Virus record (IMG/VR): IMGVR_UViG_2537562172_000007
Direction: 5' to 3' (one strand)
Source of the DNA: a virus
Taxonomy: Duplodnaviria > Heunggongvirae > Uroviricota > Caudoviricetes
Length of the DNA stretch: 24,154 nucleotides
This document shows positions 1-24,154 of this stretch, in pieces. Each line of letters opens with the position of its first letter. Positions within the stretch are counted from its first letter, which is position 1. The notes beneath the pieces were generated by a model, which was given only the letters and a program-made list of their open reading frames with translations, searched no databases and was not told the origin of the DNA. The translations under genes were made by a program, and so were the position numbers.

Positions 1-1284
1 TTACAGACTTCTGGAAGGTTGCGCAGCTCTTACAACACGCGGTTGATCTTCCGCAGCGTCTTCCAGCGCACTTAAATCACGGTCTTTCACCTCTGGCATT
101 TTCAGCGCAGAGATTAAACCAATCACTGAATATGCCATGATCATAATGGCGATCGGATACCAGGATTCCGTCATGGTGCAGAAAATACCCGCCAGGATAG
201 GACCAAAACCGGAAGCGATAAGACCACCAATTTCTTTAGAAATAGCCATCCGGGTAAAGCGGTTTTTACAGCCGAACATTTCTGCCATGGTAATGTTTTC
301 CAGAGCAAATAATCCCAGCACCGCACAGTTATGAATCACAATCAGTGCAACCATAATGGTGCTCGGGGCATAGCTTTTATCTACAATGATAGAAAGCATT
401 GGCCATGCCAGCACAATCGCGGAGGTATTCATAATAATATACGGGATCCGGCGACCAATTTTATCGGATAACCAACCAAGGAACGGAATGGTCATAAAGC
501 CGAGAATCGAACTGATCATCAATGCATCTGTTGGAATTGCTTTGTTAAACAATAACGTCTGCACTAAATAGCCTGCAAGGAAAGTCTGAATTAACCCGGA
601 GTTACCCGCCTGACCAAAACGCAGCCCTGTTGCCAGCCAGAAGGATTTGCTCTGGAACATGCTACCAGCAGGTGCAGGTTTTGCTGTCGGTTGGTTACTG
701 TCGTTAACCTTCTCAAAGACCGGGCTTTCTTTCAGATTCATACGCAACCAGATAGCAAAGACCATCACGACAACACTCGCCAGGAACGGTATACGCCATC
801 CCCACGCCAGCAGTTCCTCTTTACTGAGAATGAAGAACATAAAGGCCCAGATTGCCGTTGCGCTCAAGGTTCCGCAGTTAGTTCCCATAGCCACAAATGA
901 GGAGATAATTCCGCGCTTACCTTTTGGCGCATATTCCGCCAGCATCGTACCGGCACCGGAAATTTCCGCACCTGCACCCAACCCCTGAATAATACGCAAC
1001 GTCACCAGCAAGATGGGTGCAAAAACACCAATCTGTGCATAGGTCGGTAACACACCAATTAAGGTGGTACAGATCCCCATCATGGTGATGGTAATAAAGA
1101 GCACTTTTTTACGCCCTATTCTGTCGCCCATTTTGCCGAAAATAAATGCTCCGACAATACGCGCCACATAACCTGCACCGTAGGTTCCCATTGCCAGAAT
1201 TAACGCCATTGCCGTTGATGATTCAGGAAAAAATATTTCATGAAACACTAACGCTGCGCCGAGCGAATATAACTGGAAATCCAT
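1..1284 (-). CDS. ydfJ: MFS / metabolite:H+ symporter family transporter, 5'-truncated at the prophage junction
   Basis: 427-aa ORF with ATG start and multi-TM hydrophobic profile; MFS signatures GDRIGRKK and LVTLRIIQGLGAGAE. N-terminus starts inside the conserved region, consistent with loss of about 25-30 N-terminal codons. Symbol from recalled K-12 Qin context. Confidence 0.8.
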   Translation of the reverse strand: MDFQLYSLGAALVFHEIFFPESSTAMALILAMGTYGAGYVARIVGAFIFGKMGDRIGRKKVLFITITMMGICTTLIGVLPTYAQIGVFAPILLVTLRIIQGLGAGAEISGAGTMLAEYAPKGKRGIISSFVAMGTNCGTLSATAIWAFMFFILSKEELLAWGWRIPFLASVVVMVFAIWLRMNLKESPVFEKVNDSNQPTAKPAPAGSMFQSKSFWLATGLRFGQAGNSGLIQTFLAGYLVQTLLFNKAIPTDALMISSILGFMTIPFLGWLSDKIGRRIPYIIMNTSAIVLAWPMLSIIVDKSYAPSTIMVALIVIHNCAVLGLFALENITMAEMFGCKNRFTRMAISKEIGGLIASGFGPILAGIFCTMTESWYPIAIMIMAYSVIGLISALKMPEVKDRDLSALEDAAEDQPRVVRAAQPSRSL

Positions 1285-1886
1285 AATTCACAGGTGTTTT
1301 TTCCCATCCTGTGGTTTCCTTGGCGTTTTCTAGGTTTTTCAGATAGTTGCATTTTTTAAAAAGCATCCTAAGTTCGATCTCAGTGTCTATCTGGGGCCCA
1401 TTTCTGTCCCATATATGCCCCAAAAAAACTCCTCAACAGATAAGTAGTTTTTTCATGGAGTTACGCGTAAAATCAATAACGGCTGGAAATCATTCAATAC
1501 TCGCACTATCGAAAAATTTACCAGCCAACCGCAGCACGTTCTTGCATAAGGCGTGTCTGCGGTTTTTCAACTATTCAGATACATCACTCCCATCACATTC
1601 ATTCCTCCACATCAAAGGCATATAGGCTATATCACCTTGATATTTTTCTTCTTCAGATAAAAACTGTTATCTATGTATACTTTTAAACCCAATCCGTGTA
1701 GAGTCTCTGCATAAGATAGTTTGCAGTTGCCACTTCAGCTTGCGCCATAAACCGCCTGATTTTTGCCGCCATCTGTTAGCATTCCTGTATACCTGAAACG
1801 ACAATGTTTATCTACGAACTTTAAGAACACCCAGGATAAAAATTGTCAACTATATCATATATAACACATTACTAATTCGAGGCTAT

Positions 1887-2000
1887 ATGAACAGCATACT
1901 GATAATCACTTCGCTCCTTATCATATTCAGCATTTTTAGTCATGCTCTAATAAAATTAGGGATTGGCATATCCAATAACCCAGACAAAACCGATGTATAA
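1887..2000 (+). CDS. small hydrophobic peptide, 37 aa ([37 protein letters not shown])
   Basis: ATG at 1887 preceded by GAGG with 5-nt spacer; single predicted TM helix plus polar tail; below the 60-aa cutoff of the ORF track. Confidence 0.3.
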
Positions 2001-2068
2001 GTCAACATATCCTGAATCAGACATACAATATCGCAATGAAAATCAATAATATTTTAAGGAATATATTC

Positions 2069-2302
2069 ATGAAATCAAAAGACACCCTAAAGTGGTTCCC
2101 TGCGCAGCTTCCTGAAGTCAGAATTATCCTAGGGGATGCTGTAGTGGAAGTAGCAAAACAGGGAAGACCTATCAATACCAGAACATTGCTTGATTACATT
2201 GAAGGAAACATAAAGAAAAAATCATGGCTGGATAACAAAGAATTATTACAAACAGCGATATCAGTTCTTAAAGACAACCAAAATTTAAATGGTAAAATGT
2301 AA
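2069..2302 (+). CDS. ydfK: YdfK/YnaE-family cold-shock-induced prophage protein
   Basis: ORF 2036-2302; internal ATG at 2069 (MKSKDTLKW...) has an AAGGAA Shine-Dalgarno 7 nt upstream, the first ATG at 2036 has none. Position left of pinQ as in Qin and Rac. Confidence 0.7.
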   Translation: MKSKDTLKWFPAQLPEVRIILGDAVVEVAKQGRPINTRTLLDYIEGNIKKKSWLDNKELLQTAISVLKDNQNLNGKM

Positions 2303-2618
2303 TATAATAAACTTACTTTTTTATCATTTTTCCACTTTAACAACATTTTGCTCCACTTTTCCACGACCAAACAACTTGAAATCTGGTTAAAATAACACGC
2401 AACACTATTCTTCTTCCTTGAGTCCGCCCGGAACTCGAAAAACAAACCGAGTTAAAGCCATTTTTCACAAAATCGATTTTGGGTCTCACCAAAGTTACGG
2501 GGTTGCATACGCATTCGTTTATTTTCGAACGTGTACATACAAATATGCACAAAAATAATCAAAATTATTTTCTGAGATGCATTATGATATGAACACCAAT
2601 TTCGTATAGAGTCTCACT

Positions 2619-3209
2619 ATGTCTCGAATTTTTGCTTACTGTCGGATATCAACGCTGGATCAGACCACCGAAAATCAACGCCGGGAAATCGAAAGTGCAG
2701 GTTTTAAAATCAAACCTCAGCAAATAATCGAAGAACACATTAGCGGCTCAGCAGCAACCAGTGAGCGTCCTGGTTTTAACCGGTTGCTTGCTCGCCTGAA
2801 ATGTGGTGATCAATTGATTGTGACAAAACTGGATCGCCTTGGTTGTAATGCAATGGATATCAGGAAAACAGTGGAACAACTGACCGAAACAGGTATCAGA
2901 GTGCATTGCTTAGCATTGGGGGGCATTGACCTGACCAGTCCAACAGGAAAAATGATGATGCACGTAATTTCAGCAGTCGCTGAATTTGAACGAGACCTTT
3001 TACTTGAACGCACTCATTCCGGGATAGTAAGAGCCCGCGGCGCAGGGAAACGTTTTGGTCGACCACCTGTGTTAAATGAAGAACAGAAACAGGTGGTATT
3101 CGAACGAATTAAGTCAGGTGTAAGTATAAGTGCCATTGCCCGGGAATTCAAAACCTCGCGGCAAACCATTTTAAGAGCCAAAGCAAAACTTCAGACACCT
3201 GACATATAA
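2619..3209 (+). CDS. pinQ: serine recombinase, Pin/Gin/Hin-type DNA invertase
   Basis: 196 aa; N-terminal resolvase catalytic region (YCRISTLDQ with nucleophile Ser), C-terminal HTH; convergent with tfa/stf genes. Confidence 0.9.
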
Positions 3210-3306
3210 AAAATAATCTCGGTGTGAGATGCTTTACGTCTTCCAAGCCCCCTTCCTTGCCGTAAATGGAGAGATACATCTAATTATAGAATTTATATGT
3301 TTTACC

Positions 3307-3882
3307 CTACGGCAGTGCTGGCCATTCAATATCCGGTGCAGTTGATGTATCAACACGGTTCAGCAACACCCGATACTTTTTCCAGGCTTCCAGCAACAAG
3401 GTTTCTTCCTCCGTTGCGATCTCCAGATCCACAGCATCCTGAAGCGGCGCTATATGCTCACTGGCTATCTGCATCAGGCTGTTTTTTGTTTCTTCCGCCT
3501 CCCGGATCCGGAACAGTTTTTCTGCTTCCGTATCCTTCACCCAGGCTGTGCCGTTCCACTTCTGATATTCCCCTCCCGGCGATAACCAGGTGACATTTTC
3601 CGGTAACGGACCGAGTTCAGAAATAAATAACGCGTCGCCGGAAGCCACGTCATAAACCGTTTTACCCCGATGATCTTCAACGAGATGCCACGATGCCTCA
3701 TCACTGTTGAAAACAGCCACGAAGCCTGCCGGAATATCTGGCGGTGCAATATCGGTACTGTTTGCTGGCAGACCTGTATGAGGCGGAATATATGCGTCAC
3801 CTTCACCAATAAATTCATTAGTTCCGGCCAGCAGATTATAAATTTTTATGGTCCGTGGTTGTTCACTCATTCTGAATGCCAT
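3307..3882 (-). CDS. tfaQ: tail fibre assembly protein
   Basis: 191-aa ORF; start ATG overlaps stop of the upstream stf fragment (TAATG); recalled Tfa family sequence. Confidence 0.85.
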
Positions 3883-4190
3883 TACGCAAGCCTCACAATA
3901 TAGTTAAATGCGATGTTTTTGACGGTGTTTTCCGCGTTACCAGCAGCGTTAACGGTGATGGTATGTCCATGTGAACCAATCGCAACGGAGTGCGTATGAG
4001 CACCAATACCGACAGTATGTGCGTGTGCACCTGCGCTTGCAGCAGTACCCGATACAGAGTGCGTATGAGCGCCTGCAGAAGAAGTGTTAACACTGTATTT
4101 AGAATAATCAGGTGATCCACTTCCCGGAGCACCACTGGAACCACCTGAAACAAATGTCATCGAATGGGTATGTGCACCGGCTGTCCCCAT
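3882..4190 (-). pseudogene. stfQ: side tail fibre protein, C-terminal fragment (His-rich GAHTHS repeats)
   Basis: 102-aa ORF ending ...[11 protein letters not shown] with repeated GAHTHS/GAHAHT motifs typical of lambda Stf C-terminus; reading frame differs from the upstream J fragment. Confidence 0.7.
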
Positions 4191-5305
4191 GCATTTACCG
4201 CCCGGACTGTCAGCCTGTAATTTCCCAGCGCCAGCTGCGTGAAGCGATATGTGGTTTCCGTCGTCCGGGCCGTGCTGACCAACCGCTCACTGCCGTCGTC
4301 CGCTGCCACGGTCAGGCGAAGCATAAAGCTCACCCCCTTCACCACCTTCGGCGTGTCCCAGCGCGCCAGCACCTGGTATTCCCCGCTGTCTGCGGTGACT
4401 TCTGCGGTCAGGTGCTGAACTGCTGGCGGCGTGACACCATTCACCGTGCCGCTCTGGTCACCGTCAAAGTGCGCCCCGTTATCCACGATGGCTTCTTTCT
4501 CCGGTACATGCTGCACGGCAGTGATGGCATACGTACCGTCATCGTTCTCACGGATACTCACACAGCGGAACAGGCGCTGACGCAGCGTCGGCAGCTTCAG
4601 CCCCCACACGCTGTACTCGGCAACGCCGTCAGGAACCCGGCTCACTTTCACCTTCACGCCGTCGGTGACGGACTGGACCTCCACGCTCACCGGATTACCC
4701 TGCCCGTCAACCAGGCTTATCAGCGTGGTGCCGGAGGATGGCAGCGTGATTTCACGGTCGAGCGTCAGTGTCCGCGTCTGGCTGTTCACCGCCAGCACGC
4801 GCCCGCCGATGCTGATCCCCGCATAGTCATCATCACAGATTTCAATGACATCACCTGGTACATGGCGAAGCCCTTCGGCACCCACGCTGAAGTCCACGGT
4901 CTGCGTTTCCAGCAGTTCCGTTTTAATCAGCCACAGCCCGGCTCGGTGCGCCTGCCCCCGCCTGGTACAGCCAAAGGCATCCATCTTCGTGACGTTACGA
5001 CCGTAACGGGCAATGGCCTGCGTGTCCTCCACAAGCTCTGTCGCCGTCTCCCAGCCGTTATCCGGGTCAATCCAGTTCACCTCAACGGCATTATGGCGGT
5101 CCTTCAGGGCGCTGAAGCTGTAGCGGAACGGCGCGCCATCATCCGGCATCACCACATTACTGCGGTTATAGGTCCACACCTTATCTGATGGTCGGTCCTG
5201 CACGAACGTCAGCGTCTGCCCGTTCCATACCGGCATACAGCGCATCGCCGACCGGCTCACCTTTTTCGTTCTGCTCATTACAGAAAAAATAACGTTCTCC
5301 ACCAA
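4157..5305 (-). pseudogene. lambda J (tail tip / host specificity protein) internal fragment
   Basis: 382-aa ORF; from about residue 20 it matches recalled lambda J residues ~360-740 (MRCMPVWNGQTLTFVQDRPSDK ... [22 protein letters not shown]), then diverges and stops. Confidence 0.75.
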
Positions 5306-5396
5306 CCTCTGTCAGGTCGATTTCCCAGAGCACCACGCTGGCCGACTGCTCCGCACGGGTGCATTCATTCAGTGTTTCCTGCCGGATAACCAACAC
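5181..5396 (-). pseudogene. lambda L (minor tail protein) N-terminal fragment, about 49 codons
   Basis: 71-aa ORF; residues 4-49 (IRQETLNECTRAEQSASVVLWEIDLTEVGGERYFFCNEQNEKGEPV) match recalled gpL N-terminus; the remainder is out-of-frame J DNA. Confidence 0.5.
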
Positions 5397-5631
5397 GGGC
5401 AGACTTCACCACATTCACCTCGCGGATGTAGTCGCTGCCCATCGCATTCATGATGGCCCGCTGAAAGGGCAGTGTTTCCCAGCGCCCTTCCTGGTATGCG
5501 GATTCTTTCGGGAGATAGTAATTGGCATCCGCCCATTCAACGGCGGTCTGTGGCTCCGGCCTGAACAGTGAGCGAAGCCCGGCGCGGACAAAATGCCGCA
5601 GCCTGTTAACCTGACTGTTCGATATATTCAC
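5365..5631 (-). pseudogene. terminase large subunit (lambda A) N-terminal fragment, about 82 codons
   Basis: 88-aa ORF MNISNSQVNRLRHFVRAGLRSLFRPEPQTAVEWADANYYLPKE... matches lambda gpA N-terminus up to ...ARVGY, then stops; overlaps the Nu1 3' end as in lambda. Confidence 0.8.
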
Positions 5632-6151
5632 TCAGCAACCCCGGTATCAGTTCATCCAGCGCGGCTGCTTTGTTCATGGCTTTGATGATATCCCGTTTCA
5701 GGAAATCAACATGTCGGTTTTCCAGTTCCGGAAAACGCCGCTGCACCGACAGGGGGATCCCGTCGAGAATACTGGCAATTTCACCTGCGATCCGCGACAA
5801 CACGAAAGTACAGAATGCGGTTTCCACCACTTCAGCGGAGTCTCTGGCATTTTTCAGCTCCTGTGCGTCGGCCTGCGCACGCGTAAGTCGATGGCGTTCG
5901 TACTCAATAGTCCCTGGCTGGAGATCTGTCTCGCTGGCCTGCCGCAGTTCTTCAACTTCCCGGCGCAGCTTTTCGTTCTCAATTTCAGCATCCCTTTCGG
6001 CATACCATTTTATGACGGCGGCAGAATCATAAAGCACCTCATTACCCTTGCCACCGCCTCGCAGAACGGGCATTCCCTGTTCCTGCCAGTTCTGAATGGT
6101 ACGGATACTCGCACCGAAAATGTCAGCCAGCTGCTTTTTGTTGACTTCCAT
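5606..6151 (-). CDS. nohA: terminase small subunit, Nu1 homologue
   Basis: 181-aa ORF MEVNKKQLADIFGASIRTIQNWQEQGMPV... matches lambda Nu1 along its length, including the N-terminal HTH. Confidence 0.9.
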   Translation of the reverse strand: MEVNKKQLADIFGASIRTIQNWQEQGMPVLRGGGKGNEVLYDSAAVIKWYAERDAEIENEKLRREVEELRQASETDLQPGTIEYERHRLTRAQADAQELKNARDSAEVVETAFCTFVLSRIAGEIASILDGIPLSVQRRFPELENRHVDFLKRDIIKAMNKAAALDELIPGLLSEYIEQSG

Positions 6152-6440
6152 TGTTCATTCCACGGACAAAAACAGAGAAAGGAAACGACAAAGGCCAAAA
6201 AGCCCGCTTTCAGCACCTGTCGTTTCCTTTCTTTTCAGGGGGTATTTTAAATAAAAACATTAAGTTACGACGAAGAAGAACGGAAACACCTTAAACCGGA
6301 AAATTTTCATAAATAGCGAAAACCCGCGAGGTCGCCGCCCCGTAACCTGTCGGATCACCGGAAAGGACCCGTAAAGTGATAATGATTATCATCTACATAT
6401 CACAACGTGCGTGGAGGCCATCAAACCACGTCAAATAATC
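6152..6440 (-). other. lambda-type cos region (cosB 6152-6328, cosN 6329-6340, cosQ-containing flank about 6341-6440)
   Basis: Reverse complement of 6152-6340 reads GGGCGGCGACCTCGCGGGTTTTCGCTATTTATGAAAATTTTCCGG... as at the lambda left end; 6341-6440 reverse complement matches the recalled lambda right end (...CACTTTACGGGTCCTTTCCGGTGATCCGACAGGTTACG). Confidence 0.8.
6329..6340 (-). other. cosN cohesive-end site (GGGCGGCGACCT on minus strand)
   Basis: Exact 12-mer AGGTCGCCGCCC on plus strand, the reverse complement of the lambda 12-nt cohesive end. Confidence 0.8.
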
Positions 6441-6539
6441 AATTATGACGCAGGTATCGTATTAATTGATCTGCATCAACTTAACGTAAAAACAACTTCA
6501 GACAATACAAATCAGCGACACTGAATACGGGGCAACCTC

Positions 6540-6773
6540 ATGTCAACGAAGAACAGAACCCGCAGAACAACAACCCGCAACATCCGCTTTCCTAACCAAA
6601 TGATTGAACAAATTAACATCGCTCTTGAGCAAAAAGGGTCCGGGAATTTCTCAGCCTGGGTCATTGAAGCCTGCCGCCGGAGACTGTGCTCAGAAAAAAG
6701 AGTTTCTTCTGAAGCAAACAAAGAAAAGAGTGACATTACTGAATTGCTCAGAAAACAGGTCAGACCAGATTGA
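6540..6773 (+). CDS. ynfO: small ribbon-helix-helix (Arc/MetJ-like) protein
   Basis: 77-aa ORF; basic N-tail, then a strand-helix-helix pattern (RNIRFP / NQMIEQINIALEQKG / NFSAWVIEACRRRL) resembling Arc-type RHH folds. Symbol from recalled Qin order. Confidence 0.65.
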   Translation: MSTKNRTRRTTTRNIRFPNQMIEQINIALEQKGSGNFSAWVIEACRRRLCSEKRVSSEANKEKSDITELLRKQVRPD

Positions 6774-6830
6774 AGCAATTTAGATAATCGTGCAGACTAC
6801 GCCCCCTCATATCACATGGAAGGTTTATCT

Positions 6831-7241
6831 ATGGATCAGGTAGTCATTTTTAAACAAATATTTGATAAAGTTCGAAACGATTTAAACTATCAATGGTTTT
6901 ATTCTGAGCTAAAACGTCACAATGTCTCACATTACATTTACTATTTAGCCACAGAGAATGTTCATATTGTATTAAAAAATGATAATACAGTGTTATTAAA
7001 GGGCCTAAAAAACATTGTGTCTGTCAAATTTTCAAAGGATAGGCATCTTATAGAAACGACCTCTAATAAGCTGAAATCCAGAGAGATCACATTTCAGGAA
7101 TACAGAAGAAACCTTGCTAAAGCAGGAGTTTTTCGGTGGGTTACAAATATCCACGAACAAAAAAGATATTACTATACCTTTGATAATTCATTACTATTTA
7201 CTGAAAGCATCCAGAAAACTACACAGATCTTACCACGCTAA
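6831..7241 (+). CDS. ydfO: DUF1398-like prophage protein
   Basis: ORF 6816-7241; ATG at 6831 has a GGAAGG Shine-Dalgarno 6 nt upstream, giving 136 aa; position after ynfO as in Qin. Confidence 0.7.
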
Positions 7242-7392
7242 ACCATAACGTCCGGCTTCTCTCACTCCTGAGCCGGACTGCATTGGTTTAATAAAAACCA
7301 TCAACAATTGTGATTTAGATATTCGGAACCATTCAAATATAACAAAACCCCGTAAAAACGAGGTTTATGGATAAATTTTATTATTGAATACA

Positions 7393-7566
7393 TCAGATTA
7401 AATTAATCTTGACATCATAGCTTTCAAGACCCGTCATTTTTTCCCGTGCGGTAAACTGAATACTGGTAACTTCTTTCCCGGTCTTTTTCTTAAGTTCAAT
7501 AATTTTTTTTGTTATATATTCAGAAATATCTGCTTCTGCTTTTGTTTTTAAGTTTTCAATATTCAT
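7393..7566 (-). CDS. gnsB: GnsA/GnsB family small protein, 57 aa
   Basis: Manually translated MNIENLKTKAEADISEYITKKIIELKKKTGKEVTSIQFTAREKMTGLESYDVKINLI; AAGAGGAAA Shine-Dalgarno upstream; absent from the ORF track because under 60 aa. Confidence 0.75.
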   Translation of the reverse strand: MNIENLKTKAEADISEYITKKIIELKKKTGKEVTSIQFTAREKMTGLESYDVKINLI

Positions 7567-7737
7567 CATTTCCTCTTTTAGTCTGTTATGACTTTCCAGT
7601 TACACAGTAAGTCGATTATATGGTGCAAACGTGTAAAAGATAAGATGAAACATCGCAATAATCAACATACGATAGTCTAAATTTTACACAAACAGACAAA
7701 GAGAATTTTCCTGAATTATCAATGCAATAGCATCAAA

Positions 7738-7893
7738 TCAACTCAAGAGCCTTATTGCTGCTTCCAGAATTTCTTCTGAAGTAACATGTCGATCCGCGGC
7801 TACATAAATGACTTTATGATCTCCGGTCAGAGATGGAAACCCTGCGGCCATTACAGTAAGGTGTGTTTTTTCGCCATTTGGATATTCACGCAT
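7738..7893 (-). CDS. ynfN: small cold-shock-associated prophage protein, 51 aa
   Basis: 63-aa ORF; internal ATG at 7893 (MREYPNGEKTHLTV...) gives the recalled 51-aa YnfN length. Confidence 0.65.
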   Translation of the reverse strand: MREYPNGEKTHLTVMAAGFPSLTGDHKVIYVAADRHVTSEEILEAAIRLLS

Positions 7894-8010
7894 GATGGTG
7901 TTAACTCCAGTCATCGCTGGCACTACCACTGCTGGTTCAGAGTTAAAAAAACTATGATTTTTTTCATGATGTTACCGTAGTATGTGAGTATCCATCGAAT
8001 AGACACCAAG

Positions 8011-8031
8011 CAAAAAAGCTCCCGAAGGAGC
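8011..8031 (-). terminator. rho-independent terminator candidate between cspI and ynfN
   Basis: Minus-strand hairpin GGCTCC-TTCG-GGAGC followed by TTTTTTG. Confidence 0.5.
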
Positions 8032-8238
8032 CTTCATTTTCACTTTTTTAAATCCAACGACAGACGGCTGGCATTTAAGTATTGTGAAATATTATCAAAT
8101 GTAATCATCATTGATTTACAAAAGATACATTTTGCCCCGAAAGGATTCATGTCAGAAACATCAAAAGATGATGTTCTATACTGGGAACCATGACAACACG
8201 GGCATCTAAAGTGAATATGGTTTGTAATATTGTCTACC

Positions 8239-8451
8239 TCAAAGCGCCACTACATGAACAGCGGCAGGACCTTTAGGTCCGTTCTCAATACCAAATTCAA
8301 CTTCCTGATTCTCAGTTAATGTTTTGAAATCGTTGCTCTGAATTGCTGAGAAATGGACAAACACATCTTTGCTGCCATCTTTCGGCGTGATGAAACCAAA
8401 ACCTTTTTCAGGGTTAAACCATTTCACTAAACCAGTCATTTTGTTAGACAT
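8239..8451 (-). CDS. cspI: CspA-family cold shock protein
   Basis: 70 aa with cold-shock domain motifs KGFGFI and VFVHF; sequence consistent with recalled CspI. Confidence 0.9.
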
Positions 8452-8813
8452 AATTATTACCTTTTGAAGAAATTAGCCCTTGGGCAGAATGGTCCGAAAA
8501 AAAATATCAGAGAGAAAAACCAACAAGGAAATCTCAAGAGGTACAAATAATAAAATTATAACAATGACTGCTTCAGATAAATTTGTAACAAACCAGAACA
8601 CCATTAACGCATGATTAACCACCCATAGCAAGGATTACTTTTGTAAAGAAAAACACAGCAATGAAAGAATAGCTTTATTTATTAATAAAACGTGTCATTC
8701 TGATTAAGACCTTTTATCTTACCCTTAAGATTTCAGGAATTTTGGCTCATGGAAGAGTCCTTTTTATTTAAATTTTACATTCCGCGATGTAAATGTTCCG
8801 ATTTAATATTACC

Positions 8814-9837
<1,024 letters not shown>

Positions 9838-9841
<4 letters not shown>

Positions 9842-10149
9842 AGATATTTATGATGAGGACGCTCGTGCTTATTGGCAGGATTTTCAATCTTAAAGGAGTA
9901 CTGATGCTGCAGATAAGACTCAACTTTTTCTGACAATTTTTCTGCTACTTCCAGGAAGACTTGCCGGACGCTCCTTCTGGCTGCTGCCTCATAAAACTCC
10001 AGCGCAGCTCCTTCAACACGGTCCATGGCGACATCCAGGTCAAAAATTTCACCGTCAAAGCGTTCTTTGTCCTGTAAGGCTACAGTTACCGTAACTTTAT
10101 TCTCAAAATTACGGACTCCTTTCACAACCAGTTCATAGTCTTGAGTCAT
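9838..10149 (-). CDS. ydfR: DUF1327-like prophage protein
   Basis: 103-aa ORF between holin and endolysin, as recalled for Qin. Confidence 0.7.
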
Positions 10150-10153
10150 TGGA

Positions 10154-10369
10154 TTACTCTCCTCTCGCAGCCTTACGCCTGTCTTCTTTAATCTTGAAAT
10201 AAAGATTTGTCAGATACGTCAGCAGGCCAAAAACCAGGCTACCCAGCACACCGATTGCAGCCCACTGTGACGGAGTTACTTTATCGAGTAACTGCAATGC
10301 CCAGAAACCAGCATTACCCGCCGATGTGCCATAGGCAACACCTGTTGTTAACTTATCCATTGATTTCAT
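10154..10369 (-). CDS. essQ: class II holin (phage 21 S-like pinholin) with dual-start motif
   Basis: ATG at 10369 gives 71 aa starting MKSMDK (Met1-Lys2-Ser3-Met4 dual start as in S21); two TM segments; the ORF track's longer 96-aa start is unlikely. Confidence 0.85.
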
Positions 10370-10588
10370 ATCCTCACCCCGATGTACACGGATGGTGCAA
10401 TATGTTTGAAAAGATCGGAGTCTACGGGGTAGTTTTGACAGCACACGTTGTTCTCAACGGCGCTAAAAAAACATACACATTAAAAATGTGGGTAATTATT
10501 TTGAAAGAAAGTCATATATAAAATAATAATACGAGAAATGTTTTCATATTTAGTGTACTGTATACGGCCATTTATACAGGAAAAGCCT

Positions 10589-10759
10589 ATGTCAGAACGT
10601 AAAAACTCAAAATCACGCCGTAATTATCTCGTTAAATGTTCCTGCCCAAACTGCACCCAAGAGTCAGAACACAGTTTTTCAAGAGTACAAAAAGGTGCCC
10701 TTTTGATCTGCCCTCATTGCAACAAAGTATTCCAGACAAATCTTAAAGCTGTAGCCTGA
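10589..10759 (+). CDS. small zinc-ribbon protein (CSCPNC...CPHC), 56 aa
   Basis: ORF 10538-10759; internal ATG at 10589 has AGGAAAAG upstream; two CxxC pairs; antisense to the late operon. Confidence 0.45.
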   Translation: MSERKNSKSRRNYLVKCSCPNCTQESEHSFSRVQKGALLICPHCNKVFQTNLKAVA

Positions 10760-10814
10760 TTGATTTTATTAGTAACAAGTATTTTTTATATTTTAATAAT
10801 ATATTTAAAGCAGA

Positions 10815-10838
10815 TAATAAAAAACCCGCCTGAGCGGG
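10815..10838 (-). terminator. rho-independent terminator downstream of cspB (possibly bidirectional)
   Basis: Minus strand: CCCGC-TCAG-GCGGG followed by TTTTTTATTAT. Confidence 0.6.
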
Positions 10839-11122
10839 TTTGAGATTGTGGTGCTTTTTGTGGGAGTCATCCACTTACGCACTTTGTTTTGCCATGCCAG
10901 CAGTTAGCTTCTGCTGTAAAACTATTCATGCAGCAAACCTGCACTTCACCACAATGGTTAGCATACTTTTCCTGATTAAGATTTTGCCAAATATGCTAGC
11001 CATTGTTTCATGTATTGGACCTCCTTACTTTTTATTAAAGAGATCCAATATTCACTACTCTGTCCGTATCTCTACTCAGGCATCAGCCTTCTTCGTTATC
11101 GTATACAGACGAGCGATGAATT

Positions 11123-11338
11123 TTAATCAGTAATGATGACATTTGCTGCTGCAGGACCTTTAGCACCACTCTCTATAGAGAAGGTAACCTTTTGACCTTC
11201 AAATAAGGTTCGATAATTATCATTCTGAATCGCAGAAAAATGCACAAACACATCTTTACTACCATCAACAGGAGAAATAAAGCCGAAACCTTTATCAGCG
11301 TTAAACCATTTTACTAAACCAGTCATTTTATTTGACAT
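11123..11338 (-). CDS. cspB: CspA-family cold shock protein
   Basis: 71 aa [34 protein letters not shown]...; matches recalled CspB. Confidence 0.9.
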
Positions 11339-11638
11339 TCTACATTCCTTAACTTGAGCCTTTCGGCATAAATGGTTTGCATAACAGAAACGACTTCGTA
11401 CTTAATTGGAGAGACTCAAAGAAGGAATAAGTGAATAACACCTGAAATGAGAACTGCTTTAGTAAACTACTTCGTATATCGTCTGTTCTTCAAACCGACG
11501 CAATCATTAACGCATAGTTGAACATATGAAGCAATGTTTATTTTAGACATCCAGCCATCTTCAACCCCATCAAAAAACTATAGCTTTCTTCAGGAACGTG
11601 TGTATAGTGCGCCAAGTTATCAGTATTAAGGAATTTTT

Positions 11639-11851
11639 TTGTCCCGTAAAATGACAGGAATTGTCAAAACCTTTGACGGCAAAAGCGGCAAGGGTCTTAT
11701 CACCCCATCCGATGGTCGTATCGATGTCCAGCTTCATGTTTCAGCGCTCAATCTCCGCGATGCAGAAGAAATTACCACCGGATTACGCGTGGAATTTTGC
11801 CGGATAAATGGTCTGCGTGGCCCTTCAGCTGCCAATGTTTACCTTTCATGA
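11639..11851 (+). CDS. cspF: CspA-family cold shock protein paralogue
   Basis: 70 aa [37 protein letters not shown]...; divergent from cspB. Confidence 0.9.
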
Positions 11852-12136
11852 GCTATATTAAAGCTTTAATTTCAGGCCCCATCGGATCACACATGGAGAG
11901 TTTTTATGAATAACCCCGTCTGTCTTGATGACTGGTTGATTGGCTTTAAAAGCTTATGCTGTACTTTGGCCGTAATAGCTCTGCTAATAATATAATAAGC
12001 AGACTCATTGTGTTTAGGGACATTGTACTGGAAGAAAACATTTTAAACATCAGGCAAATAACCAAGTCACCAGCTAAATAATAAGTTAACAGACATGAGT
12101 CCCGGGATGAGATTCAACATTACCATTGCCCCATTT

Positions 12137-12163
12137 AAAGCACAAAACCCGCTCATCAGCGGG
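12137..12163 (-). terminator. tR'-like intrinsic terminator downstream of the late promoter
   Basis: Minus strand: CCCGCT-GATG-AGCGGG followed by TTTTGTGCTTT. Confidence 0.6.
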
Positions 12164-12212
12164 TTTTCTACTTTTTCTTAACGTCGGGTATACAAAGCCC
12201 ATCGTTGAAAAA

Positions 12213-12241
12213 ATTTTATCCATATTTTTTGAAAAATGCAA
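12213..12241 (-). promoter_or_regulatory. pR'-like late promoter (-35 TTGCAT, 17-bp spacer, -10 TAAAAT)
   Basis: Near-consensus sigma-70 hexamers on the minus strand about 35 bp downstream of the quuQ stop and about 50 bp upstream of the terminator hairpin. Confidence 0.5.
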
Positions 12242-12272
12242 ACATCATGTCGCCATCTTCAGCAAAAATCAT

Positions 12273-13025
12273 TTATCTCGTCACCTTCCTCAATTGCGCT
12301 TCCGCGTATGCTTCTTCCTGCCAGCACTTTGTTACCAGTTTACCAATGACGTCCGCATACCCCTTATACCACTGATAATCGGTCAGGTCTGGTACCAGCT
12401 TCTGGACATGACGTCGTGCCAGCGTGGTCGGTAAACGACTAAACCGGTTTCCATTACAACGCCCACAAATCTTATATACCGGTACGCCATGAAACCGGGT
12501 TCTTTTTTCATCCAGAACAATCCCTTTACCCTTACACCCTCTGCACGCTGTGCTGGCTTCGCCCTTACCATGGCAATGCTGACATAGTTCCTTCACCCAT
12601 TCTTCCTTGATTACAGATTCCCCGCGTCTGTAGTGTTTCACCACTTCGCGCAATACATTATAAAATCCCGTACCTGAACAATGCTCACAGCGAGCCTTAC
12701 TTGCCGCAGACCTGGAGTAATCAGCAAAGGCAAAACTCACGAGGTAAGGAATAATCTGTAACCGGATTTCTTCACTCAATTTGTTCAATGTCGGGTTATC
12801 CAGTGCCATCGCGTAATTTAGCAGGCCTTCAATCGCAAACTGAGGGTCCTGAACACCAACTTTTGCCAGAAATAAGGCCAACCCAAGTGGTGCTTTCGAC
12901 TGCACCATCCCCTGCGCTGCCATTACATCCGTAATTGTTAAACAACCGGTGCCTGTCGCTGGAGCGTCATCGCTCAATTTTGGAGATTTTGGGGAGTAAT
13001 ATTTTGGTAAGGCTTCAAGGTTCAT
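12273..13025 (-). CDS. quuQ: late-gene antiterminator Q
   Basis: ATG at 13025 gives 250 aa (MNLEALPKYY...); Cys/His-rich zinc-binding region; the ORF track start at 13055 is a TTG. Confidence 0.85.
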   Translation of the reverse strand: MNLEALPKYYSPKSPKLSDDAPATGTGCLTITDVMAAQGMVQSKAPLGLALFLAKVGVQDPQFAIEGLLNYAMALDNPTLNKLSEEIRLQIIPYLVSFAFADYSRSAASKARCEHCSGTGFYNVLREVVKHYRRGESVIKEEWVKELCQHCHGKGEASTACRGCKGKGIVLDEKRTRFHGVPVYKICGRCNGNRFSRLPTTLARRHVQKLVPDLTDYQWYKGYADVIGKLVTKCWQEEAYAEAQLRKVTR

Positions 13026-13038
13026 GCTCGTTCTCCAC

Positions 13039-14088
13039 TTACGCCAGTACGCCAATTGCCAGCGCGCGATCGATAAAACGAAATATCAGCTCCAGTTGGG
13101 AGCCATACTTATCTTCAAATGCCACTGTATCCGTATGCAGCTCGTTGTGATGCTTTCTGCACAAAGGCAACACAAAGAGATCATGTGCTTTTGTTCCCAT
13201 TCCGCCCTGCCCGTGACCAATCAGATGATGCGGATCGTCGGCTGGCATACCGCAGCAAGCACACGGCTGTGTCTTAACCCAACGTGTGTATTTCTCCTTA
13301 ACCCAGCGGCGACGTTTAGGCAGCTTCATGAAAGATTCCGGAGACTCTGGATCAACGGTGATGCTTACCACCGTCTTTTCCTGTGGTGATTTTTGTTGCT
13401 GGTGGGCGTAAGGCAACGGTGCAAGATTTTTTGTGCGTTGTTTCAATATGCTGGTGGCGGTCTGCTCTCCCGGTACGATGTCGCTTTCGCGGTACACCGA
13501 GCAGATTTTTTCCGCTGGTAATCCCAGCGAACGACGCGATACAGCCTCAGGTAGTGCATCCACCACCTGATTGCAGACCGCCCACCAGGATAATTCAGCC
13601 AAAGATAATTCCCGCTCCTGCGTACCGCTTATTGCGTGACGGATGACGTCAATCACCCATGCTGTCAGATTTTGTTGAGCAAGCAGCTCCAGTGATTCCG
13701 ATGTCTGGTCACGCAGTTGGTTGTCGCAGTGCCAGCACAACACCATTGCGCCGGTACCATAACGGTGAATGACTGTTTCAGTGTGATGGTAATCGCCATT
13801 AGGCCACTGGCAGGATGTAACATGACGTAATAGCCAGTCGGACAATGCGCCAACGCCGCCAGCAGCACGAATCACCCGTTCGTTACTAAAAAACGGCAGC
13901 AATGTTTTGTCTTCCGCCAGCGGCTGGCGAACGGCAGGAACGACTCCGGATGGCAGATTACGCATGCTTTTTGGTTCCGGTTCCACCAGCACTCGAGGAT
14001 TATGAAATATCTGTATGGATTCACGGCCCGGCTTAAGGACCACCAGCCCAAGCTCAGGCACCAGAACAGGTCTAAGTAATACCCGCAC
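13039..14088 (-). CDS. ydfU: DUF968-like prophage protein with C-terminal HNH-like motif
   Basis: GTG start at 14088 preceded by TGGAGGTAAC; 349 aa; C-terminal motif CACCG...HHLIGHGQGG...PLCRKHHNELH fits the HNH pattern. Confidence 0.75.
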   Translation of the reverse strand: MRVLLRPVLVPELGLVVLKPGRESIQIFHNPRVLVEPEPKSMRNLPSGVVPAVRQPLAEDKTLLPFFSNERVIRAAGGVGALSDWLLRHVTSCQWPNGDYHHTETVIHRYGTGAMVLCWHCDNQLRDQTSESLELLAQQNLTAWVIDVIRHAISGTQERELSLAELSWWAVCNQVVDALPEAVSRRSLGLPAEKICSVYRESDIVPGEQTATSILKQRTKNLAPLPYAHQQQKSPQEKTVVSITVDPESPESFMKLPKRRRWVKEKYTRWVKTQPCACCGMPADDPHHLIGHGQGGMGTKAHDLFVLPLCRKHHNELHTDTVAFEDKYGSQLELIFRFIDRALAIGVLA

Positions 14089-14089
14089 G

Positions 14090-14368
14090 TTACCTCCAGA
14101 TCCGTTGCTGGAAAGTGCGGGACGCACGTGGTGGGCGTTCGGAATAAGGCAGCCTGACAGAGATTATCCAGTGCCGATAGTCGAGACTGAGAGCTTTCTT
14201 AACCTCGACCCCGCGCCTGCGGTAAGAATGAATCAGCCATTCGGCCTGTTCTGCAGTGCATGGAGGGTGCTGGAACCATTCAGACTTGAATGCGTGAGAA
14301 TACCGCCCGTGCGTGCAGGCAAGAACGGGCGAATTATCAGAATTGTAATATTTTGCGTTGCGTGCCAT
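14090..14368 (-). CDS. hypothetical 92-aa protein translationally coupled to ydfU
   Basis: ATG at 14368 with GGAG 9 nt upstream; stop TAA is 1 nt before the ydfU GTG and embedded in its Shine-Dalgarno sequence. Confidence 0.45.
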   Translation of the reverse strand: MARNAKYYNSDNSPVLACTHGRYSHAFKSEWFQHPPCTAEQAEWLIHSYRRRGVEVKKALSLDYRHWIISVRLPYSERPPRASRTFQQRIWR

Positions 14369-14434
14369 CGGTTTTCTCCGGTGGCACGGTGTTACTCAGC
14401 GGGAGTTCAGCCCCGCGCAAGATTGTAGATGAGT

Positions 14435-14686
14435 TTATTCTCCTGAAAAAGCAGAAAAGCCAGCTTTTATTCCGATCTCTTTCAATGCCTGTAATGAAGT
14501 GACAAACTCACCTTCGCGCAAGATAAATCCGTCCGTGACCCGAGCATCCACAAAATTAATTAACGCAGCCCCATTCTTTCGCAAACACATAATGCGGTAA
14601 TGACTAACAAGATTTCCATTTTCAACGCACACAGCATAGAGGCCATCTTCACAAAAAATTTTACGCAGTTCTTCGATGTTCATCAT
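14435..14686 (-). CDS. rem: Rem, small prophage protein of unknown function
   Basis: 83 aa MMNIEELRKIFCEDGLYAV...; GGAAGGA Shine-Dalgarno; position as in Qin. Confidence 0.8.
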   Translation of the reverse strand: MMNIEELRKIFCEDGLYAVCVENGNLVSHYRIMCLRKNGAALINFVDARVTDGFILREGEFVTSLQALKEIGIKAGFSAFSGE

Positions 14687-14902
14687 CAGAATCCTTCCGG
14701 ATAATTAGCTCTCCCCTTTAAGGGACCATCCCTCTTATCCCTGCGCGCTACTTAAGTATTTTTGATTCTATTCCGGCACCGTCCAGAACTTCAAACGCGT
14801 TGAAAATAAAAACAAAAACCCGCCGAAGCGGGTTAAGTGCGGGTGCGTTGAGGATGCCTGCCACATCAGAGGTGGCGAGGGATTTCTCCCCCGCCGGGTC
14901 TC

Positions 14903-15058
14903 TTACTCCTCAGGTTCGTAAGCTGTGAAGACAGCGACCTCCGTCTGGCCGGTTCGGATTCGTACCTCGCAGAGGTCTTTCCTCGTTACCAGTGCCGTCA
15001 CTATGACGGTTAAACAGATGACGATCAGGGCGATTAACATCGCCTTTTGCTGCTTCAT
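14903..15058 (-). CDS. hokD: Hok-family type I toxin (RelF), 51 aa
   Basis: Manually translated MKQQKAMLIALIVICLTVIVTALVTRKDLCEVRIRTGQTEVAVFTAYEPEE; under the 60-aa cutoff; downstream of relE. Confidence 0.85.
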   Translation of the reverse strand: MKQQKAMLIALIVICLTVIVTALVTRKDLCEVRIRTGQTEVAVFTAYEPEE

Positions 15059-15129
15059 AGCCTGCTTCTCCTGTCAACGCAAAGCAGAAGTGTCACCTTC
15101 GGTGCGAAACAGAGATGTCATGCTTTGGT

Positions 15130-15417
15130 TCAGAGAATGCGTTTGACCGCCTCGCTATATACTTCCGAGCGTTCTCTTTTCCCAACAGAAATCACGAAAA
15201 CGACAACTTTCTCGTCTATAACCTGGTATACAAGGCGATAGCCTGAAGACCGGAGCTTAATCTTGTAACAATCAGGCATACCACGGAGCTTGTTTGCTTC
15301 AATCCGGGGTGACTCAAGTACTTCAACCAGCTTCTTTTTCAACTGTTCACGTACCGTCGAGCCCAGCTTTCGCCATTCCTTTAGTGCCCGCTCGTCAAAA
15401 TCCAGAAAATACGCCAT
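15130..15417 (-). CDS. relE: RelE mRNA interferase toxin
   Basis: 95 aa MAYFLDFDERALKEWRKLGSTVREQLKKKL...; start overlaps the relB stop. Confidence 0.9.
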   Translation of the reverse strand: MAYFLDFDERALKEWRKLGSTVREQLKKKLVEVLESPRIEANKLRGMPDCYKIKLRSSGYRLVYQVIDEKVVVFVISVGKRERSEVYSEAVKRIL

Positions 15418-15656
15418 CAGAGTTCATCCAGCGTCACACGTACTGGCTTAGGATTACGAAGCCGTTCTTTCACTATCTCCACAAGTTCAGCATCTTCATC
15501 ACTCAGGAGTGTCTGTTTGAACGGCAAGCGTTCATTGTCAGCGATATACTCGAGCATGAGACGAAGCGCTTCAGAAGGAGTTACACCCATTTTTTCAAGC
15601 GCGGCGTAAGAACGCGCTTTAAGTTCATCGTCAATACGCAGGTTAATGCTACCCAT
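15417..15656 (-). CDS. relB: RelB antitoxin
   Basis: 79 aa MGSINLRIDDELKARSYAALEKMGVTPSEALRL... with RHH-like N-terminus. Confidence 0.9.
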   Translation of the reverse strand: MGSINLRIDDELKARSYAALEKMGVTPSEALRLMLEYIADNERLPFKQTLLSDEDAELVEIVKERLRNPKPVRVTLDEL

Positions 15657-15668
15657 GTCTTACACCTC

Positions 15669-15693
15669 TTGTAATTACAAATGTCATTACAAG
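15669..15693 (-). promoter_or_regulatory. relBE operator (relO) palindromic repeats
   Basis: Perfect palindrome TTGTAATTACAA followed by TGTCATTACAAG immediately upstream of relB. Confidence 0.6.
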
Positions 15694-15986
15694 TATCGCA
15701 CTACAACATGCTTAGGGCAAGTCACGAAGGAAGTCAGAAAGTAGTCGTAAGAACGGTGATCACTGTCCGCTTTGTGCCAGGAGCAGCCATTGCTAAGTCC
15801 ATCCTGTATTGTGCAGGTCAGCTCGTTTTTAAAGAGTCCGGCCATCATCTTACTGGTACAGACACCATATACTTTGTGACGGTCAGGCTACATATGCACA
15901 ACTCAACTTATTCATCTATTTTTTGCTTTAGCATGTCAGTGTTGCTTTCTCGTCGGCGGGTGAGCGGTGACCTGACCTGTCGATAA
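15681..15986 (+). CDS. ydfV: prophage protein YdfV
   Basis: 101-aa ORF divergent from relB; its first ATG lies inside the relO repeats, so the true start may be the internal Met at codon 10. Confidence 0.55.
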   Translation: MSLQVSHYNMLRASHEGSQKVVVRTVITVRFVPGAAIAKSILYCAGQLVFKESGHHLTGTDTIYFVTVRLHMHNSTYSSIFCFSMSVLLSRRRVSGDLTCR

Positions 15987-16138
15987 AGGAACGTAACACG
16001 TTTTATGCAACACCCGCATGCGGCAGAAAATTATTGCCGAACGTTTACCCCTGTCAACAAGCTTTACTTTCTGAGGCGCGCCAGCCCGCGAGGAAAACAA
16101 TCTGAACATCAAACAATTAATGACACAAGAAATACGAT

Positions 16139-16165
16139 TAAAGATTTTTTTGTGCATGCCGATAG
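16139..16165 (+). promoter_or_regulatory. sigma-28 (FliA) class 3 promoter for flxA
   Basis: TAAAGATT, 11-bp spacer, GCCGATAG against the TAAAGTTT-N11-GCCGATAA consensus, about 25 bp upstream of the flxA ATG. Confidence 0.7.
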
Positions 16166-16188
16166 TGCTTTTTTAAAAGGAGAAATCT

Positions 16189-16521
16189 ATGTCTGTCACA
16201 ATTCAGGGAAATACCTCAACCGTTATTTCAAACAACTCCGCCCCGGAAGGAACATCAGAAATAGCCAAAATCACAAGACAAATTCAGGTGCTGACTGAAA
16301 AGCTTGGGAAAATCTCATCGGAAGAGGGGATGACGACACAGCAGAAAAAAGAAATGGCTGCATTGGTACAGAAGCAAATTGAAAGCCTCTGGGCTCAACT
16401 GGAGCAGTTGTTAAGGCAGCAGGCAGAGAAAAAGAATGAAGACGCGACAGTTCAGCCTGATAAAAAAGAAGAGAAAAAAGACGATACAAATACCGCTGGC
16501 ACCATTGATATTTACGTCTAA
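16189..16521 (+). CDS. flxA: FliA-regulated protein FlxA
   Basis: 110-aa ORF with Gln/Lys/Glu-rich coiled-coil-like sequence; AAGGAG Shine-Dalgarno; sigma-28 promoter upstream. Confidence 0.85.
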   Translation: MSVTIQGNTSTVISNNSAPEGTSEIAKITRQIQVLTEKLGKISSEEGMTTQQKKEMAALVQKQIESLWAQLEQLLRQQAEKKNEDATVQPDKKEEKKDDTNTAGTIDIYV

Positions 16522-16536
16522 GTGACAGCCGTATTG

Positions 16537-16560
16537 TGGCCCTCATCGGGCCACTTTTCG
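16537..16560 (+). terminator. rho-independent terminator of flxA
   Basis: GTGGCCC-TCATC-GGGCCAC followed by TTTT, 16 nt after the flxA stop. Confidence 0.65.
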
Positions 16561-16608
16561 CCATCAGCCTTTTCTTTAAAGACATATTATCTTTGTATCA
16601 TTTCTGAT

Positions 16609-18457
16609 AGTTAACATTACAAGATATAAGTAATGGACGCACTCCCAATTAGTCTATTTAAATCGCCACGAGTTTAACTGACAACCCATGATCAATTATG
16701 AATTGCAACTATTTCTGTAGTCACTTTTGTGGGGACAGTCCACAAAACTGCCAACATCCGCTTCTTGCTCTTAGCGGACATTAGCATAGGCTATTTACCA
16801 TAACGCCTCATTACGCGCACCGCCCAGACTGACTCAGCGCGTTTCTGGCATATCCCCGGTAAAACAAGTAACAAACCACCCGAAAATGAACACCAGAAAC
16901 GCGACTTAAGAATCTACCCTATGAATGGATATGCACTCAACCGAATCGATCTTGGTTTCAATCTTTTTTATCGGGATCAGGCTTCTTTTTAGGTAACTTC
17001 GGGGGCTTAACTTGCTGATGACTTTGCGTTCGGCGCGTAAGCCAGGGATGGTCAGCTTTAGGTTTAACATAGTATTTTGAGCGTAAATCAATACGGGCAT
17101 TATCCACTCGTTCATGGACACTCTTTTCATCATCCAGTGGTATAGGCTCCGGGCCATCAACATACTTTTCCCAGCCCAGCGCTTTCCCGTCATACAGAAC
17201 GTTAATTTCACCGTCAAAGTTCTCGCATACAGTAACAACCGAATGCCTAAGTCGATATCCCCGGCCCTCACTGCGTACCTGAAACGCACTGCTTTTGTAC
17301 TGGAAAGTGAGATTTTTAGACAGAACGCGCTTCGCCTGTAGGCTGAAGATATAACCCAGTTCCTCTTCAGAATGGTGCACATCAAGATGAGCATTATCAG
17401 TAGTACGAGGCGACGTAGCGAACCGGTTGTTATAGGCTTCAATAAAGGTCGGCAACCATGCATTTGCTGTTTCAATATCACTGATATTCTGAAGCCGCAT
17501 TTCTTTGACCAGCCTGTCCTGTAGTGTCTGATTGGCGCGCTCTACCCGCCCTTTTGCCTGCGGGCTGTTGGCATGGATTGGCTCGATGCCCAGTGTCTTT
17601 ATCGCACGAGTGAACTGGGTCAGCTCACCTTCCCGCTCTGGGTTATTTACCCTGAATATACTGTGTCTATCAGAGTAGAGAGCGAGCGGTACGCCATGAT
17701 CATTAAGGTAACCCCGGAGGGTTTCCATGTAAGCCCGGGTTGTTTCAGCAGGCACAAAACGCAACGCCATCAACGCACTGGTGGCATCATCAATGAAAAC
17801 GATCAGTGTACATCTGGGGCCTCGATTTTCAAACCAGTCATGAGGTGAGCCATCAATCTGGATCAGTTCACCGTAAGATGGTCGTCGCATGCGGCGTTGA
17901 TATATACGGGCAATTTTACGACGGCGTTCACGCCATAACCCCTCTTCTATCATCCACTTTCTGAGAGTTTCAACGGATAAAGATAAACCGTGTATCTCGC
18001 GCAATTTTTCGCACGCAAACGTAGGTCCAAAATCAGCGTAACGGCCTTTGAGGAGTGAAATTACTGTTGCTCTGAATTCAGTAGAAAAGGAATTATTAGG
18101 ACGCTTTCCACGTCGGTGGGAAACCAGACCAGAAGGCCCTTCATTTCTATACCGTTGCACCAGACGTTTAACCTGCCGAATAGAAATGCCAATGCGTGCC
18201 GCAGCTTGTTCCTGAATAATCTGAAGTCGGTGGAGTTCCTTATGACTCATCGTAACAGTCTCTTTGATCATGAAAAATCCCCCAGAGAATTGTCTGGGGA
18301 CATTTTAGAATGGTTCAAAGGGGACATTACAGCTTGGTGTTAACAATAGCCTGCTTCTCCGTGCCTTTCGGCACGTAAGAGGCTAACCTACATGTGTCTA
18401 GCATGAAATTGGCCTCAGATTAATGTTAAGCGTCTTGCAGGACGCGTAATGTTAACT
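16609..18457 (-). mobile_element. insertion sequence carrying one rve-type DDE transposase (family unassigned, IS481/ISNCY/IS21-like); boundaries tentative
   Basis: Tentative ends from a perfect 12-bp inverted repeat: AGTTAACATTAC at 16609-16620 and GTAATGTTAACT at 18446-18457; no target-site duplication recognised. Confidence 0.35.
16958..18271 (-). CDS. DDE transposase, retroviral-integrase (rve) fold with N-terminal HTH
   Basis: 437 aa; HTH region (IGISIRQVKRLVQRY), catalytic-core motifs LIQIDGS, ALYSDRHSIF and SPQAKGRVERAN; GGGGGA Shine-Dalgarno upstream of the ATG. Confidence 0.85.
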   Translation of the reverse strand: MIKETVTMSHKELHRLQIIQEQAAARIGISIRQVKRLVQRYRNEGPSGLVSHRRGKRPNNSFSTEFRATVISLLKGRYADFGPTFACEKLREIHGLSLSVETLRKWMIEEGLWRERRRKIARIYQRRMRRPSYGELIQIDGSPHDWFENRGPRCTLIVFIDDATSALMALRFVPAETTRAYMETLRGYLNDHGVPLALYSDRHSIFRVNNPEREGELTQFTRAIKTLGIEPIHANSPQAKGRVERANQTLQDRLVKEMRLQNISDIETANAWLPTFIEAYNNRFATSPRTTDNAHLDVHHSEEELGYIFSLQAKRVLSKNLTFQYKSSAFQVRSEGRGYRLRHSVVTVCENFDGEINVLYDGKALGWEKYVDGPEPIPLDDEKSVHERVDNARIDLRSKYYVKPKADHPWLTRRTQSHQQVKPPKLPKKKPDPDKKD

Positions 18458-18605
18458 GGGGCTTTTCTCTATCTGCCGTTGGTGTCCATGCCCGAGGCAG
18501 ATAGCCTCAAGCACCCGCAGTCATTCTACTTAACTAAGATTTCCCCGCAAACCGTTTTTGTCCAGCACAGTAAATATCCAACTAAACCAATGGAGTTCGC
18601 TGTAT

Positions 18606-18785
18606 TTACCGCCAGTATTCAATGCACATGACCGCCATGAACACCCCTAAAAAAAGGGCATTTATATATCCAAATATTAATATCAAAACATCAACTTTTT
18701 CCATATACCTTGCTGTGAAGATGATGGGCATACATGATGCGAACAACCAGAACGCAACAAACAAAAACTGCAATGCGTTTTTCAT
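18606..18785 (-). CDS. small two-TM membrane protein, 59 aa
   Basis: ATG at 18785 preceded by AGGAGG with 4-nt spacer; MKNALQFLFVAFWLFASCMPIIFTARYMEKVDVLILIFGYINALFLGVFMAVMCIEYWR has two hydrophobic helices. Confidence 0.4.
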   Translation of the reverse strand: MKNALQFLFVAFWLFASCMPIIFTARYMEKVDVLILIFGYINALFLGVFMAVMCIEYWR

Positions 18786-19564
18786 TATTCCTCCTACAAT
18801 CAATGTGCAATTACATTTAAACACACCTCAATTTGGCCGGACATATAAATATCTAAACCAGAAAAAATCACTTACATAGCGTTACAAACTCTTTAGTCTA
18901 AAGGTTCATCGTAAAACATTCCCCATACTTATCAGTCCGTTCCGCGCCAGGTAGCTCATTGCCTTATCTGGCAACCTGTAATCAGGTTTCCGCTTTTTCA
19001 GTTGGCTGGTCGTTTAACCGACATAGTTAATCCATTAATCTAGTTGCCGGATGTTGGTGGATTTTCGCGTTTTAGTTGTTCATAAAAGTGCACAGCTTTA
19101 ACCAGTTCTTCTGATGTAACTGGGACTGGTGAGGCAGTGAATAAGGCCTGAATTTGATAGTTCGGCCTGTCGTTACAATCCTCTTTTTTCGGTACATATT
19201 TCCAGTCACCAGACCACTACTTCCCCTGAAAGTCCGTAACGCCTTTTTTCACGTAGCGATATCGCCATGCCACTGGTTTTGCTTGCCCCGCCGTTTCATG
19301 CCCTTCCTGATAATTAATCTCGCTCATTCATCGCCCCACTCATCACAATATGCTTCGACCGGAGTTTTTCCCGCTTCATAGTCATCACGCTAGGATTCGA
19401 CATCAGCAGCACTTCCACCGCGTAACTCACCATAGTCCATTAATAGTTCATCCCGCTCTTCAAAACTGATGTTATATTTAGCTGAACAAAAATCAGCCAC
19501 TTTGTTCTTCCTCATCGTCTTTTATTTCGTGGTATGAGTAATTGCAGTAGTTAAAGAAAATTTC

Positions 19565-19675
19565 TTATGCTCCGTCATGAATTTCCTCAGGTGTTGCGTC
19601 ATCGTCCACTTCGAATACATCCTCAAAATCTCCACCAGCTATTCCCGTTTCAATAATAATTTTGAACTTTCGCAT
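19565..19675 (-). CDS. hypothetical acidic 36-aa protein (MRKFKIIIETGIAGGDFEDVFEVDDDATPEEIHDGA)
   Basis: Manual translation; a GCCGCCC-GAAA-GGGCGG hairpin sits directly upstream of the ATG with AGGAGG further 5'; very tentative. Confidence 0.2.
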   Translation of the reverse strand: MRKFKIIIETGIAGGDFEDVFEVDDDATPEEIHDGA

Positions 19676-19937
19676 TTCACTACCGCCCTTTCGGGCGGCC
19701 TCCTGATGTTCTGAGGGTGCAGAAATCCATCCGGTTAAGGATTAAATTTTATTTACAGAACTGAATTTAATTATTCAGATATACGTATCTGTAGCCTTAC
19801 GAATCTACTCACTGGATGCCTCTTTCATAAAAATAATCCAGTGGGTTTTATCGTTTTTTCCCTGTTCGTTGACAGATAACAGGTTTTCTGTCTGTCAGTG
19901 CCAGAATCTGGCTTACCGGTATTTGCGTTTCATTCCA

Positions 19938-20294
19938 TTAAAAAATCAGAACGCCGTGCGGCCTCAACACCCGAAAGGCTTCTTTAAATCTCTGTCGCGA
20001 ATCATCACGCCAGGCATCTTTATTCAGCCGTCCATATTTCTTTCCCATCCAGGCGTTATCACCAACACTCTCAAGATACGGAGGGTCTAATACAACCATC
20101 GAAAAAGATGCGTCTGCAAATGATAATGCACGAAAATCTGCGATAATGTCAGGGCTGATAATCAAGCGTCTCCCATTGCGTAATGTGTATCCTTCTTTTC
20201 TGATATCGCTGAATATCGCCCGTTCGTCAGACTTATCGAACCAGAACATGCGGCTGCCACAGCACATATCAAGAATGGTTGCCGGTGCACTCAC
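19938..20294 (-). pseudogene. N6-adenine/N4-cytosine (Dam-like) DNA methyltransferase, N-terminal fragment
   Basis: 118-aa ORF with SAM-binding motif I (ILDMCCGS) and catalytic motif IV (DPPY); ends before any target-recognition or C-terminal region; no MTase-like continuation in any frame downstream. Confidence 0.6.
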
Positions 20295-20557
20295 TGCGCC
20301 ACGTCCTGAAAATTACCCTGATAGAAAGCCAGTATGCGCTGCATAACTTCGCTCTTCCGGCACTCGCGACAGATTATGTTTAGGCGACTGTCGTAGCGAC
20401 GTATTTCTCCGTCAGGTGATGACCAGATAAGGTCCGGATCAACCACAGCAGGTTTCTTCACCTTTGCCCTCGAGAGTTTTTTGCGGGCGTTTTGCCAGTC
20501 CTTACGCGCCTGTTCAGAGGGGAATAACCCGTATCCGGAGCTTAAGTTGCACGCCAT
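20291..20557 (-). CDS. hypothetical protein overlapping the methyltransferase fragment start (GTGA overlap)
   Basis: 88-aa ORF with no Shine-Dalgarno at its ATG; an internal GTG at 20461 with GAGGG upstream would give 56 aa. Confidence 0.3.
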   Translation of the reverse strand: MACNLSSGYGLFPSEQARKDWQNARKKLSRAKVKKPAVVDPDLIWSSPDGEIRRYDSRLNIICRECRKSEVMQRILAFYQGNFQDVAQ

Positions 20558-22508
20558 TGGGTGGGTTAAGCATAAATGTATTCCTGGTGCTAAATGGCCC
20601 GAAATTCAGGCAGAGATGCGCATCTGGAAAAAACGTCGCGAAGGTGAACGCAAGGAAACCGGAAAATACACGTCTGTTGTTGATCTCGCCCGCGCCAGAG
20701 CCAATCAACAGTACACTGAAAATTCAACAGGAAAAATCAGCCCGGTCATTGCTGCCATTCATCGCGAATACAAGCAGACATGGAAAACACTGGATGACGA
20801 ACTGGCCTACGCTCTCTGGCCTAGTGATGTGGATGCCGGAAACATTGACGGCAGCATCCATCGCTGGGCAAAAAAAGAAGTTATCGACAACGACCGCGAA
20901 GACTGGAAGCGTATCTCGGCATCAATGCGCAAACAGCCTGATGCCCTTCGCTACGACCGCCAAACTATTTTTGGCCTTGTCCGTGAGCGTCCGATCGACA
21001 TTCACAAAGATCCCGTAGCACTGAACAAATATATCTGCGAATACCTGACGACAAAGGGCGTGTTTGAGAATGAAGAAACAGACCTGGGCACTGTTGATGT
21101 TCTCCAGTCATCAGAAACACAAACTGATGCAGTGGAAACTGAGGTATCTGATATCCCAAAAAATGAAACCGCGCCGGAAGCTGAACCATCTGTAGAGCGT
21201 GAGGGGCCGTTCTATTTCCTCTTCGCAGATAAGGACGGAGAAAAATACGGTCGCGCAAACAAACTCTCTGGTCTGGATAAGGCACTGGCTGCTGGCGCCA
21301 CTGAAATCACAAAAGAAGAATATTTTGCCCGAAAAAATGGCACATACACGGGCTTACCGCAAAATGTAGATACCGCTGAAGATTCAGAACAACCAGAGCC
21401 GATAAAAGTTACCGCTGACGAAGTAAACAAAATTATGCAGGCAGCCAATATCAGCCAGCCTGACGCCGATAAGTTGCTTGCTGCATCACGTGGTGAATTT
21501 GTTGAAGGGATTAGTGACCCGAATGATCCGAAATGGGTTAAGGGGCTCCAGACCCGCGATTCTGTGAACCAGAACCAGCATGAATCGGAACGGAACTACC
21601 AAAAAGCGGAACAAAACAGTCCAAATGCGTTACAAAACGAGCCAGAAACGAAACAGCCTGAACCAGTAGCGCAACAGGAAGTGGAAAAAGTCTGCACCGC
21701 CTGCGGTCAGACCGGCGGCGGCAACTGCCCTGATTGTGGCGCGGTGATGGGCGACGCAACATACCAAGAAACATTCGATGAAGAGTATCAGGTTGAAGTT
21801 CAGGAAGATGATCCGGAGGAAATGGAAGGCGCTGAACATCCACACAAGGAGAACACTGGCGGCAATCAGCATCACAATAGCGATAATGAAACTGGCGAGA
21901 CGGCAGATCACCCAATTAAGGTGAACGGTCATCACGAAATCACATCCACCAGCAGGACGTGTGACCATCTAATGATCGACCTTGAAACCATGGGAAAAAA
22001 TCCTGATGCCCCGATCATCTCAATAGGTGCAATATTTTTCGATCCGCAAACCGGAGATATGGGACCGGAATTTAGTAAGACTATCGATCTGGAAACTGCT
22101 GGCGGAGTCATTGATCGGGACACCATTAAATGGTGGCTTAAGCAATCACGCGAAGCGCAATCTGCCATTATGACCGATGAAATCCCGTTAGATGATGCAC
22201 TGTTACAATTGCGAGAATTTATCGACGAAAACTCCGGTGAATTTTTTGTTCAGGTTTGGGGAAATGGAGCCAACTTCGACAACACGATTTTGCGCCGTTC
22301 ATACGAACGGCAGGGGATCCCCTGCCCGTGGCGTTACTACAACGATCGCGATGTACGCACAATCGTTGAGCTGGGGAAAGCCATAGACTTCGATGCCAGA
22401 ACGGCTATTCCATTCGAAGGTGAGCGCCATAATGCACTTGATGACGCCCGTTACCAGGCAAAAATACGTTTCAGTTATCTGGCAAAAACTGATCCCGAGT
22501 CAGGCTGA
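20481..22508 (+). CDS. phage exonuclease with C-terminal DnaQ-like (DEDDh) 3'-5' exonuclease domain
   Basis: Exo motifs MIDLETMG, WGNGANFDNTIL and HNALDDARYQ in the last ~190 aa; acidic low-complexity linker with CTACGQTGGGNCPDCG zinc ribbon; start uncertain (TTG at 20481 or ATG at 20616). Confidence 0.8.
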   Translation: MRAFCQSLRACSEGNNPYPELKLHAIGWVKHKCIPGAKWPEIQAEMRIWKKRREGERKETGKYTSVVDLARARANQQYTENSTGKISPVIAAIHREYKQTWKTLDDELAYALWPSDVDAGNIDGSIHRWAKKEVIDNDREDWKRISASMRKQPDALRYDRQTIFGLVRERPIDIHKDPVALNKYICEYLTTKGVFENEETDLGTVDVLQSSETQTDAVETEVSDIPKNETAPEAEPSVEREGPFYFLFADKDGEKYGRANKLSGLDKALAAGATEITKEEYFARKNGTYTGLPQNVDTAEDSEQPEPIKVTADEVNKIMQAANISQPDADKLLAASRGEFVEGISDPNDPKWVKGLQTRDSVNQNQHESERNYQKAEQNSPNALQNEPETKQPEPVAQQEVEKVCTACGQTGGGNCPDCGAVMGDATYQETFDEEYQVEVQEDDPEEMEGAEHPHKENTGGNQHHNSDNETGETADHPIKVNGHHEITSTSRTCDHLMIDLETMGKNPDAPIISIGAIFFDPQTGDMGPEFSKTIDLETAGGVIDRDTIKWWLKQSREAQSAIMTDEIPLDDALLQLREFIDENSGEFFVQVWGNGANFDNTILRRSYERQGIPCPWRYYNDRDVRTIVELGKAIDFDARTAIPFEGERHNALDDARYQAKIRFSYLAKTDPESG

Positions 22509-22587
22509 TTCTTAATGTTCAACTGTCGCCGGTTGTGACTGGTATTCTGCAACCGGCGCTCGTCTGATGTAAGAGATAAAGAAATCG

Positions 22588-22839
22588 ATGAGCGAAGTAA
22601 TCATGATTGTCTCTCCCGGCAAATGGGTATCCGAAGAGCAGTTAATTGCGCTGAAAGGAATAAAAAAAGGTACGTTAAAAAAGGCCCGGGAAAAATCGTT
22701 TATGGAAGGAAGGGAATATAAGCATGTCGCTCATGACGGTATGCCATGGGATAACAGTCCATGCTTTTACAACCTGGAAGAAATTGATCGCTGGATTGAG
22801 CGCCAGGCATCAGCGAGACCAAGACGTCATCTTACTTGA
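22588..22839 (+). CDS. excisionase-like small DNA-binding protein
   Basis: 83-aa basic protein immediately upstream of the integrase, same strand; no strong sequence match recalled. Confidence 0.55.
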   Translation: MSEVIMIVSPGKWVSEEQLIALKGIKKGTLKKAREKSFMEGREYKHVAHDGMPWDNSPCFYNLEEIDRWIERQASARPRRHLT

Positions 22840-22858
22840 CTAAAAGCCACACTAACTA

Positions 22859-24154
22859 ATGAGAGAAGTTGAAATGAAATATCCGACAGGCGTGGAAAAC
22901 CATGGAGGGAAATTACGTATCTGGTTTGTTTATAAAGACGTAAGAGTCAGGGAAAATCTGGGGGTTCCTGACACAGCAAAAAACAGGCGCGTTGCAGGTG
23001 AACTACGCTCCTCTGTTTGTTACGCAATAAAAACTGGTGTTTTCGACTATGCAAAACAGTTTCCCTCCTCACGCAATCTGGAAAAATTTGGTGAGGCCCG
23101 ACAAGATTTAACCATAAAAGAACTGGCTGAAAAATTTCTGGCACTGAAAGAAACTGAAGTCGCCAAAACATCACTCAACACATACCGTGCCGTCATCAAA
23201 AATATCCTGAGCATAATCGGTGAAAAAAATCTTGCCTCATCGATTAATAAAGAAAAATTACTGGAGGTTCGTAAAGAGTTACTGACTGGATACCAGATCC
23301 CCAAAAGTAACTATATTGTTACACAACCAGGGAGATCGGCTGTAACTGTAAATAATTACATGACAAATCTTAACGCCGTGTTCCAGTTTGGTGTTGATAA
23401 CGGTTACCTGGCAGATAATCCGTTTAAGGGGATCTCGCCATTAAAGGAATCAAGAACCATTCCGGATCCTCTTTCGCGGGAAGAATTTATCCGTCTTATC
23501 GATGCGTGCAGAAATCAGCAAGCAAAAAATTTATGGTGTGTTTCTGTTTATACTGGAGTTCGCCCTGGTGAGCTGTGTGCACTTGGATGGGAGGACATAG
23601 ATCTGAAAAATGGAACAATGATGATCAGGAGAAATTTAGCAAAAGACCGTTTCACGGTACCAAAAACACAGGCGGGAACCAATCGGGTCATTCATCTTAT
23701 TAAGCCAGCAATCGACGCTCTCCGGAGTCAGATGACATTAACGAGACTGAGCAAAGAGCATATCATTGATGTTCACCTCAGAGAGTATGGCAGAACAGAA
23801 AAACAAAAATGCACCTTTGTTTTTCAACCTGAAGTGTCAGCGAGAGTAAAAAATTATGGTGACCATTTTACCGTTGACTCAATAAGGCAGATGTGGGACG
23901 CAGCGATAAAACGTGCCGGACTCCGCCATCGAAAATCATATCAGTCGAGACATACTTATGCCTGCTGGTCGCTGACAGCTGGTGCTAACCCGGCATTTAT
24001 AGCAAACCAGATGGGCCATGCAGATGCGCAAATGGTATTTCAGGTATACGGAAAATGGATGTCTGAAAACAATAATGCACAGGTAGCTTTGTTAAATACA
24101 CAGTTAAGCGAGTTTGCCCCAACCATGCCCCATAACGAAGCAATGAAAAATTAA
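22859..24154 (+). CDS. tyrosine integrase (phage integrase family)
   Basis: C-terminal catalytic residues in context (RPGELCAL, HTYACW, Y in YGKWM); N-terminal arm-binding-like region; ATG at 22874 has the better Shine-Dalgarno (GAGAAG); stop at the window end. Confidence 0.9.
   Translation: MREVEMKYPTGVENHGGKLRIWFVYKDVRVRENLGVPDTAKNRRVAGELRSSVCYAIKTGVFDYAKQFPSSRNLEKFGEARQDLTIKELAEKFLALKETEVAKTSLNTYRAVIKNILSIIGEKNLASSINKEKLLEVRKELLTGYQIPKSNYIVTQPGRSAVTVNNYMTNLNAVFQFGVDNGYLADNPFKGISPLKESRTIPDPLSREEFIRLIDACRNQQAKNLWCVSVYTGVRPGELCALGWEDIDLKNGTMMIRRNLAKDRFTVPKTQAGTNRVIHLIKPAIDALRSQMTLTRLSKEHIIDVHLREYGRTEKQKCTFVFQPEVSARVKNYGDHFTVDSIRQMWDAAIKRAGLRHRKSYQSRHTYACWSLTAGANPAFIANQMGHADAQMVFQVYGKWMSENNNAQVALLNTQLSEFAPTMPHNEAMKN

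Follow-up and report, generated by a model that had tools for sequence, protein, structure and literature searches.

Can a cos site that has outlived its own terminase still be used by another phage? The question is raised by a locus in a 24,154-nucleotide window (the whole stretch of DNA that was analysed), for which the first-pass annotation had described an intact cos site and a full-length Nu1 gene next to a destroyed terminase large subunit, and had proposed that the remnant could be packaged by a superinfecting cos phage or that Nu1 could titrate the terminase of such a helper. We found that this interpretation holds in part: cos appears competent in sequence, Nu1 is intact and a helper could supply terminase in trans, whereas neither packaging with transduction nor titration is borne out.

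The region is the left-end stump of Qin, the cryptic lambdoid prophage that occupies ydfJ in E. coli, here in a rare variant that is less eroded than the Qin of K-12. The annotation of the closest complete genome, P13-6 (99.9% identical to the window), together with collinearity to K-12 Qin, shows that the locus interrupts ydfJ, flanked by ydfI and rspB, and that its genes follow the order known from Qin. Window positions 1-4070 are collinear with K-12 Qin at 98.6% identity (blastn), including the 3′ end of stf, which encodes the side tail fibre, and an intact tfaQ (3307..4088, minus strand; annotation), a segment 93.7% identical to lambda 21824-22538. In the P13-6 annotation the variant has the lysis genes essD, rrrQ and rzpQ and the antiterminator Q, and no replication module or immunity region. 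Its integrase and excisionase are annotated as complete and have full Pfam domain matches, and an 11-bp direct repeat, TTATGGATTTC, is present at both Qin ends in ydfJ, bounding an element of ~22.9 kb.

The variant shares with K-12 Qin the ydfJ insertion site, identical cosQ and cosN, segments that are 98.6-99.5% identical, and the order pinQ-tfaQ ... nohA-cos-ynfO-ydfO-gnsB-cspI-rzpQ-rrrQ-essQ-cspB/F-Q-rem-hokD-relBE-flxA. In contrast, K-12 lacks the last 5 nohA codons and the terminase large subunit fragment A′, with nohA fused directly to stfQ, whereas the window retains the full nohA, 82 A codons and fragments of L and J. The integrase intQ is inactive in K-12 (PMC3105296), whereas the integrase and excisionase ORFs are complete in the window variant. 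The two also differ in the cosB site R3 (G54>A in K-12, C53>T in the window) and in the dicBF region, which the window variant lacks (no DicF match in our search and no dic genes annotated). A defective Qin carrying cos and a terminase remnant is already known, and is a case of ordinary prophage decay. The substitution in lambda qin111 reportedly covers Q-S-R and reaches cos; we do not rely on it.

Alignment to the lambda genome ends supports the reading of the cos region as lambda-like. On the minus strand, window 6676-5386 aligns across the junction of circularised lambda, from 48167-48502 into 1-956. The 1292 bp contain 16 differences, one of which is a 1-bp deletion, and none of these lies in window 6676-6289 (100% identity with lambda 48167..52). 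This identical stretch includes the lambda right-end homology upstream of cosQ (6371..6676, minus strand; lambda 48167-48472), which overlaps the 5′ part of ynfO (6540-6773, plus strand), a gene that matches Pfam DUF3950. The cohesive-end 12-mer of cosN, GGGCGGCGACCT (lambda bp 1-12), is an exact match at 6329..6340 on the minus strand with flanking bases identical to lambda, and is intact as first described. It is the single exact copy in the whole window, where the chance expectation for an exact 12-mer (24 kb, both strands) is ~0.003. The packaging-termination subsite cosQ, the heptamer GGGTCCT (lambda 48473-48479; 6364..6370, minus strand), has the lambda sequence and the lambda spacing to cosN, without an indel in the interval, and is invariant in 12 of 12 aligned cos regions. 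Its coordinates and role are those reported by the Feiss laboratory; PMC4669245 is a further source for them.

Next to cosN and cosQ at the lambda distance lies a complex cosB with the order R3-I1-R2(inverted)-R1, which completes a lambda-type cos; R-site layout, spacing and contact bases were judged according to PMC9026076. The functional cos elements span 6176-6370. R3 (lambda bp 50-65; 6276..6291, minus strand), the critical TerS binding site, carries one change, lambda C53>T, at an unchanged distance from cosN and with no indel between the two relative to lambda. The best match to the IHF consensus WATCAANNNNTTR between R3 and R2, a candidate I1 core (lambda bp 79-91; 6250..6262, minus strand), is the same as in lambda, with 1 mismatch to the consensus in both; neither of the variants that the window shows at lambda 73 and 102 lies within this core, and both are common to several deposited phages. 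R2 (lambda bp 109-124, inverted; 6217..6232, minus strand) is identical to lambda, and the accessory site R1 (lambda bp 151-166; 6176..6191, minus strand) differs in its first base alone, C151>T, a change shared with phage PhiR70_1, and keeps the core CGTTTCC. The five cosB variants (53T, 73G, 102C, the bp 137 deletion and 151T) are each found in deposited lambda-like phages or in the K-12 prophage DLP12, and PhiR70_1 carries all five. The cosB and cosQ flanks had been called intact and lambda-like, a description with which these comparisons agree.

One could argue that such a cos is dead because C53>T, which alters the R3 core CGTTTCC, abolishes terminase binding in combination with the other cosB changes. 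R3 is indeed the most critical R site, in which single transitions can be severe (PMC9026076), and bp 53 is, as read from the sequence, the C of the CGTTTCC motif common to R1, R2 and R3. However, TerS contacts R3 at bp 55-63, with bp 56, 58 and 59 critical (PMC9026076); bp 53 falls outside this segment, all the contact bases are identical to lambda and the three critical positions are unchanged. The same T is found in PhiR70_1, in the Stx1a-converting phage Stx1_112808 and in DLP12, and lambda recombinants in which the DLP12 gene nohD replaces nu1 are viable, with junctions that cluster at cos (PMC3945230). On the position of the contact bases, the occurrence of 53T in phages and DLP12, and the viability of these recombinants, we rejected inactivation of cosB by the R3 change, and we consider a dead cos very unlikely. 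DLP12 (cos-nohD-aaaD) resembles the Qin variant in its lambda-type cos with the 53T variant, its full 181-aa Nu1 homolog and its short 5′ A fragment annotated as a pseudogene; the two are distinct prophages at separate loci, the end of the A fragment in DLP12 lies ~50 bp deeper in the gene, at a join with tfaD, and several bases upstream of cosQ differ.

The Qin cos is therefore very probably still a competent substrate, of which a lambda-specificity terminase could bind cosB and nick cosN. The proxies for this competence are the viability of the DLP12 recombinants and the sharing of all cosB variants with PhiR70_1. PhiR70_1 itself is presumed viable because GenBank lists it as a complete genome with E. 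coli C as the host; our literature search found no paper describing the provenance of PhiR70_1 or of the ECOR phages.

The terminase small subunit gene nohA (5606..6151, minus strand; annotated as nohA in the 99.9%-identical genome) is a full ORF of 181 codons, in line with the earlier claim of a full-length Nu1. Its product is identical to lambda gpNu1 at 179/181 residues, A75T and L132I being the sole changes; residues 1-74 and 133-181 are the same as in gpNu1, the N-terminal wHTH domain is intact, and neither the DNA-binding region of TerS nor its C-terminal region differs from lambda. NohA matches Pfam Phage_Nu1 over the full length of the profile (1-164/164, E=4e-101, 336 bits), and the codon changes relative to lambda are 6 synonymous and 2 non-synonymous. 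Scanning against a promoter consensus gave a single hit, which lies inside nohA, and no promoter-like site ahead of its start; shuffled sequence gives more such sites than the scan found here. No cognate full-length gpA is encoded at the locus, and a literature search for nohA, nohB, nohD and Nu1 found no relevant paper. The intact nohA, with its 2:6 ratio of non-synonymous to synonymous changes, and the perfectly conserved cos would also fit purifying selection; divergence that built up in live phages, or a recent gene conversion from such phages, would account for their conservation equally well.

The large subunit was correctly described as cut after about 82 codons. A′ (5365..5631, minus strand) consists of gpA codons 1-82 (5631-5386), all identical to lambda, followed by six foreign codons (PAGNTE) and a stop; the homology ends inside the P-loop. 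The P13-6 annotation treats A′ as a partial pseudogene, and its match to Pfam GpA_ATPase covers just positions 3-40/247 at 25.1 bits, below the cut-off of 25.6 bits. A complete ATPase with Walker A and B and the C-terminal nuclease are missing, residues 1-82 alone being left. The accompanying claim that everything between A and mid-J is gone has to be corrected: a 142-bp piece of the minor tail protein gene L (L′; 5250..5391, minus strand; lambda 13434-13575, about codons 3-49; blastn 98.6%), annotated as a partial pseudogene, sits between A′ and J′. A′ and L′ join across a short TAT/CC microhomology, and J′ (4177..5251, minus strand; annotated as partial) derives from the interior of the gene for the host-specificity protein (lambda 16534-17608; blastn 92.5%, 1075 bp). 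The span first given to the feature, 5181-6440, does contain the cos elements; its boundary at 5181 is merely the end of the fused L′-J′ reading frame.

These junctions suggest at least three illegitimate deletions, from A codon 82 to L codon 3, from L codon 49 to mid-J, and from J to the 3′ end of stf, which would have taken all head genes and most tail genes. Under this scenario, the survival of cos, nohA and the first 82 A codons would be an accident of deletion endpoints. Compared with the lambda packaging module, the locus has the same cosQ-cosN-cosB (R3-I1-R2-R1) layout but a TerL of 82 residues without a complete ATPase or a nuclease, and no portal, head genes or downstream cos; it therefore cannot act alone.

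In lambda, the cosB end enters the head first, followed by Nu1, then A and the genes beyond. Packaging from the Qin cos points to decreasing window coordinates, through ~5 kb of prophage remnant and then into the host genes ydfJ, ydfI, dcp, mar and lsr, the remaining 17.8 kb of Qin lying on the cosQ side of cos. No second cos was found downstream within 60 kb in P13-6, the one genome in which a partner site was sought. We propose that the lambda-specificity terminase of an infecting or induced phage would bind cosB, nick cosN and begin packaging leftward from the prophage into host DNA, and that this packaging could not run to completion for want of a terminating cos at headful distance. A cos terminase needs a second cos to complete its work, and tails cannot attach while uncut DNA protrudes (PMC6687093); cos phages lack lateral transduction (PMC12829572). 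Given the packaging direction and the lack of a second cos within that range, the proposed in-situ packaging and transduction of the remnant by a superinfecting cos phage is unsupported. The realistic consequences would rather be a terminase-made double-strand break, and a ~1.3 kb stretch of near-identical homology that could be a recombination or marker-rescue substrate for lambda-like phages, a role that we infer from the DLP12 case. A use of the Qin cos as the terminating cos for packaging from an upstream prophage was also considered and rejected: the scanned upstream flank in P13-6, reaching 58 kb, holds host genes alone and no cos.

The supply of terminase in trans, as the first-pass annotation had supposed, has precedents. 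A helper terminase acting on a passive chromosomal cos is the basis of the standard helper/passive-prophage assay, and such packaging works given two correctly spaced cos sites (PMC4669245); the O157 prophage Sp4, its nu1 broken by an IS, is yet packaged, most likely by the Sp14 terminase (PMC2669165). These tandem-prophage (Feiss) and Sp4/Sp14 cases resemble the Qin locus in that a trans terminase recognises a resident cos. They differ in offering either a pair of co-oriented cos sites separated by one genome length or a genome that has been excised and amplified, whereas the Qin locus has one cos, with no replication genes and no partner cos found.

Could the remnant nevertheless be mobilised by a lambda-like phage that supplies terminase and capsids, packages from the Qin cos and transduces? 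We regard this as very unlikely indeed, even with cos and Nu1 intact, with packaging in trans shown for passive cos sites and thought most likely for a prophage defective in its own terminase, and with a full integrase and excisionase and the TTATGGATTTC repeats delimiting an element whose dimer, at ~45.8 kb, would fit a lambda head. In situ, the packaged side holds just ~5 kb of Qin, and the unterminated DNA would block tail joining. No replication module or immunity region is annotated, so that no concatemers would be expected after excision, and K-12 Qin does not excise (PMC3105296). A narrower version, in which a Qin variant excises, multimerises by recombination and is helper-packaged as a cos-to-cos dimer (94% of the lambda length), we hold to be scarcely credible. 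If it were true, this "fossil" prophage would be a helper-dependent mobile element carrying relBE, hokD and cold-shock genes, a modest added example of helper-dependent cryptic-prophage mobilisation, which is already documented in O157 Sakai.

A different possibility is interference, in which NohA, the 88-aa A′ peptide or the chromosomal cos itself would sequester the terminase or proheads of an incoming phage and lower its yield. The intact nohA fits such a role, as does the retention in A′ of gpA residues 1-82, a region that in lambda contains the Nu1-interaction segment. An anti-helper strategy targeting TerS is real in phage-inducible chromosomal islands (PICIs), whose Rpp proteins act in this way (PMC9026076). 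However, the two NohA substitutions are conservative, and a protein so nearly identical to gpNu1 would be expected to be a normal, functional subunit rather than a poison. One chromosomal nohA, with no promoter-like site upstream, would face many replicating helper genomes, and one chromosomal cos would occupy no more than about one prohead for each copy of the chromosome. Furthermore, K-12-type and FDAARGOS_1337-type Qin lack A′ and have lost the nohA 3′ end, which argues against selection for either product. We consider interference highly improbable, and the suggestion that Nu1 titrates the helper terminase is not supported.

We also rejected a reading of the element as a PICI or other satellite, on gene content. 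Gram-negative cos-type PICIs such as EcCICFT073 are likewise chromosomal, with an integrase, a lambda-like cosN and the use of helper packaging proteins (PMC9026076). They have their own replication module and Rpp and a cosB of other sequence, and lack lysis genes and a phage Nu1; in contrast, the window variant retains Q and the lysis genes of a phage, its cosB is of the ordinary lambda type, its Nu1 is likewise ordinary, and its annotation shows neither a replication module nor rpp.

The useful outcome is negative and the locus itself matters little. It confirms, at the level of sequence, that retention of an apparently usable cos and a Nu1 homolog is common among the defective lambdoid prophages of E. 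coli. Such retained cos sites would be open to cutting by terminase and to recombination with lambda-like phages that enter the cell, the latter a recognised source of phage mosaicism, and would not be transducible units in their own right.

Lambda-type cos sites were found in 4589 of 5426 complete E. coli genomes (85%), with a median of 2 copies and up to 8. The window-type A′^L′ junction is present in 6 of these 5426 genomes and an A′^stfQ junction in 5 genomes, whereas the K-12-type junction of Nu1 codon 176 with stfQ occurs in roughly 370; a fourth junction, of Nu1 codon 169 with J, is found in FDAARGOS_1337. The K-12-type and FDAARGOS_1337-type lineages both cut into the nohA 3′ end. The comparison shows what appears to be a progressive and lineage-specific decay of Qin, with neutral decay probably ongoing. 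The sequence gives no sign that the cos-nohA block has been retained for function, and we infer that selection on it is probably lacking. All four Qin deletion variants seen keep cos and at least the first 169 nohA codons, which could hint at constraint or could simply reflect shared ancestry and few events.

The window represents Qin, a cryptic lambdoid prophage that sits in ydfJ of E. coli. Among complete genomes it is closest (99.9%) to porcine ETEC-like strains, O141:H4 P13-6 being one, and their annotation gives the gene order pinQ, tfaQ, tail fibre', J', L', terminase-large', nohA, ynfO, ydfO, gnsB, cspI, rzpQ, rrrQ, essD, cspB/F, Q, rem, hokD, relBE and flxA. Across common segments, the Qin of K-12 is 98.6-99.5% identical to the window. 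The cos/terminase remnant is of a kind already known, as is the prophage that carries it, and its particular deletion variant is rare but unremarkable; DLP12, the other cryptic prophage of K-12, has the same architecture of cos, full Nu1 homolog and short A stump (nohD-aaaD).

We found that the minus strand of window 6676-5386 is collinear with the circularised lambda cos junction (48167-48502 joined to 1-956) without rearrangement, with 16 differences in 1292 bp, including one 1-bp deletion, and 100% identity from lambda 48167 through bp 52 (window 6676-6289). Judged from this alignment, the similarity at cos is homology and not chance. The cosN cohesive-end 12-mer GGGCGGCGACCT (6329-6340, minus strand) is identical to lambda and has a single exact copy in the window, and cosQ (GGGTCCT, 6364-6370, minus strand) is likewise identical, with the cosQ-cosN spacing unchanged. 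Five differences from lambda fall in cosB: C53>T, A73>G, T102>C, deletion of A137 and C151>T. In the summary of criteria by Murialdo and Feiss, R3 covers bp 50-65, with contacts of the small terminase subunit (TerS) at bp 55-63, documented critical positions at 56, 58 and 59, and a cosN-cosB spacing that is also crucial (PMC9026076). The window keeps both this spacing and the contact bases at bp 55-63; its R2 matches lambda throughout, R1 has a single change, at its first base, and the top IHF-consensus match lying between R3 and R2, at lambda 79-91, is unchanged. In an alignment of 12 cos sequences, including eight deposited lambda-like phages and both K-12 cryptic prophages, each window cosB variant is found in at least one deposited phage and all five in phage PhiR70_1; 53T is also in DLP12, and A137 is kept by lambda alone (1 of 12). 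Terminases of lambda specificity can very probably use the window cos, and the alignment upholds the first-pass annotation, which had described it as intact.

In the deposited PhiR70_1 genome, whose cosB matches that of the window save one base, cosN reads GGGCGGAGACCT (C7>A relative to lambda), which could reflect natural variation of the cohesive end or else an error in sequencing or assembly. Between R2 and R1, a small GC hairpin directly upstream of nohA (window 6192-6205, minus strand), flagged as terminator-like in a scan, is altered from GAGGC-TTTTT-GGCCTC in lambda to GGGC-TTTT-TGGCCT through the loss of bp 137 together with 151T. Furthermore, lambda and Qin share every base of the lambda right-end 336 bp, cosN and bp 13-52, in the window strain (6289-6676) as in K-12, while just upstream of cosQ several bases differ in DLP12 and most other lambda-like phages. 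The cos-proximal right end of lambda is therefore of "Qin type", which hints at a recent exchange between lambda and Qin.

The nohA gene (5606-6151, minus strand) encodes 181 residues differing from gpNu1 at A75T and L132I only, its six further codon changes relative to lambda Nu1 being all synonymous, and the Pfam Phage_Nu1 model matches NohA end to end, in agreement with the claim of a full-length Nu1. The A' frame consists of 82 residues identical to gpA followed by PAGNTE and a stop, as expected from the reported cut after about 82 codons. The ATPase and nuclease domains are gone and the Pfam match is sub-threshold; the break lies within the gpA P-loop (KSARVGY|S), and the peptide, which retains the gpA N-terminus, could in principle bind Nu1. 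Most Qin copies are without A'. A few bases of microhomology mark the join between the A' stump and lambda L 13434-13575 (window 5391-5250), and this 142-bp L' is followed by J 16534-17608 (window 5251-4177) and then by the stf 3' end and tfa. The A'-L', L'-J' and J'-stf joins imply at least three deletions. The observation that everything between A and mid-J is gone is accordingly confirmed as to the loss and corrected as to "everything", the L fragment having survived.

The first-pass annotation had further proposed that a helper cos phage could package the remnant. In the standard Feiss assay, a helper terminase works in trans on a chromosomal cos that is repressed; this needs an upstream initiating and a downstream terminating cos with one genome length between them (PMC4669245), and trans-packaging has been inferred for the terminase-defective O157 prophage Sp4 (PMC2669165). 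Packaging begins at the cosB-bearing end and proceeds through Nu1 and A (PMC4669245), at the window cos towards decreasing window coordinates, where only about 5 kb of Qin precede host ydfJ, ydfI, rspR, dcp, marRAB and lsr. No second cos was found elsewhere in the window, within 60 kb downstream in P13-6, or in the upstream flank scanned, which reaches 58 kb and holds host genes only. Cos terminases depend on a second cos, and tails do not attach where the DNA is left unterminated (PMC6687093); lateral transduction is not performed by cos phages (PMC12829572). Because the geometry is wrong, no second cos lies in reach, one is required and lateral transduction is not available, in-situ transduction of the remnant is not expected, and helper action at this cos would amount at most to abortive initiation and a double-strand break. 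The interpretation is partly supported: cos and Nu1 are intact and terminase action in trans is plausible, but packaging or transduction of the remnant is not supported.

The other proposal, that Nu1 titrates a helper's terminase, is not borne out. Being essentially wild-type gpNu1, NohA would add to the subunit pool and not poison it. Its gene is single copy, and a consensus scan of 5300-7400 gave fewer promoter-like sites than shuffled sequence, with one match inside nohA and none upstream of its start. Lineages in which the nohA 3' end is destroyed are common.

Packaging after excision would be another route. In K-12 the Qin integrase (intQ) is inactive and there is no excision (PMC3105296), whereas the window variant has ORFs for a 431-aa tyrosine integrase and an 83-aa excisionase (DUF1233) with full Pfam domain matches (22588-24154); the P13-6 annotation lists both genes as complete. 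Each prophage end, within the split ydfJ, carries a copy of the 11-bp direct repeat TTATGGATTTC (window about 1271-1281; 4880-4894 of a further sequence, L015), and the two copies bound an element of about 22.9 kb, a dimer of which would fit the lambda head. As neither an immunity region nor a replication module is annotated in the variant, concatemers would not be expected to form, and excision followed by packaging as a dimer in a lambda head is highly improbable.

Among 5426 complete E. coli genomes, in which Qin junctions and cos sites were counted, window-type Qin (A' codon 82 joined to L') occurs in 6, S3-type Qin (A', with its breakpoint 1 bp away at lambda 955, joined to stfQ) in 5, and K-12-type Qin (Nu1 codon 176 joined to stfQ) in about 370; FDAARGOS_1337-type Qin (Nu1 codon ~169 joined to J') was seen in 1 genome, a count that comes from no census. 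These junctions indicate that across Qin as a whole neither A' nor the NohA C-terminus is protected. Lambda-type cos, searched with a 206-bp query from cosQ to R1, is present in 4589 of the 5426 genomes; the median copy number is 2 and the highest 8.

Gene A is cut within 1 bp in two Qin variants, at lambda 956 in the window (5380-5392) and at 955 in strain S3 (L016 2570-2580), and the partner of A' differs, being L codon 3 in the former and internal stfQ in the latter. Neither variant is derived from the other by simple deletion, which suggests that a breakpoint was used more than once or that an older junction underwent a replacement. The K-12-type (L004, 5798-6368) and FDAARGOS_1337-type (L018, 878-1453) NohA retain the DNA-binding N-terminus, and the deletion fusion puts foreign sequence in place of the last 5 and about 12 residues, respectively. 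Provided that gpA binds gpNu1 at the C-terminus of the latter, such altered NohA could in principle bind cosB without recruiting the large subunit.

At about 16900-22500 the window lacks the immunity and division-inhibitor region (dicA/dicC/dicF/dicB) present in K-12 Qin, and Rfam gave no DicF match in the window. This stretch instead carries a fragment of an ISNCY transposase, several pseudogenes, a methyltransferase gene and a truncated gene encoding a 3'-5' exoribonuclease domain. Rfam matches at or above the gathering score, all on the minus strand, are IS009 inside tfaQ (3341-3539), two cspA-type thermoregulator leaders, one each upstream of cspI and cspB (8212-8597 and 11107-11499), and the sok antisense RNA of the hokD locus (18345-18516).

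Follow-up and report, generated by a model that had tools for sequence, protein, structure and literature searches.

A Probable Q-Dependent Late Control Module (pR'-qut-tR') Downstream of quuQ in a Qin-Type Prophage

Locus and Gene Order

The stretch of viral DNA analysed here (IMG/VR record IMGVR_UViG_2537562172_000007; 24,154 nucleotides, hereafter the window) carries, around the genes quuQ to rzpQ, the late region of the Qin prophage. Between window positions 11000 and 13100, it is 100% identical to MG1655, as well as to many further strains. The RefSeq annotation at this match runs ydfU, ydfT (quuQ), an ORF of 29 aa, cspF, cspB, ynfU, essD/essQ, ydfR, rrrQ, and rzpQ. The K-12-like part of the window extends to about position 17200, as judged by gene order only, identity having been compared for 11000–13100. 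Over its full 24 kb, it is strains such as O141:H4 P13-6, and not MG1655, that the window matches. P13-6-type strains harbor an IS fragment, pseudogenes, an excisionase, and an integrase in place of the Qin immunity region, and the prophage of the window is heavily degraded, having no dicA/dicC-type immunity and early region. The features discussed below are collected in Table 1.

Table 1. Features of the late region, in window coordinates, with the basis on which each was assigned
Feature	Position	Strand	Basis
quuQ (ydfT), late antiterminator of the Q-lambda family, 250 aa	12273..13025	-	Pfam, alignment with lambda Q, PDB matches, RefSeq "antitermination protein"
quuQ stop codon TAA	12275-12273	-	sequence
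-35 hexamer TTGCAT	12241-12236	-	sequence; 31 nt past quuQ stop
17-bp spacer, candidate Q-binding element	12219..12235	-	near-invariant across variants; likeness to phi80
-10 hexamer TAAAAT	12218-12213	-	hexamer scan
Transcription start, +1 A	12206	-	dRNA-seq TSS; 6 bases intervene after -10
-10-like sigma70 pause-inducing element AACGAT + GGG, +1 to +9	12198..12206	-	identical to lambda pR' +1 to +9
Predicted 5'-terminal stem-loop of pR' RNA	12180..12206	-	RNAfold: AACG/CGUU + UGGG/CCCG
tR' intrinsic terminator	12134..12174	-	hairpin 12167-12144, U tract, mapped 3' end ~12134
Same hairpin as terminator of cspF-ynfS transcripts	12144..12173	+	plus-strand scan, 3' peak 12172, fold
ynfS, small ORF of 29 aa, convergent with pR'	11906..11995	+	RefSeq CDS, translation; name from PMC10687069 table
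cspF, convergent with pR'	11639..11851	+	Pfam CSD, RefSeq
cspB leader (cspA-type thermoregulator) + cspB, co-directional with pR'	11107..11499	-	Rfam RF01766, 158.8 bits
cspB CDS	11123-11338	-	Pfam CSD
Second intrinsic terminator, between cspB and essQ	10822..10841	-	scan: 8-bp stem, 5 GC pairs, tail TTTATTATCT
ynfU, zinc-ribbon ORF, convergent with pR'	10589..10759	+	Pfam YnfU PF23499, RefSeq
Lysis cassette essQ-ydfR-rrrQ-rzpQ, expected target of late transcription	8814..10369	-	Pfam holin, DUF1327, lysozyme matches; RefSeq

The product of quuQ matches the Pfam family Antiterm (PF03589, E = 3.6e-54) and, more weakly, DnaJ_CXXCXGXG. Its alignment with lambda Q covers the full length at 33% identity, with an insertion of 48 aa between the zinc-binding cysteine pairs, and it also matches the solved Q-lambda structures PDB 7UBM, 7UBN, and 4MO1. 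Judged by these matches, QuuQ is a member of the Q-lambda family. The gene is intact, and its product does not differ from the Q of phage PhiR42_1 (100% identity). The holin, DUF1327, lysozyme, and Rz-like genes lie downstream and share the minus strand with the late promoter pR'. An ORF of 51 aa on the same strand (12086–12241), designated "hypothetical" in PhiR42_1, was rejected as a gene because its start lies upstream of the mapped transcription start and because it reads through the terminator.

Promoter, Start Site, and Pause Element

On the minus strand past quuQ, the sequence adopts the geometry TTGCAT-17-TAAAAT-6-AACGATGGG, the last element beginning at A12206. The -35 hexamer matches the consensus at three to four of its six positions. 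It is identical to the annotated -35 of phi80 pR' and unchanged in eight of nine diverged variants; in an alternative register, TTTGCA would be followed by an 18-bp spacer. The variants of the -10 hexamer, TAAGAT and TAGGAT, retain A2 and T6. A hexamer scan finds nine sites this good in 3 kb, compared with 6.1 ± 2.2 in shuffled sequences. A sequence-only reading of this DNA had announced a near-consensus promoter downstream of quuQ on the minus strand. The promoter is there, with its two hexamers and a mapped start, but the label "near-consensus" was dropped, given the partial -35 match and promoter strength that shows no surplus over chance when taken from the hexamers alone. What renders Qin pR' convincing is its context, namely the unique pause element and its distance from the -10, the fold of the RNA, the conservation of the module, and the transcript ends mapped in K-12.

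The string AACGATGGG occurs once in the window (0.20 copies expected) and follows the -10 at the spacing known from lambda pR' (TAAATT-TGACTC-AACGATGGG), namely 6 nt. The pause element is kept in most of the 52 Q-lambda-family leaders that we compared. By analogy with lambda, pausing would be expected near +16/+17, corresponding to positions 12191/12190. A -35-like TTGACT abuts the pause element in lambda and P22, whereas Qin has TTTTTC instead. The HK225, SI8, and phi80 types likewise do without TTGACT at this place, which makes it a peculiarity of lambda and P22 and not a family-wide feature.

In the Q-lambda family, Q engagement is defined by two cis elements, a Q-binding element (QBE) placed within the -35/-10 spacer and, in the initial transcribed region, a pause element resembling a -10 (PMC4914094). 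The 17-bp spacer of Qin, TTTTCAAAAAATATGGA, is almost unchanged among QuuQ-type modules and resembles the phi80 spacer TTCGCGGAAAAACTGGA, which GenBank annotates for Q binding. The Qin spacer is thus a candidate QBE for QuuQ. Qin pR' is an active promoter with a defined start, and its sequence points to the sigma70 type. Our literature search found no publication on the Qin pR' promoter.

Transcript Ends Mapped in K-12

Published transcript ends offer a more direct view of the module. They were determined by the TRS method in E. coli K-12, grown in LB (PMC10687069), and were converted to our coordinates by subtracting 1,630,216 from the genome position (ydfT = 1642489–1643241). On the minus strand, a peak of 3' termini spans 1642344–1642358, with the dominant terminus at 1642350 (window 12134) and a flanking sequence that ends in ...GAAAACCCGCUGAUGAGCGGGUUUUGUGCUUUAAAU (PMC10687069). 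On the plus strand, a 3' terminus at 1642388 (window 12172), attributed to ynfS, falls at the tR' hairpin (PMC10687069). Supplementary Data 4 of the same study lists a TSS at 1642422 (window 12206), taken from the dRNA-seq of Thomason 2015, and ydfT figures there as an outlier in three of three libraries. Read starts per nucleotide amount to 0.004–0.008 in the ydfT CDS versus 1.1–2.2 in the "ydfT 3'UTR" (PMC10687069).

The coincidence of the mapped start with the predicted +1 A, together with the mapped ends, indicates that pR' is constitutive, that its transcript stops at the hairpin, and that the hairpin is active on both strands. The pR'-tR' RNA is thus a constitutive transcript of ~73 nt, present in K-12, where the sequence is identical, at ~200 times the level of the quuQ mRNA. 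A start near 12190, as put forward in the sequence-only reading, is not what the dRNA-seq data display, their TSS lying 16 nt away. Positions 12190/12191 coincide by chance with +16/+17, the expected position of a lambda-type pause.

The Qin locus has no entries among the listed rows of a Term-seq (PMC7815308), a SMRT-Cappable-seq (PMC6131387), and an RNET-seq study of sigma70 pausing (PMC7876045). A genomic SELEX study of sigma70 reports a site between essQ and cspB, while ydfT and cspF go unmentioned in its text.

A Terminator Hairpin Used on Both Strands

An intrinsic terminator following the promoter had also been predicted from the sequence, and this prediction was borne out by the hairpin, the U tract, and the 3' end near 12134. 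The tR' hairpin consists of a 10-bp stem and a GAUG loop, AAAACCCGCU/GAUG/AGCGGGUUUU, spanning 12167–12144 and followed by GUGCUUUAAA. The whole 73-nt RNA folds with -30.4 kcal/mol (RNAfold, z = -6.1). Our terminator scan flagged the hairpin on the plus strand only; both strands of the segment fold, and 3' ends are mapped for both, at 12134 on the minus and at 12172 on the plus strand. The hairpin is a bidirectional intrinsic terminator, with an A tract on one side and a U tract on the other.

The plus-strand scan result and the plus-strand 3' end at 12172, along with hexamers at chance level, could also be read as marks of a mere terminator of cspF-ynfS transcripts, the promoter-like site on the minus strand being fortuitous. 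We consider this highly improbable. It is contradicted by the mapped TSS and 3' end of the minus strand, and the pause element is the same as that of lambda. Moreover, SfV, mEp460, and Stx2c phages, which carry no cspF, have kept both hairpin and promoter, with a sense U tract that is even stronger.

The two lineages differ in the flanks of the hairpin. The group carrying cspF combines an A-rich segment upstream of the hairpin, GAAAAAGUAGAAAA, with a short sense U tract (UUUUGUGCUUU). SfV-type modules have 7 U in the sense tract and lack an A-rich upstream segment, so that the terminator looks unidirectional. This pattern, together with the mapped plus-strand 3' end, suggests across these two lineages that the Qin hairpin has been adapted to also end convergent cspF-ynfS transcription.

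A Probable Covarying 5' Stem in pR' Leaders

The 5' end of the pR' RNA is predicted to form a stem-loop, in which 12206–12203 pair with 12183–12180 and 12201–12198 with 12188–12185. A similar potential is widespread among the 52 unique Q-lambda-family leaders. In 44 of them, the exact reverse complement of the leader's own +1 to +4 tetramer is found within +13 to +34, while composition shuffles average 4.4 such leaders and never exceed 12 in 2000 trials. The partner changes along with the tetramer. AACG at +1 to +4 is matched by CGTT in 33 of 36 leaders, and AACA by TGTT in all seven, with CGTT present in just one of these. For AATG, the partner CATT occurs in three of six leaders, and the single AATA leader has TATT. 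Complements of tetramers taken from +3, +4, +5, and +6 are rare (4, 2, 2, and 0 leaders, respectively). When the first 32 nt are folded, the minimum-energy structure displays a 5'-terminal helix in 28 of the 52 leaders, and the invariant GGG of the leaders often pairs with variable partners.

Stems at the 5' end protect E. coli mRNAs. By extension, the leader complement most likely reflects a stem-loop at the very 5' end, with a stabilising effect on pR' transcripts. A DNA-level inverted repeat would be a possible alternative. A search of the more recent Q literature found no mention of a 5' stem in the leader.

Conservation, Module Boundary, and Cargo

Within the phage collection, SfV, mEp460, Ayreon, 15 Stx2c-converting phages, and others share ~88% DNA identity with the Qin module. 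The identity starts inside Q and breaks off exactly where the terminator stem ends. The segment from -35 to +14 and the terminator stem are near-invariant in two alignments, with a variable terminator loop (TGATGA, CGCTGA, CACTGA, CCCTGA). Strain 1517k carries a different hairpin with a UUCG loop in the same place. The records of SfV and Ayreon annotate a terminator at the tR' position. A 126-nt query representing the module is present in 2422 of 5426 complete E. coli genomes (45%), with no annotation beneath the match.

Beyond the terminator, the cargo varies. In Qin, PhiR42_1, and 2H10, it comprises antisense ynfS-cspF and cspB; the live phage 2H10 and phage PhiR42_1 display the same order of Q, pR', tR', cspF (antisense), cspB, and holin. 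SfV and mEp460 carry small ORFs and a methylase at this place, and the Stx2c phages small ORFs, a methylase, and in addition tRNA genes.

More distant modules follow the same plan. A scan of species-representative genomes yielded ~50 more Q-lambda-family genes, almost all of them followed by -35 / 16–18 / -10 / 5–8 / NANNNT, in which the last element is usually AACGATGGG. Relatives of QuuQ at 64–72% identity occur in Enterobacter, Kosakonia, Mangrovibacter, and Buttiauxella, with modules of the form TTGCAA-17-TAGGAT-6-AACGATGGG and spacers reading TTC(A/G)(A/G)AAAA..TGG. The scan of viral contigs with the Q alignment returned relatives at 93–100% identity only, and the diversity described here is taken from the scan of genome contigs.

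Proposed Mechanism

Taken together, these findings make it highly probable that the element serves a Qin-type lambdoid prophage as its pR'-qut-tR' late control module. Promoter activity, the start site, both 3' ends, the family membership of QuuQ, and the conservation of the module are shown and lend this reading support. The late architecture with Q-dependent antitermination, as envisaged in the sequence-only reading, is thereby upheld, with a Q-lambda-family QuuQ, a lambda-type pause element, a mapped start and 3' end, and lysis genes on the same strand.

Such a module would operate as follows. RNA polymerase, probably with sigma70, initiates constitutively at A12206, after which region 2 of sigma70 would re-bind AACGAT at +1 to +6, by analogy with lambda, and hold the polymerase in a pause near +16/+17. 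Without Q, the polymerase would escape from the pause and terminate at the hairpin 12167–12144, yielding the ~73-nt RNA that ends near 12134, the counterpart of the lambda 6S RNA. QuuQ, if made, would bind the spacer that separates the -35 from the -10 and load onto the paused complex. Modified by Q, this complex would then resist tR' as well as the later terminator at 10841–10822. The hairpin also ends the convergent transcription of cspF-ynfS. The pause, the binding of Q, the Q-dependent readthrough, and whatever effect there may be on the csp genes are steps that we infer.

The antiterminated transcript would first cross ynfS (11995–11906) and cspF (11851–11639) in antisense and then the cspB leader and gene in sense. 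Further on, it would pass the second terminator, ynfU in antisense, and essQ-ydfR-rrrQ-rzpQ in sense. This readthrough, antisense to ynfS, cspF, and ynfU and sense for cspB and the lysis genes, is what geometry and homology would lead one to expect. The antisense orientation of cspF and of the zinc-ribbon ORF ynfU, claimed earlier, agrees with the gene order; ynfS had been overlooked.

A coupling of Csp dosage to prophage late expression, the last of the earlier proposals, is speculation. The quuQ mRNA is nearly absent in LB (K-12), and Q may never be made in the host of the window, since the dicA/dicC-type immunity and early region is lost. Two further points run counter to such coupling: cspB has its own promoter and a thermoregulated leader, and cspF-cspB is one of several alternative cargoes in the slot after tR'. 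A more elaborate version would make the Qin-type late entry a two-way switch, in which a late swap of Csp paralogues has been selected for as a phage function, as opposed to a chance outcome of the gene arrangement. In lysogens, the bidirectional hairpin that the two units share would insulate cspF-ynfS from pR'. Once Q is made, the hairpin would be overridden, cspF, ynfS, and ynfU would be silenced by convergent transcription or antisense RNA, and cspB would be delivered along with the lysis genes. We regard this switch as unlikely.

The scarcity of quuQ transcripts raises the possibility of a relic, in which only the constitutive promoter and the terminator still work, while QuuQ never reaches a useful level, so that cspF is not read in antisense and Q drives neither cspB nor the lysis genes in this host. 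The read starts in the quuQ CDS in LB fit this possibility, as do the 3' ends mapped after hokD and after rem, upstream of quuQ (PMC10687069), the heavy degradation of the prophage with its immunity and early region gone, and a separate sigma70/H-NS site reported upstream of essQ. The intact quuQ, encoding the very Q of PhiR42_1, does not look like a relic, nor do the promoter, pause element, and terminator, which are undamaged and the same as in related phages; moreover, the low quuQ signal comes from LB only. On balance, we judge a relic to be a serious possibility, though one falling somewhat short of even chances.

The Short RNA as a Possible Regulator

Lambdoid phages as a rule make a short pR'-tR' RNA, and StxS, the pR'-tR' RNA of Stx phages, is an Hfq-binding sRNA; such RNAs are perhaps common (PMC7547250). 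Hence, the 73-nt RNA of Qin might likewise act in trans, as a StxS-like regulator, and thereby provide the reason why promoter and terminator are retained in cryptic prophages. Apart from the StxS precedent (PMC7547250), its constitutive and relatively abundant expression would fit this role, as would its stable fold, in which the A-rich (ARN-like) linker AGAAAAAGUAGAAAA joins the 5' stem to a terminator ending in a U tail. In addition, cspF.ydfT.IGR appears in Hfq RIL-seq chimeras with 70 fragments. In the RIL-seq-based table, however, where the signal may stem from either strand, cspF.ydfT.IGR has an sRNA score of 0.0024 (candidate threshold 0.1), and its two partners and SIC of -0.5 are target-like. 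No Rfam family matches the 73-nt RNA, and the stretch from +15 to +39 is the least conserved one between Qin-type and SfV-type modules. The A tract, moreover, can also be explained by plus-strand termination. We consider a regulatory role unlikely. The Qin RNA and StxS are alike in being constitutive short RNAs in lysogens, by-products of antitermination control. They appear to differ in that StxS binds Hfq and regulates targets, whereas the weak, strand-ambiguous RIL-seq data argue against sRNA-like behavior of the Qin RNA.

Implications

The Qin module is canonical in kind, with its Q-lambda-type late promoter, pause site, and terminator; it is newly assignable to Qin and not new in principle. 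A K-12 transcript known only as an anomalous "ydfT 3'UTR" in genome-wide studies hereby gains a mechanistic label. The exact start, the pause element, and the bidirectional terminator are now defined for work on the Qin lysis genes, cspB/cspF, and ynfS/ynfU. As the late operons of Stx2c-converting phages are headed by the same Q-pR' module, K-12 could serve as a safe model for that type of Q. Q-driven antisense control of cspF, if true, would mean that cargo genes are wired into phage late timing, and the covarying 5' stem, provided it is new, would give a control site classically understood at the DNA level a feature at the RNA level as well.

Comparison with Known Late Modules

The closest modules are those of SfV, mEp460, Ayreon, and the Stx2c phages, with Q proteins 93–94% identical to QuuQ, a near-identical segment from -35 to +14, and the same terminator stem. 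Their cargo is nonetheless a different one: in place of cspF/cspB, small ORFs and a DNA methylase lie in the sense orientation, joined by tRNA genes in the Stx2c phages.

With lambda pR'-qut-tR', Qin shares the Q family, a promoter directly after Q, a 17-bp spacer, and 6 nt to a +1 AACGATGGG. Both give rise to a constitutive, short terminated RNA and have the lysis genes downstream. The RNA of Qin is much shorter, at ~73 nt versus 194 nt for the lambda 6S RNA, and the -35 is TTGCAT in place of TTGACT. The Qin spacer (the putative QBE) differs in sequence from its lambda counterpart, and the 48-aa insertion of QuuQ, absent from lambda Q, brings extra CxxCxGxG motifs. A further difference is the 1.7 kb of cargo, including three convergent genes, that separates tR' from the holin in Qin.

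Phi80 and P22 follow the same plan and produce short RNAs of Qin-like size, leaving the 194-nt lambda 6S RNA as the exception. According to GenBank, phi80 pR' (gp17) has a -35 of TTGCAT and a Q site in its Qin-like spacer, its terminator lying at about +47 to +75. In P22 (P-late/gene 23), the qut site covers -10 to +14, and the terminator occupies about +31 to +59. P22 shares with Qin the same bases at +1 to +8/9, whereas the pause element of phi80 reads AACGCT instead of AACGAT. The Q proteins of phi80 and P22 are just 33–37% identical to QuuQ, and neither phage has convergent genes after its terminator.

Genes transcribed against a late operon are familiar among morons, lambda bor being an example; they confer a benefit on the host from their own promoters, antisense within the late operon. 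The Qin arrangement differs from these in that the convergent genes come directly behind tR', whose hairpin doubles as their own terminator.

The 5' End of the Late Transcripts

Comparison of 52 unique pR' leaders of the Q-lambda family (loci L101-L164, L005 and L009-L014) reveals an exact complement of transcribed bases 1-4 at about +20 to +27. As many as 44 leaders carry this complement to their own first four bases, where 4.4 would be expected, and the partner covaries with the 5' tetramer (AACG/CGTT, AACA/TGTT, AATG/CATT, AATA/TATT). The leader sequences suggest a 5'-terminal stem-loop that is conserved in the late transcripts of the family. The same four bases form part of the sigma70 pause element.

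At the other end of the short pR' RNA, the alignment of pR'-tR' modules (A1) allowed only two lineages to be compared. In the cspF-carrying modules, an A-rich tract precedes the tR' hairpin and the sense U tract is shorter than in the SfV-type modules, a combination consistent with adaptation of tR' to bidirectional termination.

Further Transcripts and Features of the Window

The 3' end of cspB, mapped at genome position 1641225, falls inside a hairpin where a strong Shine-Dalgarno sequence is found together with an ATG (AAGGAGGTccaatacATG at 11010), possibly an unannotated small ORF with a sequestered ribosome site. Between cspB and essQ, a genomic SELEX study listed a site (TTTATA-16-AATAAT) of the sigma70 holoenzyme, together with H-NS; therefore, the lysis cassette may have an additional, Q-independent promoter.

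In the table that flags ydfT (PMC10687069), rem and ydfW are 3'UTR outliers as well, and their signals would represent two further constitutive short minus-strand prophage RNAs. The putative rem RNA would overlap an annotated hypothetical CDS.

The window as a whole is not MG1655; among the strains that it does match is O141:H4 P13-6. The dicA/dicC/dicF/dicB region of Qin is absent, its place being taken by an ISNCY fragment, pseudogenes, a methyltransferase, an exoribonuclease fragment, an excisionase and an integrase; hence Rfam found no DicF in the window. Among the further Rfam matches, the sok RNA lies 3.3 kb from hokD, raising the question of whether it is the remnant of a second hok/sok.

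Positions of features in the window
Feature	Position	Strand	Source
IS009	3341-3539	-	Rfam
Second cspA-type thermoregulator, upstream of cspI	8212-8597	-	Rfam
cspB-essQ interval	10370-11122		
Hairpin at cspB 3' end	11005-11045	-	
cspB 3' end	11009	-	
tR'	12134-12174	-	A1
Putative 5'-terminal stem-loop of the pR' RNA	12180-12206	-	
quuQ	12273-13025	-	
Hypothetical CDS	14090-14368		
Putative rem 3'UTR RNA	14293-14414	-	TSS 1644630, 3' end 1644509 (PMC10687069)
Putative ydfW 3'UTR RNA	16832-16904	-	TSS 1647120, 3' end 1647048 (PMC10687069)
Segment in place of the Qin dicA/dicC/dicF/dicB region	17229-24154		
sok antitoxin RNA	18345-18516	-	Rfam

QuuQ and Q Genes of Lambda Length

Loci L165-L180 carry Q genes of 621 nt, the length of lambda Q, with 33% identity to QuuQ, as for lambda Q itself. 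Oceanobacillus, Kitasatospora, Bradyrhizobium and Segatella are among the labels of their host assemblies, the contigs are mostly small, and these genes look like lambda DNA contaminating the assemblies.

Compared with lambda Q, QuuQ has a 48-aa insertion within the zinc-binding region, and the CxxCxGxG motifs it adds give a Pfam match to the DnaJ central domain (E = 1.3e-8). The Q proteins of phi80 and HK225 have this long form too, as do many Q proteins of enterobacteria.

Follow-up and report, generated by a model that had tools for sequence, protein, structure and literature searches.

In the window (the whole 24,154-nucleotide stretch of DNA that was analysed), a 92-aa open reading frame lies immediately 5' of ydfU, and this locus raises the question of whether so small an ORF is a gene in its own right and, if so, whether its product belongs specifically to YdfU. 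A preliminary description had regarded the ORF as unannotated-looking and coupled to ydfU, and had proposed that it might encode a regulator, a second subunit or an immunity-like protein of a putative HNH-type nuclease. The locus is laid out as follows, all features being on the minus strand.

14090 to 14368, minus strand: the 92-aa ORF (the small gene), TAA included; ATG at 14368-14366, 92 codons, TAA at 14092-14090
14376 to 14379, minus strand: GGAG Shine-Dalgarno sequence of the 92-aa ORF, 7 nt 5' of the ATG
14291 to 14368, minus strand: codons 1-26 of the 92-aa ORF, an N-terminal extension particular to the Escherichia long form
14093 to 14290, minus strand: codons 27-92 of the 92-aa ORF, the conserved 66-aa family core
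14093 to 14097, minus strand: GGAGG Shine-Dalgarno sequence of ydfU, formed by codons 91-92 (TGG AGG) of the 92-aa ORF
14082 to 14121, minus strand: RNA hairpin over the ydfU Shine-Dalgarno sequence and GTG, from a folding prediction
13039 to 14088, minus strand: ydfU, GTG start, 349 aa, DUF968 family, PHROG 96 ('HNH endonuclease')
13135 to 13263, minus strand: YdfU residues 276-318, His-Me finger/zinc motif CxxC ... DDPHH ... K..D ... CxxxH...H (PMC5714182)
13720 to 13812, minus strand: YdfU residues 93-123 in the N-terminal domain, a second invariant Cys/His cluster, CQWP ... H101 ... C118-W-H-C-D-N
12273 to 13025, minus strand: ydfT/quuQ, antiterminator Q, 13 nt 3' of ydfU
14435 to 14686, minus strand: rem, the neighbour 5' of the 92-aa ORF, across a gap of 66 nt

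Judged by its sequence, the 92-aa ORF presents itself as a genuine, conserved small prophage gene, and it lies in a Qin-type lambdoid prophage, within the early-right ('nin'/recombination) operon. A profile search matches its product to the PHROG 1212 HMM (E 5.1e-36), residues 27-92 aligning with profile positions 1-66 of 66, which makes this small basic lambdoid-phage protein a long-form member of the family. PHROG 1212 is without a Pfam entry and without a described function, and comprises 76 clusters among 1.84 billion proteins. Homologues of 66-68 aa with 39-50% identity are found in Gifsy-2 (STM1021.1n), mEp237 (gp51), phiES15 (gp17), N15 ('Orf QD1') and other phages. Like these members, the small protein carries W31, Y49, G53, D63, L73-P74 and W91, and its gene sits in the early-right operon with the same stop/Shine-Dalgarno/start junction to the next gene. 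Unlike them, the Qin/Escherichia form bears an additional 26-aa N-terminal leader, and unlike the members that overlap a DUF1367 gene it follows hok/rem at a distance. No second copy of the family was found within the window.

The pattern of substitutions points to selection on the protein. All indels among 129 Escherichia homologues of 90-92 aa preserve the frame, and the intact long-form copies (n=156) all measure 273 or 279 nt. The dN/dS ratio is 0.12 in the core (residues 27-66) and 0.067 in the tail (residues 67-92), with variation mostly at third codon positions, and the family-conserved residues are kept in aligned homologues at 32-50% identity. Codons 1-26, which are predicted to encode a disordered segment, change in a near-neutral manner (dN/dS 0.73, variation equal at all three codon positions), although the start codon and the reading frame are still kept. 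The copy in the window has V54, that of K-12 F54. Functional phages such as mEp460_ev081, Tritos and HannyBb carry the long form as well. A 137-aa ORF on the opposite strand (14015-14428, plus) was considered and rejected, the substitution pattern by codon position fitting the minus-strand frame.

The impression that this ORF had escaped annotation proved right: the E. coli K-12 MG1655 reference (NC_000913.3) leaves it out at 1644306-1644584, minus strand, while both the PHROG 1212 match and the selection pattern mark it as real. PGAP genomes list it as the hypothetical protein WP_012304870.1, the N15 RefSeq record likewise leaves out the homologue, and no mention of the 92-aa ORF was found in the literature, including that on ydfU and on ribosome profiling.

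What the protein does can be approached through its structure and charge. AF2 models residues 30-70 with a pLDDT of about 90, and the model of the 66-aa core shows a beta-alpha-beta-beta arrangement followed by a conserved, basic C-terminal helix. The protein has a pI of 10.2 and a net charge of +9, the family median pI being 9.65. Searches of Pfam, NCBIfam and PADLOC gave no match, a PDB sequence search with the family profile gave nothing significant, the structure model had no match among solved structures, and Foldseek against BFVD returned only a member of the family itself (N15 Orf QD1). Most likely, we infer, the product binds nucleic acid and serves the phage recombination module as an accessory.

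YdfU is predicted to be a DUF968 His-Me-finger (HNH-type) DNA nuclease, and the proposed HNH-type metal-finger pattern at its C-terminus withstood the profile search: YdfU scores 256.6 bits against Pfam DUF968 (cut-off 27.8, E 1.5e-76) and reaches E 4e-171 against PHROG 96, the matches to HNHc_6 and RecA_dep_nuc being weak. The motif is intact, C276, C279, D284, D285, H287, H288, K300, D303, C310, H314 and H318 being invariant down to 51% identity. That YdfU-type DUF968 proteins are His-Me finger proteins is already published (PMC5714182, PMC4118853); the beta-beta-alpha-Me fold assignment of DUF968 is taken from the first of these (PMC5714182), in which DUF968 and DUF1364 (YbcO, PDB 3g27) form group 7 of the superfamily. 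Like the other members of this group, YdfU keeps the CxxC...HH...CxxxH...H pattern and adjoins RusA and Q; unlike them, the 349-aa enterobacterial protein has a further domain of about 150 aa at its N-terminus, in which a separate Cys/His cluster is invariant. This N-terminal part, with the cluster of residues 93-123, matches phrog_11007, and the cluster may form a second metal site. Fusions of Orf-like and HNH proteins have also been described (PMC4118853).

YdfU takes the slot that Rap/NinG or RusA occupies in other lambdoid phages, directly 5' of Q. A PDB sequence search with YdfU gave nothing significant, a PADLOC search gave no match, and hhalign comparisons, with shallow profiles, found no relation to DUF1367 or to lambda NinB. 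With none but close homologues to draw on, AF2 gave a poor model of YdfU (mean pLDDT 47.6), which was left out of the fold search.

The 92-aa ORF thus precedes a predicted nuclease gene, and an arrangement of the two for translational coupling is well supported by the layout of their junction. The layout first proposed for this junction was recovered in full: GGAG stands at 14379-14376, and the codons TGG-AGG and the TAA of the small ORF are followed, after one base, by the GTG of ydfU at 14088, which is also the start used by PGAP (349 aa). The junction, read as the reverse complement of 14086-14099, is CTGGAGGTAAcGTG. TGGAGG-TAA-(C/T)-GTG is invariant in 87/87 distinct contexts, so that the reading of the junction as a classic coupling arrangement holds as far as the layout goes. 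Before the small ORF, roughly every second related copy has AGAGA in place of GGAG. The longest ydfU ORF, of 362 aa (GTG at 14127), was rejected because its start is not conserved, being present in only 12 of the 87 contexts, whereas the GTG adjoining the stop is present in all of them. In about 95% of 196 loci of the family, the start of the next gene comes 1-2 nt after the stop, and the Shine-Dalgarno sequence of that gene is always made by the terminal Trp-X codons. Neighbouring genes in the same operon show 4-nt overlaps and gaps of 1-13 nt as their usual spacing; close stop/start spacing is therefore an operon-wide rule and is, taken alone, no mark of a special gene pair.

Additional features of the junction may contribute to such coupling. 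A predicted hairpin (CCCGCAC-UUUCCAG / loop / CUGGAGG-UAAC-GUGCGGG) pairs the Shine-Dalgarno sequence and GTG of ydfU with codons 82-86 of the small ORF. Almost every variant is predicted to sequester both elements in this way; where the stem varies, at three positions, the changes are from C to U and leave the pairing intact. The hairpin is nevertheless only marginally better than chance: the pairing probability of the Shine-Dalgarno/start region is 0.96 for the native sequence versus 0.80 +/- 0.11 for shuffled ones, 5.7% of which reach the native value, and the 121-nt fold has z = -0.28. At the junction, synonymous diversity is down to 0.09-0.13, versus about 0.45 on both flanks; dips also occur elsewhere, inside ydfU, and the low diversity could alternatively stem from recent shared ancestry or from recombination at a module boundary. 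The codons TGG AGG and the stop of the small ORF make up the ydfU ribosome-binding site. In the mechanism that we propose, the hairpin in the 3' end of the small ORF would pair the Shine-Dalgarno sequence and GTG, and ribosomes ending the small ORF would open this hairpin and then reinitiate at the GTG; how much YdfU is made would in consequence depend on translation of the leader gene. In K-12, a strong Rho-dependent terminator is reported to lie upstream of ydfU (PMC9160355), and transcription or translation of the region may accordingly be low in the resident prophage.

Whether this arrangement amounts to a partnership is best judged from the gene neighbourhoods of the family. The core lies directly 5' of RusA in 63 loci, of a YbcO-like HNH protein in 28, of NinG in 17, of DUF968 in 83 and of DnaQ-type exonucleases in 4, to which phages N15 and PhiR46_1 add further DnaQ-type cases. 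The query alignment ranked loci by similarity to one member (P0153), so that the sample is biased to one subfamily; the sampled loci are also closely akin to one another. When the distant members P0152 and P0177 were each used alone to scan viral contigs, essentially nothing came back, and the 36-sequence family alignment was too diverse to locate loci. Conversely, a YdfU homologue is present in 174 phage records, at most 59 of which can hold a family member, leaving at least 115 without one. Flanks were inspected in mEp460 and SfV, where the gene 5' of the YdfU homologue is a KilA-N gene in place of the small gene; SfII and SfIV are also among the matches. The small gene is a portable, independently assorting module, usually located just 5' of the recombination nuclease of its phage. 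Altogether, the reading that we consider probable is that of a real PHROG 1212 gene which shares its terminal codons with the ydfU ribosome-binding site, is coupled to ydfU and is itself a portable module, with no dedicated partnership with YdfU.

Among the alternatives, the one that survives best holds that the protein is a general cofactor or regulator that works with any adjacent DNA-processing nuclease, either targeting it (to branched DNA or a host factor) or restraining it. This is conceivable, if doubtful. The next gene encodes a nuclease in 196/196 loci with a callable downstream ORF, five nuclease families being represented, and the association holds in three genome architectures, namely the lambdoid nin region, the position after Q in N15, and contigs in which the small gene lies between RdgC and an exonuclease. 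Moreover, the class of the downstream gene stays constant across a changing set of upstream neighbours (DUF1367, YbcN, RdgC, rem/hok, Q). Against this, Hafnia phage Pocitis76 and Enterobacter phage vB_Ecl_MII_001 have another small ORF between the family member and the nuclease, which lies further on; the sampled loci are strongly related; the conserved gene order of the nin region would give the same picture without physical interaction; and the action of one small protein on unrelated folds is mechanistically demanding. The furthest-reaching form of this idea, in which the PHROG 1212 protein would be a universal small cofactor or governor of recombination nucleases of unrelated fold (His-Me finger, RusA, DnaQ-like), kept stoichiometric through coupling, we regard as unlikely. 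Were it true, the small gene and whichever nuclease it adjoins would act together as a cassette, their pairing being no by-product of conserved gene order.

It is also conceivable, though improbable, that the protein is the partner of an upstream recombination mediator (DUF1367 or NinB/Orf-like), and that the Qin copy was orphaned when hok/rem replaced the upstream module. DUF1367 does lie upstream in 100 short-form loci, at a gap of -11 to +4 nt whichever nuclease is downstream, and the NinB-like YbcN takes its position in phiES15. These loci, however, come from the biased sample; other genes lie upstream in N15 (Q), in the RdgC contigs, in Pocitis76, in a Klebsiella locus (L111) and in all long-form loci, and the long-form core is still under strong purifying selection.

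The suggestion with which the locus was first described, a dedicated partner of YdfU acting as specific second subunit, regulator or immunity-like inhibitor of the HNH nuclease, fares worse and appears very unlikely. Three observations speak for it: in long-form loci the DUF968 gene follows the small gene after 1 nt in 79 of the 80 sampled; the Klebsiella locus L111 combines a short form with a DUF968 gene; and in one genome (P0212) a 13-nt deletion fuses both proteins in frame. The fusion, however, is a single sequence on one contig, and RusA, NinG, YbcO-like and DnaQ-type nucleases of unrelated folds also follow family members, while the phages that do without a member include functional ones such as mEp460 and SfV. 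The small protein is furthermore basic and not acidic, hence a poor fit to a colicin-type immunity protein or a DNA mimic, and neither PADLOC nor toxin-antitoxin signals were detected. Weakest of all, and scarcely credible, is a spurious ORF or a purely cis-acting leader whose translation (through coupling or the blocking of Rho) matters and whose product does not: the near-neutral codons 1-26, the reported Rho-dependent terminator and a terminal residue that varies (G/R/E/K/D) while the purine-rich Shine-Dalgarno nucleotides are kept would suit it, but the purifying selection on core and tail with synonymous changes tolerated (0.12 and 0.07), the residues conserved across distant homologues and the confident structure prediction of the core argue against it.

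Several known systems can be set beside the module. The lambda proteins NinD, NinE, NinF and NinH are positional analogues, small proteins of 57-68 aa whose genes adjoin those of Orf/NinB and Rap/NinG head-to-tail on the 5' side of Q, and ninE of DLP12, between ybcN and ybcO, occupies the place of the phiES15 family member. The likeness is one of position and not of sequence, where no kinship is detectable: hhalign gave probabilities of about 0.1% for each of the four, and no Pfam NinE, NinF or NinH match was found. In the classical coupled pairs trpE-trpD and galT-galK, coupling proceeds by termination-reinitiation with the downstream ribosome-binding site inside the upstream ORF. The small ORF and ydfU resemble these pairs in their stop and start codons 1 nt apart, in the Shine-Dalgarno sequence within the last upstream codons, in the weak start codon GTG and in the predicted hairpin over the ribosome-binding site; they differ in that their coupling is deduced from sequence alone, with marginal hairpin statistics. 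Nuclease-immunity pairs (colicin E9/Im9) and type II toxin-antitoxin systems likewise place a small gene directly 5' of a nuclease with stop and start adjoining. Unlike in these systems, the small gene and ydfU assort independently, the small protein is basic, the small gene also stands beside non-toxic resolvases such as RusA, and defence and toxin-antitoxin profiles gave no match.

Taken together, these results are modest and concern annotation and the description of a family. The attractive idea that an HNH nuclease has an immunity-type partner here is unsupported and now set aside. MG1655, the best-annotated bacterial genome, misses a gene of 92 codons on which purifying selection clearly acts, and the 346-nt 'intergenic' region or ydfU 5' UTR, treated as such also in work on Rho termination, is mostly coding. 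In many temperate enterobacterial phages PHROG 1212 marks the spot directly 5' of the recombination nuclease, and the terminal codons of the family, which double as the ribosome-binding site of that nuclease, offer an aid to the annotation of nin regions. The arrangement also suggests that nuclease output may be gated through a leader gene.

A cryptic lambdoid prophage of the Qin type, from E. coli, makes up the window; it matches K-12 at 99.9% identity across positions 6900-17142 and diverges past that point. Its minus strand carries, in order, relB, relE, hokD, rem, a 92-aa open reading frame (ORF), ydfU and ydfT/quuQ. ydfU lies directly upstream of Q, in the slot that Rap/NinG or RusA holds in other lambdoid phages.

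Features around the small ORF
14435-14686, minus strand: rem
14090-14368, minus strand: 92-aa ORF
13039-14088, minus strand: ydfU
13720-13812, minus strand: second Cys/His cluster of YdfU (residues 93-123), outside the Pfam DUF968 region
12273-13025, minus strand: ydfT/quuQ (Q antiterminator)

Beyond ydfW (17143-24154) the K-12 layout is lost. Where K-12 has the dicC/dicA/dicF/dicB immunity region, the window has a partial ISNCY transposase and several pseudogenes (DUF7167, DUF977 and a truncated gene with a 3'-5' exoribonuclease domain), after which come excisionase and integrase genes, both intact; E. coli O141:H4 P13-6 shows this layout too, as do 216 further genomes. Rfam places a sok antitoxin RNA in this divergent part (18345-18516, minus strand, 104 bits), which points to a hok/sok-type locus additional to hokD; beside hokD itself, no Rfam sok match was reported. 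Further Rfam matches are an IS009 RNA (3341-3539, minus strand) and two cspA-type thermoregulator leaders (8212-8597 and 11107-11499, minus strand); going by positions transferred from the annotation of J53, these leaders are the 5' UTRs of cspI and cspB.

The small ORF starts with an ATG at 14368, 7 nt after a GGAG (14379-14376), and its 92 codons end in TGG AGG TAA, one base before the GTG at 14088. Read directly in the sequence, both the Shine-Dalgarno (SD) motif and the stop within the ydfU ribosome-binding site are as the preliminary description had them. The ORF also looked unannotated, and this holds: MG1655 (NC_000913.3) has no feature between ydfU (b1560) and rem (b1561), and PGAP-annotated genomes list a hypothetical protein, WP_012304870.1. 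The window copy differs from that of K-12 by one residue (V54 for F54). Our literature search found no paper mentioning the ORF. Work on K-12 (PMC9160355) reports a strong Rho-dependent terminator ahead of ydfU; most of what that study treats as the ydfU upstream region is the 92-aa ORF. In the 66-nt spacer between rem and the small ORF (14369-14434, minus strand) lies a short inverted repeat, GCGGG-8 nt-CCCGC, that no T-run follows. A promoter-like TTTTCA-16-TACAAT (14449-14422) overlaps with the last part of rem; the region has no more such matches than shuffled sequence.

Several independent lines of evidence establish the small ORF as a real gene. The protein has no match in Pfam or NCBIfam; its residues 27-92 match PHROG 1212, a 66-position family of unknown function (E 5e-36). 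Among 5.8 billion proteins we find 129 relatives, nearly all of 90-92 aa, from Escherichia and 58-98% identical, whose indels keep the reading frame. In phage genomes tblastn recovers 20 full-length copies and 39 shorter matches that cover residues 26-92 only (39-49% identity); the short homologues in Gifsy-2, mEp237 and phiES15 are annotated 66-aa genes. Only 76 clusters, typically 66 aa long, emerge from an exhaustive HMMER search across 1.84 billion representative proteins, so the family is a narrow one, limited to temperate phages, the majority from Enterobacteriaceae.

Selection acts unevenly along the protein. In 156 intact copies of the long Escherichia form (71 distinct DNA sequences, all 273 or 279 nt), dN/dS (Nei-Gojobori) is 0.12 at residues 27-66 and 0.067 at residues 67-92; variation at third codon positions is 0.30 in the core, versus 0.08 and 0.11 at the other two, and 0.19 versus 0.03 and 0.02 in the tail (67-92). 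Residues 2-26 have a dN/dS of 0.73 and vary equally at all three positions. AlphaFold2 agrees with this split, modeling residues 1-24 as disordered and residues 29-91 as strand-helix-strand-strand plus a C-terminal helix (pLDDT about 90 at residues 30-70). The functional unit is therefore the 66-aa core. In the Escherichia form it is preceded by a leader under weak constraint, in which nothing is invariant but the ATG and an open frame.

Profile searches of both proteins, which had been proposed as a check, assign the small protein to PHROG 1212 only and YdfU to Pfam DUF968 (E 1.5e-76) and PHROG 96 'HNH endonuclease' (E 4e-171), with weak HNHc_6 and RecA_dep_nuc matches. The HNH-type pattern at the YdfU C-terminus is real: the motif C276-x2-C279, D284-D285-x-H287-H288, K300, D303, C310-x3-H314, H318 stays unchanged down to 51% identity. 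It is also already published: one study places YdfU in His-Me finger group 7 with YbcO (3g27) (PMC5714182), and another describes DUF968 as the fusion of an Orf-like domain to an HNH motif (PMC4118853). Roughly the first 150 residues correspond to phrog_11007 and contain the second invariant cluster (C93, H101, C118, H120, C121, D122, N123; 'LCWHCDNQLR'), a candidate second module of metal-binding or HNH-like type. The AlphaFold2 model of YdfU is too poor for use, with only close homologues in its alignment, and hhalign reveals no link of YdfU to DUF1367 or lambda NinB.

PGAP starts ydfU at the GTG at 14088 (349 aa). This GTG, adjoining the small-ORF stop, is present in 87 of 87 distinct sequence contexts, and the PHROG 96 alignment begins at residue 14 of a 362-aa version. 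That longest-ORF version (GTG at 14127) was rejected, since its upstream in-frame start occurs in only 12 of the 87. IMG/VR, GTDB genomes and phage records together supplied about 200 loci, and in each we located the gene after the small ORF. In ~95% (n = 196 with a callable downstream ORF) it begins 1 nt past the stop in the long form and 2 nt past it in the short form (the ~66-aa core alone). Family members end in TGG-GGG-TGA, TGG-AGG-TAA/TGA or TGG-GAG-TAA, purine-rich codons by which the conserved C-terminal Trp-X doubles as the SD for the gene that follows. At the final residue G, R, E, K and D all occur and the purine run is kept, which points to selection on the nucleotides there. In the long form TGGAGG-TAA-(C/T)-GTG is invariant (87/87 contexts), and synonymous diversity, ~0.45 in the small-ORF core and by ydfU codons 23-40, is 0.13-0.09 over the junction, the lowest among the printed scan windows, with further dips inside ydfU.

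RNA folding predicts a hairpin at 14082-14121 that pairs CCCGCAC with GUGCGGG (start codon plus four bases) and UUUCCAG with CUGGAGG (SD). It recurs in nearly all of 29 sequence variants, and at the three stem positions that vary, C is changed to U and pairing is preserved. In a shuffle control of the upstream part, the SD/start pairing probability is 0.96 for the native sequence versus 0.80 +/- 0.11, with 5.7% of shuffles at or above native, a marginal result. These junction features and the GTG start make translational coupling to ydfU the best reading, and such coupling is likely on sequence grounds. Tight gene packing is general in this operon, so that spacing alone says nothing about functional partnership.

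Genes directly downstream of the family
DUF968/YdfU: 83 loci (82 long form; the Klebsiella locus L111 short form)
RusA: 63 loci
YbcO-like small HNH proteins: 28 loci
NinG/Rap: 17 loci
Rv2179c-like 3'-5' exonuclease: 4 loci
HNH-RusA fusion: 1 locus

The nuclease modules 3' of the small gene are themselves mosaic. In the IMG/VR contig L188 a YbcO-like HNH is fused to a RusA-like domain (204 aa), and in Citrobacter phage Chris1 (L291) the small gene is followed by RusA and immediately by a YdfU homologue. The phage N15 member (67 aa; L287 2955-3158, NC_001901.1 35954-36157), unannotated in RefSeq, sits between Q-like gene 40 and gene 41 (RNase_T-type exonuclease plus Lar domain) at the junction TGG GAG TAA CA ATG, its stop 2 nt before the gene 41 ATG. 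An exonuclease also follows in PhiR46_1; in Pocitis76 and vB_Ecl_MII_001 the next gene is another small ORF, not a nuclease. The upstream neighbor is DUF1367 in 100 short-form loci, and elsewhere NinB-like YbcN (phiES15), RdgC-like genes, Q (N15) or rem/hok (long form).

The suggestion of a dedicated YdfU partner, whether subunit or immunity protein, is unlikely given these varied nucleases, a blank PADLOC search and the phage records, where YdfU homologues occur in 174 and the family in 59, leaving at least 115 YdfU phages without a member; in mEp460 and SfV a KilA-N gene lies 5' of the YdfU homologue. One 438-aa protein (P0212) does join the 92-aa protein, shortened by three residues at its C-terminus, in frame to full-length YdfU. 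It is a single event on one 420-kb contig of one E. coli genome, which a 13-nt junction deletion would explain; either natural variation or misassembly could lie behind it. A general functional link could account for the recurrent place just 5' of a nuclease; a preserved gene order of the nin region, with modules swapped at the conserved junction, could do so equally well, and the ~200-locus sample fits both.

Altogether, the observation of the 92-aa ORF is confirmed. Its interpretation stands in part: the ORF is a real gene, it is likely coupled to ydfU, and the HNH motif exists, as was already known; the dedicated-partner idea is not supported. The significance is modest: the small gene is an unannotated member of an uncharacterised family of small phage proteins, with a 3' end that neatly serves two uses.

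Follow-up and report, generated by a model that had tools for sequence, protein, structure and literature searches.

The locus described here raises the question of how a transposase gene came to lie downstream of flxA in a Qin prophage whose immunity genes are gone. The window, the whole 24,154-nucleotide stretch of DNA that was analysed, is an E. coli Qin-type cryptic prophage. Positions 5623-17142 are 99.9% identical to K-12 with the order from ydfK to flxA unchanged, as an earlier note on this DNA had described, and the window and K-12 Qin occupy one chromosomal locus, from ydfJ to rspB. The note also described an rve-type transposase downstream of flxA, which is real, and the absence of dicC-dicA-dicF-dicB. 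The latter was borne out, as tblastn and blastn of the whole window found none of DicA, DicC, DicB, YdfA-D or dicF (best tblastn E about 1 or higher), leaving no Qin immunity and division-inhibition module (dicC-dicA, dicF, dicB). Its statement that no cI/cro-like repressor ORF lies between 16560 and 20480 holds for ORFs of at least 50 aa, the sole HTH there being the transposase's own. Two independent events, insertion of a transposon and then deletion of the dic module, most plausibly formed this interval, and we put the probability of this reading at roughly 85%.

Structure of the element between the sok leader and hokD

The mobile unit very probably spans 15072-18345 (3,274 bp) and is a cargo-carrying transposon of the IS1202 family, with the "ISEsa1" transposase as its left arm (Table 1). 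In the orientation of the transposase, the order is IRL, tnp, flxA, ydfV, relB, relE, IRR. These five are the only ORFs within the element, and with no AAA+ regulator (TnsC) or TniQ among them it is not Tn7-like. The ends are of the family type, TGT...ACA, with imperfect terminal repeats of about 24-28 bp: the IRL starts TGTTAACACC... at 18345 and the IRR reads ...GCGTTGACA, ending at 15072. The IRR-type end carries ...GTGACACTTCTGCTTTGCGTTGACA, and the IRR sequence is also found at the far end of plasmid copies and is similar to that of related simple IS elements from Hahella and Chromatiales. An identical 15-mer flanks either end in the window, in W5-6 and in EA7; its length is within the 15-17-bp range of direct repeats in the ISTde1 subgroup. 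This 15-mer spans the hok SD through the "AT" of the ATG. The evidence for the transposon is all comparative; structure, duplications, empty site, deletion endpoints and polymorphism are read off directly, and transposition itself is inferred from sequence.

Table 1 Features of the element, its flanks and the early region.
Feature	Position	Strand	Basis
hokD, Hok-family toxin CDS, 51 aa, third gene after relB-relE	14903-15058	-	ORF list, PGAP of near-identical DNA
Target-site duplication, hokD side, GGAGAAGCAGGCTAT	15057-15071	-	Sequence; identical 15-mer at 18346-18360
IRR (true right), ...GGTGACACTTCTGCTTTGCGTTGACA-3'	15072-15099	-	About 21/28 match to IRL, hand alignment
relB (15417-15656) and relE (15130-15417), type II TA pair, conserved right-arm module	15130-15656	-	NCBIfam
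Variable cargo: ydfV (15681-15986), flxA (16189-16521)	15681-16521	+	Annotation of near-identical DNA
Inner boundary of conserved transposase arm; palindrome TGTCCGCT..AGCGGA, not family-type IRR	16753-16784	-	Homology stop
Transposase, IS1202/ISNCY family (ISEsa1 type), 437 aa	16958-18271	-	Pfam, NCBIfam, ydfW match
Left end of the K-12 deletion (4,825 bp), in the transposase gene	17142-17143	.	K-12/EA7 alignments
In-frame 27-bp deletion (QESINRHIT) in this lineage's transposase	18210-18220	-	Between TTCAGGA/CTCAGGA repeats
IRL, 5'-TGTTAACACCAAGCTGTAATGTCCCC..., plus second AATGTCCCC box	18296-18345	-	Boundary 18345 in >10 contexts
Orphaned hok/sok 5' half (sok/mok leader)	18345-18516	-	Rfam RF01794 sok, 104 bits, E=5.6e-23
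Target-site duplication, sok side, GGAGAAGCAGGCTAT	18346-18360	-	Same 15-mer as hokD side
Decayed early-right genes incl. frameshifted hypothetical gene	18906-20557	-	Pfam; W5-6/EA7 annotations
DUF7167 pseudogene	About 19493-19675	-	Pfam; W5-6/EA7 annotations
Methyltransferase	19938-20294	-	Pfam; W5-6/EA7 annotations
DUF977 gene, 5'-truncated	20291-20557	-	Pfam; W5-6/EA7 annotations
Junction of 4,608-bp deletion	20531-20540	.	Alignment to EA7; microhomology GTA[G/T]CCGGAG
Exonuclease gene, 5'-truncated (K-12 ydfE = part)	20531-22508	+	ORF list, Pfam, K-12/EA7 comparison
xis	22588-22839	+	ORF list, Pfam, K-12/EA7 comparison
int	22859 to beyond 24154	+	ORF list, Pfam, K-12/EA7 comparison

The transposase has the HTH plus DDE (RNase H-fold) architecture of the IS1202 family, with Pfam HTH_32/HTH_29/HTH_28 at the N-terminus followed by rve_3. 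With 456 bits, it passes the cutoff of 250 for NCBIfam NF033594, "ISNCY family transposase". The motif GRVERANQTLQ is kept in the window, plasmid and Hahella transposases; its E, with a Q seven residues after it, may by analogy be the catalytic residue. Apart from a 9-aa deletion, the protein equals plasmid WP_004196353 (per annotation), whose intact length is 446 aa. The deletion may bear on whether this copy can still move.

The earlier note had placed the ends at 16609 and 18457 and had named a match to an element with distant ends as grounds for giving up its reading. The real ends are indeed elsewhere, and even the boundary of the transposase arm, about 16757, does not equal 16609. Positions 16609-16620 and 18446-18457 do form a perfect 12-nt inverted repeat. 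We rejected it as a pair of IS ends and attribute it to chance: 23% of shuffles yield such a repeat, it falls outside every comparative boundary, and its arms come from different evolutionary units, one being transposon cargo and the other native hok leader that is also found in empty sites.

The two flanks identify the target. The Rfam sok match covers the full model and adjoins the IRL, and NCBIfam Hok-family matches to hokD were under the curated cut-off. The window has no intact hok/sok, as the transposon parts the leader from hokD, and the two flanks joined give an uninterrupted hok/sok that is present at the same locus in other strains. In strain CP53, the Qin locus is empty, with a single 15-mer and the leader contiguous with hokD, and a synthetic empty-site query matched over at least 80% in one piece in 2,915 of 5,426 complete E. 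coli genomes. The transposon would thus have inserted between the sok/mok leader and the hokD ATG, duplicating the 15 bp and orphaning the leader (18346-18516). hokD would have kept its SD and ATG directly downstream of relE, giving a relB-relE-hokD operon as in K-12, where it is also called relBEF; the K-12 operon would exist because the transposon inserted at the hokD start.

Copies with other cargo in other hok loci

The right arm of the element (15057-15783) shares 98.5% identity with a Phytobacter plasmid copy of different cargo. In L085, 10.5 kb of ncr/chr genes stands in place of ydfV/flxA, and L160 has ISEsa2, cyt b and CDF genes there. In other hok alleles, copies of different cargo have the same transposon ends in this register too. 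An Enterobacter IncF plasmid copy lies in a hok locus with the matched duplication GGAGAAGAAGGCCAT, the 12.8-kb Phytobacter copy has the matched duplication GGAGAAGTCAGCTAT, a 6.1-kb IncHI2 plasmid copy lies in another hok allele with its duplication matched, and a metagenome contig (L089) has a matched 16-bp duplication, GGAGATGTATGGGTCC. More distant relatives in Hahella (62% aa identity) are IS elements of 1,449 bp, and each of the nine copies examined, of ten fetched, is flanked by a 15/16-bp duplication of its own and has an IRR that resembles the distal one of the window.

That these ends recur in other hok loci, with other cargo and duplications, suggests hok-directed insertion, in which the transposase would recognise some feature of the hok leader immediately upstream of where it cuts. 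Candidate features of the leader are an TAGCCTCTT box, a stem-loop and the SD. In one copy (L020), the element is inserted into the same 15-mer but reversed, and non-hok sequence flanks one end in about 9 of 22 enterobacterial loci and in 8 of 73 metagenome contigs, so that targeting would be a preference, or those copies are rearranged. We lean toward a broader reading, in which ISEsa1-type sequences are the transposase arm of relBE-bearing cargo transposons that home, helper-free, to hok leaders, with hok rewired from Sok to relBE and the K-12 operon a truncated product. Homing so understood needs one TnsB-like transposase, and its targets are hok translation-initiation leaders on plasmids and prophages.

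The inner boundary and the 1.6-kb ISEsa1

A different delimitation was weighed, in which only a 1.6-kb ISEsa1 (IRL to ~16757) is mobile, the GGAGAAGCAGGCTAT copies are SD regions of paralogous hok loci and relBE-flxA was acquired separately. The hokD-side leader has the 8-mer GCTTTGCG in common with the R1 hok leader, in the sequence that we take that leader to have. Moreover, copies of a 1.62-kb unit, 96-98% identical, are found in varied surroundings in Scandinavium and Dryocola and end at the inner boundary, and ISfinder lists ISEsa1 as 1,609 bp with an IR of 15/22 and no TSD (PMC10132070). Judging from the listed length, that entry probably ends at the inner boundary, 16753-16784. We nevertheless consider this delimitation unlikely. 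The flanking 15/16-mers vary among loci yet match within each locus in five contexts, and in L089 the duplicated 16-mer takes in the end of an unrelated IS and hence is not a conserved hok SD-ATG. Joined flanks restore the uninterrupted hok/sok noted above. ACA closes the sequence that precedes the hokD-side repeat, and this sequence fits the IRL and the simple-IS IRR far better than the inner boundary does.

Homology with copies in other contexts does stop at 16753-16767, but as a true IRR the boundary near 16757 was rejected: its similarity to the IRL and to the IRR of the family is low, its box is wrongly oriented, and no copy examined has a duplication flanking it. The unit in the window therefore does not correspond to ISEsa1 at the length that ISfinder lists (1,609 bp), which would end at ~16757. 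The limits given for ISEsa1 in ISfinder may thus be wrong, and its "no TSD" status would follow from that. At 18 enterobacterial genome loci, neither a distal IRR nor a second duplication was found within the short 1.5-kb flanks; given that the Scandinavium and Dryocola arm is among those without a distal IRR, the short unit may also move or recombine.

Loss of the dic module

The window is collinear with EA7 save for L005 12137-16744. The missing segment holds the 5' part of the DUF977 gene, an O-like gene, ydaT, dicC, dicA, ydfABC, dicF, dicB, ydfD and the first 488 nt of the exonuclease gene, and the microhomology is present at both EA7 endpoints. A tblastn similarity to ydfE from 20469 proved to be alignment extension only, exact identity beginning at 20531. 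With EA7 taken, by inference, as a stand-in for the ancestor, a later RecA-independent deletion between the imperfect 10-bp repeat GTA(G/T)CCGGAG, presumably by slippage, would have joined the DUF977 gene to the exonuclease gene at codon ~164 of the latter and removed the replication genes together with dicC/dicA, ydfABC, dicF, dicB and ydfD. The junction allele occurs in 90 of 5,426 complete E. coli genomes, and the loss of the immunity region is an ordinary deletion allele of a decaying prophage.

The earlier note had proposed that an IS inserted at the immunity region and that IS-mediated adjacent deletion or replacement took away dicC, dicA, dicF and dicB. IS elements are a frequent cause of adjacent deletions, and the transposase gene does stand between flxA and the remaining early genes where the dic module is missing. 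The deletion itself stood, but its attribution to the IS is scarcely credible. Both element ends and their 15-bp duplications are intact, so no adjacent deletion began at either, which argues that the loss was not IS-mediated; the junction lies 2.2 kb from the element, where two phage genes share microhomology; K-12 retains a remnant of this element at the same site; and EA7, a comparison of the Qin-like kind that the note had called for, has the complete dic module 4 kb from the element. Homologous recombination with a lambdoid prophage whose module lacked immunity genes would fit the mosaicism of such prophages, and the dicC/dicA alleles of K-12 and EA7 do differ (alignment gap at L002 19759-20261). 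This exchange is very unlikely, as the junction holds no foreign DNA, its sides are 99.3% identical to EA7, and they meet within the 10-bp microhomology inside two truncated genes.

The K-12 and W5-6 versions fit insertion followed by separate deletions. The note had the transposase standing instead of an integrase remnant, where K-12 has its immunity region, which does not agree with K-12 itself: ydfW and the final 49 codons of the transposase ORF are 100% identical, and what K-12 retains at this site is the 3' part of the element. Homology to K-12 ends at 17142, 185 nt into the transposase gene. K-12 lacks L005 8713-13537 and W5-6 lacks L005 12606-17021, and these would be different, independent deletions of one ancestral layout. 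That of K-12 would have taken the 5' two-thirds of the transposase gene and the sok leader, with ydfW/ydfX as its scar, and only because of it does the K-12 remnant adjoin dicC. K-12 Qin is 99.9% identical from nohA to ydfW, with the same right arm, IRR and hokD-side duplication, but the IRL, the greater part of tnp, the sok leader and the nin/replication genes are gone from it, and dicC through ydfE remain. In the window, by contrast, the whole transposon and the sok leader are retained, and the stretch from dicC to the 5' end of the exonuclease gene is missing. IS2E and a truncated intQ are further features of K-12 Qin.

Relation to known elements and hok loci

The transposon belongs to a known family, in what appears to be a new form. 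The IS1202 family has TGT ends, 15-17-bp repeats in the ISTde1 subgroup, and passenger genes (bioRxiv 10.1101/2022.12.17.520857). The element resembles this family (formerly the ISNCY/IS1202 group), and its ISTde1-type subgroup, in its HTH plus DDE transposase, which passes the NCBIfam ISNCY model, its 5'-TGT...ACA-3' ends, its internal GGGGACA-type box and its 15-16-bp duplications; it has passenger genes, as do some members. Unlike ISEsa1 as listed (1,609 bp, weak IRs, no duplication), the unit that carries duplications is 3.3-12.8 kb long and has its distal IRR beyond relBE. No description of such a transposon was found in the literature on ISEsa1/IS1202/ISNCY with hok or relBE, and none of hok-leader targeting by the IS1202 family in the papers searched.

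The closest parallel for targeting is the ISAjo2/ISAba32 subgroup, which targets pdif/dif (XerCD) sites (PMC10132070; bioRxiv 2022.12.17.520857). Both have a single TnsB-like transposase without accessory targeting proteins and insert in an oriented way at a fixed distance from a recognised sequence beside the cut site. That subgroup is a different one, with 5-6-bp rather than 15-16-bp duplications and Xer sites as targets; here the target would be the hok translation-initiation leader, and orientation is not absolute (L020). Hok leaders would be a second kind of site-directed insertion for the IS1202 family, besides Xer sites.

As at known chromosomal hok loci, a mobile element separates hok from its regulatory elements. 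Unlike at those loci, the insertion point is nucleotide-exact across hok alleles and the element brings a type II TA operon, from which transcription is predicted to read into hok. Ramisetty and Santhosh reportedly held in 2016 that relBE integrated next to hokD from plasmids. The transposon would provide a mechanism by which relBE, a much-studied TA operon, came to stand in front of hokD, and it would account for a hokD without sok/mok. It would also serve to carry metal-resistance genes into the leading regions of IncF and IncHI2 plasmids. Across copies, the cargo comprises flxA/ydfV, nickel and chromate resistance genes and a CDF transporter.

The transposase gene and the ends of the element

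The rve-type transposase reported downstream of flxA in the earlier note is real, with domain matches (see the table) and a match to NCBIfam NF033594 'ISNCY family transposase' at 456 bits (cutoff 250). The IncF plasmid version of the gene shares 98-99% nucleotide identity, encodes 446 aa and is named 'IS1202-like element ISEsa1 family transposase'. The two proteins are identical save for the in-frame loss from the window's of nine residues, QESINRHIT, just N-terminal of the HTH domain, a stretch that the Hahella protein described below also has, with partial similarity. This loss is a 27-bp deletion with TTCAGGA/CTCAGGA repeats at its ends, and metagenomes hold both transposon forms, 3,274 bp and 3,301 bp. 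The gene does not stand "instead of the integrase remnant" of K-12: K-12 YdfW corresponds to the C-terminal 49 residues of the ORF at 100% identity, and K-12 homology enters the gene, ending at window 17142. Many complete genomes have DNA identical to window 16400-18700, which PGAP labels 'ydfW' plus a partial 'ISNCY family transposase'.

To map the ends, 79 loci that encode related transposases were compared with the window. The transposase-proximal end falls at window 18345 in more than 10 contexts and reads 5'-TGTTAACACCAAGCTGTAATGTCCCC on the minus strand (left inverted repeat, IRL). On the far side of the gene, homology ends at about 16753-16767, at a palindrome (...AATGTCCGCTAAGAGCGAGAAGCGGA) that is probably the right end of ISfinder's ISEsa1, listed as 1,609 bp with IR 15/22 and 'no TSD' (PMC10132070). 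This inner boundary has a poor likeness to IRL and never has a flanking duplication in the copies compared. A 12-nt inverted repeat at 16609/18457, previously proposed as the ends of an IS, was rejected, since its arms fall beyond the two boundaries and such a repeat is no more than chance would give.

IRL adjoins a full-length sok/mok leader, which ends ...GGCACGGAGAAGCAGGCTAT/TGTTAAC (slashes mark junctions). The hokD gene lies on the same strand, 3.3 kb downstream of the leader, preceded by ...GGTGACACTTCTGCTTTGCGTTGACA/GGAGAAGCAGGCTATGAAG. The 15-mer GGAGAAGCAGGCTAT is present in two copies, at 18346-18360 and 15057-15071, and the sequence just inside the latter ends in ACA, its reverse complement TGTCAACGCAAAGCAGAAGTGTCACCTT matching IRL at about 21/28 positions by hand alignment. 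The paired 15-mers and the IRL-like ACA end therefore give a unit, 15072-18345 (3,274 bp), with ends of the family type and with 15 bp of target sequence duplicated around it. It contains tnp, flxA, ydfV, relB and relE. Judged from sequence, this element goes beyond an IS, being an IS1202-family transposon that bears relBE, carries cargo and sits at the start of hok. The IRL-sok junction was found in 678 of 5,426 genomes.

IS1202-family members have TnsB-like transposases and TGT/ACA ends. Depending on the subgroup, their repeats are 5-6, 15-17 or 27-28 bp long; Xer sites are the targets of one subgroup, and passenger genes occur in some members (PMC10132070; bioRxiv 10.1101/2022.12.17.520857). 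Hahella sp. SMD15-11 contains at least 10 copies of a 1,449-bp simple IS whose transposase is 62% aa identical to that of the window. Ten were fetched (L025-L031, L035, L036, L050) and nine examined; each of the nine has its own 15/16-bp duplication, the duplicated sequences being unrelated, with IRL TGTTAGCCCAAAGCTGTAATGTCCCC and IRR ...GGGGACATTTTAGAATTGGGTTGACA. The Hahella right repeat is like the window's distal IRR and unlike the inner boundary. The Hahella IS looks like a clean relative, active and non-site-specific in appearance, and is a useful guide to the family's true ends.

Features, units and deletions (L numbers, compared records; L005, strain EA7)
Feature	Position or record	Strand	Size	Content	Duplication
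Transposase ORF	window 16958-18271	-	437 aa	HTH_32, HTH_29, HTH_28 + rve_3	
sok/mok leader (Rfam RF01794, 104 bits)	window 18345-18516	-			
Unit, Enterobacter IncFIB/FII plasmid	L004		3.3 kb	as window	GGAGAAGAAGGCCAT
Unit, Phytobacter IncF plasmid	L085		12.8 kb	ncrABCY, chrBA and others	GGAGAAGTCAGCTAT
Unit, IncHI2 plasmid pAUSMDU8141-1	L160		6.1 kb	ISEsa2, cytochrome b, CDF transporter	GGAGAAGAAGGCCAT, adjoining different hok allele
Unit, metagenome contig	L089		7.7 kb		GGAGATGTATGGGTCC
Window deletion	L005 12137-16744		4,608 bp		
K-12 deletion	L005 8713-13537		4,825 bp		
W5-6 deletion	L005 12606-17021		4,416 bp		

Empty and occupied hok loci

A synthetic empty-site query, made of the sok side, one 15-mer copy and hokD, aligned unbroken in many genomes at 98.9-99.3% identity, with coverage of at least 80% in one place in 2,915 of 5,426. 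Strain CP53 has an uninterrupted hok locus (...ggcaaGGAGAAGCAGGCTATgaagcag...) in a Qin-type prophage, with int on one side and ydfJ on the other, and relBE, flxA and the transposase are all absent from it.

The same IRL and IRR enclose units with differing cargo at four other loci (see the table), where the duplications differ between loci and match within each. All four have relB-relE next to IRR on its inner side, and a hok leader beyond IRL. The window and Phytobacter copies share only 18360-16753 (IRL and tnp) and 15783-15057 (relB, relE and IRR), and the stretch separating these arms is variable cargo throughout. The duplicated 16-mer of contig L089 consists of hok 'GGAGA' followed by an apparent IS3-like element terminus; the upstream hok leader, not the hok ATG region, would therefore determine the register. 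Matched duplications that are specific to each locus cannot be the product of one ancient insertion, nor of the element moving with its flanks by homologous transfer; they indicate repeated transposition into one register of different hok loci. One copy (L020) sits in the reverse-complemented 15-mer, and non-hok sequence is found at one end in about 9/22 enterobacterial loci and 8/73 metagenome contigs. The 1.62-kb transposase arm on its own recurs in Scandinavium and Dryocola, with no distal IRR seen within 1.5-kb flanks, and this short unit may also be mobile.

Metagenome contig UMGT01015729.1 (L158) has a 3,274-bp copy with unmatched flanking 15-mers (GGAGAAGCAGGCTAT versus GGAGTTGTATGGGTC), the pattern expected from recombination of two copies at different hok sites. 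In Leclercia sp. EMC7 (L021, about 1410-1426), the sequence upstream of IRL reads ...TTGACA+GAAGGCTATG. It looks as if a second copy ends there, with an IRR-type terminus some 10 nt ahead of IRL, which suggests that insertions at this one hok site are tandem or nested. An ISEsa1 variant of about 90% identity matched many plasmid records (492 of them covering at least 80% of the query), among them large IncHI2 plasmids. In this variant (L160, about 15700-17400; L007, L010, L013), the IS110-family ISEsa2 directly adjoins the transposase arm at its inner end, and this insertion may have contributed to how ISEsa1 was delimited. The IS3-like ISKpn8 is on the opposite side, just upstream of the IRL-adjoining hok leader.

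Proposed consequences for hokD

The duplication would keep the SD and ATG on hokD, directly downstream of relE and IRR, a position that fits the known co-transcription of relB-relE-hokD, for which PMC5120126 cites Gotfredsen & Gerdes 1998. With the Sok target region left upstream of the transposon, the hokD message would be beyond Sok action. K-12 would subsequently have shed IRL, most of tnp and the sok leader, which would explain why its hokD is without sok/mok. The transposon recurs at the same register of other hok loci and would account for the K-12 relBEF arrangement. Ramisetty and co-workers stated that relBE came from plasmids, integrating beside hokD (PMC6379469); the part of their account that deals with relBE next to hokD describes no transposon, ends or duplication. 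Within an incomplete coverage of the literature, we found no report tying the IS1202/ISEsa1 family to hok or relBE.

Loss of the immunity module

As the earlier note said, the dic genes are absent: DicA, DicC, DicB, YdfA-D and dicF had no match anywhere in the window, and in 16560-20480 no ORF of at least 50 aa other than the transposase has a repressor-type HTH. The module is indeed deleted, but the suggested IS mechanism does not hold, as the junction is a microhomology join 2.2 kb away from the mobile element and EA7 has both element and module. At the same chromosomal locus, EA7 carries flxA, ydfW/ISEsa1 transposase, hypothetical, methyltransferase, DUF977, 322-aa hypothetical, YdaT-family, Cro/CI (dicC type) and HTH (dicA type) genes, followed by ydfA, ydfB, ydfC, dicB, ydfD, a full 823-aa exonuclease gene, xis, int and rspB. 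The window, K-12 and W5-6 each lack a different stretch of this order, and outside its own deletion the window is collinear with EA7 at 97-99% identity.

The window junction, at 20531-20540, reads ...CCCGTATCCGGAGCTT..., and the EA7 endpoints read ...CCCGTAGCCGGAG/TTG... on the left and ...CATGTATCCGGAG/CTT... on the right. On these sequences, the loss is a microhomology deletion that fused the exonuclease gene, at codon ~164, to the DUF977 gene. It is an ordinary deletion allele, sequenced before (90 of 5,426 complete genomes), and of less interest than the element. The K-12 deletion runs from the transposase gene interior to the ydaT-like gene, so that ydfW/ydfX is a deletion scar; this junction is found in 360 of 5,426 complete genomes.

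The right endpoint of the independent 4.4-kb W5-6 deletion, at window 20807-20809 (L001 24697/24698), is at most 2 nt from the join of the IS2E fragment and ydfE in K-12 (L002 22844/22845). This closeness may be chance, or may reflect a fragile site or an IS2 that the W5-6 lineage once carried. W5-6 also has an ISEc22 insertion (IS66-family; L001 21061-23163) at window 19460-19468, with about 9 bp occurring on both of its sides; the window has no such insertion.

Overall, the window is a Qin-type cryptic prophage of E. coli, flanked by ydfJ and rspB. K-12 MG1655 matches 1-4070 at 98.6% identity and 5623-17142 (nohA to ydfW) at 99.9%, and matching resumes at 20531-20809 (part of ydfE) and 22995-24154 (intQ). 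Window 4071-5622 has no K-12 match; K-12 has stfQ and the 5' end of nohA there, and the W5-6 counterpart bears the annotation of a phage terminase large-subunit gene. Mosaicism therefore extends to the tail-fibre/packaging end of the prophage. Gathering-level Rfam matches comprise an IS009 RNA at 3341-3539 (-; 221 bits), near pinQ/tfaQ, and cspA-type thermoregulator leaders at 8212-8597 (-) and 11107-11499 (-), upstream of cspI and cspB.

Follow-up and report, generated by a model that had tools for sequence, protein, structure and literature searches.

The described proteins closest to the methyltransferase studied here are those of PHROG 954, exemplified by WP_069723371.1 of E. coli (161 aa), gp44 of Listeria phage A006 and the product of gene 28 of Streptococcus phage T12. 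The Dam types (EcoDam/T4 Dam and the Dam of phages T1/VT2) have in common with this family a SAM-dependent Rossmann fold and a motif IV of the (D/N/S)PP(Y/F/W/H) type, and they too include phage orphan enzymes, but the proteins of the family are about 100 residues shorter and have no recognisable target-recognition domain. Another short, methyltransferase-like ORF, yfdM of the cryptic CPS-53/KpLE1 prophage of E. coli K-12, is annotated 'putative methyltransferase' and lies beside yfdP/yfdQ/yfdR. The intact homologue of our gene in E. coli PK8241 sits in a yfdP/yfdQ/yfdR-type context; yfdM may be a comparable gene, and it belongs to a different prophage, CPS-53, the gene described here being one of Qin. 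For the element as a whole, the described counterpart is the Qin (Kim) prophage of E. coli K-12.

The window, which is the whole stretch of 24,154 bases that we analysed, was 99.975% identical over its full length to the chromosome of E. coli O141:H4 strain P13-6, and it is an entire E. coli cryptic prophage of the Qin type. This assignment follows from the chromosomal position and the characteristic gene content in the annotation of the P13-6 locus, which covers the entire window and places a ydfJ fragment at one border and int at the other, with rspB beyond int. The Qin genes found were pinQ, tfaQ, nohA, cspI, rrrQ, essD, cspB/F, ydfT/quuQ (the Q antiterminator), ydfU, rem, hokD, relBE, flxA and ydfW; after ydfW come a fragment of an ISNCY transposase, two pseudogenes, the methyltransferase ORF, a DUF977 fragment, a truncated exonuclease gene, xis and int. 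The gene set, its extent from the ydfJ fragment to int and the location of rspB beyond it are shared with Qin of K-12, whereas dicC-dicA-dicB-ydfD are gone from the window through a deletion of 3,743 bp. The K-12 prophage matched our query only inside the exonuclease part and is without the DUF977-methyltransferase segment. A genome labelled 'DH5alpha' (NZ_CP026085.1, 4.83 Mb) has the methyltransferase allele while MG1655 matches the exonuclease part only, and this label may be wrong.

The gene resembles the members of PHROG 954 in the order of its motifs, in its GTGA overlap with the upstream gene and in its early replication/recombination position, but it differs from the intact members in being a pseudogene, with a nonsense codon, a frameshift, changes at seven conserved positions and a motif IV that reads DPPY. 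Two overlapping minus-strand ORFs, of 118 aa (19938..20294) and of 88 aa (20291..20557), had been proposed in the initial annotation, which described the former as a truncated Dam-like methyltransferase starting with GTG, and both ORFs are real. The TGA of the 88-aa ORF overlaps the GTG of the 118-aa ORF (GTGA), with an AGGA 11-14 nt upstream of the GTG. This GTGA overlap recurs in two homologous loci in which the upstream product is a different one (PGAP 'hypothetical protein'), and its retention suggests that the two frames may be translationally coupled. Motif I and DPPY were present as described: in the 118-aa product, ILDMCCGS (motif I) occupies residues 7-14 and DPPY residues 70-73, about 57 residues apart. 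PGAP annotates this ORF as an intact CDS, under the name class I SAM-dependent methyltransferase WP_001384020.1.

The 118-aa ORF had been taken for a 5' remnant, with no methyltransferase-like sequence downstream in any frame. Alignment of the window DNA with the DNA of G8, a strain with the same type of prophage, of NZRM4165 and of PK8241, whose gene is intact, showed that the 3' part is in place: directly after the TAA and in the same frame comes WNETQIPVSQILALTDRKPVICQRTGK, which corresponds to residues 120-146 of the intact homologues. When the stop is read through in frame, the product is ...GVLIF*WNETQIPVSQILALTDRKPVICQRTGKKR, and the intact 161-aa homologue of E. coli PK8241 has ...GVLIFKWNETQIPVRQILALTDRKPVIGQRTGKGDKTHWIIFMKEGNQ in the same region. 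The TAA (19938..19940, minus strand) is codon 119 and stands where the intact homologues have AAA (Lys119) in the DNA alignment. The remainder beyond it (19805..19937, minus strand) comprises codons 120-162, with the ancestral TAG stop at 19805-19807, and stays in frame until a second inactivating lesion, a frameshift 26 codons 3' of the nonsense codon. This frameshift is due to one additional G in a run that reads GGG in the window (19860..19862, minus strand) and GG in the homologous loci L003 and L004. Correction of the 1-nt insertion allowed the reading to go on as NDKTHWIIFMKEASSE, and repair of both lesions gave a 162-aa protein ending in ...GKNDKTHWIIFMKEASSE and colinear with its intact relatives, one of which, P0010 (162 aa, 86% identical to the window gene), ends in ...GKNDKTHWIIFVKEATSE. 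Nucleotide homology reached window position 19808 in the comparison with L004 and position 19675 in that with L003 (NZRM4165).

Since in-frame codons persist after the TAA, the gene was inactivated in place and its 3' part was not lost. As read from these alignments, the ancestral gene spans 19805-20294 and is fully present, the 118-aa ORF being codons 1-118 and the TAA of a decayed 162-codon methyltransferase gene; it is a pseudogene by point lesions and not a deletion remnant. The 26 in-frame codons after the TAA could also be held to favour a bypass of the stop, or an assembly error, with the full-length enzyme still being made. However, termination at TAA is efficient in E. coli, the identical TAA is found in 473 independently assembled complete genomes, and the frameshift and the decay of conserved residues also speak against synthesis of a full-length enzyme, to which we give practically no chance. 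A terminator-like hairpin followed by TGATTTTTTA was noted at 19949-19972 (minus strand), across the end of the 118-aa ORF, and the nonsense A>T change stretches the T run at this hairpin from 5 to 6; the hairpin and its T run are probably there by chance, since such sites were no commoner than in shuffled sequence.

The window ORF matched the PHROG 954 profile with an E-value of 1.7e-56 over profile positions 52-165 of 229, and 1,485 homologues were found, the best intact one at 86% identity; 'DNA methyltransferase', the name of this PHROG, is an annotation label only. The hallmarks of the family are DxCCGS (motif I), DPPH (motif IV), FKWNE and KTHW, and the complete domain of 150-170 aa includes the FKWNE and KTHW strands (beta5-beta7), while the window ORF ends at 118. 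Among the 120 best homologues, motif IV was DPPH in 114 and DPPY in one, and 93 proteins were 155-180 aa long. The short distance between motifs I and IV, which had been read as a sign of truncation, is normal throughout the family (about 55-57 residues).

A profile search over 1.84 billion representative proteins yielded 316 clusters (50% identity) at E<1e-30, matching profile positions about 3-158, and the member from Listeria phage A006, used as a query, yielded at least 8,000 clusters at 90% identity. Members at 45-64% identity were found in temperate phages of Enterobacteria, Acinetobacter, Vibrio, Gordonia, Listeria, Staphylococcus, Streptococcus, Enterococcus, Bacteroides, Porphyromonas and Akkermansia. 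As judged from these homologues, the family is a very large group of small (150-170 aa) putative orphan class I SAM-dependent methyltransferases of temperate phages. The conservation across phyla is unusual, the copies of E. coli and of Gordonia phage being 64% identical and the identity to those of Listeria and Streptococcus phages being about 50%. Within the family C12 is invariant, and C11 and C39 are nearly so. Many representatives of the 50%-identity clusters (P0246, P0251, P0253, P0254 and P0263) are 200-250 aa long, with an N-terminal extension of 50-80 aa before the core; a DUF6291 match was obtained for one extension and no Pfam hit for the others, and no consistent domain was seen. 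Such extensions may reflect start codons called wrongly, or an accessory domain that is genuine.

The description of the gene as 'Dam-like' was not borne out. The Dam models (MethyltransfD12, PF05869) were absent from a Pfam scan of the window ORF at E up to 1, and also from scans of 92 full-length relatives at E up to 0.1. The N6_N4_Mtase model, the only DNA-methylase model of Pfam to hit the window ORF, scored 17.0 bits on it, against a cut-off of 26.7, and matched one of the 92 relatives at E up to 0.1; this sub-threshold score and the order of the motifs, motif I (7-14) preceding motif IV (70-73), place the ORF outside the beta-class N6/N4 enzymes. Methyltransf_11/25 gave only marginal matches to the window ORF, and Methyltransf_11 matched 91 of the 92 full-length members. 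No family-specific model was found in Pfam or NCBIfam, and a search of the PDB by sequence, with a profile of the 92 members, gave no meaningful relative (best E=0.03, to a generic methyltransferase).

The structure of the intact homologue P0010 was modelled with AlphaFold from a mixed enterobacterial and Firmicute alignment (pLDDT 86.6, pTM 0.85); this model replaced an earlier one built from close relatives only, which had a pLDDT of 67 and weak fold matches. The protein is predicted to be a minimal Rossmann methyltransferase, having the seven strands and the glycine-rich motif I of the class I fold. Its elements in the model are beta1 (7-11), beta2 (26-30), a hairpin (34-46), beta4 (64-70, ending in DPPH), a helix (95-109), beta5 (110-121), beta6 (140-144) and beta7 (150-156). 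The nearest folds in the PDB were those of Bud23, Trm11, the M.TaqI catalytic domain and PH0226 (probability 1.0, TM 0.5-0.6), which makes the resemblance a generic class I one, and no Dam structure was found in the top 50 PDB matches. A fold search of viral models returned generic class I methyltransferases and one unnamed member of the family, and gave no pointer to the substrate. On this model the 118-aa product would end within beta5 and would be without beta6 and beta7 of the Rossmann sheet.

In phages A006 and T12, as in PK8241 and G8, the gene is part of the early replication/recombination module. In these four contexts (Qin-type G8, PK8241, Listeria A006 and Streptococcus T12) no restriction endonuclease is annotated beside it, its neighbours being DUF977, DUF7167, ead/Ea22-like, DnaD-like loader and DUF1642 genes. 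The methyltransferase gene is thus an orphan enzyme gene: of the initial suggestion that the locus is a relic of a phage orphan methylase or of a restriction-modification-like module, the first part stands, as a decayed phage orphan methylase with a premature end, and the second falls, for want of any endonuclease annotated nearby. The full-length version whose search had been recommended exists as intact homologues of 161-162 aa, again with no endonuclease annotated beside the gene. A Dam-like methylase reduced to its 5' part by a deletion, possibly from a restriction-modification module, would account for the early stop of an ORF that carries motif I and DPPY, and genuine deletions do cut genes nearby. 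This origin is nevertheless refuted by the continuation in the same frame at 19805-19937, and the lack of a Dam model match, the sub-threshold N6_N4_Mtase score, the DPPH of the family and the four contexts devoid of an annotated endonuclease also speak against it, so that we consider it extremely unlikely. Inactivation of a complete orphan gene where it stands is the reading that we retain.

The intact relatives are most likely orphan N-methyltransferases acting on the exocyclic amine of nucleic-acid bases, with DNA as the likeliest substrate, a role that we infer from the (D/N/S)PP(Y/F/W/H)-type motif and the position of the gene. By analogy with other phage orphan methylases, they would be expressed early, together with the phage replication genes. 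Because no target-recognition module can be recognised in the family, its members may instead act on RNA or on another molecule. A search of the literature with the RefSeq accessions, PHROG 954 and DPPH/motif IV gave no report of a substrate or of methylation activity. A paper on pneumococcal phage describes a predicted N6-adenine methylase for which adenine methylation was undetectable, but no link of that gene to the PHROG 954 family was found.

The exact 61-mer around the TAA was found in 473 of 5,426 complete E. coli genomes, in one copy each and always on the chromosome, so that about 9% of the complete genomes keep the nonsense allele. The initial annotation would have been contradicted by homologues of exactly this length that are widespread and intact. 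Widespread they are, but the 118-aa forms found represent one near-identical decayed allele: among those listed, all had an identity of 86% or more with the window ORF. By their sequences, they appear to be the same allele or its recombinant, from one prophage lineage, with no independently conserved short form. The exact 61-mer around the TAT codon of Tyr73 (20076..20078, minus strand) was found in four of 476 allele carriers, and the other 472 differ. This codon is CAT (DPPH) in the family and in strain G8, and the window has a private C>T change at 20078; from these comparisons, the DPPY motif is best read as a recent private H73Y substitution in an already dead gene.

The window allele deviates from the consensus at seven of the 68 columns with a conservation of 90% or more (C39R, D40N, P58S, F69L, H73Y, G102R and K119*), while the 84 intact members deviate at 1.17 such columns on average and at six at most. 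K119 (in FKWNE) is invariant in both alignments A2 and A3, and H73 is invariant in A3; D40, F69 and G102 are invariant positions too. Among the residues lost through the stop, little or no variation is seen at K119 (invariant), W120, Q124, P138 and K149-W152. Given the strands and the conserved residues that would be missing or altered, the 118-aa product is almost certainly inactive, and it is probably hardly expressed.

The 88-aa ORF is chimeric. It opens with six chance codons (MACNLS), which are antisense to the exonuclease gene, and continues with the C-terminal 82 codons (S59-Q140) of a DUF977 gene for 140 aa; it matched Pfam DUF977 (PF06163) with E=6e-15 over profile positions 62-134 of 134, and PGAP describes it as 'incomplete, missing N-terminus'. 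The junction lies at 20531..20540, in an imperfect 10-bp microhomology (GTATCCGGAG versus GTAGCCGGAG on the DUF977 side of G8), where homology to G8 stops at 20540 on the DUF977 side and starts at 20531 on the exonuclease side. Comparison with strain G8 (L002, 6832-10584) showed that 3,743 bp are missing from the window. On the other side of the junction, the exonuclease gene (20531..22508, plus strand) is truncated at its 5' end and retains codons 163-823 of the 823-aa G8 protein. This remnant has a 3'-5' exoribonuclease Rv2179c-like domain and is also listed by PGAP as 'incomplete, missing N-terminus'; its native start is lost, and the TTG start listed for the ORF (20481) is DUF977 antisense sequence.

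In G8 the 140-aa DUF977 gene is preceded on the same strand by a gene for a 321-aa hypothetical protein, ydaT and dicC, and dicA, dicB, ydfD, the 823-aa exonuclease gene and xis are on the opposite strand. The deletion thus removed the 5' end of the DUF977 gene, the 321-aa hypothetical gene, ydaT, dicC, dicA, dicB, ydfD and codons 1-162 of the exonuclease gene. The same junction was found in 82 of the 5,426 genomes. The deletion is probably later than the nonsense mutation, an order that rests on the counts of genomes with the nonsense allele (473) and with the deletion (82), which are counts and not a phylogeny. A single event took away the immunity and toxicity region of Qin (dicC, dicA, dicB and ydfD, with ydaT and the 321-aa gene). 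Loss of dicA alone is reported to be lethal, and the joint loss of the repressor and its toxic targets would avoid this lethality; the deletion is one route by which a cryptic Qin prophage rids itself at once of the repressor and of the toxic dicB/ydfD module.

The two minus-strand ORFs are opposite to exo-xis-int (plus strand from 20481), as had been pointed out in the initial annotation. In the undeleted prophage of G8, the methyltransferase gene belongs to the dicC-side operon, and the dicA-dicB-exo-xis-int operon runs divergently from it; the opposite orientation is therefore the normal lambdoid layout of divergent operons. The deletion took the divergent dicA/dicC control region and with it the natural promoter region of the DUF977-methyltransferase operon. 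A scan for promoters and terminators found no more sites than in shuffled sequence, with no convincing promoter upstream. On the 3' side of the methyltransferase gene (18200-19900, minus strand), all the genes annotated by PGAP are decayed in the near-identical P13-6: a DUF7167 gene has an internal stop, a hypothetical gene has a frameshift and a stop, and the ISNCY transposase is truncated at its C-terminus. The interval represents a scarred part of the early-right operon (dicC/cro-side, replication and nin-like) of this Qin-type prophage.

The listing of the 118-aa ORF by PGAP as intact in hundreds of genomes counts against its being a pseudogene, as does the stable retention of the allele in about 9% of complete E. 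coli genomes, and the ORF might be thought to encode a functional short protein, such as a SAM-binding or regulatory fragment, that is kept by selection. Its annotation as intact in 473 genomes, the retention of motifs I and IV and the existence of an unrelated copy (L009) that stops one codon later (W120*), so that truncations cluster there, agree with such a function. But the 118-aa forms listed are all one near-identical allele, seven conserved positions are altered, including H73 of the catalytic motif and the invariant D40, F69 and G102, and beta6 and beta7 would be missing according to the AlphaFold model. Loss of the dicC-side promoter region, the want of a convincing promoter upstream and the decay of the adjoining genes point the same way, and we regard a selected short protein as very unlikely. 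The RefSeq entry of the 118-aa form as an intact CDS is thus misleading and should be flagged as a pseudogene, and this form is no candidate when methylome motifs are assigned.

The best joint explanation, which we hold to be very probably correct, is that an orphan methylase gene was killed in place and that a separate deletion of 3,743 bp occurred in the same Qin-type prophage. The AAA>TAA change at the invariant Lys119 and the +1 G frameshift inactivated the 162-codon gene where it stands, and the truncated product has substitutions at six more conserved positions. The separate deletion, at a short microhomology, made the chimeric 88-aa ORF and stripped away the promoter region on the dicC side from which both ORFs would have been transcribed. 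It all amounts to the ordinary decay of a well-known prophage, and the ORFs are already annotated in hundreds of genomes. The decayed copy of the window is the wrong place to study the parent family, although the family itself may deserve attention.

Separate stops were observed in other prophage copies of the gene. The copy of NZRM4165 (L003, 4121-4594) has W95* (TGG>TAG), and a copy on a Logan metagenomic contig (L009, 3001-3480) has W120* (TGG>TGA) and is otherwise intact and in frame. With K119* of the window this makes stops at three codons, two of them adjacent, which could be due to chance or to selection against activity. That these independent stops stem not from neutral decay but from selection, in hosts with methylation-dependent restriction (McrBC, Mrr), against a promiscuous orphan methylase that is active is improbable; were this nonetheless the cause, the family would be an uncharacterised, host-toxic modification enzyme.

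Follow-up and report, generated by a model that had tools for sequence, protein, structure and literature searches.

The question raised by this locus is whether an uninterrupted reading frame of 675 amino acids, extending from a TTG codon at position 20481 to position 22508 on the plus strand of the window (the whole 24,154-nucleotide stretch of viral DNA that was analyzed; frame taken from a mechanical ORF list), is a working gene for a large exonuclease. An initial annotation of the DNA had described it as open throughout and apparently intact. The open frame is there as described, but we conclude that it is very probably a non-functional relic of the exonuclease gene that a lambdoid prophage of the Qin type carried in its early-left (pL) operon; on its sequence, the window is itself such a prophage, cryptic, from Escherichia coli. 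The features on which the argument draws are collected in Table 1.

Table 1. Features of the exonuclease remnant and its surroundings (positions in the window)
Feature	Position	Strand	Basis
DUF977 (LygF-like) 3' remnant, pR operon, first ~58 codons gone	20291..20542	-	PGAP pseudogene; PhiR42_1
YdfE/Qin-type exonuclease gene remnant (incomplete gene)	20481..22508	+	ORF list; phrog_2082; PGAP
First 17 codons of the frame, MRAFCQSLRACSEGNNP, TTG included: antisense read-through of the DUF977/lygF remnant	20481..20531	+	Collinearity with PhiR42_1 L004
Deletion junction, GTATCCGGAG	20531..20540		9/10 microhomology
Stretch shared with K-12 ydfE, full-length codons 164-255	20532..20809	+	100% identity over 279 nt
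All-helical domain, ORF residues 92-197, shared with RecE-type proteins	20754..21071	+	AlphaFold2, pLDDT ~97
Beta-hairpin/alpha mini-domain, residues 242-287 (EREGPFYFLF...)	21204..21341	+	pLDDT 80-96, two independent predictions
DNA-level module in common with Rac-type RecE, 78% nucleotide identity	21462..21909	+	Nucleotide and BLASTP comparison
Zinc knuckle, CTACGQTGGGNCPDC, CxxC-x7-CxxC	21693..21737	+	Sequence; RecE alignment
DEDDh 3'-5' exonuclease domain (Rv2179c-like/T4 DexA-like)	21966..22466	+	PF16473, phrog_255, 8KEL
A5 homopolymer (A4 in every other genome), +1 frameshift	22460..22464	+	Genome comparison
Out-of-frame tail, IRFSYLAKTDPESG and stop, in place of YVSVIWQKLIPSQADS and stop	22464..22508	+	Comparison with relatives
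Excisionase (DUF1233), next in line in the former pL operon	22588..22839	+	PGAP; domain search
Tyrosine integrase, intact here unlike K-12 intQ	22859..24154 (PGAP start 22874)	+	PGAP; domain search

The catalytic part of the frame is what the initial annotation took it to be. Profile search places the C-terminus within the DnaQ-like DEDDh exonucleases: residues 496 to 662 match Pfam PF16473 (Rv2179c-like 3'-5' exoribonuclease; E = 8.3e-65, 218.2 bits against a cutoff of 27, over profile positions 2 to 172 of 177), and matches were also obtained to phrog_255, which includes T4 DexA (E = 1e-73), and, by phmmer, to the DexA structure 8KEL (E = 1.5e-6). All three motifs read from the sequence are found (Exo I, MIDLETMG, 21972-21995; Exo II, WGNGANFD, 22257-22280; Exo III, HNALDD, 22428-22445), with the five DEDDh catalytic residues present (the D-x-E of MIDLETMG, the D of GANFD, and the H and D of HNALDD), invariant when aligned with T4 DexA, and upstream of the frameshift described below. 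The RecE nuclease domain, PF06630, is matched by neither the window frame nor a full-length relative in Pfam and PF16473 stands in its place, in agreement with the earlier statement that this is not a nuclease of the lambda Exo or RecE type.

Complete motifs and 675 open codons are the case for an intact, functional gene starting at TTG 20481; the other end of the frame makes that reading extremely unlikely. The phrog_2082 profile aligns to residues 10 to 666 at profile positions 156 to 812 of 823 (E = 0, 1376 bits), with scaffold and DEDDh tail collinear with the family. Its typical length is 823 amino acids, with an N-terminal domain (PF27430) that is missing in short forms, and intact 823-residue orthologues of PHROG 2082 are encoded, as whole genes, by inducible phages such as PhiR42_1 (XSB42569.1) and HannyBb (XNS40216.1). 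Protein identity is 99.4-99.7% over full-length residues 164-808 (99.7% between the PhiR42_1 protein and the frame's product), and homology begins only at codon 18 of the frame, which is full-length codon 164. The conserved 163-residue head (PF27430) and the ATG of the full-length protein are absent from the frame; the TTG and the 16 codons after it are antisense DUF977 sequence brought into place by a deletion. The ribosome-binding candidate 4 nt upstream of the TTG is a weak GAGAG, a promoter scan gave three promoter-like hits (3.8 +/- 2.3 expected by chance), none of them near the frame, and Rfam places no RNA family within or adjoining it. Because the first 163 codons, the start and the promoter have been lost, the gene is not intact; the case is an ordinary one, and the remnant is probably not expressed. 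In RefSeq genomes the gene, otherwise identical, is a pseudogene according to PGAP, which applies 'missing N-terminus' to both genes that flank the deletion junction (DUF977 and the exonuclease); the same allele is already flagged in RefSeq.

Comparison with the inducible phage PhiR42_1 accounts for the missing head. In all, 4,620 bp are absent from the window: positions 18143-20540 correspond to positions 1-2398 of PhiR42_1 locus L004 (the lygF side, 99.9% identity), and positions 20531-24154 to L004 positions 7009-10631 (99.97%). The interval that is missing is annotated in L004 with cI, cro (dicC), cII, O, ydfB/C/D, and the 5' ends of lygF and of the exonuclease gene, and the two sequences that meet at the junction are, compared base by base, near-repeats, GTAGCCGGAG in lygF and GTATCCGGAG at exonuclease codons 163-166. 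A single deletion between these two 10-nt near-repeats fused the 3' part of DUF977 on the minus strand (in intact PhiR42_1 a protein of 139 residues; PF06163, E = 5.5e-28) tail-to-tail with what is left of the exonuclease gene, its 3' four-fifths, on the plus strand. Lost with it were the two early promoters, the pair of repressor and cro, dicB/dicF, cII, O and the first 163 exonuclease codons, and the remnant was left with no start codon of its own, convincing ribosome-binding site or promoter; the long frame is the surviving one plus 17 codons of antisense sequence. In terms of the pL operon, the xis/int side is kept, the side from ydfD to cI/cro and pL is deleted, and in the place of that upstream half lie convergent-to-divergent remnants of the pR operon.

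Neither an inversion nor an assembly artefact was accepted as the origin of the tail-to-tail layout, since 91 independent complete genomes carry an identical junction and a single phage genome is collinear with both flanks. That count refers to an 81-mer spanning the junction, matched at 100% identity over its full length in complete E. coli genomes; strain O141:H4 P13-6 is one carrier of the junction allele. The looser requirement that at least 80% of positions 19800-22900 be present gives 134 genomes with the arrangement. In strain FORC 064 the same remnant is further split by IS600/IS30, as expected of DNA that is not under constraint.

The counterpart in the Qin prophage of K-12 is ydfE (b1577): the gene is the same, as is its position in the prophage (ydfD - exo - xis - int, beside rspB), and it has been broken in a complementary way. 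It keeps codons 1-255, with the rest lost to IS2E, whereas the window keeps codons 164-823 and lacks the head and the upstream operon; the stretch common to the two ends where IS2E cuts ydfE. The statement in the initial annotation that an insertion sequence interrupts the K-12 locus was therefore right. The conserved 3' end of the gene is widespread, being found in 3,827 of the 5,426 complete E. coli genomes, in up to five copies per genome.

A second lesion lies near the 3' end, where an extra A shifts the frame after ...ARYQAK, seven codons past the last catalytic Asp, so that the final 16 residues are changed; in the authentic frame the stop would lie at 22513-22515. The PF16473 match accordingly covers profile positions 2-172 here and 2-177 in an intact relative, with the C-terminal helix after Exo III incomplete in the window copy. 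Among the 5,426 complete genomes, no full-length exact match was found to an 81-mer carrying the A5 run, and 3,831 records match it with one gap (that is, with A4). We lean slightly toward a homopolymer error in the source assembly, in which case the remnant ends in YVSVIWQKLIPSQADS with its stop at 22515, like the other copies: the run is unique to the window, and only two indels (the other at ~7944) separate the window from its nearest genome, both in A-runs and both breaking a reading frame. Slippage at A-runs also occurs in vivo, however. As the DNA stands, the extra A is an internal frameshift, the kind of defect that the initial annotation had itself regarded as evidence against its proposal; together with the deletion of 163 codons, the start and the upstream operon, it goes against the description as apparently intact and open throughout. 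Perfect catalytic motifs and a long open frame do not equal an intact gene, and the locus is a textbook case of prophage decay.

The part of the protein that precedes the nuclease is related to RecE. The initial annotation could not assign an N-terminal domain; by BLASTP, residues 262-627 of the full-length protein align with residues 278-592 of Rac RecE (E = 2e-62), the last ~160 residues being near-identical, and the NCBIfam RecE model NF007259 matches residues 100-477 of the window frame (E = 5e-84). A fold for the region is another matter. Foldseek searches with an AlphaFold2 model of ORF residues 18-373 (56 diverse sequences; pLDDT 77, with three confident sub-domains) gave nothing significant in the PDB (best E ~1, probability at most 0.2) or in BFVD (best E 0.05, probability 0.1), and a profile search of PDB sequences gave low-complexity noise only, so that the proposed HHpred-type check of residues 1-250 leads to no known fold in these searches. 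A model of the full-length 823 residues from 34 sequences (94% mean identity) was unusable (pLDDT 36.5); Pfam, NCBIfam and PADLOC added nothing for the non-nuclease part, and the precomputed Pfam labels in the family are PF27430 and PF27432. The helical domain is the most widely conserved non-nuclease module, the most distant representatives matching query residues 60-220. The module whose DNA resembles that of Rac-type RecE contains LAASRGEFVEGISDPNDPKWVKG together with both the zinc knuckle and the acidic linker, and stops ~20 codons short of Exo I. Here the initial annotation was right about the E/Q/D-rich linker and the four cysteines beside it and wrong about their spacing, which is x7 and not x8. 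The knuckle is conserved in Rac RecE, yet just 7 of the 54 long representatives of the family have it.

Many phage records name homologues exodeoxyribonuclease VIII, and with the BLASTP and RecE-model matches just given this label would make the gene a RecE-type recombination nuclease. The match to NF007259 takes in only positions 271-600 of the 877 in the model, a stretch outside the catalytic part, and reaches 282.9 bits where the equivalog cutoff is 1269; PF16473 replaces PF06630; and no recT adjoins the DEDDh-type gene in the window, PhiR42_1, HannyBb, vB_EcoS-689R5 or PPompW, where xis follows directly, although recT does follow the RecE-type gene of phage vB_EcoS-673R7. A 3'-to-5' polarity, moreover, would yield none of the 3' tails needed for annealing (SynExo knowledge; PMC11611040). 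We regard a recombination role of this type as implausible in the extreme. The N-terminal part, knuckle and linker are no novel appendages; their homology to the pre-nuclease part of RecE makes the protein RecE-related in its scaffold and not in its nuclease, and a role as SynExo recombination nuclease is improbable for the intact family, which lacks a RecT partner.

The ancestral protein, as the intact phage genes still encode it, consists of a YdfE-type head (residues 1-163), a RecE-like scaffold, and a C-terminal DEDDh exonuclease of the T4 DexA/Rv2179c-like clade. The scaffold runs from the helical domain through the small beta/alpha domain to a disordered linker rich in E/Q/D, in which a zinc knuckle is optional, and it would serve to position the exonuclease domain. 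By analogy with T4 DexA, the intact enzyme would presumably be a Mg2+-dependent 3'-to-5' exonuclease acting on DNA 3' ends. Literature searches (ydfE, PF16473, Rv2179c-like in phage, and exodeoxyribonuclease VIII with DEDD) found no functional or experimental study of the intact family. A RecE N-terminal scaffold joined to a DexA-like 3'-5' exonuclease, with no RecT, is a combination worth recording.

The remnant retains 644 authentic codons in open frame with its catalytic residues intact, so read-through transcription, with translation from an internal or chance start, could still yield a protein; and because copies are ~99.9% identical to functional phage genes, the deletion is too young for decay to prove a loss of function. 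We weighed whether a shortened exonuclease, expressed in this way, has been domesticated to protect the host against phages with modified DNA. The precedent is EcD ('HREX'), a stand-alone E. coli DexA homologue that gives resistance to T4 when plasmid-borne (PMC12153337), and the allele has become fixed in no fewer than 91 genomes. Those genomes are most simply explained by common descent of a cryptic prophage, the promoter scan found no expression signals, insertion sequences disrupt the same remnant in other strains, and PADLOC returns only a generic DEDDh match (E = 1e-5). By the criteria of that study the domain also appears to differ from EcD: there, W152 and D169 of DexA are proposed to recognize 5hmC, and variants that act in defense do not have D90, a tetramer residue that is Ala in EcD (PMC12153337). 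In a three-sequence alignment at 30% identity, and hence tentatively, W152 is replaced here by Tyr and D169 is kept as Asp; D90 is also kept as Asp (PLDDA), with modest alignment confidence. EcD begins with MIDTET (PMC12153337), and IDTET occurs in none of the family representatives compared. Domestication is accordingly very unlikely. We consider it very unlikely, too, that the remnant (or at least its A4 allele, in at least 91 genomes) is still translated from read-through transcripts and that its product, a scaffold with a DexA-like 3'-5' exonuclease, is retained by the host as an HREX-like anti-phage nuclease, with the RecE scaffold as a general delivery module; if it were so, phages would load one RecE scaffold with interchangeable nucleases of opposite polarity. 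Our preferred reading is still that of a prophage relic.

Three further known systems bear comparison with the gene. With Rac RecE it shares the helical domain and the segment LAASRGEF...zinc-knuckle...acidic-linker, and both genes lie in the pL operon ahead of xis/int. It differs in the catalytic domain (DEDDh, 3'-to-5', here; PD-(D/E)XK, 5'-to-3', PF06630, in Rac RecE) and in the type of head, although a RecE-type head with a DEDDh tail does exist (for example, in phage vB_EcoS-689R5). Among 53 long representatives that share the non-nuclease part, PF06630 was counted in 31, DUF3799 (PDDEXK) in 18 and an Rv2179c-like domain in 11, and all four combinations of head and tail are seen among scaffold-sharing proteins. 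The RecE part in question (residues ~278-592) has no known function (PMC11611040), and a scaffold that occurs with either nuclease and either head offers a clean natural experiment on the role of the RecE N-terminal region. T4 DexA (PDB 8KEL/8KEN) belongs to the same DEDDh fold family, and its catalytic residues and D169 have aligned equivalents; identity is ~30%, several DexA insertions are missing here, and the exonuclease domain is fused to a scaffold of ~630 residues, whereas DexA and EcD are stand-alone proteins of ~200-227 residues. Rv2179c of Mycobacterium tuberculosis founded PF16473, of which the remnant is a strong member (E = 8e-65), and a PDB sequence search gave no direct match to a solved Rv2179c chain. 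Rv2179c itself is cellular, small and stand-alone, and has been described as an RNase, whereas the gene considered here is a phage gene, a context that suggests a DNA substrate.

Across its entire 24,154 nt, the window shares 99.98% identity with the Qin cryptic prophage of E. coli O141:H4 P13-6, which is flanked by ydfJ and rspB and whose genes include relBE, hokD, cspB/F/I and the lysis genes. The frame under study opens with a TTG at 20481 and continues unbroken on the plus strand to its stop at 22508 (675 amino acids [aa], numbered from the TTG). The initial annotation took it for an apparently intact exonuclease gene; relative to the inducible phage PhiR42_1, its first 163 codons are deleted. 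PGAP calls the P13-6 gene a pseudogene ('3'-5' exoribonuclease domain-containing protein; incomplete; missing N-terminus') in RefSeq. ORF aa 10-666 match positions 156-812 of PHROG 2082 ('exonuclease', profile length 823), and homologues from a large protein collection usually have 823 aa, with an extra N-terminal PF27430 (precomputed Pfam domain) that is absent from the short forms. The complete 823-aa gene is present in PhiR42_1 (from ECOR13) and in the inducible phage HannyBb (99.4-99.7% identical to the window where the two overlap), with the gene order cI/cro ... ydfB, ydfC, ydfD, exonuclease, xis, int.

The loss is directly visible. The PhiR42_1 locus (L004) is collinear with the window in two blocks (L004 1-2398 with 18143-20540, and L004 7009-10631 with 20531-24154) that have 10 nt in common; these read GTATCCGGAG both in the window and at the exonuclease end of the deletion, and GTAGCCGGAG at the DUF977 end. 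The junction thus originated in a single 4,620-bp deletion at a 9/10 microhomology. The junction is real and inherited, because an 81-mer spanning it is found, full length and identical, in 91 complete E. coli genomes. The deleted segment must have included both early promoters. Authentic exonuclease sequence begins at ORF Y18 (YPELKL; full-length residue 164), and the first 17 codons, TTG included, are the DUF977 remnant in antisense, read up to the nearest upstream stop. The adjoining opposite-strand gene in P13-6 is itself a DUF977 pseudogene ('missing N-terminus'; PGAP, RefSeq). In the window this remnant appears as an 88-aa mechanical ORF (20291-20557, minus strand), whose ATG and first ~5 codons (MACNL) are the antisense of the junction's exonuclease side; this start is fortuitous and chimeric, arises from the same deletion and mirrors the exonuclease ORF's false TTG.

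Features of the exonuclease remnant, the deleted segment and the adjacent prophage genes
Feature	Location	Strand	Remarks
Exo I motif	21972-21995	+	MIDLETMG
Exo II motif	22257-22280	+	WGNGANFD
Exo III motif	22428-22445	+	HNALDD
Four-Cys element (zinc knuckle)	21693-21737	+	CTACGQTGGGNCPDC; CxxC-x7-CxxC
Helical hairpin	ORF aa 18-62		AlphaFold2 prediction
All-helical domain	ORF aa 92-197		AlphaFold2 prediction, pLDDT ~97
Small beta-hairpin/alpha domain	ORF aa 242-287		AlphaFold2 prediction
DUF977/lygF gene			deleted, first ~58 codons
O and cII			deleted
cro (dicC) and cI (dicA)			deleted
ydfA-D/dicB region			deleted
Exonuclease gene			deleted, first 163 codons
Excisionase	22588-22839		intact
Integrase	22859-24154	+	intact; Arm-DNA-binding and phage-integrase domains

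The claim that the frame is open throughout also fails, though possibly through an artefact. The window has A5 at 22460-22464, as opposed to A4 in P13-6, PhiR42_1 and all others, and because of this extra A the protein ends ...ARYQAK-IRFSYLAKTDPESG rather than, as elsewhere, ...ARYQAK-YVSVIWQKLIPSQADS. Among 5,426 complete genomes searched, an 81-mer across the site had no full-length exact match, and 3,831 records matched it with exactly one gap. Comparison of the window with P13-6 shows just one further indel, at ~7944 in ynfN (minus strand, ~7738-7968; A7 in the window, A8 in the nearest genome), and both indels in the 24 kb break ORFs. Their location in A-runs, together with the lack of an exact A5 match, makes a sequencing error no less likely than a private mutation, and the pair suggests homopolymer errors in the source assembly. 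The shift touches only the second half of the exonuclease domain's last helix, and all five DEDDh catalytic residues lie upstream of it.

Those intact residues are the one point we found in favor of an expressed, domesticated remnant acting in the manner of HREX (defense by the E. coli DexA homologue EcD), a reading we regard as highly improbable. Promoter-like sites upstream of the ORF did not exceed chance (3 found, none nearby, against 3.8 +/- 2.3 expected), and a weak GAGAG is the only Shine-Dalgarno-like sequence before the TTG. In E. coli FORC 064 (L009 4028-8081) the same 5'-truncated remnant is further split by an IS600 fragment and an IS30 copy, as expected for unconstrained DNA. The window copy is probably neither expressed nor functional. 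In several other junction-carrying genomes the fragment is annotated just as 'hypothetical protein', which hints at secondary disruptions of the same or a similar kind.

The descriptive part of the initial annotation is correct, the anatomy and motifs being observed directly. All three Exo motifs are present in the C-terminus, where PF16473 (Rv2179c-like 3'-5' exoribonuclease) matches aa 496-662 (E 8.3e-65) and the generic RNase_T/DEDDh model matches more weakly in Pfam. The proposed zinc ribbon exists as a four-Cys element, with a spacer of seven residues and not eight, and the E/Q/G/N/T/D-rich sequence around it bears out the Asp/Glu/Gln-rich linker.

The part left unassigned is homologous to RecE, whose N-terminal part is without known function according to a review (PMC11611040). 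Positions 271-600 of the NCBIfam RecE model correspond to ORF aa 100-477; in BLASTP, residues 262-627 of the full-length protein align with 278-592 of Rac-type RecE (E 2e-62), with near-complete identity in LAASRGEFV(E/D)GISDPNDPKWVKG, the zinc knuckle and the acidic linker, and similarity ends just before the RecE nuclease core. Window 21462-21909 is 78% identical to RecE DNA. When 1.84 billion cluster representatives were searched exhaustively, just 193 clusters proved to contain this RecE-like scaffold, and module shuffling was seen directly: among 53 long scaffold clusters the tail is the RecE nuclease PF06630 in 31 and a DEDDh domain in 11 (DUF3799 [PDDEXK] matches in 18), and either tail occurs with YdfE-type as well as RecE-type heads. 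The zinc knuckle is an optional insert, since only 7 of 54 long representatives have it. The RecE-type gene is followed by recT, unlike the DEDDh-type genes, which in four phages have no recT after them and xis/int directly next. One scaffold-sharing representative (among P0121-P0269) carries a RecT domain (PF03837, E 1e-42) within its own polypeptide, which is a fused exonuclease and annealase or else the product of a wrongly called gene boundary. AlphaFold2, run on ORF aa 18-373 with a diverse 56-sequence alignment (pLDDT 77), predicted sub-domains connected by disordered linkers; Foldseek found no significant neighbor in PDB or BFVD, a sequence profile matched no PDB chain, and the scaffold domains appear to be orphan folds.

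The intact family would comprise 3'->5' exonucleases that depend on metal and attack DNA ends soon after induction or infection, while the RecE-type scaffold tethers them to its own binding target. It is probably not a SynExo recombinase (an exonuclease-annealase pair of the RecE/RecT type), given its wrong polarity and the lack of an annealase gene next to it. Host DNA scavenging, counter-defense and exclusion of other phages are candidate roles.

Judged by sequence, the catalytic domain belongs to the DexA/Rv2179c-like branch of DEDDh exonucleases, in keeping with the DnaQ-like assignment made initially: phrog_255, which includes T4 DexA, matches the ORF (E 1e-73), sequence searching recovered just two solved structures, T4 DexA 8KEL and 8KEN (E 1.5e-6), and the DEDDh residues are invariant in a three-way alignment including T4 DexA. 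DexA is a 3'->5' DNA exonuclease, and the stand-alone EcD is reported to protect against T4 (PMC12153337). In that alignment (30% identity, hence tentative) DexA W152 corresponds to Tyr and D169 to Asp, and the tetramer residue D90 is kept; by the criteria of PMC12153337 the family does not obviously look EcD-like.

Integrase and excisionase are intact in the window, whereas K-12 intQ is a pseudogene; the prophage is still incapable of being a functional phage because its immunity and replication regions are deleted. At 16958-18271 and 18900-19680 (both minus strand) PGAP annotates, from the identical genome, a partial ISNCY-family transposase, a frameshifted hypothetical gene and a DUF7167 gene with an internal stop, where K-12 Qin has ydfX-dicC-dicA; the window lineage wholly lacks dicA, dicC, dicF and dicB. 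Given this differing content, what each of the two Qin lineages has lost from a PhiR42_1-like ancestor differs and is largely complementary. The Rfam sok antitoxin RNA (RF01794) matched full-length at 18345-18516 (minus strand; 104 bits, gathering score 59), which indicates that the pR-side remnant holds a toxin-antitoxin module of the hok/sok type, distinct from the hokD locus further left; HannyBb has a 'MokW-like host killing protein' annotated at the equivalent place.

To a specialist these findings will be unsurprising: the window allele is already in RefSeq as an annotated pseudogene, the family is already named in PHROG, Pfam and NCBI, and K-12 ydfE is catalogued as a pseudogene. As the initial annotation indicated, the K-12 equivalent is interrupted by an IS: there IS2E cuts this same gene, named ydfE (b1577), after codon 255 and has eliminated xis and the 5' part of intQ as well. 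The K-12 fragment (codons 1-255) and the window fragment (codons 164-823) overlap by 279 nt with 100% identity and represent two complementary decay routes of one ancestral gene.
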